Shown here: positions 1-64,000 of the stretch, one piece after another
Layout: each line of letters begins with the position of its first letter
Numbering within the stretch: the first letter of the stretch is position 1
IMG/VR virus record: IMGVR_UViG_3300049138_000182
Span: 6,113-70,112 of that record
Strand: one strand, 5' to 3'
DNA: 64,000 nucleotides
Source of the DNA: a virus
The notes under the pieces: generated by a model
Databases searched by the model: none
What the model was told of the DNA's origin: nothing
Seen by the model: the letters and a program-made list of their open reading frames with translations, nothing else
Made by a program: the position numbers and the translations under genes

Positions 1-531
1 CCCGGTCACGGGCCCTTTCTCGGCTCCCTGAATCAGCAGGTCGCCGCACGTGGCTGGGATGACCTCAAGCGGAACGTGCCCTATGTCAGGCAACTGCTGC
101 AGGACACGGGCATGGCCGCGCGTGACGTCCTGGGCGAGGACGTGTGGATCAAGCCGGTGATCCGCCAGGCCAAGGCGCGCGGCCCTGTGGTCATCAGCGA
201 TCTGCGGCTGCCCAACGAGCTCGACGCCCTGCGTGGCTCGCTGTTCGACTCGGTGATCGTCCTGCGTTTGACCCGCTCAGGCATCGGGCCAGCCAACGGT
301 CACATCACCGAGACGCCGTTACCCCACGACATCGAGGTCAACCTGGACAGTGTCGGTCTGGCGGACCTGGACGAGGCGATCGGCCATCTGATGGACCTGA
401 TCGTTCCCATCCAGTACGGGGTACACCGGCATCTGCGCCGGCAACTCGTCGAGCACTACCGCGACACGACCTCGGTCCCGCTGCATCTGTCCGATCAGTT
501 CCTGGACGCCTTCGACGAGGCCAGGTCTTGA
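1..531 (+). CDS. deoxynucleoside monophosphate kinase-like protein, 5'-truncated by window edge
   Basis: Frame is open from base 1; VRQLLQDTG...R...GEDVWI and VVISDLRLPNE match the phage dNMP kinase pattern (R.LLQ..G, DvRfpNE). Confidence 0.75.
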   Translation, partial: PGHGPFLGSLNQQVAARGWDDLKRNVPYVRQLLQDTGMAARDVLGEDVWIKPVIRQAKARGPVVISDLRLPNELDALRGSLFDSVIVLRLTRSGIGPANGHITETPLPHDIEVNLDSVGLADLDEAIGHLMDLIVPIQYGVHRHLRRQLVEHYRDTTSVPLHLSDQFLDAFDEARS

Positions 532-532
532 C

Positions 533-1141
533 TTGATCGGCTGGTACGTCGGCATCGACCAGAGTTTCGGCGGCTTCGCCGTGGCGGCCTACGCGCCCAC
601 ACAGTCGCAGCCGAGGCTGTTTCGTAAGTCATTCCCCGCCGCCACGTACGGCGGCGGGGTCGACCGCACGATGCACGTGGGCTCATGGCTCACCATCGTG
701 CTGCGCGACATCGGCATCGACGCGGTCACCCACGTGGCCATGGAAGGCTACGCCCGCGGTGCGAAATTCCGGCGCGAGGAAGCCGGCGAACTCTCCTACG
801 AGGTGCGCCGCACACTGCATCACCACCTGCGCTACAGCAACATCGGCTACCCGACGATCGTGGCGCCGACGCAGCGCGCCAAGTACGCCACCGGCCACGG
901 CGGAGCCGACAAGCAGAAGGTCATGGCCGCGATCGAGCAGCGCTGGCGAGTGAAGATCACCAACGACAACGAGGCCGACGCCTACGTCCTGGCACGCATC
1001 GCCAAGGACGTCCACGTCGGCAATCGGGGAATCCGGCGCGTGCGGTACGAGCAGGAGGTCCTCGACGAGCTCACCCCGCACACGCAGCGACTCAAGGACG
1101 GCCAGAAGATCTACTCTTACCCCTACATGACCGTCAATTGA
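533..1141 (+). CDS. RuvC-like Holliday junction resolvase
   Basis: VGIDQSF, AMEGY, K-YATGHGGADK and DNEADA fit the RuvC acidic catalytic pattern. Confidence 0.8.
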   Translation: MIGWYVGIDQSFGGFAVAAYAPTQSQPRLFRKSFPAATYGGGVDRTMHVGSWLTIVLRDIGIDAVTHVAMEGYARGAKFRREEAGELSYEVRRTLHHHLRYSNIGYPTIVAPTQRAKYATGHGGADKQKVMAAIEQRWRVKITNDNEADAYVLARIAKDVHVGNRGIRRVRYEQEVLDELTPHTQRLKDGQKIYSYPYMTVN

Positions 1142-1152
1142 GGGAGCACAGC

Positions 1153-1539
1153 ATGGAGAACTCCGGCTGCAGATTCTGCGGCATCGTCGACGCGGGCGAG
1201 CGCGAGTTACGCCCGTTCCGGTCCGTCGCCGCGTTCCCGGACGCCTACCCCGTGTCCGAGGGGCACTTCCTCATCGTCCCGGTCAGGCATGTCGACGACT
1301 TCTTCGGCATGACCGAGAAAGAAGTCCTCGACACCCGCACCGCCCTGCACGACCTTCGCACACACCTGCTGAACCGGCATCCGTCCATCACCGGCTTCAA
1401 CATCGGAGCGAACTGCGGCACCACCGCCGGCCAGACCGTCCCGCACGCGCACATCCACCTGATCCCCCGCCGCGTCGGTGACGTTCCCGAGCCGCGCGGA
1501 GGAATTCGCGGCGTCATCCCGGATAAACGCGACTACTGA
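1153..1539 (+). CDS. HIT family hydrolase
   Basis: N-terminal CxxC, YPVSEGHFLIVP, AGQTVPHAHIHLIPR histidine triad; GGGAG RBS before ATG 1153. Confidence 0.9.
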   Translation: MENSGCRFCGIVDAGERELRPFRSVAAFPDAYPVSEGHFLIVPVRHVDDFFGMTEKEVLDTRTALHDLRTHLLNRHPSITGFNIGANCGTTAGQTVPHAHIHLIPRRVGDVPEPRGGIRGVIPDKRDY

Positions 1540-1623
1540 CCCGCATGCTAAAGACTTAATGCGTTTCCCCTAATCTGAAAAAACCGGCCCACATACGGAT
1601 CTGGAATAGATTAGGGAAACGCA

Positions 1624-1905
1624 TTGGTAACTGAAGACAACGCGACGATCCTCAAGGTGAGCGCTGGAGGCGACGCCAATCGTCTGGCCGCCGCCATCTC
1701 CCATGCCATCTACGACGGCAAAGACGTGACTTTGCGTGCCATCGGCGCCGCAGCCGTCAATCAGGGCATCAAGGCCATCGCCGTCGCCCGAGGATACGTC
1801 GCCTCCCGAGGCCACTCCCTTTCCGTCGTACCTGGATTCACCTCCATCACCATGCCGGAAGGCGAAGTCGTCACCGGCCTCCTCCTGCGCGTCGTGGTCG
1901 AATGA
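1624..1905 (+). CDS. spoVS: SpoVS-family (Alba-fold) protein
   Basis: LKVSA...AAAI...AIGAAAVNQGIKAIAVARGYV...PGF is the SpoVS signature. Confidence 0.85.
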   Translation: MVTEDNATILKVSAGGDANRLAAAISHAIYDGKDVTLRAIGAAAVNQGIKAIAVARGYVASRGHSLSVVPGFTSITMPEGEVVTGLLLRVVVE

Positions 1906-1958
1906 GTCGTTGAAACGAATCCGTCGCGGGCGAATAAACTGATATCAGACATCAGTTA

Positions 1959-2288
1959 TTGAAGGAGATCGTCGTGGACCCGGTGAGCACCAATTTCCCC
2001 AAGATGGGAAAGGTCAACGCTCAGGCGCGCAACGTCTCGGCGACGGCCACAGGAAAGGCCGCCAGTGTGCCTCGCGGTCACGGCGGAGTCGGCGGAGCCC
2101 TGGAATCGGTGCTCGCGCCGTCGCGCCGGCACACCGCTGAGCGCCTGGGATCGGTCGGCGTGCCGCAGACCGGTTTCGCGCCGCAGACCGACCCCTACGC
2201 CGGCGCCACCCTGCGCAACACCCGGATGCTGCCGGGCGTCATGCGCTACGAAGCTTTCGGCGACTACTCCAAGGACCAGTGGACGTAA
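1959..2288 (+). CDS. hypothetical phage protein (true start probably GTG ~1974)
   Basis: ORF with AAGGAG RBS and high GC3. Confidence 0.55.
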   Translation: MKEIVVDPVSTNFPKMGKVNAQARNVSATATGKAASVPRGHGGVGGALESVLAPSRRHTAERLGSVGVPQTGFAPQTDPYAGATLRNTRMLPGVMRYEAFGDYSKDQWT

Positions 2289-2511
2289 GGTGCCAGTGCC
2301 CCTCATCTTGGGCGCTGTCGCCCGCATGGCAGGCGGAGCCCTGGCGCGCGGAGCGGCCTCGCGCGTCGGAGCGTCCGCGGGTGTCGAGGCGGCGGCCGGT
2401 CGCATCGGCCAGTTCGTCGGCGGCGCGACCTTCAACACCGCAGCTCAGCGCGCAGCCGACCGCGAAGCCGAGCAGACGGCTAACCCCCCGGACGACGACA
2501 GGCGGTAGACA

Positions 2512-3021
2512 GTGTCGTCGAATGCCTGGCAGTACCTGCCCCCGGTCGACCAGCCGGGCAGCTTCACCACGGGCGGCGGTGGCACCAGCCCGCACCGTGA
2601 CACCCTAGACGCGCGCAGACAGGGCCGAGCAGCGCCCTTCACCCCCGACGCCCAATACCCTGACGGCTACCTCGGCACGATCCAGTCCAGGCGCGAAGAC
2701 CGACTGCTGGACCATCTGAAAGTCCAACTCACCAAGCGTCCCTACACCAATCGGGGCGTGCACAAGGCTGACCGGATCGATCCCGGCGACTACGTGTGGC
2801 CCGAGTGGTTCAACCCGCAGATCGGCCTCAAGCTGGTCGCGCAGCAAAAGCGCTTCACCCCTCTCGGTAATCCCGTCGAGGTTCTCGCGCATGCGGGCAA
2901 GAACGCCATCCGCTCACCGGCCGAACTCGACCGCATAGCCAAGGAATACGGCTACCAGGGCGCGTCCCCCTCGCAGTACACCGCCAACCGACTCCAGCAC
3001 CTCGGACCGTCCTGGCGCTGA
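2512..3021 (+). CDS. hypothetical phage protein
   Basis: Co-oriented ORF with GC3-biased codons. Confidence 0.65.
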   Translation: MSSNAWQYLPPVDQPGSFTTGGGGTSPHRDTLDARRQGRAAPFTPDAQYPDGYLGTIQSRREDRLLDHLKVQLTKRPYTNRGVHKADRIDPGDYVWPEWFNPQIGLKLVAQQKRFTPLGNPVEVLAHAGKNAIRSPAELDRIAKEYGYQGASPSQYTANRLQHLGPSWR

Positions 3022-3087
3022 CGCATTACAAACACTTCCGCTGCTCTCAATACCATTGAGAGCAGCGTTTTCTCTTGTGGAGGAACA

Positions 3088-3258
3088 ATGGCTTACGCCG
3101 AAAACCGCAGCCGCACTGGCGAACTGGGCAAGGGTATGCGCGATGGCAGCACCTACTCCGACACCCCCAACCGAGGTGGCGCTGCCCTTTCGGCCCCCAC
3201 CGCCCAGTCGATCCGCGTGGAGTACGCCAAGCGGATCTACCGCGCCAATAACTGCTAA
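3088..3258 (+). CDS. small hypothetical protein (56 aa, MAYAENRSRT...)
   Basis: GGAGG RBS, ATG 3088, TAA 3256-3258; too short for the ORF track. Confidence 0.55.
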   Translation: MAYAENRSRTGELGKGMRDGSTYSDTPNRGGAALSAPTAQSIRVEYAKRIYRANNC

Positions 3259-3401
3259 GGACTCACGTTGAACCCCGACCCGATGCCCACCACGCCGGCG
3301 AACGGAGCCGCGCTCACCGAATTCGACCGCGATCCCGACCTGTGCCCCGACGTCGTCGAACGTGAACTCCCCGAGGCACCGTTCGAAGGGCTGCCCGAAT
3401 A

Positions 3402-4220
3402 ATGGCGCAGATCACCGCCGCCGAAATGGTCGCCGTCGCCAAGGAACAGGTCGGCTATATCGAGCCGGCGCACGGCCGGACCAAATTCGGCACCTGGTAC
3501 GGCGACGAGGTCAACAGCCGCACCTATGACGCCGCCGCCTGGTGCGACATGTTCGTGTGCTGGTGCGCGAGTCTGGCCGGCTGGCGCAAGGGCGGCAAGC
3601 AGGGCAAGGCCAACGCGATCAAGCAGGTCGGTGGCCTGTACGCCTACACCCCCAGCCACGCCGGCCATTTCGCGCAGCGCAGCCGCTTCAACAACGTCCC
3701 CTATGTCGGCTCGCTGGTGTTCTTCGACTGGGCCGGCAGCAAGCGCCTGAACGCCATCGATCACATCGGCCTGGTCATCGGCACCACCGACCGGGAGATC
3801 GTCACCATCGAGGGCAACACTCTGCAGGGCTCCCGGCCTGGCGTGCACAAGCGCTACCGCAACCGCTCCACCATCGCCGGCTTCGCCCACCCCTACTACG
3901 TCAAGGCCGGCACCTCCGCGGCGAGTGTCGCCAACCCCGCGCCCAAGGGCAAGATCCCGAAGTGGCCCCTGTCGAGCGGCCACTACTTCGGCACCCGCAA
4001 CGGCTCCGGCTCCCACAACGGGTCCACGGCCTCTGACGTGCCCAAGGTCAAGCAGCTCCAGGAGCGGCTCAACGCCTTCGGCTACAAGCTCACCATCGAC
4101 GGCGAGTACGGCGCCAAGACCGCCGCCGCCGTCAAGGATTTCCAGCGTGACGCCCACCTGGCGGTCGACGGCCTGGCCGGCGCCGACACCTGGACCGCTC
4201 TTTGGACCACCACCCCGTAA
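3402..4220 (+). CDS. endolysin: CHAP amidase plus PG_binding_1 domain
   Basis: AWCDMFVCW (catalytic Cys), DHIGLV (His), TIEGNT; C-terminal LQERLN..GY...DGEYG..T..AVKDFQ...L.VDG.AG..TW. Confidence 0.9.
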   Translation: MAQITAAEMVAVAKEQVGYIEPAHGRTKFGTWYGDEVNSRTYDAAAWCDMFVCWCASLAGWRKGGKQGKANAIKQVGGLYAYTPSHAGHFAQRSRFNNVPYVGSLVFFDWAGSKRLNAIDHIGLVIGTTDREIVTIEGNTLQGSRPGVHKRYRNRSTIAGFAHPYYVKAGTSAASVANPAPKGKIPKWPLSSGHYFGTRNGSGSHNGSTASDVPKVKQLQERLNAFGYKLTIDGEYGAKTAAAVKDFQRDAHLAVDGLAGADTWTALWTTTP

Positions 4221-4238
4221 GGACTCACTCCCGCACTC

Positions 4239-4769
4239 ATGGCCACCACCACCAAAATCCGACTGCTGTTCTGCGAGACCTGCGCCTCCGTCGACGAACT
4301 ACCCGACTACTCCGGCCCCGTCGAGCGTGACGACACCCTCAACTATCTGGTCGCCAACAAGCACACCTGGCCGTCCGGCACTCCGCATGTAGGCGGCCAT
4401 CTCGCCGACGTCGCCAAGACCGAGTGGGATACGCCAAGCTACCGCACCAAGATCATCGAAAAGATGAACGAGGCGATCAAGAACAAGGGCAGCGACGGCC
4501 TCGGTAACACGTTCTACGAGACGCGCGACACCTTCGCCGACGACGCCATGTCCTGCTGGAAGAGCCACAACAGAACCACCGACTGCAGTGACTATCGTCA
4601 CAAGTCCAAGGCGCTCATCCCCGACACCAAGGACCTGCGCAAGGAAATCGGCCTGTCCACTCGCGCGGCCGACATGCCCAAGACCTTCATCTGCGACTTC
4701 TGCCCGGCCAAGAGCTCGATCGAGCAGCGCAAGAACGCCAGCGCCGGATATTACGACTTCAAGAACTGA
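4239..4769 (+). CDS. hypothetical Cys-rich (Zn-binding?) phage protein
   Basis: CETC, CWKSH...C and CDFC motifs. Confidence 0.7.
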   Translation: MATTTKIRLLFCETCASVDELPDYSGPVERDDTLNYLVANKHTWPSGTPHVGGHLADVAKTEWDTPSYRTKIIEKMNEAIKNKGSDGLGNTFYETRDTFADDAMSCWKSHNRTTDCSDYRHKSKALIPDTKDLRKEIGLSTRAADMPKTFICDFCPAKSSIEQRKNASAGYYDFKN

Positions 4770-4788
4770 ACCCCACTCGGAGCACCAT

Positions 4789-5121
4789 TTGTTTTTCGTC
4801 ACGAAAAAGCGCTACCGACACACACTCTCTGAGCTGGTCCAGGCGAATTCGCGGCAGCGCCAGGCAGACAAGAAGATCGAAACCCTCACCAAAGAGCGCG
4901 ACGACTACCGTGCCCACGCCGAAGCCCTCGCGTCGTCCCCGCGTATCAAAGCCGACACCGAGTCGGCCTTCAAGCGCGGCGAGCAACACGCCCTGGGCAA
5001 GGTCAAGTACTGGCTCGTCGCCCAGTTCATCGACCACATGTCACGCGTCGAAGTCCCAGGTCTAGCCGCCGACGTCACCCCCAAAGTCAAGATCAACCCC
5101 GGACTCCTACCGAGAGATTAA
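4789..5121 (+). CDS. hypothetical coiled-coil protein (start approximate)
   Basis: 3' part of ORF 4588-5121 following a GGAG RBS. Confidence 0.5.
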   Translation: MFFVTKKRYRHTLSELVQANSRQRQADKKIETLTKERDDYRAHAEALASSPRIKADTESAFKRGEQHALGKVKYWLVAQFIDHMSRVEVPGLAADVTPKVKINPGLLPRD

Positions 5122-5463
5122 ATGAACACCTCGAACGTCCCGCTTCTCGGCCAGGACCAGCCAGACACTGAGCAACAGCCGAACATCCCACCGCTGACCA
5201 CCGCATTCGTCGTATTCACCGACGCAGCCGGCCGAGTCGGCTTCAGCGCGGACGCCGAGCTGCTCGCCGACAGCATCACCATCTCCCGACTCGCCTCCCC
5301 CGACGACATGTACGGCGGCTGCGCGAGCGTCATGCGCCAGATCGCCACACAATTCACGGCCCTGGAAACACATTCCTTCGTGATGAGTCAGGCCCGCGCC
5401 GCCGCCGAGGCAGCCCAAAACGCGAAAATCGGCAAGATGGTGGCCAACAGCCGCGTCCGTTGA
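5122..5463 (+). CDS. hypothetical protein
   Basis: ORF abutting the previous stop codon. Confidence 0.6.
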   Translation: MNTSNVPLLGQDQPDTEQQPNIPPLTTAFVVFTDAAGRVGFSADAELLADSITISRLASPDDMYGGCASVMRQIATQFTALETHSFVMSQARAAAEAAQNAKIGKMVANSRVR

Positions 5464-5642
5464 GTAGACTCCTGTCACAAGCGTCGGCGACCAGGTTCTA
5501 TCGGTACACGCCGAAGTCTGACCCCTGACGCATCGTCGAAGGCCCCCGTGCAAACAACCATCCGATGTTGTTTCATCGCCTACGGGGGCCTTCGGTATGT
5601 CCAAAATGAAATAGGATAAACAGCGGCCGATATCCTGTATAT

Positions 5643-6602
5643 ATGCCGGATAACAGCCAGAATTTCTTTCTCCGCAAGGCGATAATCGCCCCCGGAGAAT
5701 CCGGCTACTTCTCAGAGCCCAGCCAGACGCTCGATCCCCACCTGTTCACCGGCGACCGGCTCAAGCCCGAAGTCCGGCTCTGGCTCCTGCAGACCCTCCA
5801 CACCTACCTGGACTCCCGCTGGCACCAAGCCGCCTCCTGGGCCAACGCCTGGCTCGCCGGCAGCGGCATCTCCCACCAATGGGCAGGAGCCCGCGGCAAC
5901 GGCGACCTCGACGTCCTGCTCGGCGTCGACTGGCCACGTTTTCGCCAACTCAACCCCGGCTACGAGGGCCTGGCCGACCGCGAACTCGCCACCCTGATCA
6001 ACAACCAGATGAAGACCGAACTCTGGCCCCGCACCGCCCTGACCCGATTCGGGAACCAGAGCTACGAAGTCACCTTCTTCATCAACCTCAACAGCTCCGA
6101 CATCCGCAACATCCAGCCCTACGCCGCCTACAACCTGCCCACCGACACCTGGACGGTACGCCCGCCCAAGCTGCCCCAACGGCCGGCCTCGATGTACCCC
6201 GCCGCCTGGAAGCAACGCATCACCTCCGACCTGCGCCTCGCCACCCAGATCATCGACCGCTACAACCGGGCCGTCGACCAAGCCGGCGCAGCCGCACCCA
6301 ACACAGGCGCGTGGACCAACGCCATGGCCATGTCCCGCCTCGCCGCCGACCAGGCCACCGCCCTGTACGACGACATCCACCTCGGCCGGCGCGCTGCCTT
6401 TGGCGAGATGGGTGACGGATATGCCGACTGGCACAACTACCGCTGGCAATCCCTCAAAGCCAACGGCGTCGTCAACGCGCTCCGCGACCTGGCCCAAAAC
6501 CGCAGCCGCGAACTCCTCCGCGTTCAGACCCGCCTGTACGGCCGACCGCTGACCACACCCGAACAGTCACTTATCTCGGCCCTCACCTGGAGAAACACAT
6601 GA
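5643..6602 (+). CDS. Pol-beta superfamily nucleotidyltransferase
   Basis: LAGSGIS...GDLDVLL (GS...DxD) motif; TATCCT -10-like box just upstream suggests a leaderless transcript. Confidence 0.7.
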   Translation: MPDNSQNFFLRKAIIAPGESGYFSEPSQTLDPHLFTGDRLKPEVRLWLLQTLHTYLDSRWHQAASWANAWLAGSGISHQWAGARGNGDLDVLLGVDWPRFRQLNPGYEGLADRELATLINNQMKTELWPRTALTRFGNQSYEVTFFINLNSSDIRNIQPYAAYNLPTDTWTVRPPKLPQRPASMYPAAWKQRITSDLRLATQIIDRYNRAVDQAGAAAPNTGAWTNAMAMSRLAADQATALYDDIHLGRRAAFGEMGDGYADWHNYRWQSLKANGVVNALRDLAQNRSRELLRVQTRLYGRPLTTPEQSLISALTWRNT

Positions 6603-7063
6603 GACACGCAGCGATGGCCATCGACGGCATCCTCCGCGACCCCGTCACCGACCAGCCAGAAGAGCACGGGCGGGCCATGTACCACGCCCTGGCCAACAAC
6701 TACCGCATCACCCTGCTCGCCGACGAGACCGATCCCGAGGCCATCGCCGCATGGCTCCATGTTGAAGGCTTCGTCCGCCACACCAAACTCCTGCCCTCCT
6801 CCCCGATCGCCAAAGAGGAACAGCTCATCCTCCGCCTGGCCCAGATCCGCTACCTGCGTGGCGTCGGCGCCGTCGACCTGGTCATCGACTCCAGCCCAGC
6901 GCTCGTCGACGACCTGTACTCCATGGGCCAGCCCTACCTGCTCTACATCAACCCCAAGACGCTGGCCGAACTGCCACCCCTCGAAACGTGGCAACGCCTC
7001 GCCGAACGCATCGACGAAACCCGCGCCCGAGCCGCCCAAGCCCTACAGCACGAGGACCCATGA
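6599..7063 (+). CDS. HAD-like fold protein (degenerate motif I)
   Basis: AMAIDGIL N-terminus and LVIDSSP; ATGA overlap with the nucleotidyltransferase. Confidence 0.5.
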   Translation: MRHAAMAIDGILRDPVTDQPEEHGRAMYHALANNYRITLLADETDPEAIAAWLHVEGFVRHTKLLPSSPIAKEEQLILRLAQIRYLRGVGAVDLVIDSSPALVDDLYSMGQPYLLYINPKTLAELPPLETWQRLAERIDETRARAAQALQHEDP

Positions 7064-8361
7064 ACTACAACAACATCTCCGCGCTCACCAAGGGTGGTCG
7101 CTCCTACGGCTTCTTCGACTCACTCAAGCCGAAGAACGGCGGCGGCTTGGACCCCAAGGAGCACGACCGCAGACTCCAGCTCCGTGAAGAGGCCTACGAG
7201 ATGCGCCGGCAGCGCGGCCAGGCACGCAATGCCCAGGACCGCCAGGCGGCCAGCGACCAGGCCTTCCAGGATCGGCGCCGCGAAGCATCCGTCAAGATCG
7301 GTGAGGACATCGCCCGCTTGCAGGCCCTGCATCCCGTCAAGCTGCAGTTGGACCGCGCCACTCACGCTCAGGAGTTGGTCAAGAAGGCCGACTTCCACCA
7401 GCAGGCCCTGGGCTTTGAAGGCGACCGAGCCTCTGTGCGCCTGGACGCCACCAAGGCCACCGACGCCCACAAGCTGCAGCACGAGGTCCGGCGCGTCCGC
7501 ACCATGCACGGCGTCAAGTCTCAACTGACCGACGACACCCACATCCAGCGCCTGGGTCATCGCGCCGACACCCAGCGCCAGGACCTCACCCACCGAGACC
7601 AGGCACACTCTCAGCGGCTCACCCAGTTCGAGGACCAGGTCGCCGCGGGCATTCGCCGGCGCATCGGCCCGTCGAACAGCGTCAAGACCCCCAAGACGGC
7701 GGCTCCGATCGCGCCGACCGCCGCCCAGCCGTCAGCCGCGCCGGCTGCCTCCCCTGCGACCATGCCGCACCCGTCCCCTCGCGTGCAGCCTCGCCGTAAG
7801 GCATCCCAGCCCGGCCCGGCCAAGCAGTCAGGCCCGGCTGCCCAGCCGTCAGCCCCCGCAGCCCAGCCCAGCCAGCAGACACCGGCCGCCCCGACGGTCA
7901 AGAGGCCGAGCCCAGAAAGTTCCCCGGAACCAGCGTCTCGGCCGGCGAGCCAGGCATCCGCCCCTGGCGACGGCCCGCACGCTCCCGAGCCACCCGCCAG
8001 CGCAGCCCGCAGCCGTAAGGCCCGCTCCAGCTTCGACACCAGACCCGACACCAAGGCGGCGCCGACGCCTCCCACAGCCGAGTCAGCCCAGCCGATCCGC
8101 ACCCGAAAGAAGCGAGCCTCGACCTCGGCACCGTCGAACGCCACACCGTCGAGCACGCCCGCGGCATCCATGCGTCTGCCCCAGGCCAGCACCTCCATCA
8201 AGCTGCCCGGCAGCGAGATGCACGAGCACGTCTCCGGCAGGTTCTCCTGGGACAAGCGCACCGTCCGCGACAAGCTCAAGACCCAACTCCCCGGCGAGCG
8301 GGTCGAGACTCGTGACGAGAGCTCCGCCCGCATCAAGCGCCGGCAGGCCCTCAAGCCCTGA
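7060..8361 (+). CDS. hypothetical protein: helical N-half, P/A/S/Q low-complexity C-half
   Basis: Stop/start overlaps at both ends; AAQPSA repeats. Confidence 0.65.
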   Translation: MNYNNISALTKGGRSYGFFDSLKPKNGGGLDPKEHDRRLQLREEAYEMRRQRGQARNAQDRQAASDQAFQDRRREASVKIGEDIARLQALHPVKLQLDRATHAQELVKKADFHQQALGFEGDRASVRLDATKATDAHKLQHEVRRVRTMHGVKSQLTDDTHIQRLGHRADTQRQDLTHRDQAHSQRLTQFEDQVAAGIRRRIGPSNSVKTPKTAAPIAPTAAQPSAAPAASPATMPHPSPRVQPRRKASQPGPAKQSGPAAQPSAPAAQPSQQTPAAPTVKRPSPESSPEPASRPASQASAPGDGPHAPEPPASAARSRKARSSFDTRPDTKAAPTPPTAESAQPIRTRKKRASTSAPSNATPSSTPAASMRLPQASTSIKLPGSEMHEHVSGRFSWDKRTVRDKLKTQLPGERVETRDESSARIKRRQALKP

Positions 8362-9854
8362 TGCTCACCTGGTACCCCACCGGAGCCGAAATTCCGGGCT
8401 GGCGCAAGCTCCTGCACGAAAACGGCGTGCGCCACATGGCCCTGTCCTACATCGGCCTCACCCGCCGCATCAAGGACACCGCCGCGTGGCGCATCGCCGG
8501 TAAATTCCCGGCCGACGTCGCCGTCCTCCTGGAATCCGGCGCCTTCACGATCAACAAGTCCCCCGACGACTACGACATCCAAGCCGTCTTCGAGAGCTAC
8601 CTGACCTTCGCCGAAGCCAACGCCGACAGCGTCGCCCTGATCACCGACTTCGACATCGACACCTGGTCCGCAGACCAGCGAGACAAGGTCCGTGTCGCTC
8701 TCGACGAGGTATCCGTAGGAAAATTCCTACCCATCTGGCATCCCAACGAAGGCATCACCGGACTCCAGGACCTCGCCGCCACCTACCACCGCATCGGCGT
8801 ACCCCAGACCGCCCTCGGCGGACGAGACCTCACCCCCCTCCTGACACGCCTCGCCAGAGACGGCGTCCACCTCCACGGCGTAGCCATGACCCAGATGGAC
8901 GCCATGCGCTCCATCCCCTGGACCTCCGTCGCCTCCTCCTCCTGGCTCAGCCCGGCCCAGTACGGCGACACCATCGTCTGGACCGGCCGCGAGCTAAAAC
9001 GCTATCCGCGCCGCTACAAGGACCAAGCTCGCAAGCGCCACCGCACCGTATTCCACCGCGCCGGCTTCGACTCCGAGGCCATCGAAGCCGGCGACTCGAC
9101 CGAGCTACTCAAGCTCTCCATCTGGAGCTGGACCCAGTACGTGAACCACATCAACGGCGGTGTAGTTAATCAACCCCCAGAAACGGATCCCGGCACAAAC
9201 ACGGAACCCGACCACCTGACAGTTGATCAACCCCCAACCGAAAAGCGGAACTCAGAACCACGCCAGCCCCGCGACAACCGACCCCCCACACGCCGCGACA
9301 AGGCCACCCTCCCCGGTGCACGCATCGTCACCAAGACCGTCAAAGAGCTCGACGACGACGGCGTCCGCCGCGAACGCAACATCCCCCTCCTCAGCACCAA
9401 CGGACAGACCAACCGCGTCTGCGACTCCTGTTTCTTGGCCGGCAAATGCCCCCAGTACGACCCCGGAGCCGAATGCGCCTACGACCTGCCGGTAGAGGCC
9501 CGCACCCGCGACCAACTCGCCCGCCTCTACGAAGCGATCATCGAAATGCAAGTTCAGAGGCTGTTTTTCGCCAGGTTCAGCGAGGAAATCGAAGGCGGAT
9601 ACCCAGACCCCAACGTCGGCACCGAGCTCGACCGGCTCCAGAAGATGCTCAAGGCCAAGCAGGAGATGGACGCCGAGGGATTCACGCTCACCGTCAAGGC
9701 CCAGTCCCGCAACACGGCCGAGAGCGGCATGTTCTCACGCATCTTCGGCGACTCAGCCAGCCAAGCAGCCCGAGCCATAGACCCCGTCCCGGCCGAGGAC
9801 GTAGCCGCCCAACTCGGCATCGTCGAAGCAGAGATCGTCGAGACGTCGAGTTAA
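8361..9854 (+). CDS. TGT/DpdA-like TIM-barrel protein fused to a Cys-cluster C-terminal domain
   Basis: LLESGAFT, FDI, PIWH, HLHGVAMT, PWTSVASSSW resemble phage queuine tRNA-ribosyltransferase-like motifs; CDSCFLAGKC...C. Confidence 0.55.
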   Translation: MLTWYPTGAEIPGWRKLLHENGVRHMALSYIGLTRRIKDTAAWRIAGKFPADVAVLLESGAFTINKSPDDYDIQAVFESYLTFAEANADSVALITDFDIDTWSADQRDKVRVALDEVSVGKFLPIWHPNEGITGLQDLAATYHRIGVPQTALGGRDLTPLLTRLARDGVHLHGVAMTQMDAMRSIPWTSVASSSWLSPAQYGDTIVWTGRELKRYPRRYKDQARKRHRTVFHRAGFDSEAIEAGDSTELLKLSIWSWTQYVNHINGGVVNQPPETDPGTNTEPDHLTVDQPPTEKRNSEPRQPRDNRPPTRRDKATLPGARIVTKTVKELDDDGVRRERNIPLLSTNGQTNRVCDSCFLAGKCPQYDPGAECAYDLPVEARTRDQLARLYEAIIEMQVQRLFFARFSEEIEGGYPDPNVGTELDRLQKMLKAKQEMDAEGFTLTVKAQSRNTAESGMFSRIFGDSASQAARAIDPVPAEDVAAQLGIVEAEIVETSS

Positions 9855-9874
9855 TCAACATCCCCCAGACACGC

Positions 9875-9917
9875 AAAAAAGACCCCTCTCCCGGAAATCC
9901 GGGAGAGGGGTCCTTCT
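9875..9917. terminator. bidirectional intrinsic terminator
   Basis: AAAAAA-GACCCCTCTCCCGG-AAAT-CCGGGAGAGGGGTC between convergent genes. Confidence 0.8.
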
Positions 9918-9962
9918 ATGACCAGCAGATCAGGCTCGGCACCAGAGCCCGACCACACCTAC

Positions 9963-10904
9963 CTAGCGACGGTGGTGACGGCACCTCGGCTCGACGACCC
10001 GGAACCTCCACGACGTCTGGACGCGCGGCTTCACCACGTAGCCATCCAGCGCCGTGGCCTTCACCACGTGACGCCCCTGAGACACCGGAACCGTCGCGCC
10101 CGAATCGACGTTCTGACCATCGACGGCGTACTGCACTCCGCGCACGCGCGAAGTCTTGATCGCGCCCTGCCTGACCGTGCCGTTATGCCGACACGAAGGC
10201 TGCGTCAGAACCGGCTCCGTCGGCCAGACCACCTTCGGGCAGCCCTTACCGGTGATGTCACCGGTACTTCCGGCCGAGCCGTTGACCCACCGGTCACACG
10301 GCGCCTTGTACTCCCAGCGCCACGCACCCGGCGTGACCGTTGCCGTCGTCGGGAAGTACAGCTTCGGCCAGTCACTCGTGGAGGACGGCATACCCGCGCA
10401 ATCGACCGCGCGGTTACCGGTGCCGTTCATGTTGCACCGGTAGTTGTAGTAGTTGCGCACCGAAGCCGCCGACGGCGGCGTGGCCGAGACGACCGTGAAC
10501 GCGTACGAGCCCGAGAACGTACCCCGCGCAGAGGCGTTCATGACGACGCCCGCACCCGGCGACTTCTTCCCCCGCAGAGTCCGGAACGTTCCCGTGTCGG
10601 ACAGCTTCACCACCCATGAGGTCTGCGGAGTGACCGTCGACGTCGCGGTCGGCGTCGGAGTCGACGTCGGAGAACCCGGCCTGGTCCGAGTCGGCCTGGT
10701 CCGAACCTGCTCGATCCGAACCGTCCGCTCGAACTGCAGGCTCGCCCAAGGACCAGCCGTCCCGGTGTCGTAGTTACCGCCGATCCGAACGGTGTCGGAC
10801 AGGCCACGCGGCGCCTGAGCGTAAGCCGGCACCGCGGACACGACCGGGATGAGCATCGCGGCACTGCTGAGCAGGGCCGCAGCCATCGGCCTGGTTAAAC
10901 GCAT
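9963..10904 (-). CDS. secreted protein with signal peptide and T/P-rich linker
   Basis: MRLTRPMAAALLSSAAMLIPVVSAVPAYA signal peptide; Cys pairs. Confidence 0.7.
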   Translation of the reverse strand: MRLTRPMAAALLSSAAMLIPVVSAVPAYAQAPRGLSDTVRIGGNYDTGTAGPWASLQFERTVRIEQVRTRPTRTRPGSPTSTPTPTATSTVTPQTSWVVKLSDTGTFRTLRGKKSPGAGVVMNASARGTFSGSYAFTVVSATPPSAASVRNYYNYRCNMNGTGNRAVDCAGMPSSTSDWPKLYFPTTATVTPGAWRWEYKAPCDRWVNGSAGSTGDITGKGCPKVVWPTEPVLTQPSCRHNGTVRQGAIKTSRVRGVQYAVDGQNVDSGATVPVSQGRHVVKATALDGYVVKPRVQTSWRFRVVEPRCRHHRR

Positions 10905-11058
10905 AACTCTCTCGCCTCTTCGTTGTGTGGGATGGCGGAACCCCATGTCCCCGCCATCGAGCGATACTAGCGCCACCCCTGCAAGTTTTGGCAGGTTTTG
11001 GCACAAAAAAATCCCCTACCAAAACCTTACAGGTAGGGGTACCTCCGACGAAAACCTC

Positions 11059-11508
11059 CTAACCCGGCAGCTTCCTCCGTCTCGGGAACTTCATCCGCCA
11101 CGAGCGTCGAGGCCCCGGACGCCGGTACCCGTACATCTCGAACGGAGCATCGATCACCAGCCGGCCCTCCTCGGCCAGCCTGTCGAGCGACTCGTCACTG
11201 AGATCCTCCTGCTGATACAGCCAGGTCAGGAACGGTTCGAACATCGGACAGACCCAGACCCGGTGCTTGTTGAGATCTGCCTTTGGGTGGTAGCCGGGCC
11301 GGAACAGAGCCCCTTCCCCCGTCTCCAAGTCCATGACCCAGAGGTGGTGGCGGCTCCACAGAGGCCGCTGACGAAGCACCGGCCGATGGTCATCGCTACC
11401 CGCCAGCCGGCTGGGCCATGTCCACTCTCGGTCATCCATCCGACCAACCAGAAACTTGCCCCAGTTCCCGAAACCGGGCTGTGTAGCCTCGAAGATCCAT
11501 GTCTTCAT
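11059..11508 (-). CDS. hypothetical phage protein
   Basis: ORF in an overlapping minus-strand operon. Confidence 0.65.
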   Translation of the reverse strand: MKTWIFEATQPGFGNWGKFLVGRMDDREWTWPSRLAGSDDHRPVLRQRPLWSRHHLWVMDLETGEGALFRPGYHPKADLNKHRVWVCPMFEPFLTWLYQQEDLSDESLDRLAEEGRLVIDAPFEMYGYRRPGPRRSWRMKFPRRRKLPG

Positions 11509-11819
11509 TCGAGCTCACTCTCCTCCGATACAGCCTCAGAAGCAGCCGAGATCCCCGGAATCTCGAAGGTCTCAGGATCGAGAATCAGCCCCCGAAGATC
11601 CAGCGCCTGTGTCAGGAACCACTTCTTGGGACCATCGAACGATGCCTTGTACTCCCGGACAATCGCCACGGTTCCCTGCAGCCACACCTGTGCATCGTCC
11701 GTCTGAATCTTCAGCAGCCACCCTTCGTCGCCGGTCTCAAGGGTGGGCAGACCTTCCAGCGTCTTGAGCAGCTTGTGTGACTCCACTGCACTCACCTGAA
11801 CTTCCTCGGTAGTTGCCAC
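11505..11819 (-). CDS. hypothetical protein
   Basis: ATGA overlap in operon. Confidence 0.55.
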   Translation of the reverse strand: MATTEEVQVSAVESHKLLKTLEGLPTLETGDEGWLLKIQTDDAQVWLQGTVAIVREYKASFDGPKKWFLTQALDLRGLILDPETFEIPGISAASEAVSEESELE

Positions 11820-12223
11820 CAGCGACGCCGGCGCATGAAGATCCTCCAGGTCTTCGGATGCTTGCTCATAGGCCGCGCCCGAGCCCAGCTCTTGTAGCCA
11901 CGTACCTTAGGCCCACGCCGCGGGCCCCGTGGAACCGGCCGACGCGTGTAGCTGTAGACGCCCCAGTAGTCGTCGTCCATGTCGTCGCCCGCGACCCAGT
12001 TCACCCGGCACGCCTTGTCGCAGATTTCGGCGATGATCGGTGACCCAGGCCGGCAGGTGATCTCCCAGATCCCGGCGTGCTCCTCACACCGCTCCTCGTT
12101 GAGGTAGACAACGCAGGTCAGCGTCTTATCCGGATTTCGGCGCAGCCAGCAAGCGACGGACCCGTCATCGAAGTGGTTACGAAAACCCTCACCCTTCGGC
12201 CGCCAGTTACGATTCCGGCTCAT
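11792..12223 (-). CDS. hypothetical protein with basic C-terminus
   Basis: ATGA overlap at 12220-12223. Confidence 0.55.
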   Translation of the reverse strand: MSRNRNWRPKGEGFRNHFDDGSVACWLRRNPDKTLTCVVYLNEERCEEHAGIWEITCRPGSPIIAEICDKACRVNWVAGDDMDDDYWGVYSYTRRPVPRGPRRGPKVRGYKSWARARPMSKHPKTWRIFMRRRRWWQLPRKFR

Positions 12224-12675
12224 GGGCACCCACAGATGTTGTGGTTATTGCAGCCGCACTTATCGCACACATGCGCCGCCTGGCCCCAGCGCTCGACGAG
12301 GTCCTTGCCGAATTCGAGCAGCTCGTCGACCTCCATCGCTTCGAGCTTGATCGTCCACGCTTGAAGGACTCGCATGGCGACCACGTACTTGAGGTCGTTG
12401 AGAGACACGGGGATCTCGACCGCATCGACATGCGTCTTTGCGTCGAAGCCCGTCACCAGCGCCGTCGGCGCGTCCGGCTCGGCACGACGGACCGCGTCGA
12501 CGAGATAGAACCACGCCGTCTCAACGACGACAGAGGGATCTTCCTTTCGTATGATCACCACCTTCTCGCTGTAGTCGCCGTTGTAGCGGAAATGGGTGTG
12601 CACACCGTTGGTTACGTCCAAATTAGAACTACTCCTTGCTTGATTGGATAGGACGAGGCTAGAAGTCGACGACAC
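12220..12675 (-). CDS. hypothetical protein with C-terminal Cys cluster (start uncertain)
   Basis: CDKCGCNNHNICGC; AAGGAG at ~12632 suggests a later start. Confidence 0.55.
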   Translation of the reverse strand: MSSTSSLVLSNQARSSSNLDVTNGVHTHFRYNGDYSEKVVIIRKEDPSVVVETAWFYLVDAVRRAEPDAPTALVTGFDAKTHVDAVEIPVSLNDLKYVVAMRVLQAWTIKLEAMEVDELLEFGKDLVERWGQAAHVCDKCGCNNHNICGCP

Positions 12676-13294
12676 CGACCCTCTTACCTGTCCGGAGCTT
12701 CCTCGCCAGCTCAGCCACCTCCGTGGCGTTCAGGACGCCGGCGTTCGTCTTGTGGCTGAACCAGACGGCCTTGACCCGATTCATGAGCGACGATTTGAAC
12801 TCCACGAACTTGCCCTGGCCGTCCTGCACCCGGACCGCGTCGATCATCCGAGTCATGGGCGACTCGCGAAACACCAGCGCATAGCTCTCACTGAAGACGA
12901 GCTCCGATTCGCCGCCAAGATCAGCGACCCCGTCCTCGTCGACCGCGATGATCTGGACGCCGTGCCCCCAAAGGAAGCGACTGTAGCGAACCGTCAGCAG
13001 CAGGCCCTCATCACGACACAGCAGCAGGGTGCCGCTCGGGATGTCAGACATGGCCTCGATGAGCGGCTTCACCGCTGCCGCCGTAGTCCTACAGACTTTC
13101 ACGTAACGCCAGAACGCAGCCGTCACGATGACGGAGACAGCGACGACGAGCAGGTTGACGAGATTGCTCAGAAGTCCGCTGTACGGGAGAAGCGCCACCG
13201 TCTGAACGGTGACAACAGCGCAACCGATCGTTGCTAGGACGAAGCAGGTAGTGGCAGGCCCACGAATGACACGGGGCGTGGATTTAGTGGACAT
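12659..13294 (-). CDS. membrane protein (2 TM)
   Basis: Two hydrophobic N-terminal segments; CCCACACGAGAGG leader. Confidence 0.65.
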   Translation of the reverse strand: MSTKSTPRVIRGPATTCFVLATIGCAVVTVQTVALLPYSGLLSNLVNLLVVAVSVIVTAAFWRYVKVCRTTAAAVKPLIEAMSDIPSGTLLLCRDEGLLLTVRYSRFLWGHGVQIIAVDEDGVADLGGESELVFSESYALVFRESPMTRMIDAVRVQDGQGKFVEFKSSLMNRVKAVWFSHKTNAGVLNATEVAELARKLRTGKRVGVVDF

Positions 13295-13377
13295 GCTGAA
13301 TACTGACTACCTCTCGTGTGGGGTTGACGGACACCAAAGCCCACAGCCCGAAATCGGGCTGTGGGCCAGAGAACCCG

Positions 13378-13878
13378 TCAGGATTCCTTGTCGAACGCCT
13401 TCAGACGCCGCACCAGTTCAGTGACGTCTTTGGGCGGGAACTCGACGTAGGTACGGAAGCGGACTCGCCGCCCCGTGATGTAGGGCATCAGTTTGTACTC
13501 CCACATGTCCAGGTTGGGAGTGTCGGGGCCCTCGTTGCAGCCGGTTGCCCTATCCCACAGACTGCCGGCGATCCCATCCTCGGGAACCGCGAGGCCCAGG
13601 AAGAGTTGCAGGTCCTGCGGCTCAGCGAACCCGATGTACGCCTTGGCGCCGTCGTGATAGAGATCCTGGCACGACTCCGTGGTCCGAATTCCGGCCCGCC
13701 ACATGTAGAAGACCAGTTCAGCGATATAGGCGTCGATCCAGGCACCGTCTGTATGTGTGATCACGGGCAAGCCGAGGTGCTCCCCGAACTGCTTATGCAT
13801 GTCGATCAGATTGGACTGGAAGAGTTCGAGGAGTTCCGGTTCTACGAACCGCACGTCCTCGGGGTTCATGTTGCTCAT
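13378..13878 (-). CDS. hypothetical protein
   Basis: CCCACACAAGGAAG leader; GIRTTESCQ motif. Confidence 0.65.
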   Translation of the reverse strand: MSNMNPEDVRFVEPELLELFQSNLIDMHKQFGEHLGLPVITHTDGAWIDAYIAELVFYMWRAGIRTTESCQDLYHDGAKAYIGFAEPQDLQLFLGLAVPEDGIAGSLWDRATGCNEGPDTPNLDMWEYKLMPYITGRRVRFRTYVEFPPKDVTELVRRLKAFDKES

Positions 13879-13902
13879 GATCTTCCTTGTGTGGGGTCTT
13901 GC

Positions 13903-14325
13903 TCAGGTGCTAAGCGCCTGTTGGAACAGGGGAAAGTCTTGTCCGGCCGTCTGGCCGGCTGCGTAGTCCGCGGGTTGCAACACCTCCTCTCCCTGCTCGT
14001 AGAGCACCTTGAACCGCTCCCGAAATTCGGCCGCTACAGCCTCCTCCGTACCGTCCACGATCATGACGTGCTCGGCCACCCTGGCAGCCACGCCCACGGC
14101 GTAACCGCTGGTCCAGGACCGCGAGCCTTCAGGGAGCTCGACGGCTAGGCGAGCCAGCAGCGGCGCCAACGTCGACAGCGTCGAAATCGGGCCGACCACG
14201 TGAAGCACCAGCCGGCCGTCCCTCACCTCCTCACCGGTAAGACACCCGACAGCCCGACACACCACCGCCAGGGCGACGGCTCGTGTCGGACCCCTTGGGT
14301 CCACCTCTAACGCCGAGATCTCCAA
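13903..14325 (-). CDS. hypothetical protein
   Basis: AAGGAGGAG RBS. Confidence 0.55.
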   Translation of the reverse strand: MEISALEVDPRGPTRAVALAVVCRAVGCLTGEEVRDGRLVLHVVGPISTLSTLAPLLARLAVELPEGSRSWTSGYAVGVAARVAEHVMIVDGTEEAVAAEFRERFKVLYEQGEEVLQPADYAAGQTAGQDFPLFQQALST

Positions 14326-14676
14326 TCACTCCTCCTTCTTGGCCTCACAGTTCACACGGACGGTGACCCTGCCATCGGCAAGGGCATAGATCAGCTCGCG
14401 CACCAGCGCGGTACGGGCTCGGGTGGTGGTGTACCTCTGGTCAACCTGTCCGGTGACCTCGTTCACCCATACCGTCTCCGGAATCCGGACGCTGGCCTGA
14501 TCGTCACGGATCCCGAGATCCTCACAAGGCTTCGGCTCGGGCATCCGGCCGGCCACGATGTCACGGACCAGGGCGTGCACACTGTTGGTGACGCCGAGCA
14601 GCGGATCCACGCCCGCACGCACGCTCGCGTACACAGAACTGTTAACTCGGGGGGTCAGCCCCGCGATTCTCGCCAT
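14326..14676 (-). CDS. hypothetical protein (possibly ribbon-helix-helix-like)
   Basis: GAGGAG RBS; two LVR(D/E)-containing halves. Confidence 0.55.
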   Translation of the reverse strand: MARIAGLTPRVNSSVYASVRAGVDPLLGVTNSVHALVRDIVAGRMPEPKPCEDLGIRDDQASVRIPETVWVNEVTGQVDQRYTTTRARTALVRELIYALADGRVTVRVNCEAKKEE

Positions 14677-14775
14677 AGTGCTCTCTCCTCAACTCGGGTG
14701 ACAAGCGGACATCGCTACCGACGGACCCATGGTTTCAGGTCCGTCGGCACCGGATCGGCTAGTCGCTCTTCATCC

Positions 14776-15111
14776 TCAGCGCCAGCTCTTACAACCCTCC
14801 AGCATGATCGGCAGCCGGCTGTTGACCCGTCCCTTGAAGATCTCCCAAGAGATCGCGTACCTCTTGGCGTCCTCGGTGATCTCCAGGGCGATCTGACGGA
14901 CCTGTTCCGGGCCGTCTCCGTACGCGTGCCTGAACCGGAGGTGTCTGGCCAGGTACTCGGTGATGTCCCCGATCTGGGCTCGCGACGGCTCCCCCGTCAC
15001 ATCGATCAGCCACTTGATCAGGCCAACGGAGAACTTCACCGACGCGGCCAATTCCACCGCTGAAATCGACGGGGTACGGGCTGGCACAGCCTTGATCTTC
15101 TTGTTAGGCAT
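14776..15111 (-). CDS. hypothetical protein
   Basis: CCCACGCAAGAGAAGG leader. Confidence 0.6.
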   Translation of the reverse strand: MPNKKIKAVPARTPSISAVELAASVKFSVGLIKWLIDVTGEPSRAQIGDITEYLARHLRFRHAYGDGPEQVRQIALEITEDAKRYAISWEIFKGRVNSRLPIMLEGCKSWR

Positions 15112-15140
15112 CGCTGTTCCTTCTCTTGCGTGGGAGTGCG

Positions 15141-15311
15141 TTACGTGAGGTGGACGCCGCTGGCCGCGACAAAGATTGCTCCCAAAAACCAGCCTGCTAC
15201 CCCCGCCAGGAGTAAGAGCAGCGCTATTAGGATCGCGCGTGACAGGGTCTTCAGGACCTGCTTGGCCCCACTCTTTCTATGCCGCGACGAACCGCGTGAC
15301 TGTTTAACCAT
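15141..15311 (-). CDS. small membrane protein
   Basis: Basic N-terminus plus hydrophobic helix; CCCACACAAGAGAG leader. Confidence 0.55.
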   Translation of the reverse strand: MVKQSRGSSRHRKSGAKQVLKTLSRAILIALLLLLAGVAGWFLGAIFVAASGVHLT

Positions 15312-15402
15312 TGCCGCTCTCTTGTGTGGGAGTGGAGACCTGAATGGCTCCGTAAAGCGCTTACGGCGTAGGTCGTAAGCGCTAGGACGCAGCCATTCAG
15401 CG

Positions 15403-15672
15403 CTAATCGGCACATACCTCGCCGTGGTGGCTTTCGCAGTAACCAAGAGTGCACTCGCCAAGACCAGGCTCACCGCACCACTTGCCGATACCGCCCATCC
15501 CGTACTCGACACGGACGCCACACAGTCCAGCCTCGTACAGGGCCCCGTCTTCGTCTTCGAAGAACGACATCAGATTTTCGGGAATGTCCCGGACTTTGCG
15601 CGCCTCGATGTCTTCCTTGGACAACTTGCCGAGCGCTTGCGTGGGAACGCCCCAGTACGCACTTACAGCCAT
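15403..15672 (-). CDS. small Cys-rich protein
   Basis: C...C...C..H pattern; leader motif. Confidence 0.6.
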   Translation of the reverse strand: MAVSAYWGVPTQALGKLSKEDIEARKVRDIPENLMSFFEDEDGALYEAGLCGVRVEYGMGGIGKWCGEPGLGECTLGYCESHHGEVCAD

Positions 15673-15747
15673 GTCTCTGCCTCTCGTGTGGGTTAACCGA
15701 CACCCCAGTCCACGGCCCGATTTTGGGACCGTGAACCAGAGAATCCG

Positions 15748-16251
15748 CTAGCTCATGCGGAAGGCTGCGATTCTTCCGCCCGAGAGACCTACGATCTTGA
15801 AGTCCATGGCCAAGCCCCGGCCAAGGTCACCCCAATTGACGTGGGGATAGATGAAGTCCGGCACGCCTTGACTGTCCGCGAAGTCCCTCGCGAAATCGGC
15901 CAGGTCGTCGAACGTGCCTCGGTACTCCTTCTGAAAATCAGCTTCCAGAGTTTCGGGGATGCCAAGCGAAACGGCGTTCGTCTCGGCTATCCATGCGAGG
16001 AATGCGTGGGCGGACTCCTGCGCGTTTGCGATCTCAGCGATCTGCCAGATCTCATCCGCCGAAAATCCGCGCGTCTTGAAGTCGACCCCTTCCCACTCCT
16101 CGCAGTCGATGACTTCGAAGCCATCAGGGAAAGCTTGGGTCAGTTCTTCCTTAGCCTCGTCGAGGTCTTCGTCCGGAACCGCGAAGGTGACCGTCTCCCA
16201 CGGCTTCACTCCGTCTGCGTGGCCGAAGGTGATACCCCAGTAGTCGCTCAT
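15748..16251 (-). CDS. ardA: ArdA-like antirestriction (DNA mimic) protein
   Basis: Highly acidic; DCEEW, AFLAW, FQKEYRGTFDDLADFA, PHVNWGDLGRGL match the ArdA family pattern. Confidence 0.8.
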   Translation of the reverse strand: MSDYWGITFGHADGVKPWETVTFAVPDEDLDEAKEELTQAFPDGFEVIDCEEWEGVDFKTRGFSADEIWQIAEIANAQESAHAFLAWIAETNAVSLGIPETLEADFQKEYRGTFDDLADFARDFADSQGVPDFIYPHVNWGDLGRGLAMDFKIVGLSGGRIAAFRMS

Positions 16252-16276
16252 GGCCTTGCCTCTCTTGGGTGGGATT

Positions 16277-16319
16277 TTGGGCATGAAAAAACCGGCCCCC
16301 CAGGTCGGAGCCGGCCTAG
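16277..16319 (-). terminator. repeated terminator-like hairpin, copy 1 of 3 (others 16509-16545 and 17562-17595)
   Basis: GCCGGCTCC-GACCT-GGGG(G)CCGG-TTTTT on the minus strand. Confidence 0.65.
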
Positions 16320-16328
16320 TGCGTGCTG

Positions 16329-16499
16329 CTACCTGGACAAGCCGGTGATGCTGGTCTCGACCGTCGCCGACCGGTAGTGCTTCTTCACCGCCTCTTCGAT
16401 GACCTTCTGGAGCTTCTCTTTCGCCGCCTCCGCGGCCTTCTCGCTTCTGTACGACCGGCCGACGTCCACGGATGCCGTGACGTAGTAATCCGTTGCCAC
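16329..16499 (-). CDS. small hypothetical protein
   Basis: AAGGAGG RBS with GTG start. Confidence 0.55.
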   Translation of the reverse strand: MATDYYVTASVDVGRSYRSEKAAEAAKEKLQKVIEEAVKKHYRSATVETSITGLSR

Positions 16500-16557
16500 T
16501 GTTCCTCCTTTGGGCATGAAAAGCCGACCCCAGGTCGGGGCCGACACACACTGTGGA

Positions 16558-17544
16558 TCAAGCCGCCCAGCTTTCGACGCGCTCGATCAGGGGGCTTGCT
16601 TCAGCAAGCTTGATGATCTCCCGCATGGGAAGGTCTTGCCGGAAGTCGTGACCGATCTCGGTTTCGACGTCGGCGTACTCCTGGGCGAGCTCGGGGTTCA
16701 GTTTCGCGGACGTCACGAGCGCTGACTTAGAAGCGAGTACACAGAATCGGCATGACAGCCGCGGCATGTATTTGTAGGCCCAATGGGTTCGGGTTCCCGA
16801 GGCTTCGATGCCCGCCCAGACGTCTTCCTCTGACCAGGAATGGATAGGCAACCACTCGTCCACGTGCCGGCGCGTGTTCGACGCCCCGGAGCCCACTTTG
16901 AGCGCCTTTGGCATAGGAACCTTGACCGCCGCAAATGCCTTCTTAATAGCCGTCTGATCGAGCGAAGCCCGAAATCTGCACTGAGAGCAAGGGCATGTGC
17001 GGCTGCCTTCGTGACTGAATTCAGAGCGCTTTGCCCGAGCCGGGCTCTCATCCGCACGCATCCCCATAATGTTGAGAATGCGGATCTGCTCACCGTGGAA
17101 CACGGCCCGATGGATTTTCGCCAGAGCCGTCATCAGCTTTCGTACTGGCCCGCGCTTGTGGTCGGAGGTGCAGTACCGGCGTGCGGAGTCGGGGAACTTG
17201 CCACGCTGCTGGATCTGCTCAAGCAGGTCTTGAGGTACGCCGTCGATCTCACGGCGCACGATGTGGAGCGGCAAACCATAGTGCTCCGCCCATTCCTCAA
17301 CCAGTTCTCGCGTGCCCTCCCACTCCATACGGCCCAGGTCAGCATGCACGAGAACGAGGCGATCCCGCATACCGAGCTGGTCGGCCAGCTCAACGACAGC
17401 CCGTAATAACTCCTGGCTGTCCTTACCGCCAGACAGGTTAAGGAGCCACACGTGATACTCAGCCAAATTGCGGCTTGTCGAGATCTGACGTACTACTCGC
17501 TTGACCAGCTTGCCGAGAATGCCACACGTGGCGAGGGCTTCCAT
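16558..17544 (-). CDS. phosphoadenosine phosphosulfate (PAPS) reductase family protein
   Basis: PP-loop SGGKDS, VHADLGRMEW, RYCTSDHK, GMRADESPAR, RLSCRFC. Confidence 0.9.
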   Translation of the reverse strand: MEALATCGILGKLVKRVVRQISTSRNLAEYHVWLLNLSGGKDSQELLRAVVELADQLGMRDRLVLVHADLGRMEWEGTRELVEEWAEHYGLPLHIVRREIDGVPQDLLEQIQQRGKFPDSARRYCTSDHKRGPVRKLMTALAKIHRAVFHGEQIRILNIMGMRADESPARAKRSEFSHEGSRTCPCSQCRFRASLDQTAIKKAFAAVKVPMPKALKVGSGASNTRRHVDEWLPIHSWSEEDVWAGIEASGTRTHWAYKYMPRLSCRFCVLASKSALVTSAKLNPELAQEYADVETEIGHDFRQDLPMREIIKLAEASPLIERVESWAA

Positions 17545-17610
17545 GACTGCTCCTTTAGGACGTGAAAAAGCCGGCCCCAGGTCGGAGCCGGCTAGTCAGT
17601 ACGTATGTGG

Positions 17611-17874
17611 TTAGCGGGGAGCCAAGTGCCTCTCCAGCTCCTCGCCCGCGTAGATGCATATAGCTTTCAGGAGTGCCGCACGCATATCGGGGGCCGGGTC
17701 AAGCTTCTTCTGGTCCAAGCCCATGACAATCGCCCAGGTGTTGTCGTGGCGCGAAGCGATGCGCGCGACCTTGGTCTCACCAGCAGGCGTGATGAGCCAG
17801 ACGTCGTGTTCGCCCGCGCCCAAGTCCTTGACTTGAAACAGCACGTCGTTCTCTGATACCTCGCGAGATTCCAT
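17611..17874 (-). CDS. hypothetical protein
   Basis: CCCACACAGAGAGGGAG leader. Confidence 0.6.
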   Translation of the reverse strand: MESREVSENDVLFQVKDLGAGEHDVWLITPAGETKVARIASRHDNTWAIVMGLDQKKLDPAPDMRAALLKAICIYAGEELERHLAPR

Positions 17875-17903
17875 GTGCTCCCTCTCTGTGTGGGAATTTC
17901 GGG

Positions 17904-18263
17904 CTATGACTCAGTCTCTGCTAGGTCTCGAATGGTTGCGGCGACTCCGAGCACCCGTGAGTGTGGGATGGTGACGCCTGAACCGGTGTGCTCGCCTCGT
18001 TGGTACAGGTCGAACCGGACGCCATCACGAGCCAGCTCGATCAGCGCGGACAGCCCTTCCTCCGCGTCGAGCTGGAAAATCTGGGGGGCGAAAAATGCCT
18101 CCCGCTTCAGTCCGGCCAGTAGATCGGTCAGCTTGTCCACCGTCGGTTTGTCGAGGATGAACCCCCAGTCTCCGACCTCTACCCAGAGAGCACCACGGCC
18201 GCTAAGGCGGGGGTCTGGGTCCAGCGTCATCATGTCGTCCGGCCCGAAAATTAGATCAGCCAT
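17904..18263 (-). CDS. hypothetical protein
   Basis: GAGG RBS. Confidence 0.6.
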   Translation of the reverse strand: MADLIFGPDDMMTLDPDPRLSGRGALWVEVGDWGFILDKPTVDKLTDLLAGLKREAFFAPQIFQLDAEEGLSALIELARDGVRFDLYQRGEHTGSGVTIPHSRVLGVAATIRDLAETES

Positions 18264-18293
18264 GGTCGCCTCGTGCTCGAATTCTAGGCTTCA

Positions 18294-18545
18294 CTACTTG
18301 CCGTTCAGTATCTCTTGAACAGCTTTCACTACATCGGATATCTCGGTAAGGCGATTCTCGTCTCCGTTTTCGGCCATGATCGTGTACCGGAAGGATTCCA
18401 CGAGAATCGATACGTATTTAGGCTTGTTGCAAGTTATGACTCTTATTTGGTGAACACAGCCTCTACTCCCTGGAATGTGCATGGTGAATAGCTGCGCGAC
18501 GTCGAACGCTTGCCTAAGCTCTCTGGCTCTACTGGGGATGCTCAT
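18294..18545 (-). CDS. hypothetical protein (lower GC)
   Basis: ORF with purine-rich leader. Confidence 0.5.
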   Translation of the reverse strand: MSIPSRARELRQAFDVAQLFTMHIPGSRGCVHQIRVITCNKPKYVSILVESFRYTIMAENGDENRLTEISDVVKAVQEILNGK

Positions 18546-18580
18546 CTTCTTCTCTCTTAGGCGAGGATGAATTTCGGGCC

Positions 18581-19084
18581 CTAGGCCGGCCGCTCTCCCG
18601 AGCACACGGGACACGGCTTGTCGTAGGCGTGCGGCTGGTCATCGGCCGGCATCGGAGCGACGCTGTAACCTTGGTGGCGCCAGGACTCCATGGCCGCCTG
18701 GGCGTTCTCGACCTTGTGGCCCAAAGTCGAGTTGTTGCGGACGTGCACGACACCCTTGAACTGCTCGGTTGCCATAGCCTCTAGCTCCTGCTTCTCGTCG
18801 GCGATCTTTTCGAGCTCCGCGGCGTACGCCGCGGTCACCTTGTTGTGCGCCTGCTGCCAGCGCTTCATCAGCTCCAGGAGCAGGACCGTACGGGCATCGG
18901 GGTCTAGCTGGTCGTCACGGTAGGGGTTGCAGGCGTCGCAGCCTGCCCCCTTCCACGTCTTGCGGCTGATCTCGGCGTGGGAGCCGTTCTCAGCGGCCGG
19001 CTTGACGGTCATGCCCTGCTCGATCGCCGAGACCAGGCGATCGGTGAACCCTTCGATATCGGCGTGAACGATCTTCTGTGTCAT
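18581..19084 (-). CDS. hypothetical protein
   Basis: GGAGG RBS, ATGA overlap, two CxxC motifs. Confidence 0.6.
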   Translation of the reverse strand: MTQKIVHADIEGFTDRLVSAIEQGMTVKPAAENGSHAEISRKTWKGAGCDACNPYRDDQLDPDARTVLLLELMKRWQQAHNKVTAAYAAELEKIADEKQELEAMATEQFKGVVHVRNNSTLGHKVENAQAAMESWRHQGYSVAPMPADDQPHAYDKPCPVCSGERPA

Positions 19085-19521
19085 GCGTCGTCCTCCCCTG
19101 TGTCCTCGCCCATGGCGCCCTGGAACACGGCTGCCTCGTCCTCCTTGATCAAAGCCTGAAGCAAGTTGCGGGCCGTCTCATTCAGGGCGTAGGTAACAGC
19201 GTTAGTGACCTCGTGCCATTCGAAACGGCCACCGACTTCTAGGTCAGCAGCGTACAAAGCAAGGTCCGTGATGATCTGCCAACGCTTATGAGTGTCGGCG
19301 GGGATGCACTCGTCGGCAACCTCGTTGACAGCCTCAAACAACTCGTCCTCATCGGACGTAGCGAAGAACCGGCCCCGGTACTCGGCGTACCTCTGTGCGA
19401 TACCGGCAAGAAACACTCCGCCCGGAGATTCGGCGCTGTCAGGGTCAGAGATATTCTCGTCGTTCAACTTCTTCACGAGCACGTACGGGTGATAACCCTT
19501 GATGATGTCTTCGTGGATCAT
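19081..19521 (-). CDS. acidic helical protein (possible Ocr-like DNA mimic)
   Basis: GGAGG RBS; very D/E-rich, EVADECIP. Confidence 0.5.
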   Translation of the reverse strand: MIHEDIIKGYHPYVLVKKLNDENISDPDSAESPGGVFLAGIAQRYAEYRGRFFATSDEDELFEAVNEVADECIPADTHKRWQIITDLALYAADLEVGGRFEWHEVTNAVTYALNETARNLLQALIKEDEAAVFQGAMGEDTGEDDA

Positions 19522-19585
19522 GATTTCCTCCAGATTTCAGGCGTTGTGTAATTTGTTTGGTGGTGTGTGGCTAAGACCAGGCAGA

Positions 19586-19774
19586 TTATCCGATGTTCGT
19601 GAGTCGACTGTCCACTAGTACATAAAACAGGACTCTCCGCAGCTCACGCGCGACGTCGGGGTGTACAGTCATACCCTGCCTATTCCCCATGGGGTCACGC
19701 ACGGTAAAAGTGACGTTTCCGTCTTTCCCTATTTCAGCAGTAGCCAGCGCGCGAGGGTTGGGCGTGTCGCTCAT
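19586..19774 (-). CDS. small hypothetical protein
   Basis: GAAGG RBS. Confidence 0.5.
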   Translation of the reverse strand: MSDTPNPRALATAEIGKDGNVTFTVRDPMGNRQGMTVHPDVARELRRVLFYVLVDSRLTNIG

Positions 19775-20035
19775 TCTCTTACCTTCCGATTTGTTGAGCC
19801 GAATTTTTGGGCCCATCTCTGAGTCCTAGCCGACATCGATACCGACACCCCATAGAGCAGGGTATGGGTACCGGGCCGGCTAGGACTCGTCGTCGTCCTC
19901 GCCGTCGACCTCGTCGGGGTACATCCACGACTCGACTTCGAGTGTCTCTCTTTCCTCTGTCGCCGCTCGCTCGTCGTACAGGTCGGGATTGCCGATGAAA
20001 TACTCAGACATTGAGCTGTCCTTTTCTTGGCTTGA

Positions 20036-20566
20036 TCAGTGGGACATCGGGGAGTGTTCCCCGTCGTTGTTCTCGGGGCACTCGGCGCTGTCGTCCTCGC
20101 CGTACCACACCCCCGCGAAATTCGGGTGGACGTCTTTCTCGCAGTGACGGCATGTCTTGACGTTCATACCGGCATACCACTCTTCGCACTTCTCCACGAA
20201 GGGGCGCATTGCGTTAGGAAGTTCGATCTTGCCGGTAGCGAGGTCCCGAACGCCGATGTTCAAGTCACCTTCAGGGCCGAAGCCCTTTACCAGGATCTGA
20301 GACGTACCGGGCTGCCAGATGAATTCGACCTCTGCGAGCTCGTAGCGATAGACGACAGCGCCGTCACTGTCACGGCTGAAGAGGTAGCGTCGTGCGTCGC
20401 ACTCGCCGTTAGCGTGGCGTGTCTCGTACAGCGGCTTGCCATTGAGACTGTCCGCAGTAGTTGTCAGGACCTGGACCCCGGCACCCTTGATCTCTTGGCT
20501 GCACCAGCCGCACGTGTAGTTGCCAGCACTCAGCGGCTTGGTCCAGGGGTAGTCAATCTGAAGCAT
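20036..20566 (-). CDS. hypothetical Cys/His-containing protein
   Basis: CCCACACAAGGAAG leader; CGWC, CRHC. Confidence 0.6.
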   Translation of the reverse strand: MLQIDYPWTKPLSAGNYTCGWCSQEIKGAGVQVLTTTADSLNGKPLYETRHANGECDARRYLFSRDSDGAVVYRYELAEVEFIWQPGTSQILVKGFGPEGDLNIGVRDLATGKIELPNAMRPFVEKCEEWYAGMNVKTCRHCEKDVHPNFAGVWYGEDDSAECPENNDGEHSPMSH

Positions 20567-20670
20567 GGTTGTGTCTTCCTTGTGTGGGTTGCCCGAATTT
20601 CGGGCCCAAGCTGACATCCATGCCGCCAGACTCCCCTAGGTCTGGCGGCATGGGGCCGGCTAGGACCGGG

Positions 20671-20985
20671 CTAGCTGTTCTCGACTACGTCCTGGTAGTA
20701 GTGCTCGCCGAGCTCGCGCCGGTCGATGTTGCTGAGCATCTCGCTGAACAACAAGCCCGTGACGCTGCCGTAGTCGTCGGCCAGCCCGCCAGCCTCTTCC
20801 TTGATGAAGTCAACGATGCTTTGGCCAACCGCTTCGTAGTAGTAGGCCGGCTCGTGGTTCCCGGACCGGTCCTCCCAGTCAAACCCCTCATTGTGCAGCG
20901 CGTCACGAGTCGCTTGGTGCGCCCCGTTGTAGCCAGCCTCGACGTTGTCAAGGATCTTGGTAACTTCGCCGGTGTCCATGATCAT
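20671..20985 (-). CDS. acidic hypothetical protein
   Basis: AAGGA RBS. Confidence 0.6.
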   Translation of the reverse strand: MIMDTGEVTKILDNVEAGYNGAHQATRDALHNEGFDWEDRSGNHEPAYYYEAVGQSIVDFIKEEAGGLADDYGSVTGLLFSEMLSNIDRRELGEHYYQDVVENS

Positions 20986-21121
20986 GTCCTTGTCTCGTGG
21001 TGCTCGTAGGGTATCCGCCCTGACCGACAGGGGCAGGGAGGATGCAGCCAGACCTAGCTGACTCCCCGAGACTCCCGGCACCGGCCAAATTTCGGGCCAG
21101 CACGGGAGACCAGGGAGCCGG

Positions 21122-21394
21122 CTAGCTCAGTGCGCCAGCGTTGATGAGGGTGAACAGGCTCTCCGCATATTCGCGGTTGTGGATCTCCGAGCTGTAGGAG
21201 TCCTCGCCGCCCTCCTCCTTTTTGATCACGTAGACGACGCTCGGCTCTTCCAAGTCCGGGAAGAGCGCCGGTAGCTCGAAGGCCAGTAGGTACAGGACTA
21301 CGTCAGCGCCCCGCGAACACCGCTCCGTGCGAAAGGTGATAGCTGGGTTGACGTCGTCCGCCGTGAACCATTCGATCTTGCCGATTGCTGCCAT
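21122..21394 (-). CDS. hypothetical protein
   Basis: CCCACATAAGAGAGG leader. Confidence 0.55.
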   Translation of the reverse strand: MAAIGKIEWFTADDVNPAITFRTERCSRGADVVLYLLAFELPALFPDLEEPSVVYVIKKEEGGEDSYSSEIHNREYAESLFTLINAGALS

Positions 21395-21431
21395 GGTCTT
21401 ACCTCTCTTATGTGGGTGGAAATTCGGGCCG

Positions 21432-21755
21432 CTAGCGCTTTGGCATGCGGTCCATCTCGGATCGGATGTACCGGATCAGGCCGTCAAGCTTCGCCTTACG
21501 TTTGATGACCATGTGTGAGACCGTGTCACTGTGATCGTCCACGGGATAGCGCGTGACGTCCCAATCCCATGGGATCGTGAGATCGGGCTCTAACCCGTCC
21601 GTAGTGGTCGATGCGACCGTGATAATCCATCCGTGCCTACGAATGAAGAGCACGTAGCAGGACCCGCCGAGGTTCTCTAGCACAGCCGGAATTCCGGCGA
21701 GATTGAGATCCCAGAGGACAGAGTCATACTGCTGTCTCAGTTGTTCATAGAACAC
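21432..21755 (-). CDS. hypothetical protein (N-terminus similar to 26177-26761)
   Basis: GIPAVLENLGGSC versus GIPVVVEQTGGFC. Confidence 0.55.
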   Translation of the reverse strand: MFYEQLRQQYDSVLWDLNLAGIPAVLENLGGSCYVLFIRRHGWIITVASTTTDGLEPDLTIPWDWDVTRYPVDDHSDTVSHMVIKRKAKLDGLIRYIRSEMDRMPKR

Positions 21756-21775
21756 TTGCTTGCCTCTCTCGTCGG

Positions 21776-22384
21776 CTAGTTCTCTAGATGCCAGGTCGAA
21801 TTTTCGGCGTGACGCTTGGCGCTGCGTAGGGTGCGGTGGTATGACGCGAACAGATGGATTGGCTTAGTCCGACAGGGAGTGATCCCACGGAAGTCACGAA
21901 GTTGCCACGGCCTTAGAGGATTGGCGAAGGGTCGGAATTGAACTGTGACCATGGCATTGATCGCGGGCCGATCTGCGACATAGTGCAGACCCAGCCGTCT
22001 ACGCTGCCATACCAGCGGCGACACCCTAGCCGTCGGCCATTCCTCCCAGATGATCGAGCGGATGTAGTCGTTATCAACGAGGTATGGCGACGTGTAGTCG
22101 CCTTCTAAGTCGGTGTCGTCGAGAACACCGATTGCGCAACTAGAGTCGATAACTTCAGCGCCCTCGCAGGAGTACCCCTCGTGCTCAGGACATGCCCGAT
22201 AAATAACGTACTCCCATGCGCGGTAATCGCCAGCCGCAAATTTGGCGATATCCGAAGCGTCGTAACAGTCGTACTCGCGCGGGTTGTGATCGTAGTCCTC
22301 TTCGATTCGAACCCGGTACGGCGTGTCTCGGTTCATGAGCTTTCGGCGCTTCTCAGTTACTGCGGTGAATCGCACGTAGGTCAC
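21776..22384 (-). CDS. hypothetical protein
   Basis: CCCACACAAGGAAGG leader. Confidence 0.6.
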   Translation of the reverse strand: MTYVRFTAVTEKRRKLMNRDTPYRVRIEEDYDHNPREYDCYDASDIAKFAAGDYRAWEYVIYRACPEHEGYSCEGAEVIDSSCAIGVLDDTDLEGDYTSPYLVDNDYIRSIIWEEWPTARVSPLVWQRRRLGLHYVADRPAINAMVTVQFRPFANPLRPWQLRDFRGITPCRTKPIHLFASYHRTLRSAKRHAENSTWHLEN

Positions 22385-22479
22385 GGGCTGACCCTTCCTT
22401 GTGTGGGTGTGACTGCACGGTCATAGGAGGGAGCCCGATGCCCCTTTTAATCGGGCTCCCAGCTAAAAACGGGCAGGCG

Positions 22480-22770
22480 CTAGGCGGCCTTCACCCGTAC
22501 GGGTTCCGTAAGTTCCCTGTAGAACTCATCGGCCCGAAGCTTGACCAGCGCATCGGCCATCTCGGCGCATTCGTCGCCTCCCCTGTCGAGAAGCAACATC
22601 AGGAACACCCGTAGGTCCCTGGTCTTGGCCTTCACAGCGATCCGGTAGCCCGCGGCGTCCGTACCGGTCCCGAGCTTCTCGGCTAGCCGGCCTCGCGCTT
22701 CCATGTAAGCGATAACGCCGATCAGTTCCGTAACGTGTAGGTCGGCAAGCTGCCGTACGTCTGCGCGCAT
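22480..22770 (-). CDS. hypothetical protein
   Basis: CCCACACAAGAAAGG leader. Confidence 0.55.
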   Translation of the reverse strand: MRADVRQLADLHVTELIGVIAYMEARGRLAEKLGTGTDAAGYRIAVKAKTRDLRVFLMLLLDRGGDECAEMADALVKLRADEFYRELTEPVRVKAA

Positions 22771-22834
22771 TGGGTGGTGCCTTTCTTGTGTGGGATACAA
22801 GAAAGGGCCCGAGAAATCGGGCCCTAGGATGTTG

Positions 22835-23236
22835 CTAAGAGAACGTCACTTTGAGGTGATAGGACCGACGGGGCCCGAGCATCCACGTGTCGTAATTGAT
22901 CACGCGACCGTTATCAGGTCTCGTCTTCCCGTCAGGGTTAGTCGGGAAAGGATGCAGGCGGATCGATCCTTTACCTACACCGGACACTTCTTTAGCGACA
23001 TCGATCGACCACCCTGCTACGTAGTACGGGGTAACCGTCCTGCTGTCGTCCAAGAGGTAGATTGACTTCAGGGGATACTTGAATATCTCGATGTGCGGAT
23101 CGTGGATCTGGACGCAGTTAATCACAGTCTCCGTGTCATACATCTCCCCTTCCCCGAAACCTTCATTTCGGTTGAATTCACGGTCATCCAGCGCGACCGT
23201 GAATTTGAAGGGGCGCATGGGGGTGTCCTTGGGCAT
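22835..23236 (-). CDS. hypothetical protein
   Basis: Leader motif; lies downstream of hammerhead 1. Confidence 0.55.
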   Translation of the reverse strand: MPKDTPMRPFKFTVALDDREFNRNEGFGEGEMYDTETVINCVQIHDPHIEIFKYPLKSIYLLDDSRTVTPYYVAGWSIDVAKEVSGVGKGSIRLHPFPTNPDGKTRPDNGRVINYDTWMLGPRRSYHLKVTFS

Positions 23237-23269
23237 GACGAAATCGGCCTTTCGCTTGTGTGGGGTGTG

Positions 23270-23343
23270 CGGCTTGCCATCATCAGGGGACAGGTAGCCA
23301 ACCAGTGTCCCGACGGGCCCGAAATTCGGGCCCGTTTCGGCTA
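23270..23343 (-). ncRNA. type II hammerhead ribozyme 1
   Basis: GCC-GAAAC-GGGCCC(GAATTTC)GGGCCC-GTC-GGGACA..TGTCCC-CTGATGA-T-GGC; loop I TGGCT can pair with 3' tail AGCCG. Confidence 0.9.
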
Positions 23344-23868
23344 CGCCCAGTCTTTCGGCAGGATGCCCTTGCCCTTACCGCTAAGCCATTCGTCTAATTC
23401 GGTGAACGTCTCGACGAGGTCCAGCTTGTGGCAGGCGATGAGTGTCATCGTGTCGGGCTTGTTGCTGGCGAACAGCTCTTGCAAGGCTTCGGATGCGTTG
23501 CGCATTACGGCTATAGCCTTATGGGGGTTGAAAATCTCCTCCCAGAGCCATCGCCCGCCACCGATGGTGTAGTAACCATCGGCATCGGGCTCGCAAATCT
23601 CGGGCTCGTAGTTGTCGAGGTCGTGATACTGGCGCTCATCGTGGATGAGCTTGACTCCGTCCCACGTTAACTGCATGCCGTCGTAGGGGTCAGCCTGATG
23701 CGCGGCGTTGAGATCACGGGCGACCCTTTCGGCTACCTCTCGGGTGAAGTATGGGACTACGTAGCCATTCTTACCGGCTGAGCGTCCCGAAATCCGGGCC
23801 GGATAGGGCCCTAACGCGTCCTCGAATCCAACGGTGGTCTCTACCCACTGCGGTGTTTCGTCGGTCAT
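23341..23868 (-). CDS. hypothetical protein, paralog family A
   Basis: PYFTREVAERV...EPDADGYYTIG shared with 25747 and 26848 genes. Confidence 0.65.
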   Translation of the reverse strand: MTDETPQWVETTVGFEDALGPYPARISGRSAGKNGYVVPYFTREVAERVARDLNAAHQADPYDGMQLTWDGVKLIHDERQYHDLDNYEPEICEPDADGYYTIGGGRWLWEEIFNPHKAIAVMRNASEALQELFASNKPDTMTLIACHKLDLVETFTELDEWLSGKGKGILPKDWA

Positions 23869-23940
23869 GGTGGTGTCTCCTCTTGTGTTTTCCAGGCCCG
23901 TAACCAGGTCAGTTACGGGGTATCCAGCGTCGCGAATCCC

Positions 23941-24651
23941 CTAGAGGTACGAGTCACACCATGCACTGAGACCAGGGCGCCATTCAGGACCGTTAGGCCA
24001 GTTGGCGCGGTAGATTCGGCTCGTGTCGTACAGGTACACGTGGGTGCGGCTGACTAGGAGAAAGCCGCATGCTTCGTTCTCGACGTTGACGAACTCGTAG
24101 TTCGCAAGTCCATCGTCTCCGCTGTACGGCCGGATACCGAACTCGTCAGCCCCAGCCATGAATGTCTGAGTGCCTAACTCGCTGGTGTAGCCGAAGGGCT
24201 CGCTTAGTGGTGTGGTGTCGTCCGGCTCATCGTCTTCGTCGTCGTCGGTGATGTGACATGCACGATCGAATTCGACTTCTAGCCACGCGATGAGCTCGGC
24301 CACGGTATCCGCGCGACCGTAGGACACGTGCATGATGTCTTGGTTGGATGCGTGCTCAAGGACAACCCCACGCCTAATGCACATGCTTGACAGCTCTGAA
24401 CGCTTGTCAGGCAGCCCGGACGTCCAATCATTTTCGACGTTGAGACGGGAGATGCTGTACTCCCAGCCAAGGAATTCGAATCGAATGAAGGCGATGAACG
24501 TAGGGGGGCCGTCCACGTGGGGATCTGGCGAGATGCTTTCGGTGATGTCCTTCTGTGCCTCACGTGACCAGTGGCGCCACTCATAGGTCATGGCCCTAAT
24601 GGCATCGAGAATGTCGCTGTACTCACGTTCGAAGTCTTCGACGGATGTCAT
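23941..24651 (-). CDS. acidic hypothetical protein
   Basis: AAAGGAG RBS. Confidence 0.6.
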   Translation of the reverse strand: MTSVEDFEREYSDILDAIRAMTYEWRHWSREAQKDITESISPDPHVDGPPTFIAFIRFEFLGWEYSISRLNVENDWTSGLPDKRSELSSMCIRRGVVLEHASNQDIMHVSYGRADTVAELIAWLEVEFDRACHITDDDEDDEPDDTTPLSEPFGYTSELGTQTFMAGADEFGIRPYSGDDGLANYEFVNVENEACGFLLVSRTHVYLYDTSRIYRANWPNGPEWRPGLSAWCDSYL

Positions 24652-24671
24652 AGACTCGGCTCCTTTCTGGC

Positions 24672-25079
24672 CTAGCTCCACTTGGTCACGGAGTTGAACG
24701 GCTTACCGTCACACGGGATACTCTCGAATTCGGCCGTGACGCGTACGGAGTAGTGTGTATCGCCGATCTTGTAGACGGCAGCACCACCGATGCCGAATGT
24801 CGAGAGGGACCATGTCAGGTCACGATCGGCGATTGACGAGAGGATGGCGCTTGCGTCCGTGCTCTCATCCATGCCGAGACAATCGGGCCGCTCGCCATTC
24901 TCCATAGCAGGCCGGCAGTGCTCACATGACTTGTCATGCTCGTTGGCAGCGCTCTCTTCTACGTCACGCGCCGCATCCCTAAGGAATTCGGCCACTTCCG
25001 TAACGCTCTTGGCGCACTGCACGAATTCATCGGGCAGGCCAACCGTGCCGATGTGATACCGAAGTGCGTTGTCTGTCAT
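24672..25079 (-). CDS. hypothetical protein
   Basis: CCCATACAAGGAAGG leader. Confidence 0.6.
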   Translation of the reverse strand: MTDNALRYHIGTVGLPDEFVQCAKSVTEVAEFLRDAARDVEESAANEHDKSCEHCRPAMENGERPDCLGMDESTDASAILSSIADRDLTWSLSTFGIGGAAVYKIGDTHYSVRVTAEFESIPCDGKPFNSVTKWS

Positions 25080-25110
25080 AGGGCACCTTCCTTGTATGGG
25101 TACTCTGAGC

Positions 25111-25172
25111 CGCTGAGCTCATTACAGGGTCGCTAGTCGATATCGGCTAGCGACCCCATGACGAAATCAGCG
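25111..25172 (-). ncRNA. conserved covarying hairpin motif, copy 1
   Basis: CGCTGA-TTTCGTCATG-GGGTCGCTAG..CTAGCGACCC-TGTAATGAGC-TCAGCG. Confidence 0.6.
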
Positions 25173-25697
25173 CGTGGGGTATGTGCACGCGAGCAAGATA
25201 AGGTCGTCGACCTCCTCACTCAGGTATCGGAACGTCTGCACCTGCTGCATCCAGGAGGGCAGATCGCGCGTGTCCTGCAGCCCATGCCAAGCGGCTCTCT
25301 GATCGTCCGTGGCAAAGCTTGTGTGCTGGGCATGCCCCTGGTTCAGCGTTTCCTTCGAAACGCTGGTAATCCGTTCCCGTGTCTGCTCTGGGTACAGGTG
25401 AGCATCGATGATGGCCACCACCCGATCAGCCGAAAGATCGGCTCCGAACGAGAGCAGCTCTCGATCGTCCTCGCTGCGGTACTCGTCTTCGTCGCGATAC
25501 CAGTTGACTAGCCATGTCTCCGTGCCGTCGGGACGTTCCCCATCTCCCGGTGTGATTCCGAGCAGTGCGTCATCTTCCAGCACGATCCACAGAACGGGGA
25601 TGTTGCTGTCTTTATTTTCGATGTACCACGGAATCTCTTCGGCCCGAATATCGTCCTCGTGTTCCAGCCGTGCGCGCATCGGCTCTAGCCACGTCAT
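25167..25697 (-). CDS. hypothetical protein, paralog family B
   Basis: C-terminal DDLILLACTYP shared with 26177 gene. Confidence 0.65.
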   Translation of the reverse strand: MTWLEPMRARLEHEDDIRAEEIPWYIENKDSNIPVLWIVLEDDALLGITPGDGERPDGTETWLVNWYRDEDEYRSEDDRELLSFGADLSADRVVAIIDAHLYPEQTRERITSVSKETLNQGHAQHTSFATDDQRAAWHGLQDTRDLPSWMQQVQTFRYLSEEVDDLILLACTYPTR

Positions 25698-25746
25698 GGG
25701 TGTACCTTCCTTGTGTGAGTACTCTGAGCTGAGCTCATCTGTTGCC

Positions 25747-26085
25747 TTAGGCGCTTGCCCTAGCGTCTGACCATGAATACCAATTCGCGCCGATGACGTA
25801 GAAGCCATCGGAATCGGGCTGGATCAGTTCCCCTCTATAGTCGTTTGACTCCACTGCTGGAATGATTTCGTAAAGGCGAATCGCGTCACCTTCCCACGTG
25901 AGACGGAATCCGCCGTCAGGATTGAGTGCGAAATCTTGGGCGTTGAGCACGTCAATAACTCGTGACGCAGTCTCACGAGTGAAGCGCGGAGTGACATATC
26001 CACCCCAATGGACATGCTCGATCATTTGTGCGGGGAACGTTTCGTCGATGTCCTCGTGCTTGACGTGTCCGTCGTACCACTGCAT
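25747..26085 (-). CDS. hypothetical protein, paralog family A
   Basis: PRFTRETASRV...QPDSDGFYVIG. Confidence 0.65.
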   Translation of the reverse strand: MQWYDGHVKHEDIDETFPAQMIEHVHWGGYVTPRFTRETASRVIDVLNAQDFALNPDGGFRLTWEGDAIRLYEIIPAVESNDYRGELIQPDSDGFYVIGANWYSWSDARASA

Positions 26086-26118
26086 GGGGTACACCTTCCT
26101 TGTGTGGGTACTCTGAGC

Positions 26119-26182
26119 CGCTGAGCTCATTACAGGGCAGCTAGACGAGATGCCGGCTAGCTGCCCCATGACGAAATCAGCG
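26119..26182 (-). ncRNA. conserved covarying hairpin motif, copy 2
   Basis: Same flanks as copy 1; inner stem GGGCAGCTAG/CTAGCTGCCC shows compensatory change. Confidence 0.6.
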
Positions 26183-26761
26183 CTCGCTTGTCTGACTCTT
26201 GTCCGGGTACGTGCAGGCCAGCAGAATGAGATCGTCGATTTGCTCGGGCGTGTACTGGTACAGACTCACGCGCGTGAGCCACTCGGGAACTGCCCGACTG
26301 TCCCTAAGGGAACCGAAGATCTGCGCCTTCTCGTGGAACCACCCTTTACGGTCAATCCGAAGCCTGCCGGGATTGAGCGTCTCCTCTGAAACACGGGTGA
26401 CTGTTGTTAGGCGTACCTCGGTTGAGTTGGTGTGCGCGCGAATCAGTGCAACGACCCGATCGGAATCAGCGTGCCAGTCCAGCACCGGAGGGTCGATGTC
26501 CTCACGGTCGGGATAGAAGCACACCAGCCACGTTCCGGGCCGGTATTTCTTTTCGTCGTTGTATTCACCGGGCGTGATACCGATGTATTCGGTGTGACCG
26601 TCGTTGAGGTAGACGGTAGCGACCATGCAGAATCCTCCGGTCTGTTCGACCACGACCGGAATACCGAGCTTGCGAAGGTGAGCTGTGATCGGGTCAAGAC
26701 CCTGATCCGTGGCTGCGCTCTTACAGACTTCCTCGTAAGAGCTCGGGGTGTTGTCAGTCAT
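26177..26761 (-). CDS. hypothetical protein, paralog family B
   Basis: GTWLVCFY...RVVALI...VSEETLN...IDDLILLACTYP. Confidence 0.65.
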   Translation of the reverse strand: MTDNTPSSYEEVCKSAATDQGLDPITAHLRKLGIPVVVEQTGGFCMVATVYLNDGHTEYIGITPGEYNDEKKYRPGTWLVCFYPDREDIDPPVLDWHADSDRVVALIRAHTNSTEVRLTTVTRVSEETLNPGRLRIDRKGWFHEKAQIFGSLRDSRAVPEWLTRVSLYQYTPEQIDDLILLACTYPDKSQTSER

Positions 26762-26784
26762 GCTGTGTCCTCTTGTGTGGGGTT

Positions 26785-26850
26785 TGGTCTGCCATCATCA
26801 GGCGCGTGTGACCATTCACGCGCGACGGGCCCTAGGGCCCGTTTCGGCTA
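26785..26850 (-). ncRNA. type II hammerhead ribozyme 2
   Basis: GCC-GAAAC-GGGCCCTAGGGCCC-GTC-GCGCGTG(AATGGTCA)CACGCGC-CTGATGA-T-GGC-AGACCA; pseudoknot TGGTC/GACCA. Confidence 0.9.
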
Positions 26851-27366
26851 GGGGTTGAGATCGAGAACACGCACCATGTCGAACGGAGAATCGTCTAGGC
26901 GCTCGGAACCGCCTAGGCATTCGGCGATCGTGTCAGGGTCCGGAGACCAGCCACAGGGGGCAAGTAGCCGCGCGTCGTTTCGCTTCAGCGCGTCTCTTAC
27001 CGCAGTCTCGACGCTTTCGGCGTCATGCTTGGGAACGATGACTACCGCTGTGAGAGCGATGATCTCGACCTCTTCCCAACCCCATGCATTGATCGCGTAC
27101 ATGTCGTCAGAATCCGGCTCGATGTGCACGGGTCCGTCGACGTCGCCCGTGATAACGCTGTCGTCAGACCAGCGCAGATACTGACCATTGCCATACGTCG
27201 CGTTCGATTCGTCGACGATACGCCTAGCCGTCTCGGCGTTGAATCGCGCCTTGACGGTGGTGTAGTTCGCCGCTCGCGTCTCACTGCCTACGAGAATTTC
27301 GGCGGGATACCACCTACGCTCTTCGCCGCTGTCGACGCTGACGAATCCCTTACGGTACTCAGTCAT
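26848..27366 (-). CDS. hypothetical protein, paralog family A
   Basis: ARFNAETARRI...EPDSDDMYAIN. Confidence 0.65.
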   Translation of the reverse strand: MTEYRKGFVSVDSGEERRWYPAEILVGSETRAANYTTVKARFNAETARRIVDESNATYGNGQYLRWSDDSVITGDVDGPVHIEPDSDDMYAINAWGWEEVEIIALTAVVIVPKHDAESVETAVRDALKRNDARLLAPCGWSPDPDTIAECLGGSERLDDSPFDMVRVLDLNP

Positions 27367-27448
27367 GGTGTGCCTCTCCTGTGTGGGTAGTCCTAGGCGT
27401 AGCGCACTAGGCCATGGCAAAGGGCCCGTGAAACTCACGGGCCCTTCA

Positions 27449-27757
27449 CTAAAGCCGTGCGAGTACAGACGCTAGATCGCGACCGTCAAAGAACGTCACT
27501 TCTGCGAAAGTCGCGAGATCGAATACTTTCCCAGTCTCGACCTTGTGCAATGACTGGTTGAATGATGCGTGCATGCCGGAACCGGGAAGTCCGAGCATGG
27601 AGCCGTTGGGAAGCTGGTAACCCTCGTACTTGACGTAGAGAGTTCCAAACTCCTTACTCTCCCAGATTCCGTACGCGTCTTGCCGACGGTCGGAACTGCG
27701 AGGTTTCGAAAGCGCCTTACCAATTCGCTTGTACGGGTCCATGTAACGGTCATGCAT
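27449..27757 (-). CDS. hypothetical protein
   Basis: CCCACACAAGAGAGAAAGG leader. Confidence 0.6.
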   Translation of the reverse strand: MHDRYMDPYKRIGKALSKPRSSDRRQDAYGIWESKEFGTLYVKYEGYQLPNGSMLGLPGSGMHASFNQSLHKVETGKVFDLATFAEVTFFDGRDLASVLARL

Positions 27758-27845
27758 GGTTGAGCCTTTCTCTCTTGTGTGGGTGACGTCAGTTCACTAC
27801 CGGGCCCGCATTCCCCGAATTTCGGGCCCGACTAGTCAGCTAAGG

Positions 27846-28235
27846 TCACTCCGCATCGCTGTTGTATTCCATTTCCTCTGTAAGTACATCGGGGGCGACT
27901 CTGTCCCAACCGGCTTGAGCGCCACGTTCCCCGCACTTACGTGCGTAGGTCTTAAGGCAACGAAGCATTTCGACGTTCTGGGCAGCGGTGCCTAGATCCT
28001 TGACTGTCTCGTCAGCGTCGAAATGCTGCGGACTAGACTTGACAACGCGAATTTCGGCGTCAATCTCTGCGAAGAGATCCGGAGTAACGGTCCCCGTTGA
28101 ATTGAGCCGGAGAAAGCCGATGTTGCTAGAGCTAATCCAGCCTGCTGCAATGCCCTTTGCAGTGCCGTCATAGATTGGCGTGTCGGTGCGCTTTGCACGA
28201 GCCACGTCAGCCATGATCAGATCGAGAGTATTCAT
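27846..28235 (-). CDS. hypothetical protein (weakly similar to 29327-29656)
   Basis: A..IA..W.S...RL...G.(V/I)T pattern. Confidence 0.55.
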   Translation of the reverse strand: MNTLDLIMADVARAKRTDTPIYDGTAKGIAAGWISSSNIGFLRLNSTGTVTPDLFAEIDAEIRVVKSSPQHFDADETVKDLGTAAQNVEMLRCLKTYARKCGERGAQAGWDRVAPDVLTEEMEYNSDAE

Positions 28236-28272
28236 AAATCGACACCTTCCGTGTGTAGGGAATGAGAACAGC

Positions 28273-28331
28273 ATTGATCTCATTACAGGGTCGCTAGCCG
28301 TGCCGGCTAGCGACCCAATGACAAGATCAAT
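28273..28331 (-). ncRNA. conserved covarying hairpin motif, copy 3
   Basis: ATTGATCTTGTCATT-GGGTCGCTAGCCG(GCA)CGGCTAGCGACCC-TGTAATGAGATCAAT; outer stem differs but still pairs. Confidence 0.6.
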
Positions 28332-28506
28332 CCCGCTTGTCGTACTTCCATGAGCCGAGCTTGTTACCGTTGCTGCAGCGAATCACGCCACCCGTATAAC
28401 CGTCGAACACGTCGCCCGTGATTTTCTTCAGAATTTCGGCGATCTCTCCGGAGTCGTGTGGGTCATCGAACGCCGAACCGGTTACTTCAAACTCAAGCTT
28501 GAACAT
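28327..28506 (-). CDS. small hypothetical protein (59 aa, MFKLEFEVTGSAF...)
   Basis: CCCACACAAGAGGA leader; too short for the ORF track. Confidence 0.6.
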   Translation of the reverse strand: MFKLEFEVTGSAFDDPHDSGEIAEILKKITGDVFDGYTGGVIRCSNGNKLGSWKYDKRD

Positions 28507-28529
28507 GCTGTGTCCTCTTGTGTGGGTTG

Positions 28530-28596
28530 CTGGTCTGCCATCATCAGGTATGCGCGACCAATCACATACGACGGGCCCTAGGGCCCGTTTCGGCTA
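28530..28596 (-). ncRNA. type II hammerhead ribozyme 3
   Basis: GCC-GAAAC-GGGCCCTAGGGCCC-GTC-GTATGTG(ATTGGTCG)CGCATAC-CTGATGA-T-GGC-AGACCAG. Confidence 0.9.
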
Positions 28597-28938
28597 TCCC
28601 GCCATGTGGCGGACTATCGCACCGGTTTCTGTCTTGCTCCGTACGCTGAAACTGTAAAGCGTGCCTGCCCCGAGGTAGTCGATTCCCTTACGCATAAGGG
28701 CAGCGAACCTACGGAATTCAGCAGTAGACGTGTCACATTCGATACGACACGCGTTGTTTCCGGAGGGGAAGAGTTTGACGTCCGCACCGACCGTGCGTGC
28801 GCCGATTTCGACAGCACGCATGACGCGCTGGATATCGGCACACGGGTGACAGAAAAAATCTTTTGGACCGGTTGGCTTCATTGGCTTACCACACAGACCG
28901 GAGTCGGTTTCGGACCACCTAATGTGTTTGCGTGCCAT
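28594..28938 (-). CDS. hypothetical protein with N-terminal H/C motif
   Basis: H...LCG...CHPC; AAAGG RBS. Confidence 0.6.
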   Translation of the reverse strand: MARKHIRWSETDSGLCGKPMKPTGPKDFFCHPCADIQRVMRAVEIGARTVGADVKLFPSGNNACRIECDTSTAEFRRFAALMRKGIDYLGAGTLYSFSVRSKTETGAIVRHMAG

Positions 28939-28956
28939 GGTGTTTACCTTTCTTTG

Positions 28957-29235
28957 CTAGACGAAAATCGGGCCCACGTAGAACCGATACCTAGCGCGTG
29001 CGTGGTATGCCCTTTCGAGCATGAGTAGGTAGCGCTCTTCGTGGAAATTCGGCTCTGACTGGTCGTATCGAATCGCGTCGTATGCGAGATAGGCGCACAC
29101 AGCACCGTTGATACGGAACTCAAAGCGCTCTCTGTCATCGTGGGCGTATATGCTCACGTGCGTGTCCCGAATGAACAGGCTGTAGATCCTTGTGAAGTCT
29201 TGCGGAGCCGCTAAGTACAGTTCGCATGTGTTCAT
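28957..29235 (-). CDS. hypothetical protein
   Basis: CCCACACAAGGAAAGG leader. Confidence 0.55.
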   Translation of the reverse strand: MNTCELYLAAPQDFTRIYSLFIRDTHVSIYAHDDRERFEFRINGAVCAYLAYDAIRYDQSEPNFHEERYLLMLERAYHARARYRFYVGPIFV

Positions 29236-29326
29236 CGTTCGACCTTTCCTTGTGTGGGTTTCGTCGGAACGCCCGTACGCCCGATCCCATGAGGAAATCG
29301 GGCGTACTAGCGAGGCTCACGAACAC

Positions 29327-29656
29327 CTAGGCCACGGTCAGCGATTCCCAGCCCTTCACAGGCTTACGCGACTTGGAACACCGACTTACGTACATGTCGA
29401 GTGCCATAAGCTGCGCGTATGCGTATTCGGAGAATCCGGGCGTAGCCGAGATGTCATCGGCTATGCGCGAAATTTCGGCGCGTAGGAGAGTCGCGTCCGT
29501 GATTCCGCCACACATGGCCAGTCTGTAGAGCTCGCTTCTCTGGCCGCTCTTCCACGTGTGCGCGATGTGCCGTGCTACGGGGTGCGTGACGTACTTACGC
29601 TTGCCGCAAATGACCTGATCGATCTGCGTACCGATGACAATCGCCTGAGTACTCAT
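29327..29656 (-). CDS. hypothetical protein
   Basis: Leader motif variant with AAAGG. Confidence 0.55.
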   Translation of the reverse strand: MSTQAIVIGTQIDQVICGKRKYVTHPVARHIAHTWKSGQRSELYRLAMCGGITDATLLRAEISRIADDISATPGFSEYAYAQLMALDMYVSRCSKSRKPVKGWESLTVA

Positions 29657-29682
29657 GTGTTCGCCTTTCGTTGTGTGGATAT

Positions 29683-30084
29683 CTAGATCCACGCGTAACC
29701 ACGTGCGGGATTGTCGGCAGGGCAGGCAAAAACGGCATGGGCCGTCACGAGAACTGGCTCGTTGTCGGACGTTGTGGTGAACGTGCCTGCCCTGTCAGGT
29801 GCCGGGTTATAGGTGACGCGCTCCCTACCCGTGATGTCAGGAGCACTGTTCACGGCTTCCACCACACCGACAACCCAAGCGTGAACAGTTCGCTTTCCAA
29901 GTCGGTGTGACCGGTCACGCCCCTTGGCCGAAACCTTGAAGGTCACGTCGCTAAGGCTCACGTCTGTGAGGTTCGCGATAACACGCCCGGAATTCGGGCC
30001 CGTCATTGCTGTGACTGACCAAAGGTGCGTGTGCAAGTTGAAGTGCACACGCACACGCTCGCCTATGAGTGCGTGTACGCTCAT
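29683..30084 (-). CDS. conserved phage hypothetical protein
   Basis: VHFNLH..WSV...GRVIA...FKVS..GR...VHAWVVG...YNP, a pattern I recall from other phage proteins. Confidence 0.65.
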   Translation of the reverse strand: MSVHALIGERVRVHFNLHTHLWSVTAMTGPNSGRVIANLTDVSLSDVTFKVSAKGRDRSHRLGKRTVHAWVVGVVEAVNSAPDITGRERVTYNPAPDRAGTFTTTSDNEPVLVTAHAVFACPADNPARGYAWI

Positions 30085-30172
30085 GTGTTCGCCTTTCTCT
30101 TACTTGTGTGGGTTTCGCAGGAATGGCAATGTGCCCGATTCTCAGTATCGAAAATCGGGAACAAAGCCAGCG

Positions 30173-30472
30173 CTACGAACGCTTGATTTCGCCTGTCTCA
30201 TGCCATGACGTGAACGCGTCACGCAGATTGATACGGCATGAGCTCTTTCCTTCGGCGTAGTTAAGAGCGTGCTCCCAGTAGGCCAGCGCGAATTCGTCAG
30301 CCTGATAGGAGTCGTGTTCTCCTCCCCTGTCTTGCCATCCCCATACGTAGGTAAGTGCTTGTTCGTACAGGCGTTGCGGCTCACCTCGCTTGAATTCAGG
30401 CAACGCGCTGGCACGCTTGCGAAGTTCCGTGCCCTTTTTTGCGTTCCTTGTGATGCGTTCTACGGCATCCAT
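30173..30472 (-). CDS. hypothetical protein
   Basis: CACACAAGAAAGG leader. Confidence 0.6.
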   Translation of the reverse strand: MDAVERITRNAKKGTELRKRASALPEFKRGEPQRLYEQALTYVWGWQDRGGEHDSYQADEFALAYWEHALNYAEGKSSCRINLRDAFTSWHETGEIKRS

Positions 30473-30654
30473 GTAATGGCCTTTCTTGTGTGGTGGGTTT
30501 CGTGACTCACGAATTAACCGAAGAGAACTTCACAGATGTCGTGAAACTCTGAGTATGAGATCAGACCACACGCGTACTCGTCGCGAACTTGCTGGTAAAC
30601 ATCAATCGCTGGCCTGCCGTACATACTGTTTCCTTTCCTCGGTTTCTGTCTAAG

Positions 30655-30718
30655 CCGTTCTAGCGGGATTCGAACCCTGTACGCCGAAATTCGGCGCGCA
30701 ACCGACTTGCCTAGAACG
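30655..30718 (-). ncRNA. tRNA-like structure (non-canonical)
   Basis: CGTTCTAG/CTAGAACG acceptor-like stem, GCAAGTCGGTTGC arm, GCGCCGAATTTCGGCGT arm, GGG-TTCGAAT-CCC T-arm; no CCA. Confidence 0.55.
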
Positions 30719-31199
30719 CGTGAGTAGTTACCCATGTGGTTAGGGACGCTACGCCCTTCCATGCTCACGGGCTGATCAGGCAATGCACCTTTGTTCTGAT
30801 ACAGATCTAACTGTTGTCAGGGGGGAACACATCCTGATCGCTTCGGATGACACGTTCGCCTTTTTCAGACCTGTTGCTGTAACACGAGCTAAGCACGCTC
30901 ATTCCGAAATGAATCGTTGTCCTCGACAGACAGGCGCGACTAATGCCATCCCCGATCACGTGCGTTGCCATGTCGCATTCATGGTTTGTCACGTGTCCGG
31001 TGATCTCTAGCGGGTGGTTCACACCATAGAGATACGCGCATTGCCAAGGAGATGCGCACCCTTGTCCCGTAGGACTCTTGCCCGATCGGTCGGGCCAATT
31101 CCCCAACGCTTAGCGTGCGTTGGAACGAAACCGGCTTACACGATGCCCACCTACGTACGCCGCAATACGTAGGCCGAAAATCGGGCGCAAACCCTAAGG

Positions 31200-32560
31200 C
31201 GGTGCGCGAATCATCACTAATCTCCCTTCACTAGCTATCTGTCGTCTGACCTTTCAGCAGAGAGAACGCGCTTTGGTGAAACCGGCTAACTCGCTTTGAG
31301 GAGAAACCTCAACTCAGATTGCGAGCCAGAGAGCCGTTCCCGTTCCCGTTCTTCTGACAATTCATAAGGTACGCCCGCTTGCCTGCCAGTGGAAGGCATT
31401 TTATGTAACGAGACGATAACGCTATCCCTCACGTCTGGATCGTTCACGTCTGATTGATTCAGCAACGCTGTGACCTGCACAAACGTCCATCGAAAGCGCC
31501 GGCCTTTGCTAAATGATCTTGGTTCAAATCGCCGGCACCGGAAAGATGATCTTGTTTTCTGCTCTGTATCAGAGCTGATCGGGCACGATCCCCGATCCCC
31601 GCCTGCTCTCTGCGAAGCGCGAAATTTCGGCGCAAGCGGCGGCTCTGAGAGCCACAGAGCCTGTCTCCCCCATAGACAGAGACTCTGTGAGGACTCCGTG
31701 AGAGCCGACGGCAGCGTAAGCCGTAGGCGCGAATCAAGAGGGGGGAAGGGAGGGGAGGGGGGAGATCTGTACGGGAACCGAGCTCGGATGGACCGACGGA
31801 CGGATGTCACGGAGAGTGATTCTCACAAATGTCACAGAATGTAATAATGAGCAAGGCTCGCAGCTCGCCAAACGATCTTCGCTCGCGGAAGGGATGATCA
31901 ACTAGTGATACCCCCCGACCGTATGGAGATCAGCCCACACCGACGGAGCCGAACCATGATCATTTCGACAGTGTCAAGATCATCCACTATCGCGCTGTCT
32001 ATCATGATCTTGGTCAGCGGCTGTCAGATTGAGCGTTTCAGCAGGTCAATACCTATTCTCCTCCCCTGGTTTGGTGTGCATCCCTGTGACATCACGTCAA
32101 CCGGAGTCAGTAAGGCCACCGAAAAAAATTGTGGTCCGGGGGGTACCTGGCATACCGGAGGGGGGTACCCTTAAACGATCATGCACGCGCCGGCCTAGGC
32201 TGATTTCCCGGATGCGATTTGGTCTACACAGAGTGACAGTGGCCTCGGATGGCCGGCTCGCTCGATCCCCGCATTGGTTACCTTTCGCTACTTTCGCAGG
32301 TCATGGCCACTCCCCTGCCGTCGGCGAGCTCGGGCTGCTAGGGTCCGCTCTTGGTGGCGTTTCGCTGCCAAGGGCCTGTCGGGGCCGGGGGCACGGCTCC
32401 CTGGAGTACTCCCGATGGGCCTTTTTGCTGTCCGGACGTGGCCCAGGTAACGGTGCGGTCGAGAAGTCGAGAGGTGTATTTGATCATCCCGTAGCACTTT
32501 CGGCACTTCTCTACCAATTCGTTATCTTGCGAGACGGGAACTTCCGTTACGTCAGGGACA
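31200..32560. promoter_or_regulatory. large non-coding divergent control region (possible genome terminus or origin)
   Basis: Switch from minus- to plus-strand genes, lower GC, no ORF with coding bias, G-tracts and GGGGGTACC repeats. Confidence 0.55.
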
Positions 32561-32606
32561 GCCCTTGTTGTACGGTCATGACACGCCTAGCGAGGAGCAA
32601 ACATCA

Positions 32607-33218
32607 GTGATAGACGTTAAGGATCCGGTCACCGGACCGCCGTGGTGGGACGACTTCCTGTGTCGTATCCGCCTCAACGGCGGACTCATCCGGGACGCGC
32701 TGACGGAGATGGACATGCATCCCCAGATCCATCAGCCGCACGTAGCCAAGTCGGACACGCTGCGGAGCCAGCTCGATGAAGCAGTCGAGGCCGGCAAGCA
32801 GCGTCACAGGACGAACAAGGCCAAGCGCATCCTCCAGGCCTACGCCGCGGGGATGACGCTGACCGAGGCAGCGGCGACGGAAGACCTGCATGTCGCACAG
32901 GTCTATGTCCTGCTGGAGAACACCGGCCTTCGCGGGGAGTACGAGAAGCTCCGTGACTCGGCGAACTCTCAGAAACGCGACTACCGGAGCGGTGTCGCGT
33001 TTCTACGGAGAGAGCTCGACCGTGACCGCGAAGAGTTCGCTGACGGGGTCACGCTGTCGTACATCAACACGGTCCGGAACGTCGTCGACGTGCTGGATCG
33101 AGATTCGGCGCAGCTACGCGAGCTCGGTGTCAACGGGCTGCGTAACGCGGTGCTTCGTGAACTCGGCGTGATCTTCGCCGACGAGGCCGACTTCCCCAAG
33201 TTCCTGAACAAGGGGTAG
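32607..33218 (+). CDS. HTH-like DNA-binding protein (possible terminase small subunit)
   Basis: GAGGAG RBS; ILQAYAAGMTLTEAAA...VY HTH-like segment. Confidence 0.5.
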   Translation: MIDVKDPVTGPPWWDDFLCRIRLNGGLIRDALTEMDMHPQIHQPHVAKSDTLRSQLDEAVEAGKQRHRTNKAKRILQAYAAGMTLTEAAATEDLHVAQVYVLLENTGLRGEYEKLRDSANSQKRDYRSGVAFLRRELDRDREEFADGVTLSYINTVRNVVDVLDRDSAQLRELGVNGLRNAVLRELGVIFADEADFPKFLNKG

Positions 33219-33395
33219 GCGCCGTCATTTGACTCCAGGGCCTGGGAGCTTGCTGCGGGTTCCCAGGCCCTGGACCTGGCCACGAGATTTACGCCGGCAG
33301 GGCGTTGTGGCAGTCGACCCCATGTGCGTTCCGGCTCCGGGTGATGCGGAGACCGTTGAGCGCCTGGTGCGGAGATTCCAGAGGAGGGACCGGTA

Positions 33396-33779
33396 GTGAG
33401 GCTGCATTCTCAAGGCAGCGGGAAAGCCACGATGTGGGCGTATCAGGCGACGATCAGGATCTTGCCGGAGTGGCGTGAGGTCCTGGGTGTCGAGCGGATC
33501 GTTCAGGCGACTGCGGTCGCGATCGTGCCTCGTCGACGGCACGCGTGTATCAGTGAGCTCCTGGCGCACGTGGGGCATCCGGCATCGTTCATGGCCTTCT
33601 ACTTGATCCGGGAGTGGCACTGGATGCTGGCCTACGACCTGTACGCACTTTCGGACGAGCCGGGGTTGTACGCCTGGTGCGAGCGCTCCCCTGTCGTGAT
33701 TCGTGCGGGTGCGCTGCGCGTGGCACGGGCTGTCGGGCGGCTGTCGCATGGCCGGCTGTACGTGGAGCCGGCGCTGTGA
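33396..33779 (+). CDS. hypothetical protein
   Basis: GAGGAGGG RBS with GTG start. Confidence 0.55.
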   Translation: MRLHSQGSGKATMWAYQATIRILPEWREVLGVERIVQATAVAIVPRRRHACISELLAHVGHPASFMAFYLIREWHWMLAYDLYALSDEPGLYAWCERSPVVIRAGALRVARAVGRLSHGRLYVEPAL

Positions 33780-34228
33780 TGGCCCGTCGGAAAATCGGCA
33801 AGGTGGTGTCGGTACGCCGTAAGCGTGGTGGCGTGGTGCACGGCTTCGAGCTGGTGATGCAGCGTAATCGGATCCTCTCTGGCTGGGGTCTGTGCAGTGC
33901 GAGTGGGGTGTACGGGACCGGCGACATCGTCGAGACGGGCATCACGTGCAAGCACTGCCGGAGGCTGGTTCAGGCCGCTGGCCGTGTGATCGAGACGCGG
34001 GAGTTCGCTGACCTGCTGGCCAGTCTCCGTCTCGCGAAGAGTACGGAAGTCGTCGAACTCGGGTTCGGCACGCGGATCACCAATGGGCTGCATCGTGGTG
34101 ACTACCGCACTGTCGAGGCTCTGTTGAAGGCGACCGATCGGGATCTGCTCGACATTCAGTATTTCGGGTCGGGCATGTTGGCCGAAGCGATCGAGACGCT
34201 TCGGGTGCGCAAGGGGCCGGCGCGGTGA
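33779..34228 (+). CDS. protein with Zn-finger-like N-terminus and RNA polymerase alpha-CTD-like C-terminus
   Basis: ELGFGTRITNGLHRGDYRTVEALLKATDRDLLDIQYFGSGMLAE matches the alpha-CTD consensus. Confidence 0.7.
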   Translation: MARRKIGKVVSVRRKRGGVVHGFELVMQRNRILSGWGLCSASGVYGTGDIVETGITCKHCRRLVQAAGRVIETREFADLLASLRLAKSTEVVELGFGTRITNGLHRGDYRTVEALLKATDRDLLDIQYFGSGMLAEAIETLRVRKGPAR

Positions 34229-34653
34229 CGGGCGTACATGTCCCCGTGCTGTATCGCACGCCGAGGCAGTCTCGACACGAGGTTCCGGCCGAGATCTGTG
34301 GCGGTTGTAGTGACGTTCCTGCCGGGAGGTTGGTCCCGGCGTCCTTCTGCCGGATGGCGGCGGAGGTTATGAAACAGGAGGGGTGGTTGTGATGGCGATG
34401 CTTTTGGTGCTGTCTGGCGTCGAGTCGAAGGAGGTTCTCACACAGCGCCGTGACTTGCGGCGGGAGATGGCCGTAGCGCTGGACGACGTCGGGACGGTGC
34501 AGTCGGATCTTCGGGTGCTTCGCGTGCAGGTGGCATCGGAAACGGTCGACCAGGGCGACCTGCAGCAGATGGAGTCACTGATGGCTGCGGTGCTGGCCGG
34601 GGCCGAGGGGTTGCGGGAGTCGGCGGCGAAGATGCGACGTCTGGTCGGCGGCA

Positions 34654-34920
34654 ATGTCTGAAACCGATGAAGCGCCGGTTAAGTTCATCGATGTTCCCGA
34701 AGAGGCGTATCCCGTCACGACGATGATCGTGGAGCAGGACGCGGAGGACATCCTCTTCAAGGTGACCGTGGATGAGCCTGGAGCGCTGCGGATTCCGGCG
34801 ATCGGCCGTCCCGTCGACGTTCTCGTGTGCTTCGGCACTGACGGCTACTACCACTCGGGTATGTCGGATGAACGCCTCGTCCGGCTGAAGCAGCTCATGA
34901 AAGAGGCCGGCGATGTCTGA
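34654..34920 (+). CDS. hypothetical protein
   Basis: Overlapping operon gene. Confidence 0.5.
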   Translation: MSETDEAPVKFIDVPEEAYPVTTMIVEQDAEDILFKVTVDEPGALRIPAIGRPVDVLVCFGTDGYYHSGMSDERLVRLKQLMKEAGDV

Positions 34921-35194
34921 GCTTTACGTGTCGCTCGCGATGGTCGTCTGCTTCGCCTCGGGTTATGGTGCGCGGGCTGTGCGGCCCTGGGCGGAGTTGC
35001 GTGACTGGGCGACCTGGCATCTCGACGGGCATGGGTCACAGTCGGCGGGCCTCACTCTGCTGGCTCTGCTGGCTCTGCCGGACCAGTGGCCGACGGTCTA
35101 TCGAGCGAGGAGGTTTCAGCGGCAGGTCCTGCGGGAGTGCGTCCCGGCGCCGCGGAGGTCAAATCCTGCTGAGGTGACGTCCGATGGGTCTTGA
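34913..35194 (+). CDS. small membrane protein
   Basis: Hydrophobic segments; overlap with neighbours. Confidence 0.5.
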   Translation: MSELYVSLAMVVCFASGYGARAVRPWAELRDWATWHLDGHGSQSAGLTLLALLALPDQWPTVYRARRFQRQVLRECVPAPRRSNPAEVTSDGS

Positions 35195-35531
35195 GCTTGT
35201 CATCGCCGGCATCTTGTCGAATGGTGTCGCCTATCTGGCTACAGGCTGGGTGATCGCGGTTCGGGACTTGCCGGCCGCGTGGCGGAGGGCGGAACGGGTC
35301 GCCTTCTCGCTGGGTGGTCGTGAGAAGTATGTGAAGCGGCAGTCGATTCGCATGATCCTCGCCTGGCCGGTGGTCATCCCAATAAGGCTCGTACGGACTC
35401 TGTTCCATGGGGTCGTCGAGGCGGCGCGGCCGAAGTCCGACGAGAGGCCGTACCTGTCTCGTCAGCAGTCGATGTACGGGTACGCACTGGACGGCTTGCC
35501 GTCGTGGCTGACTGGGGGGTACTGGCGGTGA
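35184..35531 (+). CDS. membrane protein
   Basis: Two hydrophobic segments; GAGGTG RBS. Confidence 0.55.
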   Translation: MGLELVIAGILSNGVAYLATGWVIAVRDLPAAWRRAERVAFSLGGREKYVKRQSIRMILAWPVVIPIRLVRTLFHGVVEAARPKSDERPYLSRQQSMYGYALDGLPSWLTGGYWR

Positions 35532-35812
35532 GGCCTGTGAAAGAACTGCCGGACTATGCCAAGGGGTTGACGGTGCTGGCCGCGTCCCTCGATCCGAAGC
35601 TTGTCGGTCATCCGACGGAGGTATTGCTGAAGCGCGCGGCGTGTCAGCCGCTGGGTCTGTATTGGACCTTGACGGATCTCGTGAAGCTCGGCTTGATCGA
35701 GAGGCGTCGAGAGTCTGTTCCTAGTCAGTACGTGATCACGCAGGTGGGGAAGCGTCTGCTCAAGGCCGAGTTCACTCGCCTGTCCGCGCTGATGAGGGCG
35801 CATGATGGCTGA
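35528..35812 (+). CDS. winged-helix (PadR-like) protein
   Basis: LY.TL.DLVKLGLIER...YVITQVG. Confidence 0.55.
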   Translation: MRPVKELPDYAKGLTVLAASLDPKLVGHPTEVLLKRAACQPLGLYWTLTDLVKLGLIERRRESVPSQYVITQVGKRLLKAEFTRLSALMRAHDG

Positions 35813-36593
35813 GGACAACGGGGTGCCGCTCGGCGAGCGGATGCGATCGTATGAGGTGGCTCCGACTCTCCCGGAGCGCGCTTATGTGATCATTCGGGTC
35901 GACGGTCGCGCGTTCCACACGTTCCTTCGCGGTGCCGAGCAGCCGTTCGATTTTGAGTTCATGCGTTCGATGGATTCTGCCGCCAGGGCGTTGTGTCAGG
36001 AGGTCGCCGGCGCGCAGTTCGCGTACGTGCAGTCGGATGAGATCTCGGTGCTGGCCACGAATGTGCATCGGGCTCGGGCTGAGCTCTGGTTCGGCGGTGT
36101 CATTCCGAAGATCGTGTCGGTGTCGGCTTCCGTGGTGAGCGAGGCATTCAATGGTGTGCATCCGTCCTGGAAGGAGCGGGGCGCGCATTTCGACGCGCGG
36201 GTGATCGCGCTTCCGGACCGGGCCGAGGTGGCGAACTACTTTCTGTGGCGCCAGCAGGATTGGCGTAGGAACGCCGTCTCTATGGCGGCGCGAGCTCACT
36301 TCCCGCATGCGGCGCTCGTGGGCAGGAACACGGTCGAGGTGAAGAAGATGCTCACTGAGGTGGGCGAGAATTTCGATGCCGCGTGGCCGGAGCATGTGCG
36401 GCTGGGGCGTATCTGTGTGCGGCAACTGGTTGAGCGGGAGCTCGACATTGTTCATCAGCGCACCGGTAAGACGGTTACGGCTCATGCTCTGCGCTCGCAT
36501 TGGTCGGTGGAGGCCGCTCCGGTTTTCAGTGCTTCTGCGGATGGCTGGGTCGCGTCGATGATTCCGCCGTCCTTCTATGGAGGAGATCTGTGA
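35802..36593 (+). CDS. Thg1-like protein (tRNA-His guanylyltransferase family, 3'-5' polymerase)
   Basis: RMRSYE, IRVDGRAFHTF, AYVQSDEISV, FDARV, NYFLWRQQD..RN. Confidence 0.92.
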   Translation: MMAEDNGVPLGERMRSYEVAPTLPERAYVIIRVDGRAFHTFLRGAEQPFDFEFMRSMDSAARALCQEVAGAQFAYVQSDEISVLATNVHRARAELWFGGVIPKIVSVSASVVSEAFNGVHPSWKERGAHFDARVIALPDRAEVANYFLWRQQDWRRNAVSMAARAHFPHAALVGRNTVEVKKMLTEVGENFDAAWPEHVRLGRICVRQLVERELDIVHQRTGKTVTAHALRSHWSVEAAPVFSASADGWVASMIPPSFYGGDL

Positions 36594-36919
36594 TGGCTGT
36601 TGTTCGAGGACGTCCGCTTACTGACTTCTACGGGGAGGGCCTGGGGACGAGTTTGGCGTCGACGGCCCGGATATCGGATAAGGACATCGACGCCATGGCG
36701 GCTTCGTACCAGGAAGCTCCGGCTCCGGCTGCTGTACCTGTGAAGAAGCGGCGCTTGCGGGTGGTGCCGCCGCTGTCCGAGGTGACGGTGACGAAGCTTC
36801 TTACCCTCAATGACCTGTCGTCGGCCATGAGGTCCTACGTGGAACGGTCATGCCGAATGCGCGGCGTGGCCATCTCCGCGGTCAAGGTCCTCAGCCCGAC
36901 GGAGGTGGTGATCCCGTGA
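36593..36919 (+). CDS. hypothetical protein
   Basis: GGAGGAG RBS. Confidence 0.55.
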   Translation: MAVVRGRPLTDFYGEGLGTSLASTARISDKDIDAMAASYQEAPAPAAVPVKKRRLRVVPPLSEVTVTKLLTLNDLSSAMRSYVERSCRMRGVAISAVKVLSPTEVVIP

Positions 36920-37287
36920 GTGCTCGGGCGCGGAAGGCCGCCGCGCTGGAGACGCAGCGGGTCGAGCTGCTCGCTGATGTCGACAAGGAAACCGACGAGG
37001 TTCTTCGCCGGGTGTGGCTAGCGATCTACGACGTGGATTTTGGTGATCGTAGGGTCGCCAGGAACTATGCGGCCGGAACGCTGGTGTCCACTATTCGACA
37101 GCCGCAGACGTATGTACTGGCGGAGGGTCCAGTTTTCGAAACGATGCTCTGCAGGAGGGGTAGGTGGGGTGCACGAATGACGTGGCCCAATATCCGCCTA
37201 GCTCGTCGTCGGCATTGGTATGTGGTGCGGTATCTGCGGCAAGGATTGCCTCCGGTGAGGACTTACAAGTATCGAAAGAGGAGATAG
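36916..37287 (+). CDS. hypothetical protein
   Basis: GGAGG RBS; GTGA overlap. Confidence 0.55.
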   Translation: MSARARKAAALETQRVELLADVDKETDEVLRRVWLAIYDVDFGDRRVARNYAAGTLVSTIRQPQTYVLAEGPVFETMLCRRGRWGARMTWPNIRLARRRHWYVVRYLRQGLPPVRTYKYRKRR

Positions 37288-37608
37288 GTGAAGAGGTTAA
37301 AGTCTGGCGTGAGACGTGTTTTCGGGCTTACGCTTCCGGCGTTCGTTGTGGCTGTCGTAATGACTGTCTGGCTGGTCGGTGTGCAGGTGCATGCCTGGTT
37401 TAGGCCGAGTTCCCCGTGGGGAATTACGTTGTGGGTAGCCTTCGTCCTGGCATTCGTCTATGGCGTGCAGCTCATTTTCAATACTCTGCGACGGGCTGAG
37501 CGCCTTGAGGGCGCGGCCAAGGATTTCGAGGCGTCAGCCGCTGAGTTAACGGAGCTCATCGCGGATCTTAAAGCTGCCAAAGCTCAGGCGTCTACAGAAG
37601 CGGGATAA
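37288..37608 (+). CDS. 2-TM membrane protein
   Basis: Two hydrophobic helices followed by a coiled coil. Confidence 0.6.
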   Translation: MKRLKSGVRRVFGLTLPAFVVAVVMTVWLVGVQVHAWFRPSSPWGITLWVAFVLAFVYGVQLIFNTLRRAERLEGAAKDFEASAAELTELIADLKAAKAQASTEAG

Positions 37609-37735
37609 GCCGGCACTGTTTCTGACCCAATTCTTCTGCGGCCTCTGTGGGTCCGCAGGTGCGCTCGGCGCAGGTTCGAGCGCTTCTGAGCCGATTCGGC
37701 TCATTGTGAGTTCCCCGTAGAAAAAGGAACGCATC

Positions 37736-37990
37736 ATGTCCGCTGCTACTCTCATCGTCGTGCCGGATTTTTGGCATAAATACGACGATTCGACGCCTTC
37801 TCAGGAGCCTGAGCTGGAGGATTTCCAGCAGGTCTGGATTTACGACGAGACCCTTGGTGTGAACGTCGGGTTCTGGACTGGGAACGGTTTTCGTCTCTAC
37901 GACAGGCAGAGCCCAGTTAAGCCCACTCACTGGGCCTACCTCAAGAGGCCACCCGCACCCCCCGCGACGATTGCGGCACGGGCAAGCTGA
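37736..37990 (+). CDS. hypothetical protein (DUF551-like C-terminus)
   Basis: PTHWAYL..PP; AAGGA RBS. Confidence 0.55.
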   Translation: MSAATLIVVPDFWHKYDDSTPSQEPELEDFQQVWIYDETLGVNVGFWTGNGFRLYDRQSPVKPTHWAYLKRPPAPPATIAARAS

Positions 37991-38021
37991 TGCTGCTCAA
38001 CCCACACAAGAAGGAGAAACA

Positions 38022-38225
38022 GTGTCCACCTTTACGCAGGAAGACCAGGCGGCTGTGATCGACAGCGAGGACGCGTCGATCACTGCTGTCACTGACAAGC
38101 TCAGGCGGGTGACCATCGTCGACCATGGAGGCATCAATGATCACGGTCTGACCTACTGCTTCACGCTGACGCCCAAGGCCATGGAAGAGGCGTTGGCGTT
38201 CATCAAGAAGAATCGAGCCATGTAG
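38022..38225 (+). CDS. small hypothetical protein
   Basis: CCCACACAAGAAGGAG leader. Confidence 0.55.
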   Translation: MSTFTQEDQAAVIDSEDASITAVTDKLRRVTIVDHGGINDHGLTYCFTLTPKAMEEALAFIKKNRAM

Positions 38226-38740
38226 TGCCCAGTATGCGGCCGGCCGTACTGCTCGACGTCGACGGCGTGCTCAATCCGGACCGGTGGCAGCATGGGTTTC
38301 GCAGCCATCAGGTCGTAGTGGACTTCTCGACGTACGAGGTGCGGATGAATCCTGAGCACGGTCAGTGGTTGAAGGATCTGACTGAGGACTTCGGCGCCGA
38401 GCTCTTGTGGGCGTCGTTCTGGAACGAGGACGCCAATGACCACATCGGCCCGCGGCTCGGTCTCCCCCGTCTGCCGGTTGTCGAGATCGACGAGACGATT
38501 CTGGAGATCCCTGGCGCGCTGAGCACCCGCGAGGCTGAGTGGAAGTCGGCGTGTGTGGCGAGCTGGGCGGATCTGCGTCCGTTCGTGTGGTTCGATGACG
38601 CCGAGGGCCTGGAGGAGAAGGTGTTGCTCCATCCGCAGATCGGCCGGCATCTGATCGTGCCGGTGGATGGTAGGCGTGGACTCACCTGGGAGCATGTCGA
38701 GACGGCGAGGAAGTGGTTGACGGAGGTCGTTGCCACTTAG
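38225..38740 (+). CDS. HAD phosphatase, Swiss-army-knife RNA-repair-like family
   Basis: LLDVDGVLN, WASFW, K, PFVWFDD. Confidence 0.8.
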   Translation: MPSMRPAVLLDVDGVLNPDRWQHGFRSHQVVVDFSTYEVRMNPEHGQWLKDLTEDFGAELLWASFWNEDANDHIGPRLGLPRLPVVEIDETILEIPGALSTREAEWKSACVASWADLRPFVWFDDAEGLEEKVLLHPQIGRHLIVPVDGRRGLTWEHVETARKWLTEVVAT

Positions 38741-38758
38741 GTGTTGGTGAAGCACAGG

Positions 38759-38797
38759 AAAAGGCCCCCCGAGCGGGATTTCTCGGGGGGCCTTTTC
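38759..38797. terminator. bidirectional intrinsic terminator
   Basis: AAAAGGCCCCCCGAG...CTCGGGGGGCCTTTT. Confidence 0.8.
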
Positions 38798-38818
38798 GTC
38801 TCTTGTGTGGGAGAGGCT

Positions 38819-39463
38819 TCATTCGGCCATCTGGAGGGCCTTGTCAAGTGATATGTGGGTCATGCCTTGTAGGTGGAACACCTGCGTGAGGGCTAGTGTC
38901 TTTCTGTGGTAGCGCGCGTGTCGGTCCCAGGAGATGAAAACGTCGCGATTGACGATGACAGGTACGTGTTGGAAGCCCGGTCTGAACACGTGTGCCAGGA
39001 CGCCAGCGGGCGTTGCGTTGGCGACGGTGTGGATCGACATGTTGTCACGTAACATCGGGCATTCGATGACGGCTATCCTGAGGCAGTTCCAGCATGTGGG
39101 TGGAGCGTTCGTATGCCCGCTGTGAGTTCCTGTCGGCTTGAAAACTGTTCGGGTGAGTACCCACGGGCTTATGCCGGTACGCCGGTCAAGCGTTGGCTTG
39201 CCGCACACCTGGCACAGTAGGTTGTCCATGGCTCGCCATTGGCGAAGGGTGTTGAAGGTCTTCATACGCTCTGGTCCGCGTTTGTCTACTTGGTCGCGTA
39301 GGTCTTGTACGCGGACTCGAAGTACGCCGTTGACGCGGTCCTCGGGGCGCTCGTCCGGGTAGGCGAGGCGCAGTCCGCCAGCGTCAGGCACAAAGGTGAC
39401 TGGGTCATGTACCACCTCATTAGCGAAGGCGACCACATACGGTATGACGCTGTAGGGCGTCAT
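38819..39463 (-). CDS. conserved actinomycete hypothetical protein
   Basis: RQWRAM..LLCQVCG...PPTC..C...CP; divergent from GntR. Confidence 0.7.
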   Translation of the reverse strand: MTPYSVIPYVVAFANEVVHDPVTFVPDAGGLRLAYPDERPEDRVNGVLRVRVQDLRDQVDKRGPERMKTFNTLRQWRAMDNLLCQVCGKPTLDRRTGISPWVLTRTVFKPTGTHSGHTNAPPTCWNCLRIAVIECPMLRDNMSIHTVANATPAGVLAHVFRPGFQHVPVIVNRDVFISWDRHARYHRKTLALTQVFHLQGMTHISLDKALQMAE

Positions 39464-39717
39464 TTCTGTGCTCCTCCTTCGCGATCCGGCAAGATCAGCG
39501 CACGTCGGCGTCTGTGTCTTGGTCTGGGGTTTTGGTGTCGTCCTTCGGCTCTGTGAGAGGCAGCCGCCATCTGACGCGGGCCATCTCGTCACCGAGGGCT
39601 CTAAGGAACGCGGAGTTCATGCGCCTATCCTAGGAGGGTCATAGTGTAGTACGCCATACCCTACTCACGGAGACGGGCCATCGCTAGATCGTAGTGGCGT
39701 TACCTATCGTCTGGTGC

Positions 39718-39969
39718 GTGATCGAACTCAAGGACAATCAGCCGAAGTGGCGGCAGATTGCCAAAATTCTCGCCGGCCGCATCGTGGACGGGACGTACGC
39801 GCCTGGTACGAAGATTCCGACTGTCCTTGAGATCGTGGGCGAGTTCAAGGTCGCCAACAGGACGGCCCAGAAGGCAGTCCAGGCGCTGCGTGATGAGGGC
39901 CTGATTTATACCGAGTACGGTATGGGCAGCTTTGTGGTGGAAAAGGAGGAAGCCCCCGACCAAGATTGA
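39718..39969 (+). CDS. GntR-family winged-HTH regulator
   Basis: WRQIA..L..RI..GTYAPG.KIPT...EFKVA..TAQKA...LRDEGL....GMGSFV. Confidence 0.9.
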   Translation: MIELKDNQPKWRQIAKILAGRIVDGTYAPGTKIPTVLEIVGEFKVANRTAQKAVQALRDEGLIYTEYGMGSFVVEKEEAPDQD

Positions 39970-40003
39970 TCGGGGGCTTCGTGTTGAGCTTCTTCTTCAA
40001 CGG

Positions 40004-40555
40004 TCAGTGCAGGCCCTTGGCTTCGGGGAGCTCGTTGAAGATCTGGGCCGACGTGCCGGTCGGGGCAGCATGGGCTGGGTCCTTGCGGTAGCCCATCCGC
40101 CAGAGCTTGCTGCTGCACGCGGTAGAGCCGAGGGGCAGGTTGATTCCGGCCTTGATGAGGTCTCGCTGGATAGCGTTGATCGTGCTAGCGCCGGGAGCGC
40201 TGTGGGACGTGGCCAACGCCTCGGACAGTTGCCAGATGAGTCGGATGATCTCGGCCCCGTCGAGGCGCTCGGCGAGAGCGAAACCATAGGTGATCTGGAC
40301 CTGTCGAATGTCGCCGTATACGGGGTCGACTGCGAACTTGGTGTCGCTGCCTATCGGCTTTTCGATGACGAGCATGTCGAGGTCGGCCGCGGCTACGAGG
40401 TTTCGGATGAGTCCTGGGATGTCCTTCTTGGGGAGGTTGACGTACCTGTCTTCACCTTCGACGCGGACGTAGAGCTCCCAGCCGGACTCGTTGGTGAAGG
40501 TCTGCAGTTGGACCTGGTCTCCGTCGACGTCGGTGTGGAGGATGTGTCGGGTCAT
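40004..40555 (-). CDS. hypothetical protein, third gene of the Ro60 operon
   Basis: ATGA overlap with the exonuclease stop. Confidence 0.65.
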   Translation of the reverse strand: MTRHILHTDVDGDQVQLQTFTNESGWELYVRVEGEDRYVNLPKKDIPGLIRNLVAAADLDMLVIEKPIGSDTKFAVDPVYGDIRQVQITYGFALAERLDGAEIIRLIWQLSEALATSHSAPGASTINAIQRDLIKAGINLPLGSTACSSKLWRMGYRKDPAHAAPTGTSAQIFNELPEAKGLH

Positions 40556-41214
40556 GCTGTGAGTGCCATTCCTTGGTCGAGGGTGAGAGCTCCGGTGGTG
40601 ATCTTGTCGTGGAGGTCGCGGACGAGGCGGGCGTCACCGATGGCTGTGTGGGCTTCGTACTGGTCGGGGAAGAGGCTGAAGGCCTTGCACAGGTTGACGT
40701 ACTTCCACGGCAGCGTCTCGACGAGGTCGGTGAGCAGGCTGACCATCTCTGGGTTTTTGCGTCCGCCTTGGGCGAGGATGCCGCGGATGTAGCCGATGGC
40801 CACGTTCTCGATATCGATGAGGTGGTAGTGCGCGGTCCAGCATTGCCCGTTGTCGGCGAGGAACTTGCGCAGGAACCTGAAGTCGAAATCTGGGACGGCC
40901 CCGACGATCGTGGCGCCGTCGACCATGGGTGCCAGAATGCCGGCGAGCTTCGCTGAGCTCATGGTGGTGAGGTGGTTGCCGTTGCTGTCGAGCTGGACGA
41001 CGTCGGGGAGTCGGGATTCGACTTGGATGCGTTCGTAGTAGCGGCTGATGCGCAGGCTGGTGGGGTTGGCGTCTTCGAGGTTCGGGCGGATCTGCCAGAG
41101 GTATTCGATGTCGTCTTCGCCGGGGTCGCGGACGATGGCTCCGATTTCCCAGACTTCGCCGTTGCGTTCGTCCAGGGATGTCGTTTCGGTGTCCAGGTAG
41201 ATGAGGCGGGTCAT
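40552..41214 (-). CDS. DEDDh (DnaQ-like) 3'-5' exonuclease
   Basis: YLDTETT (Exo I), VGAVPDFDFRFL (Exo II), HTAIGDA (Exo III). Confidence 0.88.
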   Translation of the reverse strand: MTRLIYLDTETTSLDERNGEVWEIGAIVRDPGEDDIEYLWQIRPNLEDANPTSLRISRYYERIQVESRLPDVVQLDSNGNHLTTMSSAKLAGILAPMVDGATIVGAVPDFDFRFLRKFLADNGQCWTAHYHLIDIENVAIGYIRGILAQGGRKNPEMVSLLTDLVETLPWKYVNLCKAFSLFPDQYEAHTAIGDARLVRDLHDKITTGALTLDQGMALTA

Positions 41215-42980
41215 GCGGCCACCTGCTCGTTCTGCTCCCAGGGCCAGACGCCCTTCTTTGCGGCTTCGATGTTGAGGATTTGGGCGAAGGTGGAGTCGGT
41301 CATGCCGCCGAGCTCGTACATGCCGGGCTTGCCGTCCATGACGGTCTCCTTGTAGCCGCCTGTGTTGAAGCCGTAGAAGGGGATGCCGTCGGGCAGCTTG
41401 AAGCCGGCCAAGCGGCTGGCGTCGTGGCGGTTGTTGTAACCGCTGTAGTAGCTGCTGTAGTAGCTGCTGGGTGTCATGTACCGGCAGGTCTGCATGTCGG
41501 TGATGGCGATGACGCGGTCGTGGCCCTTGTAGGTCTGGGCGACGGAGTTGAAGAGCTGGGTGCCGTGGCCGACTTCGCCGATGCGCTTGATGAAGCGCTC
41601 GACTTCGCGCAGGACGCTGGAGCCCCTCTTCACCTCGTGGGTGAACACGCCGTCGGCGAAGCCGACCAGGTCGACGTTGTTGCCCTTGATGGCGAGTGCG
41701 GTGCCGAAAAGGGCGGCGGTCATGACGTGGCTCATCTTGGACTTGTCGCTGACGAGTGACTGCATGCTGGCTGAGGTGTCGACCAGGACGAGGGTTCGGC
41801 CGGGAAAGGCAGGGATGTTACGCACGGAGTGGTTGAGGGCGGCTTCGATTGCCGGCGACCAGCGGTAGGTCTCGGTGTTGAGCTGGGCGGACAGGAACCG
41901 GTAGGGAAGTTGCCGGCTCTTGGCGACCTGCTCGGGGTCGGACAGGCGGACCCGGACCTTGTGTGCGACTGCGTCGGAGACGCCGGCCTGGTCGAAGTTG
42001 CGCAGGTTTCGCAGCAAGGCCATGTAGCCCATGGTGGGGATCATGGCTTCCCAGGCAGCGGCGTCCATGGGGCCCTGGAGCCAGCCGGCGAGGGATTCCC
42101 AGGTCATGCCCGCGGCCTTGAGCCACTGCTGGCCGTCGGGCGACAGGATGAGTGCGCGGCGCTCGGTTACGGGGACGGCCATGAGCTTGACGCGCTCGCG
42201 GATCATTGGCAGCCGGTCGGAAATGACGATCTGATCGCGGTTGTGGCGCTTGGCCAGGGCGTAGCCGAACAGGTCGTACTGGTAGGTGCTGCGGATCTCG
42301 GGGTGGTGGTAGGCCGGCTGGGTCATGTCGATGACGTCGGCCATGCGGACGGCGCGGGCTTCGGAGTCCCACTTGAGGTAGTTGAACTCGGTGTAGAGCT
42401 TCTTGGCGCCGTCGGCCAGGGCGCGCTTGACGGAGATCGGGATGGGCCGGCCGTAGCGGCTGACCCAGTAGGCGAGGAGTTCGCCGGGCTCGTCGGCGCG
42501 GACCAGGGCGGCGTTGATGAGGCGGCGGTTGGTGAAGTGCTCGCCGTAGGTGCCCTCGGCCTTGAGGACGGTGCTGTGGCTGGTCCAGCACTGGCGACAC
42601 GTTCGGCCGCCTTCGCAGACGAGGTCCTTTTGGCCGGCGTCGAGGCGGGCCTTGACCCCCTCGGCGGCGATGACGATGGCCGCGGTGCGGATGTTGGCGG
42701 TGTTGCGGAGCCAGGTGGTGAAGCGGGTCAGCCAGGGCAGGTCGTCGATGGCGACCTGGTGGGCGAGGTCGATGAGCCGCTCGGTGCGGGTGTTGGCCTT
42801 CTCGTAGAAGGTGTTCTCGCCGAAGAAGGTGGTGGTGGCGGTGAGGAAGAGTTCGCCCTTGGCGTCGCGGGTGTAGGCGGGGGCGCCTTCGTGGGTGCGG
42901 GTGTTGGGCCGGGTTGTGGTGGTCGTGATCAGCGGCGCTGGGCGGGCTGCTGCGACTGTTCGGGTGTTGATTCTGGACAT
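41211..42980 (-). CDS. rsr: Ro60/Rsr ortholog (TROVE plus vWA domain)
   Basis: THEGAPAY.RDAK.ELF, RADEPGELLAYW, MTWESL, MGYMALLRNLRNF, SRQLPYRFLSA; vWA MIDAS VLVDTSASM and ITDMQ. Confidence 0.95.
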   Translation of the reverse strand: MSRINTRTVAAARPAPLITTTTTRPNTRTHEGAPAYTRDAKGELFLTATTTFFGENTFYEKANTRTERLIDLAHQVAIDDLPWLTRFTTWLRNTANIRTAAIVIAAEGVKARLDAGQKDLVCEGGRTCRQCWTSHSTVLKAEGTYGEHFTNRRLINAALVRADEPGELLAYWVSRYGRPIPISVKRALADGAKKLYTEFNYLKWDSEARAVRMADVIDMTQPAYHHPEIRSTYQYDLFGYALAKRHNRDQIVISDRLPMIRERVKLMAVPVTERRALILSPDGQQWLKAAGMTWESLAGWLQGPMDAAAWEAMIPTMGYMALLRNLRNFDQAGVSDAVAHKVRVRLSDPEQVAKSRQLPYRFLSAQLNTETYRWSPAIEAALNHSVRNIPAFPGRTLVLVDTSASMQSLVSDKSKMSHVMTAALFGTALAIKGNNVDLVGFADGVFTHEVKRGSSVLREVERFIKRIGEVGHGTQLFNSVAQTYKGHDRVIAITDMQTCRYMTPSSYYSSYYSGYNNRHDASRLAGFKLPDGIPFYGFNTGGYKETVMDGKPGMYELGGMTDSTFAQILNIEAAKKGVWPWEQNEQVAA

Positions 42981-43051
42981 GAAAAATGCGGCTCCTCACC
43001 GAATTGGAGGGGGAATTCGGGAGGAGCCGCGTCCAGGAAAGCTGAGAGAGT

Positions 43052-43193
43052 GGTGTCCGATAACCAGGGGATGACGGGTTTACGTACGCGTTCTGCCACT
43101 AAACTATGCCCCGGTATGGTCGGGGCAGCAGGAATCGAACCTGCGCTACGCTCACCCAAAGAGAAGTATCCGTCATCGAATACTTCGGACACC
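43052..43193 (-). ncRNA. YrlA-like Y RNA unit 1 (T/acceptor/D module; UUUGGGU Pro-type loop)
   Basis: GGTGTCCGAAGT...TCGGACACC terminal stem; GCAGG-TTCGATT-CCTGC; closed acceptor TGCCCCG/CGGGGCA; TAGTTTAGTGGCAGAAC. Confidence 0.85.
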
Positions 43194-43222
43194 GCGTTTT
43201 CGCTTGTGCGGAGAAAAGGCCC

Positions 43223-43331
43223 CTCCCGATAATTGGGTGGCGACGGGTTGCTCTGCCATTTGAGCTACACGACCGCTAGTGTCGTGCATGGATTCGAACC
43301 ACGAAGTATCCGTTACCTGTCACTTCGGGAG
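43223..43331 (-). ncRNA. YrlA-like Y RNA unit 2 (T/acceptor/D module, no anticodon hairpin)
   Basis: CTCCCGAAGTG...TCGGGAG; GTGGTTCGAATCCAT; AGCTCAAATGGCAGAGC. Confidence 0.85.
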
Positions 43332-43344
43332 AGTGACGTTTGAT

Positions 43345-43490
43345 CGTTTTCGAGAACTTGTTGGTTCGCGGGCCTTAGATATGCTGCCGTTACACCACAC
43401 CGGCCATGAAAGGGCCGGTGCTGGGATTCGAACCCAGTCCTTCGCTTTTCGAGAGCGATGAAGTATCCGCGATCCTGCACTTCGAAAACG
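43345..43490 (-). ncRNA. YrlA-like Y RNA unit 3 (CUCGAAA Ser-type loop)
   Basis: CGTTTTCGAAGTG...TCGAAAACG; CTGGGTTCGAATCCCAG; TGGTGTAACGGCAGCAT. Confidence 0.85.
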
Positions 43491-43510
43491 TGAAGATTAT
43501 GAAGTTGTGT

Positions 43511-43584
43511 TGGCCTGAGAACTGAGTGGCTCGACCGTTGTTTTCATTATCAGTGAAGAACTGCCGGGCTTTCACTTCAGGCCA
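43511..43584 (-). ncRNA. minimal Y RNA unit 4 (CUGAUAA Ile-type hairpin only)
   Basis: TGGCCTGAAGTG...TCAGGCCA; TTCA-CTGATAA-TGAA. Confidence 0.75.
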
Positions 43585-43599
43585 GGGAAGTGCGAGTGT

Positions 43600-43737
43600 G
43601 TCTCCGAAAACTGGGGTGGCGACGGGTTTTTAGAGTCCTAGGCCGCTAGACGACGTCGGCATGGAGCCGACGGCAGGATTCGAACCTGCGTCTCTCTCTT
43701 GGAAGGAGAAGTATCCGTTACCTGTCACTTCGGAAAC
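43600..43737 (-). ncRNA. YrlA-like Y RNA unit 5 (CUUCCAA Gly-type loop)
   Basis: GTTTCCGAAGTG...TCGGAGAC; GCAGGTTCGAATCCTGC; TCGTCTAGCGGCCTAGGAC. Confidence 0.85.
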
Positions 43738-43750
43738 GTGTATTGAGTTG

Positions 43751-43894
43751 TGCGTTCCGAGAACGAGTTGGCCGAGGGTGTGACTTAGGCCTCTCGTCTA
43801 CGTCCAGGCCGGGCCGGGTCTGGACGACGGGATTCGAACCCGCGTTCATCTGTTGTTGTTGATGAAGTAGCCACGGCCTGCACTTCGGAACGTG
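43751..43894 (-). ncRNA. YrlA-like Y RNA unit 6 (AACAACAACA loop)
   Basis: CGTTCCGAAGTG...TCGGAACG; GCGGGTTCGAATCCCGT. Confidence 0.85.
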
Positions 43895-43907
43895 TGAAGT
43901 TTTGGTG

Positions 43908-44043
43908 GGTTGCCCGAAAACTGGGCGGAAACGGAACGTAAGTGCTCTGCCGACTGAGCTACCCGCATTGCTGCGGAGAGGGACTTGAACCCCCGACCTC
44001 TCGCTTAAAGGGCGAAGTAACCGTTTCCTACACTTCGGACACC
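43908..44043 (-). ncRNA. YrlA-like Y RNA unit 7 (CCUUUAA Lys-type loop)
   Basis: GGTGTCCGAAGTG...TCGGGCAACC; GGGGGTTCAAGTCCCTC; AGCTCAGTCGGCAGAGC. Confidence 0.85.
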
Positions 44044-44055
44044 GATGTTCAGTTG

Positions 44056-44180
44056 TTCCGCCTGAAAACTACCGGGCTGCGATTGGGTCGTGCTGTGAGG
44101 GATCTCTAGTTCCCTCGTTTGCCAGAGTTGAACTGACGCTCTCCAGAGAAGTAATCGCTGTCCTGCACTTCAGGCGGGGA
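44056..44180 (-). ncRNA. YrlA-like Y RNA unit 8 (degenerate tRNA module)
   Basis: CCGCCTGAAGTG...TCAGGCGG; GTCAGTTCAACTCTGGC. Confidence 0.75.
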
Positions 44181-44193
44181 AGTCTATGGGGGT

Positions 44194-44277
44194 GACACTC
44201 GAAAACTGGGTGACGCCGGCTTTTCGCGATTGTCCCGTAAACAATTGAAGTATCCGGCAGTCCGCACTTCGAGTATC
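44194..44277 (-). ncRNA. minimal Y RNA unit 9 (UUACGGG Arg-type hairpin only)
   Basis: GATACTCGAAGTG...TCGAGTGTC; ATTGT-TTACGGG-ACAAT. Confidence 0.75.
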
Positions 44278-44453
44278 GAAAGTTTTTGTGAGTTCCGGAG
44301 AGGCAGGCTCAAGCCCTTGAGTTTGGTGGATCTGCCTCTCCGGTGCCCCTGGTAAGGCCTTGCTGTTGTCCGGCCTTCCGCGTTTTGCTGCGGTTGGCCT
44401 CGCATGAATGAATCTATTAGGCCGCCAGCGGGGACGCAACCTGGAGAGACGGT

Positions 44454-44475
44454 AGGTACAACCTAGGTTGTACCT
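44454..44475. promoter_or_regulatory. perfect 22-bp palindrome (operator candidate) between divergent units
   Basis: AGGTACAACCT|AGGTTGTACCT. Confidence 0.55.
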
Positions 44476-44511
44476 TTATAAGTCTTGGGCGTGTCGCTCT
44501 AGCCTTGAGGC

Positions 44512-44859
44512 ATGGCGGGCACTTATCATTTCACTTTTTTCGCGCGCCGGTCGAATGAGTACGCGATGACCTGGAAGCGCGATCGTGAACCGGTGCCCAT
44601 GGGGGCCGGCTGGACGGCGCGCATGCAGTGTCGTGATCGGCCGGACGGCCGGCTGATGACCGAGTGGTCGACGGCGGACGGCTCGATCGTCCTGGGCGCG
44701 ACCGACGGCACGATCCGATTGAGCAAGAGCGCCGAGGACACCGAGTGGGTCGGCTGGCGCCATGGCGTCTACGACTTGGTCTTGACCGACCCCGATGGTG
44801 CTGAGCTGGCGCCACTGCTGGTGGGGACCTTCGATGTCGTTGCGGCGGTGACCGTGTGA
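44512..44859 (+). CDS. virion-associated protein (tail fibre or decoration accessory)
   Basis: WTARMQ.R...GTIRL...GVYDL.L beta-rich pattern; TAGCCT -10 suggests a leaderless start. Confidence 0.6.
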   Translation: MAGTYHFTFFARRSNEYAMTWKRDREPVPMGAGWTARMQCRDRPDGRLMTEWSTADGSIVLGATDGTIRLSKSAEDTEWVGWRHGVYDLVLTDPDGAELAPLLVGTFDVVAAVTV

Positions 44860-45224
44860 TCGAGGTCGTCGAGATCGTCGGCCCGCTCGTCGCGGTAGAG
44901 GCGGGTGGTAAGGCCGCCGTCGTTGAGATCGGCCAGCCTGGGCCGGAGGGTCCTGTCGGGCCTGTCGGTCCGGAGGGTCCTGTCGGTCCGGTCGGGCCGG
45001 AGGGTCCGGTCGGTCCTACTGGCGGCATGTACGAGCGGGTGGCCATGTTCGCCAGCCCTTTGGATGTATGGCTGGCCGAGCACGATATCGGGATCATCCC
45101 CTCCGTGTACGCCTTTGACAGCAATGACGAGCCTGTTTACGGCGACGTGTCGTATCCCACCGCGCAGAGCGTCCGCGTCGAGTGGGCGTGGCCCATGGCC
45201 GGTCGCCTCGTTATGACCACCTGA
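44856..45224 (+). CDS. collagen-like (G-X-Y) fibre protein
   Basis: GPEGPVGPV tandem repeats. Confidence 0.75.
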   Translation: MIEVVEIVGPLVAVEAGGKAAVVEIGQPGPEGPVGPVGPEGPVGPVGPEGPVGPTGGMYERVAMFASPLDVWLAEHDIGIIPSVYAFDSNDEPVYGDVSYPTAQSVRVEWAWPMAGRLVMTT

Positions 45225-45232
45225 GGAGACCT

Positions 45233-46390
45233 ATGCCTAACTTTCTTGCCCCGATTCAGACCAACAAGATTCCGGTCAAGGGCCTGGTGCCCGAGTCCAG
45301 TGGTACCGCTCCGACGAGTCCGGCCACTGGGCAGATGTGGACTGACACCTCGCTGAGCCCGCCTGTCGTGAAGGTGTGGAACGGCACGGCGTGGATCCGT
45401 ACCAATGGCGCGGACATGCCGGATGGCACGGTGACGAACGCCAAGGTCTCGGCCTCGGCGGCGATTGCTCTGTCGAAGCTTGCCCTCAACCCCGTGGACC
45501 GGGCCAATCACACCGGGTCGCAGACGGCGTCGACGATCTCGGATCTGGCCACGGCTGTGCGGACGAACCGGCTGGATCAGATGGCCGTGCCGACTGCGGC
45601 GGTGGATCTCGGCGGGCAGCGTGCCATCAATGCGGGTGATCCGACCAACGCGCAGGACCTGGTCACGAAGCTCCATATGGAGAACTGGATCCAGAACAGG
45701 ATCAACAACCAGGACTGGAAGGCGTCGGTCCGAGCCGCCACCATCGCCAATATCAGCTTGTCCGGTACGCAGACCGTCGATGGTGTGGCGCTGGTCGCTG
45801 GTGATCGCGTGTTGGTGAAGGCGCAGACGTCTGGCGCTCAGAACGGCATCTATGTGGTGGCGGTCGGCTCCTGGGGGCGGGCGGCTGATGCGTCCGATTC
45901 CTTCGAGGTGACTTCGGGCATGACCGTGCCCGTCGAGGCCGGCTCTACGCTGGCGGGCACGATTTGGCTGCTCACCACCGCGAATCCGCTTGTGCTGGAT
46001 ACGACCGTTTTGGCGTTCTCTCAGATCGGTGCGGCCGGCGCGACCTACACCGCGGGTGCTGGTCTGGATCTGACGGGTAACGAGTTCTCGTTGGACATCC
46101 CGGTCGGTGTCTCTCATGGCGGTACGGGTGCGACCACTTTGTCCGGTGCGCGCTCGGCGCTGGGTATCAGCCAGCTCTACGCCGCGAACTTGCCGGCTCT
46201 GACGGCGGGTGTGGCGGCTACGGTGACCCACAACCTCGGCACCTTGGACGTGCGGGTGACTTTCTGGGATGTGGCCACGGGGGCTGACGTCGTCCTGGAC
46301 GTGGTGGCGCGGCCGACTGTCAACACGATTCAGGTGCGCTCGGATGTGCCGCTGGCCGCTGATGCTGTTCGTATTCAGGTGGTCGGCTGA
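45233..46390 (+). CDS. tail fibre or head decoration protein
   Basis: DRANHTGSQTASTISD, DWKASVRAAT..NISLSGTQTVDGV...GDRVLVK.Q...QNGIY, VTHNLGT. Confidence 0.75.
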   Translation: MPNFLAPIQTNKIPVKGLVPESSGTAPTSPATGQMWTDTSLSPPVVKVWNGTAWIRTNGADMPDGTVTNAKVSASAAIALSKLALNPVDRANHTGSQTASTISDLATAVRTNRLDQMAVPTAAVDLGGQRAINAGDPTNAQDLVTKLHMENWIQNRINNQDWKASVRAATIANISLSGTQTVDGVALVAGDRVLVKAQTSGAQNGIYVVAVGSWGRAADASDSFEVTSGMTVPVEAGSTLAGTIWLLTTANPLVLDTTVLAFSQIGAAGATYTAGAGLDLTGNEFSLDIPVGVSHGGTGATTLSGARSALGISQLYAANLPALTAGVAATVTHNLGTLDVRVTFWDVATGADVVLDVVARPTVNTIQVRSDVPLAADAVRIQVVG

Positions 46391-46935
46391 TGCCGGTGTT
46401 CGCCAGTGATCTCGACGCTTTGGCCGGTGCGCGTTTTCGCGGTGGTCTGACGCTCGATGAGGTGGCTGATCCGGAGACTCCTGCCGCTGACCAGGTGATC
46501 TTGTATCAGGTGGATGGCCGTGTCCATTCGAAGGATTCGGCCGACGTCGAGACGTCGTATGCGTCGGTGGCCGAGCTGGCGGCTCGTTCGGTGATCGTGG
46601 CTGCGTTCACGCACTCGGGTGAGTTGGCCGTTGGCGCGGGCACCTACACCTATTACAACGACACCGGCAGGACGCTCCAGATCGTGAGCGTGCGCGCGAG
46701 CGTGGGTGTAGCTCCTACCGGAGCGGCGGTGATCGTAGACGTCCATCTCAACGGCACGACGATCTACACCACGCAGGCGAATCGGCCGACGATCGCGGTG
46801 TCTACGAAGACCGTGAAGTCCACCAATCCGAATGTCACCGCATGGCCTGACGGTCAGGCGGTGACGGTGGACATCGACCAGATCGGCTCGACCATCAAAG
46901 GCGCGGGCCTCGTTGTGCAGATTACGGCGCGCTGA
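46390..46935 (+). CDS. virion structural protein
   Basis: TIVSVRASV..APTG...VDV..NGTTI...VDIDQIGST pattern. Confidence 0.65.
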   Translation: MPVFASDLDALAGARFRGGLTLDEVADPETPAADQVILYQVDGRVHSKDSADVETSYASVAELAARSVIVAAFTHSGELAVGAGTYTYYNDTGRTLQIVSVRASVGVAPTGAAVIVDVHLNGTTIYTTQANRPTIAVSTKTVKSTNPNVTAWPDGQAVTVDIDQIGSTIKGAGLVVQITAR

Positions 46936-47786
46936 TGGCGACGCTTGTAGAGGATTTCGAGGATACGACCTATATCACGCCGATCTCCGGTGCATGGACG
47001 CGTGTGTCCGCTGAAGCACACGGCGGCACATGGTCGATGCAGTGTGATACGCCCGAGCCTCTTAGTGCGATTTCTCATACCGTGACCATCCCTGCGGGTG
47101 CCACGAGCGTACGGCTGTGGTCTTATGGCGCTTCCGAGGATACGGATAATACATTTGCGGTCAGTATCGACGGTGTCGATGAATACACATCATTCGCAAA
47201 AAACTTCTGGGAGCAAACGCCGGAGCTCTCTCTGGTAGGTGCTTCAACGCTTGAAATTATGGTCGGCAGCGGTTTCGCTGATTTGATCTATTATGTTGAT
47301 GACATCGTCTTCACGACGGATAGCGGAGACCCTCCACCGACAGGTCCGACTACAACAATCGTTGAGGACTTCGAGGACACCACCTACAACATTCCTTGGA
47401 CTGGACCATGGGTACGGCATAACTCATCCGTTCATGGTGGCTCGTGGGCGCTCCGTAGCCCCACGTCACCCGCTAACGGAGCCACGTACACCGCCACCGT
47501 AACTGTGCCGCCCGGCGCACTGCAGGTCCAATTTTGGTATCGGGTGTCCAGCGAGTCCGGCTGGGATTTCTTCCGGTTCAACACTGGCGCCACTCAACGT
47601 ATTAATGAGTCCGGTCTAGGCTCGTGGCAGCAGAGCGCCGTCTACGACGTGTCGAGCGTATCCACGATTTCCTTTATCTACACGAAAGACAGCGGTGGTG
47701 CTAGCGGCTCTGACGCCGCTTGGGTTGATGACATAGTCTTCACCGTTCCTGGCGGTTTCATCGGCTGGGGAATCCCGATCTACTAG
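46935..47786 (+). CDS. protein with two tandem jelly-roll (carbohydrate-binding-like) domains; candidate receptor-binding protein
   Basis: Internal duplication VEDFEDTTY..P..G.W.R....HGG.W...DDIVFT twice. Confidence 0.65.
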   Translation: MATLVEDFEDTTYITPISGAWTRVSAEAHGGTWSMQCDTPEPLSAISHTVTIPAGATSVRLWSYGASEDTDNTFAVSIDGVDEYTSFAKNFWEQTPELSLVGASTLEIMVGSGFADLIYYVDDIVFTTDSGDPPPTGPTTTIVEDFEDTTYNIPWTGPWVRHNSSVHGGSWALRSPTSPANGATYTATVTVPPGALQVQFWYRVSSESGWDFFRFNTGATQRINESGLGSWQQSAVYDVSSVSTISFIYTKDSGGASGSDAAWVDDIVFTVPGGFIGWGIPIY

Positions 47787-47853
47787 CCGATGAAGCGCTG
47801 TCAATATGCGGAAGCGGGGGCAGCCGAGGTCGGTGTCTGGTATACACGGTGCC

Positions 47854-48267
47854 ATGTCCTCCAACTTAAAGCGCCGCCAGGGCGTCATCTTGGCGGCTTG
47901 TCTCGGGCTGGTGGCCGTCGCCGCCACTGCCGCGGTGTTATTGGTGGCCGCTGCCCGATCGGGTACGCCGGCTTACGACAGTGTCGAGCGGATGGCGGAG
48001 GCTTTGAAGGGGACGCCGGCTGAGTGCAAATCTCTGGAGCAGGCGCAGATCGAGGAGCTCGGCCTGGCCGATCAGAGGTATCGGTGCGCGATGGCGTCCG
48101 GGTCCTTGGTGCTGGGCAAGTATCAGTTGCCTGAGCATCGGCAGGAGGAGTTGGCGGGGTTGGGGCGGCCGGTGGTTTACGGTCCCAACTGGGCCGTGGT
48201 CGTCGAGGGCGATGCGTCTGTCGTCGCTGTTGTGGCCAAGGCCTTGCGTGGTGTCGTGACCGAGTAG
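47854..48267 (+). CDS. membrane-anchored or secreted protein
   Basis: Basic N-terminus plus hydrophobic helix; GPNWAV. Confidence 0.6.
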   Translation: MSSNLKRRQGVILAACLGLVAVAATAAVLLVAAARSGTPAYDSVERMAEALKGTPAECKSLEQAQIEELGLADQRYRCAMASGSLVLGKYQLPEHRQEELAGLGRPVVYGPNWAVVVEGDASVVAVVAKALRGVVTE

Positions 48268-48281
48268 GTCCCGTACATGCG

Positions 48282-48317
48282 AAAGCCCCGCTGCCGTTGA
48301 TCGGTAGCGGGGCTTTG
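48282..48317. terminator. bidirectional terminator
   Basis: AAAGCCCCGCTGCCG...CGGTAGCGGGGCTTT. Confidence 0.7.
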
Positions 48318-48324
48318 TTGCGGG

Positions 48325-49362
48325 TCAGGCTGCGGCTTGGAGATATTCGGCGGGGACGTTGGATGAGGGTGTGGGGACGAGTCCGTTGATGCTGTAGCTG
48401 GGCTTGGCGATGGGTTTCCCTTCTACGGCGTGGTTCCACATCTGGATGAGTAGCCGGAGGTGCAGGGGCCCTCCGGCGATGCGGATTGATGACCTGGTGA
48501 TCTTGATGTCACCGCGTCGCTGCCTGAGAGCCCAGTCACGCAGGGTGAAGGCCGGGTGGTCGGTGTAGCCGGTGCCTTGGCCGGTGCGCAGGATCTCGTA
48601 GAAGTCGTGAACCGCTTGTGGGTGCTGGCATGCCTCGGTGATCAGGTATCGGGCGGCGATGAGGGCACCGGGCGAGAGCTTGGAGAGGTTGGCCACGGCC
48701 CCGGTGTGGTCCAGGTCGTTGAGCAGTCGGGGGTGTTCGTCGATCACCTCGATGACTCGGGTGTTGGAGATGTTGACGCGGGCCCACTTGTTGGGGATGT
48801 AGGGGATCTGCTGTTCGCCGGCGTCCTGGGTGTGGCCGGGGCGCGTGGCGAAGTAGCAGTAGAGCAGCTTGGCGGCGTGTCCCACACGACCGGAGTGCTG
48901 GATGCCGTGGATGGCCAGTACGTCCGCCGTGTTGCGTGATTTGCCGGAGTCGATAACGGGGAAGGTTTGCGGGTCGGCGTTGTAGCAGATGCGCATGAGG
49001 ATCGGCTGCTGGTCCGGGTTACGGCGGTAGGCCTCCAGGACCGCGAGGAAGCGGTGCTTGCCGTCGACGCATTCACCGCGGGGCCCGATCGCGATGTCCT
49101 CGTGGGTGAGCAACCACTTGCGGTCGATCATGTCGCTGGCGAAGCGCTTGACCAGCGCCGCCGAGGTCGGTCGCAGGTTGATCGGGTCCTTGGTGGGGGT
49201 GCCGTCGGCTGCGATGATTCCGGACCGTTGCAGGGCGTGCATGGCGAACTGCTTGTCGACCCAGGTGGCGACGGAGTACATGTCCGTCGGCACTGTGGGC
49301 GGTGCTGCCGGGGATGTGGGGAGGAAGTATGGAGCTTCGGAGAAGGTGGGGCCCAGAGCCAA
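48325..49362 (-). CDS. ParB-like N-terminal domain protein
   Basis: NLRP.S...V.RFASDM...W....IAI.....VDGKHRFLAV...F.VIDSG..R..ADVL. Confidence 0.7.
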   Translation of the reverse strand: MALGPTFSEAPYFLPTSPAAPPTVPTDMYSVATWVDKQFAMHALQRSGIIAADGTPTKDPINLRPTSAALVKRFASDMIDRKWLLTHEDIAIGPRGECVDGKHRFLAVLEAYRRNPDQQPILMRICYNADPQTFPVIDSGKSRNTADVLAIHGIQHSGRVGHAAKLLYCYFATRPGHTQDAGEQQIPYIPNKWARVNISNTRVIEVIDEHPRLLNDLDHTGAVANLSKLSPGALIAARYLITEACQHPQAVHDFYEILRTGQGTGYTDHPAFTLRDWALRQRRGDIKITRSSIRIAGGPLHLRLLIQMWNHAVEGKPIAKPSYSINGLVPTPSSNVPAEYLQAAA

Positions 49363-50031
49363 GGTGGCCTCTTTCCTATGGTCACGGGTACGGGCCGGGA
49401 GCGCGGCGCATCTGCGTCTCCGTCACCCGGCAGCGGTTGCCGGTGAACATACCAAGTTTTGGACAGTTTTGGTAGTGACCAAAACTTGGCCAAAACTGTC
49501 GGCTACTGAGCGTGCGGATGATCTTGGTCAGGTTAGTGTAGGCTTAGTCCATCAAGCGAATTGCGTGCGGTGATGTCCGTCGGCCCTGGTCGTCGGTAGC
49601 GTCCTGAGCGCCTTCTCTTGTGTGGGAGAGGCCCCGCTGGTGTCGCGTTTGGCGACGCCGGCGGGGCCTCGTGCTATCACCCCACCTACCTGCGAAAACA
49701 GGTGACAGCGTTGGGGTGATCGTCTCGTCCCGCCGATCTGGCGATCCGAACAAATCGGATGATTCGCCCCACTCGGCACCGATCGCGGGGCTAGGCTGGG
49801 TGAGCACCTGGACTGGGTGCATGCTCACGACCGCGTGTCGTGCGTCATGCACGGTCAGTGTCCTCGGGGGCGGTGGCAGAGGCATAGTTTTGCGTTCATA
49901 GGCTGTTGCGGCCAGTGTGATCCGAAGGTGGTTCGGCTTTTGACCACCTTTTGACACCGGCAGATGTGGTACATCATCATGGCGATGTCGCGATTATCTA
50001 AGTTACGCAATCCCAAGGTGTGTGATCACGC

Positions 50032-50499
50032 ATGCCCGCACCAGACGAGCAGATGTCCACCTTCAACCCCAAGATGATTACCTGCCACATCGATGTAGGC
50101 AGCTATCAGGCGCGCTTCGCCATCTCCGACGAGGCCGCTAGCAGCTTCAATAATGATCTTCTAAAAATTCTCGCCAAGTACGGCGAGTTCATCGAGTGGA
50201 GCGGTGGCGTCGGACGTGACTCGCCCCCGCCTCCTCGCAAGAGACGTTCCAGGTCAAAGGGCCCGCATGTGCGAGCCCGTGAACAACTACTCGAACTCAA
50301 GAAAGCAGGGTCAATCCCGCCCGAGATAGACGAGTTGATCTCGTGGACCCGAAACGACGCCGGCCAACTTTCGATGCCGTCGCGCGGGCCCATGGACGCT
50401 AGGACGCGTGAAGCTTACTGGCTCCTGGTCGACCGGAAGATCATCACTAATCCGATCCCCCGACCGGTGCGAAAATCACGAGGCAACGCCGCCACGTGA
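50032..50499 (+). CDS. hypothetical protein (Lsr2-like tail possible)
   Basis: W.R......PSRG......REAY near the C-terminus. Confidence 0.5.
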   Translation: MPAPDEQMSTFNPKMITCHIDVGSYQARFAISDEAASSFNNDLLKILAKYGEFIEWSGGVGRDSPPPPRKRRSRSKGPHVRAREQLLELKKAGSIPPEIDELISWTRNDAGQLSMPSRGPMDARTREAYWLLVDRKIITNPIPRPVRKSRGNAAT

Positions 50500-50512
50500 C
50501 CGGTGCCTGGGT

Positions 50513-51010
50513 ATGAAAGTTTCAGAGTTGGCTAAAGTTTCCTCTGTGGCAGGTAAAAACTCCAGCGCAGCGAAGCGCATGAAGTACCACCCGTGGAACT
50601 CGTTGGCCGAATTTTTTACGTTCTACCAGGTCAAGATCGCGGCTGAAGATCCAGCGACGCTGGATCTCGGCAGGCACTTGATCGAGGAAGAGACGGCAGA
50701 GCGGTCCGAGGCCGTCGAGCTCCTCGATCGGCTCCCCCCAGGCAATGACGCCTGGCACGAGGCCCGAGCCGAGTACGCCGCCGAGACCGCGGATCTGATC
50801 TACGTCTTGTCCTTCGACGCTTACGCCCGCGGCATCGACCTCGGTCCGTTCCTCGACGCTATCCACGAGGCCAACCTTGCCAAGGTGTGGAATGACGGAC
50901 TCGTTCACCGAAGCCCCACGGGCAAGGTGCTCAAGCCGCCGACGTGGGTCAAGCCAGATTTTCGGGCCGTCCTGGATGAACAACAGACAGCCGGCGACCT
51001 GACGGGGTAG
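50513..51010 (+). CDS. MazG-like NTP pyrophosphohydrolase
   Basis: LIEEETAE...ETADLIYV...IHEANLAK...GKVLKPPTW. Confidence 0.85.
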   Translation: MKVSELAKVSSVAGKNSSAAKRMKYHPWNSLAEFFTFYQVKIAAEDPATLDLGRHLIEEETAERSEAVELLDRLPPGNDAWHEARAEYAAETADLIYVLSFDAYARGIDLGPFLDAIHEANLAKVWNDGLVHRSPTGKVLKPPTWVKPDFRAVLDEQQTAGDLTG

Positions 51011-51134
51011 CATCCGTCACAGATGCTCCCGCCTGCTTCGTAGGCCTGACGGGGGCACCTGCTCAGCGTTCAGGTAGACGTGCGGCTAGTTAGGCCGTGC
51101 ACCTCGGTGAACCATCCGGTTTAGCTAGCCGGCG

Positions 51135-51168
51135 AAAGACCCCGCCAGAGTCCTTGAGCGGGGTCTTT
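51135..51168 (+). terminator. intrinsic terminator
   Basis: AAAGACCCCGC...GCGGGGTCTTT. Confidence 0.65.
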
Positions 51169-51242
51169 CCGTTTTCCCGTTGATAAACGCACCGCGGCTT
51201 TCACTACCGTGGAATGACGAACTCTAGTGAAATGGTGGTCCG

Positions 51243-51557
51243 GTGCCTCTCCACGCGCTTGCTCCCACGATGGGAGCCGAGCTGCTCACCGACCCTTTGA
51301 TTTTTGGGCCTGCTATCGGTCTTGTGCTGATGTTGCTGATTTTGGCGATCAGGGCCTTTGTACGCGAGGATATCGTTCCCGGTAAGCATGCACAGCGGCT
51401 GCAGGCGGAGAACGCGCGGCTGACTCAACTCGTTGAGGTTCTCATTCCCTTGACTGAGCGCATGACTTCGGCGGTTGAGAAGAACACCGAAACCTTGAAC
51501 GATGTCCTGGACATAATTGATGACTCAAGACATCGCGCAAGGAATCGGCGATCATGA
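51243..51557 (+). CDS. single-TM membrane protein with coiled coil
   Basis: PLIFGPAIGLVLMLLILAI helix. Confidence 0.6.
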   Translation: MPLHALAPTMGAELLTDPLIFGPAIGLVLMLLILAIRAFVREDIVPGKHAQRLQAENARLTQLVEVLIPLTERMTSAVEKNTETLNDVLDIIDDSRHRARNRRS

Positions 51558-51894
51558 AGCAAATGGAACTCGACGCCTATCTAGCGCGCATCCGGGTTAC
51601 TATGGCCCAGATGAGCGCTGCAATCCATGAAACCCACCAGACGTCCACCAGAGCTAAAGAGATCGCGGATGAGTCGTCGTCTTTGACGGTGCGGATAGTG
51701 TCTCGATGACGCACATCGATATCTGCAGGTTCATCGACGGGGTCCATCACCCTGGCATCTTCTGCACGCATGAGTGTGAAGAGGACGAGACCGGGCTCGT
51801 GTATCCGGTCGGCTGGACTGTGCAGCAAGAAAACCAGGCATAGCGGCCATAATGGAATTGACCTTTATCGAAATCTGAAGGGGCAATTTCAACA

Positions 51895-52356
51895 ATGGCT
51901 TCCCCAATCACCGCCGATGAGACCGACGCCAATATCGATTGGGTGGCCTCTCGCCCCGGCGCCGGCTGTCCTTCGCCTTTCCGTCAGGATGTCGGCAACC
52001 CGATCGACGACGGCGTCATGCCCAGTACCTCCGTCCAGACGACCGCGGGTATCGACCCGATCGCCTGGAAGCGGCTTATCGTGCAGGCGTTGGAGTTCAC
52101 TTCGGCTACTCCCCCGGCCGGCACCCAGAGCGCCGCCTACACCCACACTTTCACCGCTCAGGGCGGTGCGACCCCGTACGTCTGGTCGGTCAGTGTCGGT
52201 ACCTTGCCGGCCGGTCTCACCTTGAACGCCAAGACCGGCGTCCTGGCTGGTACGCCTACGGCGGCTGCTACCACGAATTTCACCGTCAAGGTGACCGACT
52301 ACCGGGGCAGCCAGAGTGCTATCCGCGCCGTGACGCTCGTGGTCGCCGCTCCCTAA
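51895..52356 (+). CDS. Ig-like (He_PIG) domain virion protein
   Basis: AYTHTFTA.GG..PY.WSV..GTLPAGLTLN..TGVL.GTPT....NFTVKVTD. Confidence 0.8.
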   Translation: MASPITADETDANIDWVASRPGAGCPSPFRQDVGNPIDDGVMPSTSVQTTAGIDPIAWKRLIVQALEFTSATPPAGTQSAAYTHTFTAQGGATPYVWSVSVGTLPAGLTLNAKTGVLAGTPTAAATTNFTVKVTDYRGSQSAIRAVTLVVAAP

Positions 52357-52373
52357 GCAGCAAAGGACTTCTT

Positions 52374-52589
52374 ATGGCTCAGCCCATTACCGCTGATGAG
52401 GGCGACGCCAACGTCGCTTGGGACATTCAGACTGGCATCTCGATGCCGTCGCCCTACCCCAATGTCTATGCCAATGGGGTGGCCGTGGCCCAGATGCCGC
52501 CGGCCGCCCAGATGGCGCAGATCGGTGTCGACATCTCCACCACGCAGGAGATGCGGGACTACTACAGGTTCGTGCACTTCACCGATTGA
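52374..52589 (+). CDS. small protein paralogous to the N-terminus of the preceding gene
   Basis: MAQPITADEGDANVAW..PSPY versus MASPITADETDANIDW..PSPF. Confidence 0.65.
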   Translation: MAQPITADEGDANVAWDIQTGISMPSPYPNVYANGVAVAQMPPAAQMAQIGVDISTTQEMRDYYRFVHFTD

Positions 52590-52637
52590 CGCTTCTCCAC
52601 CCAGCCGCCCTACTCCCGGCTGGGTGGAGAAATCCCT

Positions 52638-53255
52638 TTGGAGCCCGATTTGGCCCGTCGCCGATCCACACCTAGGCGCTCGATCCCTAGAGTGCCCAAA
52701 ACCTCCGTCAATCGTGCCAACATGCCTGAGATCGAGCAGTCCACCGAGCGGACCAGTCCGCGTGATGATGTGCTCTTCGGTGGCGGACGCCAATCGTCTG
52801 GCCGGCCGTACGACGATGTGATGTTTGGTGGCCCGCCGTCAACTCCTGGCTATGACCCTCCGCGGCGTCAGTACCGGCGTCTCTACCCGCACTTGTCTCC
52901 TGGCCGGGATCAGGTCTTCTACCCGACCAAGGGTGACCAGCTCCGGCGTGAGATCAAGCGGTGGCGCTCGACGGGTGATGACAGCAATCTCGTCCCGCAC
53001 GATACCTATCCGGGTCAGACGAGTAATCCTGTCCGGCCCAGGACGCAGGCCATCGGGTATGACGAGGAGGCTCGGGAGCTGCGTATCAAATTCCGGGAGG
53101 GTTCGATTTACGTCTACTATGACGTGCCCCCGGATGTGTACGAGGAGTTGCTGTCGGTGGATTCGATCGGTCACTACATGAATGACCATCTGGTGCACTC
53201 GTACATGTATGACCAGGAGTCGTATAACCGGCCGGGGTCGTTCCGGCGCCGCTGA
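52638..53255 (+). CDS. KTSC domain protein
   Basis: AIGYDEEARELRIKFREGSIYVYYDVPPDVYEELLSVDSIGHYMN. Confidence 0.85.
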   Translation: MEPDLARRRSTPRRSIPRVPKTSVNRANMPEIEQSTERTSPRDDVLFGGGRQSSGRPYDDVMFGGPPSTPGYDPPRRQYRRLYPHLSPGRDQVFYPTKGDQLRREIKRWRSTGDDSNLVPHDTYPGQTSNPVRPRTQAIGYDEEARELRIKFREGSIYVYYDVPPDVYEELLSVDSIGHYMNDHLVHSYMYDQESYNRPGSFRRR

Positions 53256-53288
53256 TATATTCGCCTGCGCCGTGTATAGGCTGCGAGC

Positions 53289-53699
53289 GTGCCACAGATT
53301 CATGAAATCGGGCGCGCATATGTGCAGTTTTTGAAGCTGAACCCTGGTGCGCCGATTCTCCATACCGCGCCCACATACGAAACTGAGCCGCCCTATCGGG
53401 TCGGCGCGTCCCTGATCGTCCGGTGCTGGCCGGCCACTTTTGCGGTGGTCATGGGTCGGTGGACCGGTCGTGTCAATGTTCCGGAGCACGCCGAGTTACT
53501 GGCGCTGCGCTCAGTCCTGGTTCCGAGGTCGAGCGGTCCGCTGGACTGGTGCTCTACATGCGGGACCAACCTGGCGTGTGAATGCCTGCCGGAATACGAC
53601 GATGATCCGGGGCACTGCCCGCGCTGCTTACAGGCGTGGGACTGCTGCGTGTGCCTGGACGCTTTGAACGATACCTACGCTCGAACGGGATCCCGCTGA
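53289..53699 (+). CDS. hypothetical protein with Cys-rich C-terminus
   Basis: ETEPPYR; CSTC, CEC, CPRC, CCVC. Confidence 0.6.
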   Translation: MPQIHEIGRAYVQFLKLNPGAPILHTAPTYETEPPYRVGASLIVRCWPATFAVVMGRWTGRVNVPEHAELLALRSVLVPRSSGPLDWCSTCGTNLACECLPEYDDDPGHCPRCLQAWDCCVCLDALNDTYARTGSR

Positions 53700-53835
53700 T
53701 GGACGCTACTGATCACGACTACGATCCGCGAGAGATCATCCAGGAGATGGCGCGACAGCTCAGCCTCCGGCGCCCTGACGGCTCCCCAGCGGTCTACGCG
53801 TTCGACGGACGGTTCTACCTGAACGCAACGCATCT

Positions 53836-54105
53836 GTGGGGGCGCTCGTGAAGTGGCTCAGCCGGCGCAAGGTGTCCGCGGCTCAGCGCGACGACATTCG
53901 GGCCAAGGCGCACAAGCGGCTCGTCGGCGTGCCGGCCTCGGCGCTGATTCCGATGAGTGAGGGCCAGCTCGCCGCCGCCTGGCAGGCTTTCGACAGGTTC
54001 CAGGATCATCCTGAGCTCGTCACGCTGGCCGAGCTCGCCAAGACGGTGTCGGTGCTGCAGGGCACCGTGGACGCGCTGCAGGAGAAGTTCGAGGCCAAGC
54101 TGTGA
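53836..54105 (+). CDS. hypothetical protein
   Basis: Co-oriented ORF. Confidence 0.55.
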   Translation: MGALVKWLSRRKVSAAQRDDIRAKAHKRLVGVPASALIPMSEGQLAAAWQAFDRFQDHPELVTLAELAKTVSVLQGTVDALQEKFEAKL

Positions 54106-54175
54106 CTTAGGTGGAGTTAATCATCTGGTTCGGGGTGTTCGTGGCGAGGTGTGTGCTGGTGTCGTGAGTAGCGGC

Positions 54176-54367
54176 ATGGACGACAGTGAGTATCGGCAGT
54201 ACGACGTGGAGCAGGCGTGCGTGTTCCTGGGCTGCAAGAAGGAGTGGCTGTGGGACATGTGCCAGCAGCGCAAGATCACTCACTTGAAGAGAAACCGTCG
54301 CACCTTCTTCCTGCGCCGGCATCTGGTCGAGTACATCAAGAGTCTTGAGGTTCCGGCACAAAAATGA
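54176..54367 (+). CDS. excisionase-like HTH protein
   Basis: YDVEQACVFLG...LW......KI.HLK.NRR.FF....L.EYI; close to the integrase. Confidence 0.7.
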   Translation: MDDSEYRQYDVEQACVFLGCKKEWLWDMCQQRKITHLKRNRRTFFLRRHLVEYIKSLEVPAQK

Positions 54368-54413
54368 CGAGGCCCCCGATGAAGATCGGGGGCCTCGCCT
54401 GTTTGGGTCTTGG

Positions 54414-55301
54414 TTACGCCGCGCCCTGAGACGCGGCCACTCTGTCCAGGGCCTTGTTGCGGTGGTTCTGCCAGCTTCGGACGTCGTAGTGCACGTCCGG
54501 GAACATGCTCTCCAGCACGGGGCCGGTCAGTTCCTTCTTCACCTCGTCGACGCTCCTGCCGTCGGCGAGCTTCTCGACCACCATGCGGGCGATGGCGTCG
54601 ATCACGCGCTCGCGAGCCTGGCGCTTGGCCGACATCTTGGATTCCTTCTGCTCGGTGCTCTCACCGTCGTTCGGTTCCGGAAGGGGCTGAGCCGGAAGTT
54701 CCGGCGCGGGGTCAGGCTTCGGAAGGGGCTTGGGGGCCGGGTCTTCCGGAAGGGGAGCCGGCTTGTCGGAAGGGACTGGGTCGGAAAGCACGGGCGGTTC
54801 GGAAATTTCCGGCCGGTCGGAAGGCTTGGCTTCGGAAAGTTCGGTGCTTGTCGGAACGTGAGGGGCGGAAAGAACGCGGGCGGCCGACTCGATGGAGAGG
54901 AAGTCGAACATCGCCGGAAGGCTTCCGACCAGGAGGCTCGGGGTGACTCCCCAGTCGAGTTTTCCGTGTTCCAGTACGTAGGCCCAGATGTGCTCGCCGA
55001 GGTTCATGGCCTCGGCGATGCCGACGCTGATGAGTACGGAGTGGAAGGCCGCCTTGCGGTCGGGTGATGCCGGCGCGGAGGTGGCCCAGTTGACGGTGCA
55101 CTGGATCGAGTAGAGCCAGCTCGCGATCGGGATGATCCAGGTGAGGCCGGCCCAGTCGGGGATCCGGCCGGACAGGTGCATCTGGGTTGAGATGTTGACG
55201 ACGGCTGCGCCGCTGAGAATGAGCCCGCAGAAGATGATGTTGAAGTATCTCTTCCAGGGTGGCTGAGCAGGGAAGACAGCACTACTCTGGTGGGAGGACA
55301 T
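54414..55301 (-). CDS. 4-TM membrane protein with Pro-rich repeats (SpdB/DUF2637-like)
   Basis: Four hydrophobic segments, Pro-rich linker, C-terminal helical domain. Confidence 0.6.
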   Translation of the reverse strand: MSSHQSSAVFPAQPPWKRYFNIIFCGLILSGAAVVNISTQMHLSGRIPDWAGLTWIIPIASWLYSIQCTVNWATSAPASPDRKAAFHSVLISVGIAEAMNLGEHIWAYVLEHGKLDWGVTPSLLVGSLPAMFDFLSIESAARVLSAPHVPTSTELSEAKPSDRPEISEPPVLSDPVPSDKPAPLPEDPAPKPLPKPDPAPELPAQPLPEPNDGESTEQKESKMSAKRQARERVIDAIARMVVEKLADGRSVDEVKKELTGPVLESMFPDVHYDVRSWQNHRNKALDRVAASQGAA

Positions 55302-55549
55302 GGGAGTTACCGCTCCTGTGGTCCAAGAGACCCCGACCCGTGTTACCGCACGGTCGGGGTCTCGCTATGTGTGGGGATGTCCACCGATTGGACCACAGGT
55401 CGTGGGGGTCACGCAAAGGTAGGCCGCTGGCAAAAAATCTGCCCCGGCCTGGTCTCCATCACGCTCCACTGGGCTCCACCGCTGGTGGGGTGGGGTGGGC
55501 TGCCTATCGCAGCGCCTATCGGGAGCGATCTTGGAAATATGATTTTGTG

Positions 55550-55710
55550 GGCGTTTCCGCAGGTCAGGCGCGAGTTTGGGTCGATCGCTTAGATGGGGTT
55601 GCGTTTGTCCCCCAGTCTCACTAAGCTCTCAAACAGAGTTAATCTTGAGACACAAAACCGCAGGTCAAGGGCAGTTTTGTGGATGACAGTGGAGTCCACT
55701 GGAGTCCACC
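55550..55710. other. candidate attP region
   Basis: Non-coding AT-richer segment upstream of int; CCGCAGGTCA twice flanking a core; GGAGTCCAC twice. Confidence 0.5.
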
Positions 55711-55789
55711 AAACCCCGCTGTAACTATCGCGGCCCCTATCGCGAAACCACCCTGCGGCTCCTCCCGAATCCCACACAGGAGAAGCACC

Positions 55790-57238
55790 ATGGCCTACAC
55801 GATCATGCGCCGCACCACCAAGGGCATCGAGCGCTGGACCGGCTACGCCCGCGTCCCCCTCGGCGGTGCCACGATCACCCGCCAAGAGGCGCTCGACGGC
55901 ACCACCGACGAGACCATCACCATCAAGCCCGTCTACAAGTCGGTCGGCACCTTCGCCTCCGAGGCCGAGGCCCTCAAGGTCGCCGAGGCGGAAGAAGAGC
56001 GACTCTCCAGCACCCACGGCACCAGCCCCGCCTTTCTGGCCACCGCCACCGCCCTGGACTACTTTCCGCTCTTCATGAAGTGGCACCGGAAGGAGCCGAA
56101 CACCCTCCAGGGCTACAACTACCTTCTGAAGCGCTTCTTCCTTCCGGCCTTCGGAAACGACCGGGTCCGCAACATCGAGCACGCCGCCCTTCAGAATTTT
56201 CTGGACCTCCTGGAAGACGAGCACGACGTTCCGCCGTCCACCCTCAAGCACCTGCGCGGCGCACTTTCCGCCTTCTTCACCGTCGCCCGCCGACGCGGCT
56301 TCCGCGACGACAACCCCGCGGAAGGACTGACCGTCCCCTACGTGGTCAAGAAGGACCAGGAGGCCTGGGACGCCGCCCTCTTCAACGTCTTCGTCCGCCA
56401 CCTGCCCAACCGGCCGGCCAAGACCCTCGCCAAGCTCCAGGTCGCCACCGGAGCGCGGGTGGGCGAGATGTGCGCTCTGCGCCGCTCGGCCCTGCGTGTG
56501 CTCGACGACGGCAGCGGGGAGCTGACCATCTCTTCCGTGGTGATCGAAGTCGATCGCTACTCCAACGATGCCAAGTCCCGGCTCGTGGAACGTGAGCGCA
56601 CCAAGACCAAGCGGGTGCGTCGCGTCCCGGTCGCCAAGGGTGTCGTCAGCATGCTCCTGGACTACGTCGAGCACTACGACATCGGCGAGACCGACCTGAT
56701 GTTCCCCGCCCACCTCGTCTCACCCGGCGCCGTTTTCTACCGCAGCAAGGAGATGACGCATGAGGAGATGCTCGCCGACTGCGAGACGAAGCCCACGCCC
56801 AGGTCCCGGACCGGCGTCGTCTACGAGCACGGCGAGGTCAACGCCTACGCGGTCGGCAAGTGCCGTGGAGCGCTGTGCCGGCGCAACTTCACCGAGTACA
56901 GCAAGAGGAAGAAGGCCGAGCGGGAAGGGCGCCAGTACGTCGGGCGTCAGGCCAAGCGACCGGTCGACGCCCCGGCCAACCTCTCCCCCGACTCCTGGTC
57001 CCGGATCTTCCGCAAGGCCGTGCTGGCATCCGGGATCAAGCACGTGATCCCGGCCAAAAACCTGCGCCACACCTACATCGTCTCGTGCCTCATGAAGGGC
57101 ATGGACGGTCACGTGGTCGCCCGCAACGCCGGCCACACCAAGGAGGTCATGCTCAACAACTACGTGGTCTGGAGCCTCTCCTCGATGACCGCGCAGCTAG
57201 ACATCCTCGACGACCTCGGCTTCGACATGGCCGCATAG
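55790..57238 (+). CDS. int: tyrosine recombinase/integrase
   Basis: TGARVGEMCAL (R), KTKR (K), NLRHT, AGH, C-terminal Y; SAM-like N-domain; CCCACACAGGAG leader. Confidence 0.9.
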   Translation: MAYTIMRRTTKGIERWTGYARVPLGGATITRQEALDGTTDETITIKPVYKSVGTFASEAEALKVAEAEEERLSSTHGTSPAFLATATALDYFPLFMKWHRKEPNTLQGYNYLLKRFFLPAFGNDRVRNIEHAALQNFLDLLEDEHDVPPSTLKHLRGALSAFFTVARRRGFRDDNPAEGLTVPYVVKKDQEAWDAALFNVFVRHLPNRPAKTLAKLQVATGARVGEMCALRRSALRVLDDGSGELTISSVVIEVDRYSNDAKSRLVERERTKTKRVRRVPVAKGVVSMLLDYVEHYDIGETDLMFPAHLVSPGAVFYRSKEMTHEEMLADCETKPTPRSRTGVVYEHGEVNAYAVGKCRGALCRRNFTEYSKRKKAEREGRQYVGRQAKRPVDAPANLSPDSWSRIFRKAVLASGIKHVIPAKNLRHTYIVSCLMKGMDGHVVARNAGHTKEVMLNNYVVWSLSSMTAQLDILDDLGFDMAA

Positions 57239-57350
57239 TAGAGTCGTCCACAGGCCGGACCCCCGAGCGATGTGAGAGTTGAATCGGGTGGTCCGGCCTG
57301 CGTGATAGTCTTTCTCTGCGCGACCGGGACTACCAAGTCCCCCACCGCAC

Positions 57351-57424
57351 CGGGGTATGGCCCAGCTTGGTAGGGCGCTGCACTGGGGGTGCAGAGGTCA
57401 TCGGTTCAAATCCGGTTACCCCGA
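57351..57424 (+). tRNA. tRNA-Pro(GGG)
   Basis: CGGGGTA/TACCCCG acceptor, D arm GCCCAGCTTGGTAGGGC, CTGCA-CTGGGGG-TGCAG, T arm TCGG-TTCAAAT-CCGG; TAGTCT -10 upstream and hairpin 57436-57474 downstream; CCA not encoded. Confidence 0.92.
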
Positions 57425-57478
57425 CCGACACGCCGAAGGGTCCTGATTACCAGATCTTGGTCATCAGGACCCTTTAGT

Positions 57479-57943
57479 ATGTCCGGCATGCGAACTCTCA
57501 CATCGCGCTACACCTCGGCGGAGCCGTTCACCGCCGCTCAGGTTTTCCCCACTCCCCACACCCATGACCTCCGGCACGCCGCGGAAAGCATATTCACCTC
57601 CTGGTTTCTGCTGCGCGGCTTCCACGTCGACGAACCACGCCGCTCTTCCGCCTATGACCTTGTGGTCCGCAACGCCACCCTCGTCAAGAGGGTCCAGGTC
57701 AAGTCGACCACCCACAAGGACAACGGCAACTGGTTGGTCAACATCGGCCGACGGCCCACCGACGTCTCCAAGAACGTCTCACGCAACCCCTACGCCGGCG
57801 ACCTGTTCGACTGGTTCGCCATCCTCGACGGGGACATGGCGATGTACGTCATCCCCTACGAAGACGTCGCCGGCCACATGACCCTGACCATGAGCGGCTA
57901 CCAGGTCTACCGGGTGGGATCGGCAGCCAGCCTAGGTCAGTAG
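57479..57943 (+). CDS. PD-(D/E)XK endonuclease (group I intron-associated family)
   Basis: AE..F......G..V.EP....YDLVV......RVQVKS...Y....FD. Confidence 0.8.
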   Translation: MSGMRTLTSRYTSAEPFTAAQVFPTPHTHDLRHAAESIFTSWFLLRGFHVDEPRRSSAYDLVVRNATLVKRVQVKSTTHKDNGNWLVNIGRRPTDVSKNVSRNPYAGDLFDWFAILDGDMAMYVIPYEDVAGHMTLTMSGYQVYRVGSAASLGQ

Positions 57944-57958
57944 ACCCCGAGACACACC

Positions 57959-57990
57959 GAAGGGGGGCCCGGAAATCCGGGCCCCCCTTC
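57959..57990. terminator. bidirectional terminator
   Basis: GAAGGGGGGCCCGG-AAAT-CCGGGCCCCCCTTC. Confidence 0.75.
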
Positions 57991-58004
57991 GTCATGCCTG
58001 TGCA

Positions 58005-58268
58005 CTACATGTCGGCGAACTCGCCGCTGCTCACAGCTTCGGTGAAGTACGCCCACTCAGTGGGTGTAAAGACGCCAGGCGCGTTGTCCGGCTGCTTCGA
58101 GTCCCGCGTCAGGTAGTACTTGTCGTGTCCGGGCTTGTGGGCGGCGTGGGCCGTCACGAACTCATCCCAGTCGTCTGCCGTGACGTCGATGGTGGACACC
58201 TCGACGCAGTCGCCCCCGTTGCCGCCGCTCTTCTTCGCCTTGCGCCAGTTCAGCGTGTTCAGATCCAT
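58005..58268 (-). CDS. DUF397 protein
   Basis: WRKA.KSG.NGGDCVEV...RDSK.P....FT..EW..F...V..GEF. Confidence 0.9.
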   Translation of the reverse strand: MDLNTLNWRKAKKSGGNGGDCVEVSTIDVTADDWDEFVTAHAAHKPGHDKYYLTRDSKQPDNAPGVFTPTEWAYFTEAVSSGEFADM

Positions 58269-59080
58269 TGATCTCCCAATCTTGCTACTAGTCCTGCTGA
58301 CTCCCGAACGGGAAGCGCCTCAGACCGGATGGCCTCGAAAAGCCGACTGGCCCGATCCACTTCTTCCCCACCGTGGATCACCTGCCCATCCAGGGTCGTG
58401 TCCAGATACAGAGCGTCTGGTCCTTGGCCGAATGAGGCGAGGACAAACGCTCCGGTCAGTCCTGGGTAGGCGGCGGTTCGAGGTGGAATGACTTGTACCG
58501 TGATTCTAGGGTGCTCTGCTGCCTCTGCCACCCTACTCAGTTGTGCTTTCATGATCGCGTCGCCCCCGATTCCCCGCGTCAGTACGGAGTGATCAAGCAC
58601 CACCCAGAGTTCGGGGCCGTCTTCCCGATCAAGAATGGCTTGACGTTCCAACCTGGCTTCGACCAGTTCGGACACTCTTTTGTCACTGATTCCTGGCTGG
58701 CCGGACTTGAGAAGCTCGCGGGCGTATCCGGCAGTCTGCAGGAGTCCAGGTATCAAAGTGATCTGGTAGGTCCGCAGACCAGTAGCCTGGAGTTCCAGGC
58801 GTACCCAATCCCTGAACCAAGACGGATGCGCATCCCGAGCGATCAAGGGCCATATGCGTTCCAAGGTGCCGGCCGTTTGGAGAGCCCGATCGCACGTGCG
58901 AACGAACTCCTGATCCGGCACCCTCTCCCCCCGCTCCACATGACTGATGTAGGTGTGGTGGTAGCCCGTTTCCGCAGCTAGATCTAGCTGCGTCCATTGA
59001 GCAGCCTTGCGGAACTCACGAAGCTGGGAGCCGAAGTACGCAGCCGAGTTCGCACGGGGATCAGTCTGGCGAGGGAGCAC
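58259..59080 (-). CDS. XRE-family HTH regulator with DUF5753 domain
   Basis: FGSQLR..R....TQ..LA......YISHVERG.R.P; IPGLLQT..YAR; ARLERQ.IL. Confidence 0.9.
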   Translation of the reverse strand: MLPRQTDPRANSAAYFGSQLREFRKAAQWTQLDLAAETGYHHTYISHVERGERVPDQEFVRTCDRALQTAGTLERIWPLIARDAHPSWFRDWVRLELQATGLRTYQITLIPGLLQTAGYARELLKSGQPGISDKRVSELVEARLERQAILDREDGPELWVVLDHSVLTRGIGGDAIMKAQLSRVAEAAEHPRITVQVIPPRTAAYPGLTGAFVLASFGQGPDALYLDTTLDGQVIHGGEEVDRASRLFEAIRSEALPVRESAGLVARLGDQWI

Positions 59081-59228
59081 TCTCCCTTTCTACACCAGGT
59101 CGGCCAGGTCCAACCGTTAGACAGATTCTGTCAAGCGGCTGTCTAGCGCGAGATCTACAAACCACGTCATGCCTCTGGCAGGCTGGATCCACCCCACACA
59201 AGAGCAACAGCGATCAGGCGGTACTCGA

Positions 59229-59471
59229 ATGACGGTCGTGACGCAATTGATACAACGTACGGACATCCGATGGGACGAATGGTCCACTTGGGATGCCCAC
59301 GGCATTTACTACGCAACTCGGAAACGCCCGGTTTCCAAGCAGGAAGATGAAGCCGGCCTCCAAATGACCCTACACGCCACCACCCCGGAACTGCGCGCGG
59401 CGAGGGTGCGGGCCCAGCAGGAGCTCGAAGACCGGTTCAAGGCACAGAACCCGACTGCGGGCCAGGAATAG
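59229..59471 (+). CDS. small hypothetical protein divergent from the XRE gene
   Basis: W.....G.YYATR...MTL.A.T..L actinomycete pattern. Confidence 0.5.
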   Translation: MTVVTQLIQRTDIRWDEWSTWDAHGIYYATRKRPVSKQEDEAGLQMTLHATTPELRAARVRAQQELEDRFKAQNPTAGQE

Positions 59472-59777
59472 ACGTCGATCCGAACGTCACCCATTGACGC
59501 GCTGCGGCGCGGTCGAGGGAACTCAGCCTGGTCGTTAGAGTTCCGGACCCCGTACTCCCGCGTTAACGCGCTCCCGCGCCGCAGTTGCAAGACACGCCAG
59601 CCATCCTTGCTAGGCACTCGGTATCGGCTGGCGTGAGTGAGCCCCCGGCACACCCAGATAATCGCGACACGATTCTGGATCACACGCCGGGGGCTCTCTC
59701 GCATCCAAAGCCACATTCATAAATCAGCCGATAACACACCTAGCCTCGATTAGGAACATCTAATCGAGGGCTTTTTT

Positions 59778-61346
59778 GTGTCAGTACTTGAAGACGAATA
59801 CCTAGACGAGACAGCAACCGAGCGGCAAGCCCGACTCGATACAGAGGTCGAACTCGACCCACTCTCCCGCGAATTCGTCGACCAGATCATCGAGAAGGTC
59901 ATGCTCGTGGTCGACGAGCTCAGCGGCCACCCGCTCTACCCGTACCAGACGCCGGCCTCACGTCGCGTCATCGAATCGGTCATCATCGGCGACGGCGCCA
60001 CCATCACCGCCCTGTGGTCTCGGCAGTCCGGCAAGTCGGAAACGATCGCCAACACCATCGCCGCGATCATGATCGTCTTCCCGGTGCTCGCCAAGATCTA
60101 CCCCGACCTGCTCGGCAAATTTCGCGAAGGCGTCTGGGTCGGCGCATTTGCGCCGGTAGATGATCAAGCGGACACCCTCTTCGCCCGCATCGTCGCCCGC
60201 CTGACCAGCGATCGAGCCCTTGAGCTCATGTCGGATCCCGACATCAACGACGCCGTCAAGGGCCGTGGCCGGACCATCTCACTCCGCTCCGGCAGCCTCG
60301 TCCGCAAGCAGACCGCCCACCCCCGAGCGATCATCGAAGGCCGCACCTACCACATCATCCTGATCGACGAGTGCCAGGGCGCGGACAGCACCGTCGTCAA
60401 CAAGTCGATCGGCCCCATGGGCGCCTCGACGAACGCCACCATGATCTTCACCGGCACCCCCAGTTACGAAAAGGGCGTCTTCTACAAGCAGATCCAGCTC
60501 AACAAACGCGAAGGCCTGAAGCGCGGAGCACGCCAAAACCACTTCGAAGCGGACTGGAAAGAAGCCGGCAAGGCGAACGCGAACTACCGGAAATTCGTCC
60601 AGAAGGAAATCCTGCGCATCGGCGAGGACTCCGACGAGTTCAAGTTGTCGTATCGCCTGATGTGGCTGCTCGAAAAGGGCATGTTCACCACCAGCGAAAT
60701 CATCGAGCGCCTCGGCGACAAGAGCATGGAAGTCGTGCGCGCCTGGCACAAGAGCCCGATCGTCGTCGGAATTGACCCGGCCCGGAAGCAGGACTCGACG
60801 GTGGTGACCGCAGTGTGGGTGGACTGGGATCGGCCGGACGAATTCGGGATCTACCCGCACAGGGTCTTGAACTGGCTCGACTTGAACGGCTTGGCGTGGG
60901 AAGAGCAGTACCACCGCATGACCGACTGGCTGGCCAACTACAAGGTCTTCTCCATCGGCATCGACTCGGGCGGCGTCGGCGACGTCGTAGCCGACCGGCT
61001 CCAGCGCCTGATGCCCTACACCCCCGTCGTACCCATCACCAGCTCCAGACCCGAGCAGTCCAAGAGGTGGAAGCACCTGTCACAGCTCATCGACCGGGAA
61101 CAGATCATGTGGCCGGCACACGCGAAAACGCGCCGGCTCAAGACCTACCGCCGCTTCACGCAGCAGATGCAGGACCTGCAGCAGGTCTACACCGGCCCCC
61201 ACATGCTGGCCGAGGCACCAGATGAGACCGACGCCCACGATGACTACCCGGACTCCCTGGCGCTGGCCTGCGTGATGACCGTGGACTTCCAGTTGCCCGA
61301 GGTCCAAATCGCGGAGAACCCTTTCTACTCACGCCGCCGAAATTAA
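59778..61346 (+). CDS. terminase large subunit
   Basis: Walker A WSRQSGKSET, Walker B IILIDECQ, FTGTP, nuclease VGIDPA and HDDYPDS. Confidence 0.92.
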   Translation: MSVLEDEYLDETATERQARLDTEVELDPLSREFVDQIIEKVMLVVDELSGHPLYPYQTPASRRVIESVIIGDGATITALWSRQSGKSETIANTIAAIMIVFPVLAKIYPDLLGKFREGVWVGAFAPVDDQADTLFARIVARLTSDRALELMSDPDINDAVKGRGRTISLRSGSLVRKQTAHPRAIIEGRTYHIILIDECQGADSTVVNKSIGPMGASTNATMIFTGTPSYEKGVFYKQIQLNKREGLKRGARQNHFEADWKEAGKANANYRKFVQKEILRIGEDSDEFKLSYRLMWLLEKGMFTTSEIIERLGDKSMEVVRAWHKSPIVVGIDPARKQDSTVVTAVWVDWDRPDEFGIYPHRVLNWLDLNGLAWEEQYHRMTDWLANYKVFSIGIDSGGVGDVVADRLQRLMPYTPVVPITSSRPEQSKRWKHLSQLIDREQIMWPAHAKTRRLKTYRRFTQQMQDLQQVYTGPHMLAEAPDETDAHDDYPDSLALACVMTVDFQLPEVQIAENPFYSRRRN

Positions 61347-61407
61347 TAAGAACACGTGCCTTATTTCTAACCTGGTATTCAGGTACCTGAAGAAAGGCAC
61401 GTTTCAC

Positions 61408-61830
61408 GTGTTCAACGAATCAGCAGAGACTTCCCCGCTTTCTCCCACGCCGCACTACCCCGAGCGTGTCGGAAGCGTCTTCGAGCGCACCATGGCCCCG
61501 AATCGTCCCGGTGGCGCAGGCCCCATGCGATTCCAGGAAGGCTTGGGCACCGACTCGGACATCCCCTCGGATTTCACGACCGGCGTGATGTCTGGCTACA
61601 TCACCGCTCCCGGTAACGACAATCACAATGCCGTGGTGTGGCGTAAGGGTCCGGAGGAGACGCTCAAGCAGCGGGCTCACGCCGGTTCCGCGGCCTGGCC
61701 GGAGGCTCCGACCTTCGTCGGCGAATTCGGCAATGCCGCCTTCACCGACTACGCCGACATCAAGTTCGAGCGGATCACCCGTTCCGGCTCGCACTACATG
61801 CGAGCCAACCCGACGATGGTGTCCGATTGA
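61408..61830 (+). CDS. conserved phage hypothetical protein (head module)
   Basis: GAAAGG RBS; GPMRFQEG, RAHAGSAAW. Confidence 0.65.
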   Translation: MFNESAETSPLSPTPHYPERVGSVFERTMAPNRPGGAGPMRFQEGLGTDSDIPSDFTTGVMSGYITAPGNDNHNAVVWRKGPEETLKQRAHAGSAAWPEAPTFVGEFGNAAFTDYADIKFERITRSGSHYMRANPTMVSD

Positions 61831-62039
61831 GCCCGGACGACATCGCCAACCGGTTTGATTTCCACGCGGCCACGACCGAGGAGAAGCGGAACGAGCACAC
61901 CTCGATCCGGCAGTCCTGTCGCCGGCTGGCCGACTATCTGAACGAACGCCTCCCTGAGGGCCGGGAGAAGTCTCTCGCGATCACGCATCTCGAAGAGGCG
62001 ATGTTCTGGAGCAATGCGGCTATCGCCCGCCAGGACTGA
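61827..62039 (+). CDS. Acb2/Tad1-like hairpin protein (putative signal-nucleotide sponge)
   Basis: NRF.FH...H..IR..C..LA......PEGREKSLAITHLEEAMFWSNAAIAR. Confidence 0.65.
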   Translation: MSPDDIANRFDFHAATTEEKRNEHTSIRQSCRRLADYLNERLPEGREKSLAITHLEEAMFWSNAAIARQD

Positions 62040-62146
62040 CCGCAAGAGCGCATATTAACAAAGCAGCGCGCACCGACAATACGCTGAAATTCGACGTATT
62101 CGGTGCACGCTGCTTTGCGTGTTGGTGTAGGAGGTGATCCAGCTAG

Positions 62147-63853
62147 TTGTCGATCGCCTTCTACCCACCCTCCAGTCGGGCTGCGGGTTCTGACCTCGCG
62201 ATCTCGATCAGTCCGCTCGGTCTGGTGGAGTTGGCCGATGAGGAATTTGAAGTACACGGCCCGAGGCTGAATCGCTACGCCCGTAACTGGGCGTTCTACT
62301 GTGGCTATCACTGGACGCATCGCCGGGAATTCGGCGAGTCCCAGTTGACCTTCAATTACACTCAGGCCTTCGCCGACTACATCGCCGATTTCTGTTTCAC
62401 CCGCGGCGTCTACTTCAAGACCGCCAAGCAGTACGAGCACATCGTGCCGGCGTTGCTGAACCGCGTGTGGGAAGTCGACAACAACAAGGTCAACGTCCTG
62501 GCCGAGATGGCGCAGCAGGGCGGCGTCTCCGGCGACGCGTTTGTGAAGGTCGCCTATGAGCCGGCCTGGAACGACAGCGTCGGTGCCTGGCAGCCGGGTC
62601 GTGTCCGTGTGTTGCCGTTGAACTCCAGCCACTGCTTCCCAGAATGGCATCCGCATGACGCCGGAAGACTAATTCGTTTCAAACTGAAGTACAGGTTTTT
62701 CACCACCTCGCTCGAAGGCACGAGAATGGTGATGACCTACACCGAATTGATCACCGACGACCGGATCCAGGAATTCGTCGATGACCAGCTCATCGACGAT
62801 CGGCCCAATCCTCTCGGCCGGATCCCGATCGTGCACATCCCGAACGTGAAGATTTCCGGCTCCCCGTGGGGCCTCAGCGACATCGAGAACATCGTGCCGC
62901 TGAATCGCGAATACAACGAGAAGGCGACCGAGGTCTCCGACATCGTCGCGTACCACGCAGCCCCGATTACCATCGTAAAAGGGGCAAAACTTAGCACACT
63001 TGAGGCCGGGAGCCGAAAGGTGTGGGCGGGCATTCCGCCCGACGGCGACGTCTACAACCTGGAAAACGGCGTCGACCTGAGCGGTCCGCTGGCTTATCTG
63101 GAACTCATCAAAAGGGCCATGCACGAGATGACCGGCGTGCCGGAGACCGCGCTGGGCCAAATGCAGCCGATCTCCAACACCTCGGGCGTCGCATTGTCCA
63201 TCCAGATGATGCCAATGATGCAGCGGTACGCGAAGAAGAAGCGCACCTACACCGCTGGGATCGTCGAGATCAACGACCTGATCCTGCGGACGCTCTTCCT
63301 TTTCGAGCCGGAAAGCCAGCAGTACAACCCCTCCACTGACGGACTCATTCAGGAGGGGCAGCCGACTCTCATCGACCCCAGGGATCCGCTGGTTTATCAG
63401 ACGGAATGCTCCTGGCCCGCTCCACTACCCGTCGACAATTTGATCAAGCTCAACGAGATCCAGATGAAGTTCATGCTGGGTCTCGAATCCAAGCGCGGCG
63501 CACTCCGCGAACTTTCCGAGGAGTTCCCGGACGAGAAGATGGCTGAGATCTTCGACGAGTTGAAGAAGGATGCTATTGAGCAGGGCGCCTTGGATATGCT
63601 AAGAACGCAAATCACTTCTGCTATCTTGCAGGAAACGGGAATGGCACCCGCAATGGGTGACACTCCAGCAGAACCGCTCACTGGGACTACTAATTCGGAT
63701 TCCGCGGGTTCTGGCACAGGCATGATGCCGCTCGCTTCACAGAGCGACGTCATATCTGGCCTCGAAGAAAAACTACAAACCCAACTCGTGACACAGGCGT
63801 ACGGCGCCAGCAGGCAGCCGATGCGCCGAAATCCGGACAACGATCACGGCTAG
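62147..63853 (+). CDS. portal protein
   Basis: Follows terminase; AGGAGG RBS; GDAFVKV, PNPLG.IPIVHIPN....PWG.SDI, NTSGVAL. Confidence 0.88.
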   Translation: MSIAFYPPSSRAAGSDLAISISPLGLVELADEEFEVHGPRLNRYARNWAFYCGYHWTHRREFGESQLTFNYTQAFADYIADFCFTRGVYFKTAKQYEHIVPALLNRVWEVDNNKVNVLAEMAQQGGVSGDAFVKVAYEPAWNDSVGAWQPGRVRVLPLNSSHCFPEWHPHDAGRLIRFKLKYRFFTTSLEGTRMVMTYTELITDDRIQEFVDDQLIDDRPNPLGRIPIVHIPNVKISGSPWGLSDIENIVPLNREYNEKATEVSDIVAYHAAPITIVKGAKLSTLEAGSRKVWAGIPPDGDVYNLENGVDLSGPLAYLELIKRAMHEMTGVPETALGQMQPISNTSGVALSIQMMPMMQRYAKKKRTYTAGIVEINDLILRTLFLFEPESQQYNPSTDGLIQEGQPTLIDPRDPLVYQTECSWPAPLPVDNLIKLNEIQMKFMLGLESKRGALRELSEEFPDEKMAEIFDELKKDAIEQGALDMLRTQITSAILQETGMAPAMGDTPAEPLTGTTNSDSAGSGTGMMPLASQSDVISGLEEKLQTQLVTQAYGASRQPMRRNPDNDHG

Positions 63854-64000
63854 GAAATCGCGTTAAGTGACCCGCACGACACTCCCAGGTGAGCTGATCG
63901 GCCACCGCAAGGACGGCCGACCGATCTACAACATCGCTGGCGGCTCGGCCACACACCCCGAACCCCAGCCCACTGACCCGACTCCTGCCCCGGCCCCGAA

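Follow-up and report, generated by a model that had tools for sequence, protein, structure and literature searches.

Judged from their sequences, three sites on the minus strand of an uncultivated, soil-type phage are genuine type II hammerhead ribozymes, each placed in a gap between small genes. The stretch of 64,000 nt analysed here (the window) belongs to a virus record carrying terminase, portal and integrase, and the three hammerheads lie within 5.3 kb of it. From upstream to downstream on the minus strand they will be denoted as HH3 (28528–28596, −), HH2 (26782–26850, −) and HH1 (23267–23343, −). The same identity had been proposed in a first-pass annotation, the coordinates of which agree with the covariance-model matches to within 3 bases. 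The Rfam Hammerhead_II search suggested there places HH2 (RF02276 match at 26783–26849 (−), 61.0 bits) and HH3 (28529–28595 (−), 53.1 bits) above the gathering score of 37 bits, whereas HH1 (23267–23342 (−), 31.7 bits, E = 0.017 for the window) falls below it. With R1, a covariance model of our own built from 94 other phage hammerheads with the window copies left out, scores of 74.8 (HH2), 69.6 (HH3) and 53.6 bits (HH1) are obtained, corresponding to E-values of 4e-18, 1e-16 and 2e-12, respectively. Together with the complete core described below, these scores bear out the type II identity of all three. R1 yields no fourth match in the window at E ≤ 10, and the Hammerhead_II search of the whole 70,112-base record gives 3 matches, none beyond these sites.

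According to the Methods of PMC3088659, the hammerhead core is defined by C3 U4 G5 A6 N7 G8 A9, G12 A13 A14, the A15.1-U16.1 pair and H17. In all three ribozymes this core is complete, with CUGAUGA (C3-A9), GAAAC (G12-A14), A15.1-U16.1 and a GUC providing C17; all of them have G-C at 1.1-2.1 and A-U at 15.1-16.1. The extra U preceding stem II that was noticed in the first-pass annotation is found between A9 of CUGAUGA and G10.1 in each of them. Formation of the G10.1-C11.1 pair requires this U to be bulged, and the Rfam alignment places it as an insertion. The same variant occurs in more than 112 IMG/VR stretches, and the available portions of the literature contained no statement on its activity.

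The Rfam and R1 alignments depict a type II topology in all three cases, with stems I and III capped by loops and stem II open. Stems I and III are paired in each copy, and stem I differs in sequence between the copies while remaining paired, as had been claimed. It reads GUAUGUG/CGCAUAC in HH3 and GCGCGUG/CACGCGC in HH2. Stem II of HH3 is GCC/GGC with the bulged U, and its stem III is a hairpin of the GGGCCC-UAG-GGGCCC type. HH1 has a longer loop I of 13 nt, and the tip of its stem III is a copy of the CGAAWWTCGG palindrome dispersed in this phage (match at 23319–23329). The pseudoknot between loop I and the 3′ tail comprises 6 contiguous pairs in HH3 (UUGGUC/GACCAG) and 5 in HH2 (UGGUC/GACCA). 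For HH1, hand reading gives UGGCU/AGCCG with 4 Watson-Crick pairs and one G-U, while the best run found by the script, UGGUU/AGCCG, likewise has 5 pairs. The HH1 sequence thus differs from that of HH2 and HH3 with the pairing kept, in agreement with the covariation proposed earlier, where the hand-read pairing had been given.

The MFE structures of HH1 and HH2 are the canonical three-way junction (z = −2.87 and −2.76, respectively), and the canonical fold of HH3 (−25.0 kcal/mol) is within 0.9 kcal/mol of its nested MFE (−25.9 kcal/mol). When the flanks are included, folding restricted to nested structures, and thus leaving out the pseudoknot, favours alternatives with an open stem II by 4.7 (HH1), 3.8 (HH3) and 0.5 kcal/mol (HH2). 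In the alternative fold of HH1 the core segment GAUGAUGGC pairs with GCCG..UCGUC directly before the start codon.

By hand alignment, HH2 and HH3 share the same sequence in three stretches, namely TAG to GUC, CUGAUGA up to and including the pseudoknot strand, and leader to ATG, whereas 9 of the 22 positions that make up stem I and its loop are different. Among these differences are three double compensatory changes (C-G to U-A, G-C to A-U and C-G to U-A) and one change of U-A to U-G. Near-identity extending exactly from TAG to ATG, with unrelated adjoining coding sequences, would also be in line with copied passengers, i.e. stop-to-start modules spread by recombination between repeated leaders, with little or no benefit and some copies perhaps inactive. 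The repetition of the leader at 29 sites could be read in the same way, as could the finding that three relatives by terminase (Streptomyces phages, 58–62% identity) have no Hammerhead_II match. This origin is nevertheless highly improbable, as all three cores are intact, HH1 keeps its pseudoknot in a different sequence, and HH2 and HH3 diverge mainly in stem I without loss of its pairing, as expected under selection for the fold. Among the 94 other phage copies, 92.7% of the cells are paired, compared to 71.5% after shuffling and 30–44% with slid partners. The pseudoknot helix is 85.6% paired in these relatives, with two-sided changes at all five of its pairs, and a run of five or more pseudoknot pairs is present in 73 of 106 distinct copies versus 29% in permuted controls (maximum 37%).

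Minus-strand ORFs end at 28594, 26848 and 23341, and their TAG codons are therefore the first three bases of the ribozymes (UAG-CC-GAAA); the ORF ends confirm the earlier observation that a stop codon opens the 5′ strand in all three. The TAG at the start of HH3 (28594–28596, −) terminates the ORF 28594–28938 (114 aa). The one at HH2 (26848–26850, −) belongs to an ORF listed as 26848–27438 from a GTG, the true start of which is likely the ATG at 27366, located behind a leader and a Shine-Dalgarno site. The TAG of HH1 (23341–23343, −) closes the ORF 23341–23868 (175 aa), which has weak PHROG matches including an HNH-like C-terminus. Overlap with TAG is a family-wide habit of phage type II hammerheads. 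It is exact in 29/103 and 38/143 distinct members of two independent samples (28% and 27%), and a stop is found at position −2 or −3 in 56/103 and 57/143; the counts for positions −2 to −6 are 29, 27, 11, 6, 3 and 38, 19, 18, 15, 10, respectively. A description of this overlap for type II hammerheads was not found in the literature search, and the term 'stop codon' is absent from the main text of PMC3088659, whereas a ribozyme start on a stop codon is seen both here and in the family survey.

Most simply, the overlap reflects tight packing. Because the 5′ edge of the ribozyme consists of a conserved A and the first G of stem II, a preceding U suffices and the UAG comes free. This A is found, in or out of a stop codon, in 104 of the 117 matches of the family, TAG is already the commonest stop of the operon (27/55 heuristic gene calls), and the smooth fall-off of stop positions is expected from short-gap pressure alone. 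All three points argue against cleavage being gated by translation, in which case a ribosome terminating at the UAG would cover the 5′ strand of stem II, the GAAA and the 5′ half of stem III. Folding would then be restricted to the intervals between ribosomes, and cleavage as well as the fate of the downstream RNA would report the translation load upstream. Such gating draws on the stop codon lying inside the ribozyme in all three copies, on the frequencies of stops at −2 and −3 given above and on the reach of the ribosome, the footprint of which extends ~12–15 nt beyond the A site. Furthermore, the predicted cut is located about 29 nt past the stop, so that termination would still be possible on the cleaved RNA. 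Taken together, gating is unlikely. It is likewise doubtful that the UAG in stem II serves as a sensor, with terminating ribosomes holding the ribozyme open and making the next cistron dependent on upstream translation for its stability and its own translation. If true, RNA processing would be coupled to translation without the help of a protein, and this in a large fraction of the type II hammerheads of phages. Control by terminating ribosomes, as raised in the first-pass annotation, is possible, with no support for it that is specific to the window; the similar overlap rates in the two samples make the interplay between termination and ribozyme folding a concrete testable question.

Each ribozyme is followed by the leader CCCACACAAG, a Shine-Dalgarno site and a start codon. 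Behind HH3 (28506–28526, −) these are CCCACACAAG at 28517–28526, the Shine-Dalgarno sequence GAGGA and the ATG at 28504–28506 of a 59-aa gene (28327–28506). Behind HH2 (26761–26781, −), CCCACACAAG at 26772–26781 and a Shine-Dalgarno site precede the ATG of a 194-aa gene (26177–26761), and behind HH1 (23236–23264, −), CCCACACAAG at 23255–23264 and a Shine-Dalgarno region precede the ATG of a 133-aa gene (22835–23236). The presence of the leader after each ribozyme had been pointed out before and holds, but the leader is not specific to the ribozymes, since 26 further sites exist. At up to one mismatch, CCCACACAAG is found at 29 sites in the window versus 4.4 expected, a number reached in 0 of 100 shuffles, and most sites are located just upstream of ribosome-binding sites. 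It is a general start-associated motif outside the ribozyme module.

The genes around the hammerheads are tightly packed and co-oriented in a long leftward array. Between 20000 and 33000 there is no excess of promoter-like sites (4 versus 5.2 expected) or terminator-like sites (9 versus 9.8 expected), as judged by consensus sequences that may not fit the host. With both kinds of site at chance level, processing of a polycistron fits the layout. The designation of the array as an 'early operon' would follow from gene size and position.

We infer that the hammerheads probably cut a long leftward transcript co-transcriptionally into hairpin-capped pieces. As RNA polymerase passes a gap, the motif of ~70 nt would fold, with the hairpins of stems III and I forming first and the 3-bp stem II closing last, and the pseudoknot between loop I and the 3′ tail would lock stems I and II side by side. 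Self-cleavage is predicted after C17 of the GUC, about 29 nt past the upstream stop, at 28570/28569 (HH3, −) and 26824/26823 (HH2, −) from the Rfam alignment and at 23312/23311 (HH1, −) from the R1 alignment; counting by hand leads to the same positions, which are also those given in the first-pass annotation. The upstream product would retain its stop codon, and its 3′ end would be formed by the G+C-rich hairpin of stem III and bear a 2′,3′-cyclic phosphate. The downstream product would begin at the first base paired in stem I, which would bear a 5′-OH, with leader, Shine-Dalgarno site and start codon shortly after. When the predicted 3′ products of HH2 and HH3 are folded, most of the Shine-Dalgarno site stays unpaired. 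Likely benefits would be defined, hairpin-protected ends for each cistron and a translation start region insulated from upstream sequence. Transcript processing is how clustered phage hammerheads are usually interpreted (PMC3088659), and the same text describes their cleavage in vitro and that of one triple arrangement in E. coli.

Stabilisation of the cleaved RNA is not a given, as in the Gram-positive bacterium B. subtilis cleavage by the glmS ribozyme leaves a 5′-OH through which the downstream RNA is targeted for decay by RNase J1 (review PMC3328962). By analogy, cleavage might turn the downstream genes down by feeding the 5′-OH product to a 5′-3′ exonuclease such as RNase J, and expression of the three genes located behind a ribozyme would then be weaker or briefer than that of their neighbours. 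The host is relevant in this respect. The phage probably infects an actinobacterium, as suggested by a terminase 58–62% identical to those of Streptomyces phages and by Atlas neighbours within the Actinomycetota (lead level only), and actinobacteria carry RNase J. Such an effect is considered improbable, because the 3′ product would start with a base that is paired, at the bottom of the 6–7 bp stem I, leaving no single-stranded 5′ end for the exonuclease. Moreover, a ribozyme insulator in E. coli is described as having increased transcript about 2-fold and protein 2- to 10-fold (PMC6206723).

Pairs of ribozymes might instead excise segments, the 5′-OH and cyclic-phosphate ends of which would be circularised or rejoined by a 3′-phosphate/5′-OH ligase. 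The segments between the predicted cuts extend from 28569 to 26824 (about 1.75 kb) and from 26823 to 23312 (about 3.5 kb). The chemistry of these ends suits RtcB-type ligation, and the phage has other RNA-handling genes (Ro60 with Y-like RNAs). However, no RtcB is found in the record, which is 71% complete, and no sequence feature brings the ends together. The possibility was raised by Perreault 2011 (PMC3088659), where such products were sought and none were found; here excision is extremely improbable.

Ribozymes between phage genes are an arrangement known since 2011, of which the window is a clean new example; existing knowledge of the hammerheads themselves is unchanged by it. With the type II hammerheads of RF02276, as described in PMC3088659, the copies reported here share the core, the permuted topology, the short open stem II and a pseudoknot of at least 4 pairs. 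They differ by the extra U between A9 and G10.1 and, in the case of HH1, by the 13-nt loop I and a score below gathering. Triple arrangements are described in prophages of Agrobacterium tumefaciens, Azorhizobium caulinodans and Clostridium scindens (PMC3088659). Like these, the present cluster has several ribozymes in one (here predicted) transcription unit, placed between small genes that vary in identity, and the role proposed is the same, namely the conversion of long phage transcripts into gene-length mRNAs. The cyPhyRNA-seq data described in PMC8782182 show in vivo cleavage of three type II hammerheads of Desulfovibrio vulgaris, which are located close to phage-like genes. Type and phage-like neighbourhood are the same, and the 5′ fragments of 29–32 nt reported there correspond to a predicted TAG-to-cut distance of 29–32 nt here, whereas the D. 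vulgaris ribozymes occupy three separate genome locations and those of the window one gene array.

RiboJ-type insulators, as presented in PMC6206723, likewise place a self-cleaving ribozyme just upstream of the ribosome-binding site, remove the upstream context and leave a 5′ hairpin. They are engineered parts behind promoters and not natural intercistronic elements, and the likeness is in the working only. The early genes of phage T7 have RNase III processing hairpins in their gaps. The concept of a polycistronic phage transcript that is cut in the gaps to give messages with protective hairpin ends is shared with T7, but hammerheads need no host enzyme and leave 5′-OH and cyclic-phosphate ends.

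A close relative was searched for in order to assess positional conservation of the hammerheads and none was found; the window provides a well-resolved case of ribozymes punctuating a phage operon, in a lineage that lacks a close sequenced relative. Gaps of 86–91 nt in the operon hold by turns a hammerhead, a long imperfect hairpin or a palindromic hairpin, and most of these elements are then followed by the same leader CCCACACAAG. The alternating fillings suggest interchangeable intercistronic processing cassettes, a set that offers one natural system for comparing ribozyme with enzyme-dependent processing. Neighbouring gaps contain the long imperfect hairpins ('motif X'), which resemble RNase III-type processing sites. 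As mentioned above, the phage also encodes Ro60 with Y-like RNAs.

Three type II hammerhead ribozymes are found on the minus strand of the putative early region, at 23267-23343 (HH1), 26782-26850 (HH2) and 28528-28596 (HH3). When the whole window is scanned with Rfam at the gathering threshold, HH2 and HH3 are assigned to Hammerhead_II (RF02276, cut-off 37 bits) with 61.0 bits at 26783-26849 and 53.1 bits at 28529-28595, while a permissive scan of the window gives 31.7 bits (E = 0.017) for 23267-23342, placing HH1 below the cut-off. In order to judge this weak copy independently, a covariance model (R1) was built from 94 other phage hammerheads with the same variant of stem II, aligned without the window's copies. 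R1 scores HH2, HH3 and HH1 with 74.8, 69.6 and 53.6 bits, respectively (E ~4e-18, 1e-16 and 2e-12). HH1 owes its low Rfam score to a longer stem III and a loop I of 13 nt, the core being undamaged. R1 yields no further match in the rest of the window at E <= 10, and no fourth Hammerhead_II match is present in the whole source record (70,112 bases, classed linear, CheckV completeness estimate 71%). The three ribozymes named in the first-pass annotation are thereby confirmed, although the Rfam search it proposed recovers only HH2 and HH3 above 37 bits and HH1 is secured by R1. Clusters of type II hammerheads are already known from the operons of phages, and HH1-HH3 are another case.

Read 5' to 3' along the minus strand, each copy is composed of UAG-CC-GAAA-C, the stem III hairpin, GUC with the putative cut, the stem I hairpin, CUGAUGA-U-GGC and a tail. 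In each copy the core agrees at all positions with the consensus described in the Methods of Perreault et al. (PMC3088659). The sole deviation, an additional U that separates A9 from G10.1, is an insertion in the Rfam alignment and is also seen in more than 112 stretches of viral sequence. Stem II comprises 3 bp (GCC/GGC), its outer G being the G of the stop codon. Cleavage is predicted at 23312/11 (HH1), 26824/23 (HH2) and 28570/69 (HH3), in agreement with the positions expected in the first-pass annotation.

HH2 and HH3 share three identical stretches, one between TAG and GUC, one that begins with CUGAUGA and includes the pseudoknot strand, and one between leader and ATG (boundaries included), while the coding sequences flanking them are unrelated; the repeated unit is thus exactly the stop-to-start cassette. 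Within it, stem I and its loop differ at 9 of 22 positions in a hand alignment, with three double compensatory changes and one U-A to U-G change. The pseudoknot between the loop and the tail reads UGGCU/AGCCG by hand in HH1 (UGGUU/AGCCG, of equal length, by script) and UGGUC/GACCA in HH2 and HH3, with pairing kept. The earlier claim that stem I differs but pairs and that the pseudoknot covaries is therefore supported by both the compensatory changes and the different pseudoknot sequence of HH1. In the 94 relatives, 92.7% of the cells are paired, compared to 71.5% upon shuffling and 30-44% after sliding of the partners. Pairing in the pseudoknot helix amounts to 85.6%, with two-sided changes at all five pairs. 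Loop/tail runs of at least five pairs occur in 73 of 106 distinct copies, versus 29% (maximum 37%) with permuted tails.

The minus-strand ORFs upstream of the ribozymes terminate at 23341, 26848 and 28594, so that each ribozyme indeed opens on the TAG of the upstream gene, and the Shine-Dalgarno site preceding each ORF start identifies these TAGs as real stops. This overlap is not special to the window, as can be seen from two surveys of ORFs of at least 40 codons. The first covered the extra-U subfamily with a search pattern that left the two bases preceding stem II free, and its 117 matches comprise 103 distinct ribozyme sequences. A TAG overlapping stem II (position -2) is found in 29 of the distinct sequences and a stop flush with it (-3) in 27; stops at -4, -5 and -6 account for 11, 6 and 3, those farther upstream for 16 and those at +12 for 3, and 8 are without such an ORF. 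In the second survey, of hammerheads that lack the extra U (149 matches, 143 of them distinct), stops at -2 to -8 number 38, 19, 18, 15, 10, 5 and 3, with 19 farther upstream, 2 at +12 and 14 without any. Since an A precedes stem II in 104 of the 117 matches of the first survey, stop-borne or otherwise, the edge of the ribozyme offers an ..AG that can be used by a stop codon. Moreover, the minus-strand genes of the leftward array (10205-32497) end more often on TAG than on any other stop, in 27 of 55 heuristic gene calls, and three TAGs are thus unremarkable in themselves. Such a preference is not typical of G+C-rich DNA. For the hexamer TAGCCG, the whole window contains 58 occurrences versus 24.6 expected. 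A full-text literature search returned no paper on stop-codon overlap, and the term 'stop codon' is absent from the main texts of PMC3088659 and PMC8782182, whose supplements might show the overlap in alignments or figures. Read-through of the TAG was considered and dropped: the frames coincide at HH3 (87-nt gap) but not at HH2 (86 nt) or HH1 (104 nt). Gating of the ribozymes by ribosomes terminating on the TAG, as suggested in the first-pass annotation, is regarded as unlikely.

The leader CCCACACAAG does follow each ribozyme as previously noted, but in this phage the motif is associated with gene starts in general and is located outside the ribozyme proper. It is found at 29 sites with at most one mismatch versus 4.4 expected, 25 of them on the minus strand. 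Nearly all sites directly precede a Shine-Dalgarno sequence and start codon between 10.9 and 30.5 kb (10922-30494), and the last bases of the leader merge into an extended Shine-Dalgarno site. The first-pass interpretation stands in part, with hammerhead identity, conserved structure and placement being shown.

A rough gene map depicts recurring gaps of 86-91 nt, the hammerhead gaps measuring 87, 86 and 104 nt, and the other 86-91 nt gaps carry either a second element, motif X, or a hairpin with the palindrome CGAAWWTCGG. Motif X, a conserved intergenic element, is present on the minus strand in three full copies (25080-25169, 26086-26179 and 28236-28329) and a partial one (~25698-25749). The full copies start on the upstream TGA stop and form one long imperfect hairpin of ~24 predicted pairs, two of which show double compensatory changes among the three copies; the leader comes next. 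No copy was found in IMG/VR. A degenerate hammerhead was considered by eye and rejected, as CUGUAAUGAG needs a 2-nt core insertion, GAAA and stem III are missing and there is no Rfam match at E <= 10; motif X bears more resemblance to a processing hairpin of the RNase III type than to a ribozyme. The palindrome occurs 16 times versus 0.66 expected, with matches between 14020 and 31184 (e.g. 20593-20603, 27815-27825 and 30684-30694) that lie mostly at hairpin tips in intergenic gaps. One copy (23319-23329) forms the tip of stem III of HH1, which thus shares a standard hairpin module of the phage. Promoter-like and terminator-like sites are at chance level in a consensus scan of 20000-33000, where the consensus may not fit the host; a terminator-like hairpin is located at 22825-22804, after the gene behind HH1. 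The overall picture is that of a long co-oriented array with alternative structured cassettes in its gaps. Stem III itself is ruled out as a terminator by the lack of a U run after it.

In RNAfold calculations the canonical junction is the minimum free energy structure of HH1 (z = -2.9) and HH2 (z = -2.8), whereas the canonical fold of HH3 (-25.0 kcal/mol) competes with a nested alternative of -25.9 kcal/mol in which the pseudoknot strands are paired otherwise. When the flanks are added, purely nested folding, a model in which the pseudoknot has no place, favors structures without stem II by 4.7 (HH1), 3.8 (HH3) and 0.5 kcal/mol (HH2), which argues against smooth folding. In HH1 (23236-23280, minus strand) stem II is replaced by a predicted 9-bp helix, in which the core segment GAUGAUGGC pairs with GCCG..UCGUC just upstream of the downstream start codon and which could mask the core. 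Cleavage may nevertheless be kinetically ahead, as transcription reaches this competitor later. HH2 has no comparable core-pairing helix, and the minimum free energy structure of HH3 loses stem II through other pairings. In the predicted fold of flanked HH2, a 12-base segment close to where the upstream ORF ends bridges the ribozyme and pairs with the Shine-Dalgarno site and AUG of the downstream gene (26761-26790 with 26866-26880 on the minus strand), possibly by chance.

The ribozymes would be expected to cleave themselves co-transcriptionally in each of the three gaps. The upstream mRNA would then end 29 nt beyond its stop codon with the stem III hairpin and a cyclic phosphate, and the downstream mRNA would have its 5'-OH end where stem I begins; in the predicted folds of the HH2 and HH3 downstream products, leader and Shine-Dalgarno site are largely free. 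Such co-transcriptional cleavage is favored by reports that clusters of phage hammerheads cleave in vitro and in E. coli (PMC3088659), that type II hammerheads near phage-like genes cleave in vivo (PMC8782182) and that a ribozyme insulator raises downstream expression (PMC6206723). A simple stabilizing role of cleavage is disfavored by the precedent of glmS, in which RNase J1 is attracted by the 5'-OH (PMC3328962). An RtcB ligase was not found in the 71% complete record.

The terminase is 58-62% identical to those of the Streptomyces phages Alone3, BRock and pSt2308, in none of whose three genomes Hammerhead_II was detected, a blank that is no proof of absence. The early region is without a close relative among the GenBank phages, IMG/VR and metagenome sequences searched, from which near-identical records may be missing. 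Neither the DNA of 22001-30000 nor the 194-aa protein encoded behind HH2 matches GenBank phages, and a pattern search of IMG/VR with the 175-aa protein upstream of HH1 gave no match. The combined hammerhead and leader pattern hit two IMG/VR stretches, neither being a hammerhead by Rfam at E <= 0.1. In metagenomes, the exact stem III pattern matched no stretch and the upstream protein pattern 120, with no relative among them. Pfam assigns no family to any of the 10 flanking proteins, PHROGs gives weak matches or families of unknown function only, and the 194-aa protein has only hypothetical clusters < 0.9 in Atlas, where the 133-aa protein behind HH1 has no match. Genes with distant homology to that of the 194-aa protein (~40% identity across residues 13-64) are accompanied by 17 Hammerhead_II matches in 10 of 18 viral loci. 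These again begin on TAG or TAA and flank gene blocks, so that the 194-aa gene and the ribozyme travel together across distant phages.

Elsewhere in the window, a gene for a Ro60-like protein with a TROVE domain (41211-42980) adjoins a weak RNase_T-type exonuclease match (40552-41214) on the minus strand, and several YrlA-like and tRNA-like RNA matches lie nearby at 43065-44001. PHROG matches include a DpdA-like queuine tRNA-ribosyltransferase and a PAPS-reductase-like protein (among 8361-9854, 16558-17544 and 55679-57426), and an integrase adjoins a tRNA-Pro gene at 57351-57426.

What the first reader, a model, noticed from the sequence alone, without database searches (positions are those of the whole stretch)
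25083..28331. Unrecognised covarying intergenic RNA motif in three copies
Seen: 25111-25172, 26119-26182 and 28273-28331 share GUCAU(G/U)GGG...CUAG..CUAG...CCCUGUAAUGAG. The inner stem shows compensatory swaps (GGGUCGCUAG/CUAGCGACCC versus GGGCAGCUAG/CUAGCUGCCC), and copy 3 has a re-paired outer stem. Like the hammerheads, each copy overlaps a stop codon (TGA) and precedes the next leader. Inference: a processing signal (RNase III-type), a protein-binding site, or an unknown self-cleaving RNA occupying the same slot as the hammerheads.
Basis: partly seen in the sequence, partly recalled or inferred. Interest (0 to 1): 0.7.

Follow-up and report, generated by a model that had tools for sequence, protein, structure and literature searches.

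The report
Conserved long RNA hairpins between phage genes
Three near-identical 26-base-pair RNA hairpins, each starting at a gene's stop codon, sit between small early genes of an uncultured soil phage in the same kind of gap where it also carries self-cutting hammerhead RNAs, so they most likely mark where a host enzyme cuts or stabilises the long early message, though no cutting has been shown.

Summary
Three copies of one element lie on the minus (coding) strand at 25111-25172, 26119-26182 and 28273-28331. The shared pattern occurs 3 times in the window and in 0 of 100 shuffles.

Each copy folds into one long hairpin of 26 base pairs. 97.4% of cells pair and 4 pairs change on both sides. 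Fold z-scores are -4.2 to -6.8. The upstream gene's UGA stop lies in the 5' arm, always 4 nt before GUCAU.

No Rfam family matches at E<=10. The helix is almost continuous, with only 1x1 mismatches, so it has no room for a ribozyme core. It has no U-tract and does not cover the next ribosome-binding site.

My best reading (about 0.45) is a T7-like RNase III-type processing or stability signal on a polycistronic early mRNA, alternating with three type II hammerheads.

Rivals are an uncut stabiliser, a U-less terminator, a protein operator or a recombination linker.

I found the element only in this phage lineage. It was absent from all other sequence I could search. Two unchecked notes of this scan describe similar hairpin cassettes in hammerhead slots in other phages. 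No RNA data exist.

The parts
25111..25172 (-). Copy 1 of the hairpin (26 bp, loop AUAU). It lies between the 176-aa ORF 25167-25697 and the 135-aa ORF 24672-25079.
   Evidence: MFE -44.8, z -4.68; 94.5 bits with R2
26119..26182 (-). Copy 2 of the hairpin, with the inner stem swapped UC/GA to CA/UG. It lies between the 194-aa ORF 26177-26761 and the 112-aa ORF 25747-26085.
   Evidence: MFE -48.8, z -4.18; 90.3 bits
28273..28331 (-). Copy 3 of the hairpin, with the outer stem re-paired and GUCAUU instead of GUCAUG. It lies between the 59-aa ORF 28327-28506 and the 129-aa ORF 27846-28235.
   Evidence: MFE -53.7, z -6.75; 82.4 bits
25167..25169 (-). UGA stop of the upstream ORF, inside the 5' arm of copy 1 (UGA + 4 nt + GUCAU).
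26177..26179 (-). UGA stop of the upstream ORF, inside the 5' arm of copy 2, in the same register.
28327..28329 (-). UGA stop of the upstream ORF, inside the 5' arm of copy 3, in the same register.
25086..25107 (-). Leader after copy 1 (CUCAGAGUACCCAUACAAGGAAGG). It is the start-associated CCCACACAAGG-type sequence plus Shine-Dalgarno, and is not paired with the hairpin.
26783..26849 (-). Type II hammerhead in the neighbouring gap. It starts at the UAG stop.
   Evidence: 61 bits, gathering score 37
28529..28595 (-). Type II hammerhead in the gap just upstream of the gene that precedes copy 3.
   Evidence: 53.1 bits
23267..23342 (-). Third type II hammerhead. It scores below Rfam's gathering score but has a complete core.
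   Evidence: 31.7 bits, E 0.0029; sequence

Best explanation
The three elements are sense-strand RNA hairpins that punctuate a long leftward early transcript of a temperate, Streptomyces-type soil phage.

Each hairpin begins at the upstream gene's UGA stop and ends about 45 nt before the next start codon. It forms about 29 stacked positions: 26 pairs and three 1x1 mismatches. A G-C-rich upper stem sits on a conserved A-U/G.U-rich central box (UYGUCAUK opposite UGUAAUGA) with an invariant C.A mismatch near the middle of the helix.

I propose that the host's RNase III, or another double-strand-specific enzyme, binds this two-turn helix and cuts in or near the central box. That would separate the cistrons, as the type II hammerheads in neighbouring gaps do by self-cleavage. 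It would set the 3' end of the upstream message and the 5' leader of the downstream one.

Shown here: the copies, the fold, the compensatory changes, the stop-codon register, the position in the operon, and the absence of a U-tract and of any Rfam match.

Inferred: transcription as one unit, recognition by RNase III, the place of cleavage, and any effect on stability.
For: (1) The helix has 26 bp in all three copies, with 97.4% of cells paired and 4 pairs changed on both sides. Folds are far below shuffles, with z-scores of -4.18 to -6.75.

(2) An idealised E. coli RNase III substrate is 22 bp, two A-helical turns. Mismatches or loops at the target can restrict cutting to one strand and leave a stabilising 3' hairpin. 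T7's ~7000-nt polycistronic early precursor carries five such signals (passages read in PMC3867540).

(3) The slot is the same as for the hammerheads. Motif gaps are 87, 91 and 91 nt. Hammerhead gaps are 86, 87 and 122 nt. Both kinds of element start at the stop codon and are followed by the same leader type. Clustered hammerheads flanking single genes in prophages were read as cutting long phage transcripts into gene-length mRNAs (passages in PMC3088659).

(4) The conserved block starts exactly at the base of the outer stem. The upstream genes there are only 37% identical (copies 1 and 2) or unrelated (copy 3).

(5) It is not a canonical terminator. No terminator-like or promoter-like site was found at or after the copies, while the same scan finds a U-tract terminator at 22825-22804. 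One search shows hairpins followed by U runs at 17545-17610, 16500-16557 and 16252-16328.

(6) The Shine-Dalgarno of the next gene stays unpaired with the hairpin.

(7) The sense strand folds better than the antisense in 2 of 3 copies: -40.3 vs -35.2 and -44.2 vs -36.9 kcal/mol.

(8) RNase III is present in an actinobacterial control genome (Corynebacterium glutamicum). The nearest cultured phages by portal protein infect Streptomyces (58% identity).
Against: There is no cleavage evidence of any kind. No RNA sequencing run was listed.

Only three copies exist, and the four double changes are about two events. Templated mutation in a DNA quasi-palindrome could also produce them.

Copy 1 folds equally well on the antisense strand (-39.3 vs -39.6). 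Of the 6 transition-type non-Watson-Crick positions, 4 are G.U on the sense strand and 2 on the antisense, which is not significant.

A cut in both strands would leave neither product with a protective hairpin. This differs from the hammerhead products and from T7 single-strand cuts.

The sequence rules of RNase III in the unknown host are not known. The phage record encodes no RNase III domain (PF14622; the record is 71% complete).

Long hairpins are common in this genome. The copies rank only 9th, 17th and 22nd among minus-strand 80-nt windows by stability, so a long hairpin alone is not special here.

No homologue outside this lineage could be found to test conservation.
Confidence: 0.45

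Rival explanations
1. The hairpin is an uncut RNA structure. It would act as a barrier to 3' exonucleases, or as a block to Rho loading on the untranslated gap. It would set different stabilities for operon segments without being a cleavage site.
For: Nearly every gap of 60 nt or more in the operon holds some stable hairpin, such as the GGGCCC hairpins at 27367-27448 and 27758-27845 and the long UAG-CCGG hairpins at 19775-20035, 20567-20670 and 20986-21121. The helix is very stable, -39 to -44 kcal/mol for the element alone.
Against: This does not explain the strict conservation of the weak, wobble-rich central box and the C.A mismatch while the G-C-rich stems are free to covary. A barrier needs an endonucleolytic or terminated 3' end nearby, and none is evident.
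Confidence: 0.2
2. The hairpin is a transcription terminator or attenuator without a U-tract, of the kind reported for the early region of Streptomyces phage phiC31.
For: It is a strong hairpin directly after a stop codon. The nearest cultured relatives are Streptomyces phages. [quoted passage not shown] I saw it only as reference 24 of PMC3993855, and the paper itself is not held.
Against: No U run follows any copy. The same operon uses hairpins with U-tracts elsewhere. No promoter-like site follows the copies to restart transcription. Purified mycobacterial RNA polymerase did not terminate at hairpins lacking U-tracts, even with NusA and NusG, and the authors raise contaminating nucleases as a possible explanation of earlier reports (abstract and passages of PMC3993855).
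Confidence: 0.1
3. The element is a binding site for a phage or host protein. It could act as an RNA operator. [quoted passage not shown]
For: The box GUCAUKGGG / CCCUGUAAUGAG is conserved in sequence, not only in pairing. The element sits just upstream of a start-associated-type leader. Cluster K ESAS likewise are imperfect inverted repeats with a 4-13 bp spacer upstream of the SAS (passages of PMC3203893).
Against: Within one genome the stems change on both sides so that pairing, not sequence, is kept. A dimeric DNA-binding protein would not demand that. The two half-sites differ at 4-5 of 9 box positions, in the same way in all copies. No candidate binding protein was identified: the ten neighbouring ORFs have no Pfam match, and one has only a PHROG of unknown function.
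Confidence: 0.12
4. The element is a conserved linker at which homologous recombination shuffles gene cassettes. Its spread and conservation would then be due to DNA-level exchange rather than an RNA function. This is not exclusive of the other readings.
For: Contigs of related phages in three other soil runs break synteny at the borders of intergenic elements. One contig joins 27367 to 28268, that is, just after copy 3, with a different leader. Another keeps 26018-26172 (leader plus copy 2 from the G of GUCAU) with different DNA on both sides. Others break at 26785 (hammerhead end) and at 27764/27838. The flanking genes of the three copies are unrelated, apart from one diverged paralogue pair.
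Against: A linker needs identity, not a hairpin. This does not explain the compensatory changes, the fixed stop-codon register, or why unrelated structured elements (hammerheads) fill the equivalent gaps.
Confidence: 0.08
5. The element is a self-cleaving RNA, either a new class or a derivative of the hammerhead. It reads GUC, then a closed stem, then CUG-UA-AUGAG, where a type II hammerhead has GUC, stem I, then CUGAUGA.
For: It occupies the same slot as three hammerheads, and new ribozyme classes have been found next to known ones (recalled: Weinberg et al. 2015). The 3' flank resembles the hammerhead's catalytic strand in 11 of 16 positions with a 2-nt insertion, by my reading.
Against: There is no GAAA and no stem III. 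The CUGAUGA box is interrupted. No hammerhead, twister, twister-sister, pistol, hatchet, HDV-like or hairpin-ribozyme model matches at E<=10. The conserved letters are base-paired in a nearly continuous helix, and the only unpaired positions are three 1x1 mismatches. No free-standing hammerhead enzyme strand with arms matching the motif occurs in the window.
Confidence: 0.05

Closest known systems
RNase III processing signals of the phage T7 early region (five sites in the ~7000-nt polycistronic precursor)
   Same: They are repeated hairpins between cistrons of a phage early operon. The helix is about two turns or more. Irregularities lie near the presumed target. The supposed result is gene-length mRNAs with defined ends (PMC3867540, passages read).
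   Different: Cleavage is shown for T7 and not here. T7 sites have larger internal loops, while here there are only 1x1 mismatches and G.U pairs. Here the stop codon is built into the helix at a fixed register, and the elements alternate with ribozymes. There is no sequence similarity, and the host is probably an actinomycete.
Clustered hammerhead ribozymes flanking single genes in prophages (Perreault et al. 2011, PMC3088659)
   Same: The genomic role and slot are the same. Three type II hammerheads lie in the same operon, and an ArdA gene lies in the operon as in the Agrobacterium example (passages).
   Different: The motif lacks the hammerhead core and stem III and matches no hammerhead model. 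If it is cut, a protein must do it.
Start-associated sequences and extended SAS (ESAS) of cluster K mycobacteriophages and cluster EF Microbacterium phages (PMC3203893, PMC7302621)
   Same: Both are imperfect inverted repeats with a short variable spacer, lying immediately upstream of a highly conserved start-associated leader, before a subset of non-structural genes, all in one orientation. Their function is unknown (passages).
   Different: ESAS arms are 17 bp and are described as sequence consensus. Here the arms are about 29 nt and show compensatory change. The stop codon is part of the element. The leader sequence is different (CCCACACAAGG type). I could not see the ESAS figures, so I made no sequence comparison.
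Poly-U-less terminators of the phiC31 early region (Ingham et al. 1995)
   Same: These are stem-loops without U tails between early genes of a Streptomyces phage.
   Different: I know that paper only by its title in a reference list. Later work found that actinobacterial RNA polymerase needs a U-tract (PMC3993855). This phage has U-tract terminators elsewhere.
Bacillus phage SP82 early-mRNA processing sites cut by B. subtilis RNase III (recalled: Panganiban and Whiteley 1983; not looked up here)
   Same: As I recall, these are a few nearly identical stem-loop sites spaced along a phage early transcript.
   Different: This rests on recall only. The host phylum is different, and no sequence comparison was made.

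Membership tests
Hammerhead ribozyme (Rfam clan CL00010) | Conserved core CUGAUGA ... GAAA with three stems around the cleavage triplet | tested here: not met
   The motif reads CUG-UA-AUGAG, and has no GAAA and no stem III. No hammerhead model matches the three sites at E<=10, while the true hammerheads score 61 and 53 bits in the same search.
Other small self-cleaving ribozymes in Rfam 15 (twister, twister-sister, pistol, hatchet, HDV-like, hairpin, and others) | A match to the family covariance model, with conserved unpaired core nucleotides | tested here: not met
   No match at E<=10 in 24000-30000. The conserved letters are paired.
RNase III processing signal (bacterial, T7-early type) | Double-helical segment of about 20-22 bp or more | tested here: met
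   26 pairs over 29 stacked positions in all three copies. The 22-bp idealised substrate is described in PMC3867540.
RNase III processing signal (bacterial, T7-early type) | Location between cistrons of a polycistronic transcript | tested here: inconclusive
   The copies lie between same-strand ORFs with no promoter-like or terminator-like site between them. The transcript itself was not observed.
RNase III processing signal (bacterial, T7-early type) | Site-specific cleavage by RNase III, with 5'-phosphate and 3'-OH ends | not testable with these tools
   No RNA run holds the stretch. This needs an experiment.
Canonical intrinsic terminator | G+C-rich hairpin followed at once by a U-tract | tested here: not met
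   The 3' arm is followed by GCGGCUCAGAG (copies 1 and 2) or GCUGUUCUCA (copy 3). The terminator scan reports nothing at the copies.
ESAS of cluster K mycobacteriophages | Pair of imperfect 17-bp inverted repeats, spacer mostly 4-13 bp, immediately upstream of a 13-bp start-associated sequence | tested here: inconclusive
   The layout is alike: inverted repeat, 4-6 nt loop, then a conserved leader. Arm length and sequences differ. The ESAS consensus figures are not held.
Integron attC site (considered because of the cassette-like gene array) | Core sites RYYYAAC and GTTRRRY at the ends of the imperfect repeat (recalled definition) | tested here: not met
   No GTT-purine core occurs on either strand of the three copies, by direct reading. 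No integron-type integrase was examined.

The most novel reading that the evidence does not exclude
The element is a minimal self-cleaving RNA descended from the type II hammerhead (GUC, closed stem I, then an interrupted CUG-UA-AUGAG strand, with stem III lost). It would cut at or near GUC^A without any protein. That would make it a new ribozyme architecture hidden in a near-perfect helix.
Probability: 0.04. Interest if true: 0.85.

Novelty: new variant of a known kind. Interest (0 to 1): 0.4.

Why it matters
If the hairpins are cut by a host double-strand RNase, this phage uses two unrelated devices in equivalent gaps of one operon to split its early message into single genes: a ribozyme and a protein-dependent hairpin.

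That would give a natural side-by-side system for asking why phages use ribozymes at all. Possible answers include constitutive versus host- or translation-dependent cutting, and different end chemistry in a phage that, according to unchecked notes of this scan, also carries Ro60, Y RNAs and RNA-repair genes.

It would also offer a testable function for the long-unexplained inverted repeats in front of start-associated sequences in actinobacteriophages.

The stop codon built into the helix means a terminating ribosome must melt the base of the element, so cutting could be coupled to translation.

If the hairpins are only stabilisers or linkers, the finding is ordinary.

Tried and rejected
**Known RNA family.** Rfam at gathering scores over the whole window, at E<=10 over 24000-30000 and at E<=1 over 13000-24000 found only the hammerheads and a tRNA. 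The other rows (ROSE_2, ceN65, mir-277; E 2-9) lie elsewhere and are chance-level.

**Homologues elsewhere.**
- The exact two-box pattern gave 0 hits in IMG/VR, 3 in metagenome contigs and 5 in species-representative genomes.
- All 8 hits score at most 13.9 bits with model R2. The two I read have no hairpin, so I take them as chance.
- The leader pattern gave 0 hits in IMG/VR.
- Model R2 was run over 18 IMG/VR loci that encode relatives of the 194-aa upstream protein. The best score was 16.1 bits, E 0.14, a G+C-rich palindrome.
- Model R2 was run over 100 of the 115 hammerhead-bearing IMG/VR loci, L030-L129. There was one hit of 16.1 bits, E 0.62, in a divergent-promoter gap of an A+T-rich phage, which I rejected on reading it. 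L130-L144 were not searched.
- Model R2 over four whole Streptomyces phage genomes (BRock, Alone3, pSt2308, GiJojo) found nothing. These genomes have no type II hammerhead either.

**Protein routes.**
- The 176-aa protein has 2 relatives in 5.8 billion sequences: one at 93% identity on a JGI contig, and one at 45% identity in a Nonomuraea genome.
- The search for related loci with that protein found none.
- tblastn against phages found only distant Brevundimonas jumbo-phage hits for the 59-aa protein and nothing for the 194-aa protein.

**RNA evidence.** No RNA holder was listed.

The only CUGAUGA cores joined to a hammerhead-like context in the window belong to the three cis hammerheads. None has arms matching the motif.

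**Promoter reading of TGTAAT.** No sigma-70-like site was scored at the copies.

**Read-through, selenocysteine or a mini-ORF.** The extensions after UGA end after 10-15 codons in different frames. The AUG in the 5' arm is AUU in copy 3. The AUG in the 3' arm is in frame with the next gene in only 2 of 3 copies (my reading).

**Phage-encoded RNase III.** No PF14622 match was found in the record. PF00636 and dsrm were not searched.

**L004 hairpin scan**. It was uninformative at 69% G+C.

**Supplements.** Supplements of the papers were not opened. The ESAS alignments (figures and supplements of PMC3203893) could bear on the comparison.

Full report
**What is there.**
The genes of this part of the window run on the minus strand. 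On that strand three stretches share GUCAU(G/U)GGG, three variable letters, CUAG, a short loop region, CUAG, three variable letters, then CCCUGUAAUGAG. The pattern matches at 25127-25162, 26135-26172 and 28288-28322 and in none of 100 shuffles. The whole 70-kb virus record has no further copy, by pattern or by covariance model.

**The fold.**
- Each copy folds into one long hairpin (-44.8, -48.8 and -53.7 kcal/mol for about 110 nt; z -4.68, -4.18, -6.75).
- On alignment A2 the structure has 26 pairs, and 97.4% of 78 cells pair. When the 3' partners are slid, 28-47% pair.
- Four pairs change on both sides. Two are adjacent pairs in the inner stem of copy 2. Two are adjacent pairs in the outer stem of copy 3. 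4 of 500 shuffles reach the observed covariation.
- In copy 3 the U.C mismatch of the outer stem also becomes U-A.
- Three positions are 1x1 mismatches. Only the C.A near the middle of the helix is the same in all copies.
- Around it lies a 9-position box (UYGUCAUK opposite UGUAAUGA) made of A-U, G.U and U.G pairs, conserved in sequence. The G-C-rich stem above it and the outer stem below it are the parts that covary.

With three sequences at 86% column identity this is about two independent compensatory events. That is suggestive, not proof.

**Strand.**
The element alone folds better as sense RNA in copies 2 and 3 (-40.3 vs -35.2; -44.2 vs -36.9 kcal/mol) but equally in copy 1 (-39.3 vs -39.6). 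Six of the seven non-Watson-Crick positions are transition-type. Four are G.U on the sense strand and two on the antisense. The strand argument is therefore weak. The better argument for RNA is that pairing, not sequence, is kept within one genome.

**Setting.**
- The upstream ORF's stop codon is UGA in all three cases. It lies in the 5' arm, always four letters before GUCAU.
- The conserved block begins exactly at the base of the outer stem. Upstream of it, copies 1 and 2 follow paralogous genes that are only 37% identical with different C-terminal tails (alignment). Copy 3 follows an unrelated 59-aa gene.
- The downstream genes are unrelated.
- After the hairpin comes CUCAGAG, then a CCCACACAAGG-type leader with the Shine-Dalgarno. 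These do not pair with the hairpin.
- None of the ten neighbouring ORFs has a Pfam match, and one matches a PHROG of unknown function.
- The operon also holds an ArdA antirestriction gene.
- The phage has an SPP1-type portal and a terminase. Its portal is 57-58% identical to those of Streptomyces phages of the BRock group. A relative of one upstream protein lies in a Nonomuraea genome. The host is therefore probably an actinomycete.

**The gaps of the operon** (from my own gene calls).
- Three gaps hold type II hammerheads: 26783-26849 at 61 bits, 28529-28595 at 53 bits, and 23267-23342 at 31.7 bits, below the gathering score but with a full core. Each starts at a UAG stop.
- Three gaps hold the motif.
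- Others hold GGGCCC hairpins.
- Three more (19775-20035, 20567-20670, 20986-21121) hold other long hairpins of about 22-29 pairs whose 5' arm contains a UAG stop in the word CUAGCCGG.
- CUAGCCGG occurs 8 times in the window against 2.2 expected (0 of 100 shuffles reach 8). Six of these are on the minus strand in early gaps, including the apex of motif copies 2 and 3.
- Motif gaps are 87, 91 and 91 nt. Hammerhead gaps are 86, 87 and 122 nt.

The motif is thus one type among several structured modules that all begin at the stop codon and end before the leader. Long hairpins are common in this genome: the copies rank 9th, 17th and 22nd by stability among minus-strand 80-nt windows.

**What it is not.**
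- No Rfam family matches at E<=10.
- It lacks the hammerhead's GAAA and stem III, and its CUGAUGA-like strand is interrupted.
- It has no U-tract. The terminator scan finds nothing at the copies, while it finds a canonical terminator at 22825-22804. Hairpins with U runs close other units of the operon.
- No promoter-like site follows the copies.
- No free hammerhead enzyme strand that could cut the motif in trans exists in the window.

**Relatives.**
Outside this lineage I found nothing. Details are in Tried and rejected.

Within the lineage, contigs of three other soil runs match parts of 24600-29000 at mostly 90-99% identity.
- One contig covers copy 1 completely. Among the differences that were printed, it shows a single one inside the element (25162, which turns GUCAU into UUCAU). 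12 of its 47 differences were not printed, so this is a lower bound.
- Another run's contig is identical over 25108-25168.
- Synteny breaks fall at the edges of the intergenic modules. One contig joins 27367 to 28268, that is, copy 3 followed by a different leader and a different gene.
- One contig keeps 26018-26172 with other DNA on both sides, yet again has the letters UGA four places before GUCAU. I could not check its reading frame.
- Others break at the end of a hammerhead (26785) and on both sides of the 27758-27845 hairpin gap.

The modules therefore behave as conserved joints between shuffled genes.

**Mechanism.**
The anatomy fits a double-strand-specific processing signal best.
- The helix exceeds the 22 bp of an idealised RNase III substrate.
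- Mismatches at the target can limit cutting to one strand and leave a stabilising 3' hairpin.
- T7 uses five such signals in its early polycistronic precursor (PMC3867540, passages).
- The weak, conserved box lies near the middle of the helix, with about 12 stacked positions below it and 16 above. A dimeric enzyme centred on a two-turn helix would cut there. This placement is my inference.
- Hammerheads flanking single genes in prophages have been read the same way (PMC3088659, passages).

I put 0.45 on RNase III-type processing. The rest is spread over an uncut stabiliser (0.2), a protein operator (0.12), a U-less terminator (0.1), a recombination linker (0.08, not exclusive) and a ribozyme (0.05).

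Against the favoured reading:
- There are no RNA data.
- The host enzyme's rules are unknown.
- A double cut would leave unprotected ends.
- U-less terminators have been reported for phiC31 (title seen only in a reference list), although purified mycobacterial polymerase needs a U-tract (PMC3993855).

**Comparison and novelty.**
In function the closest known things are the T7 early RNase III signals. In layout the closest are the inverted repeats (ESAS) upstream of start-associated sequences in cluster K mycobacteriophages and cluster EF Microbacterium phages, whose role is unknown.

The element is not a member of any curated RNA family. Its special traits are the stop codon at a fixed register inside the helix, the conserved wobble-rich centre, and its alternation with hammerheads in one operon.

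Two unchecked notes of this scan describe hairpin cassettes in hammerhead slots in other phages, so the kind has been seen before on other DNA. I rate it a new variant of a known kind, of moderate interest, and worth a simple cleavage test.

Noticed in passing
window 19775-20035, 20567-20670, 20986-21121 (minus strand): Three other long hairpins of about 22-29 pairs sit in early gaps. Their 5' arm contains a UAG stop within CUAGCCGG. That word occurs 8 times in the window against 2.2 expected, 6 of them in minus-strand early gaps.
   Followed up: partly
window 13000-31000, minus-strand early operon: By my own gene calls, 22 of 34 early genes end in UAG, 8 in UGA and 4 in UAA. That is unusual for a roughly 60% G+C phage. 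Many of the UAG stops are the first letters of a hammerhead or hairpin (UAGCCG...).
   Followed up: no
window 23234-23245, 25157-25168, 26167-26178, 29288-29299 (minus strand): The 12-mer GAUUUCGUCAUG of the motif's 5' arm recurs exactly after the third hammerhead, where its AUG may be a start codon. It recurs with one change in the loop of the 29236-29326 hairpin. That makes 4 matches against 0.24 expected.
   Followed up: partly
window 25698-25746 (minus strand): This 49-nt gap has the motif's 3' arm and leader (AGAUGAGCUCAGC-UCAGAGUAC...) but no hairpin and no match to model R2. It may be a decayed copy, or it may show where a processed leader begins.
   Followed up: partly
window 23267-23342 (minus strand): A third type II hammerhead with a complete core scores 31.7 bits, below Rfam's gathering score of 37. 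Its stem III loop is the dispersed CCCGAAUUUCGGG word.
   Followed up: partly
Most are around 40% G+C. In all 25 that I printed it closes a type II hammerhead followed by a ribosome-binding site and a start codon.
   Followed up: partly
window 24600-29000 versus runs X2-X4: Related soil phages break synteny at the borders of the intergenic modules: 26785, 27367/28268, 27457-27462, 27764/27838 and 26018/26172. This points to gene shuffling at conserved joints.
   Followed up: partly
window 15748-16251 (minus strand): An ArdA antirestriction gene lies in the same early operon (Pfam PF07275, E 2.9e-10). It recalls the hammerhead-flanked ardA of an Agrobacterium prophage in PMC3088659.
   Followed up: no
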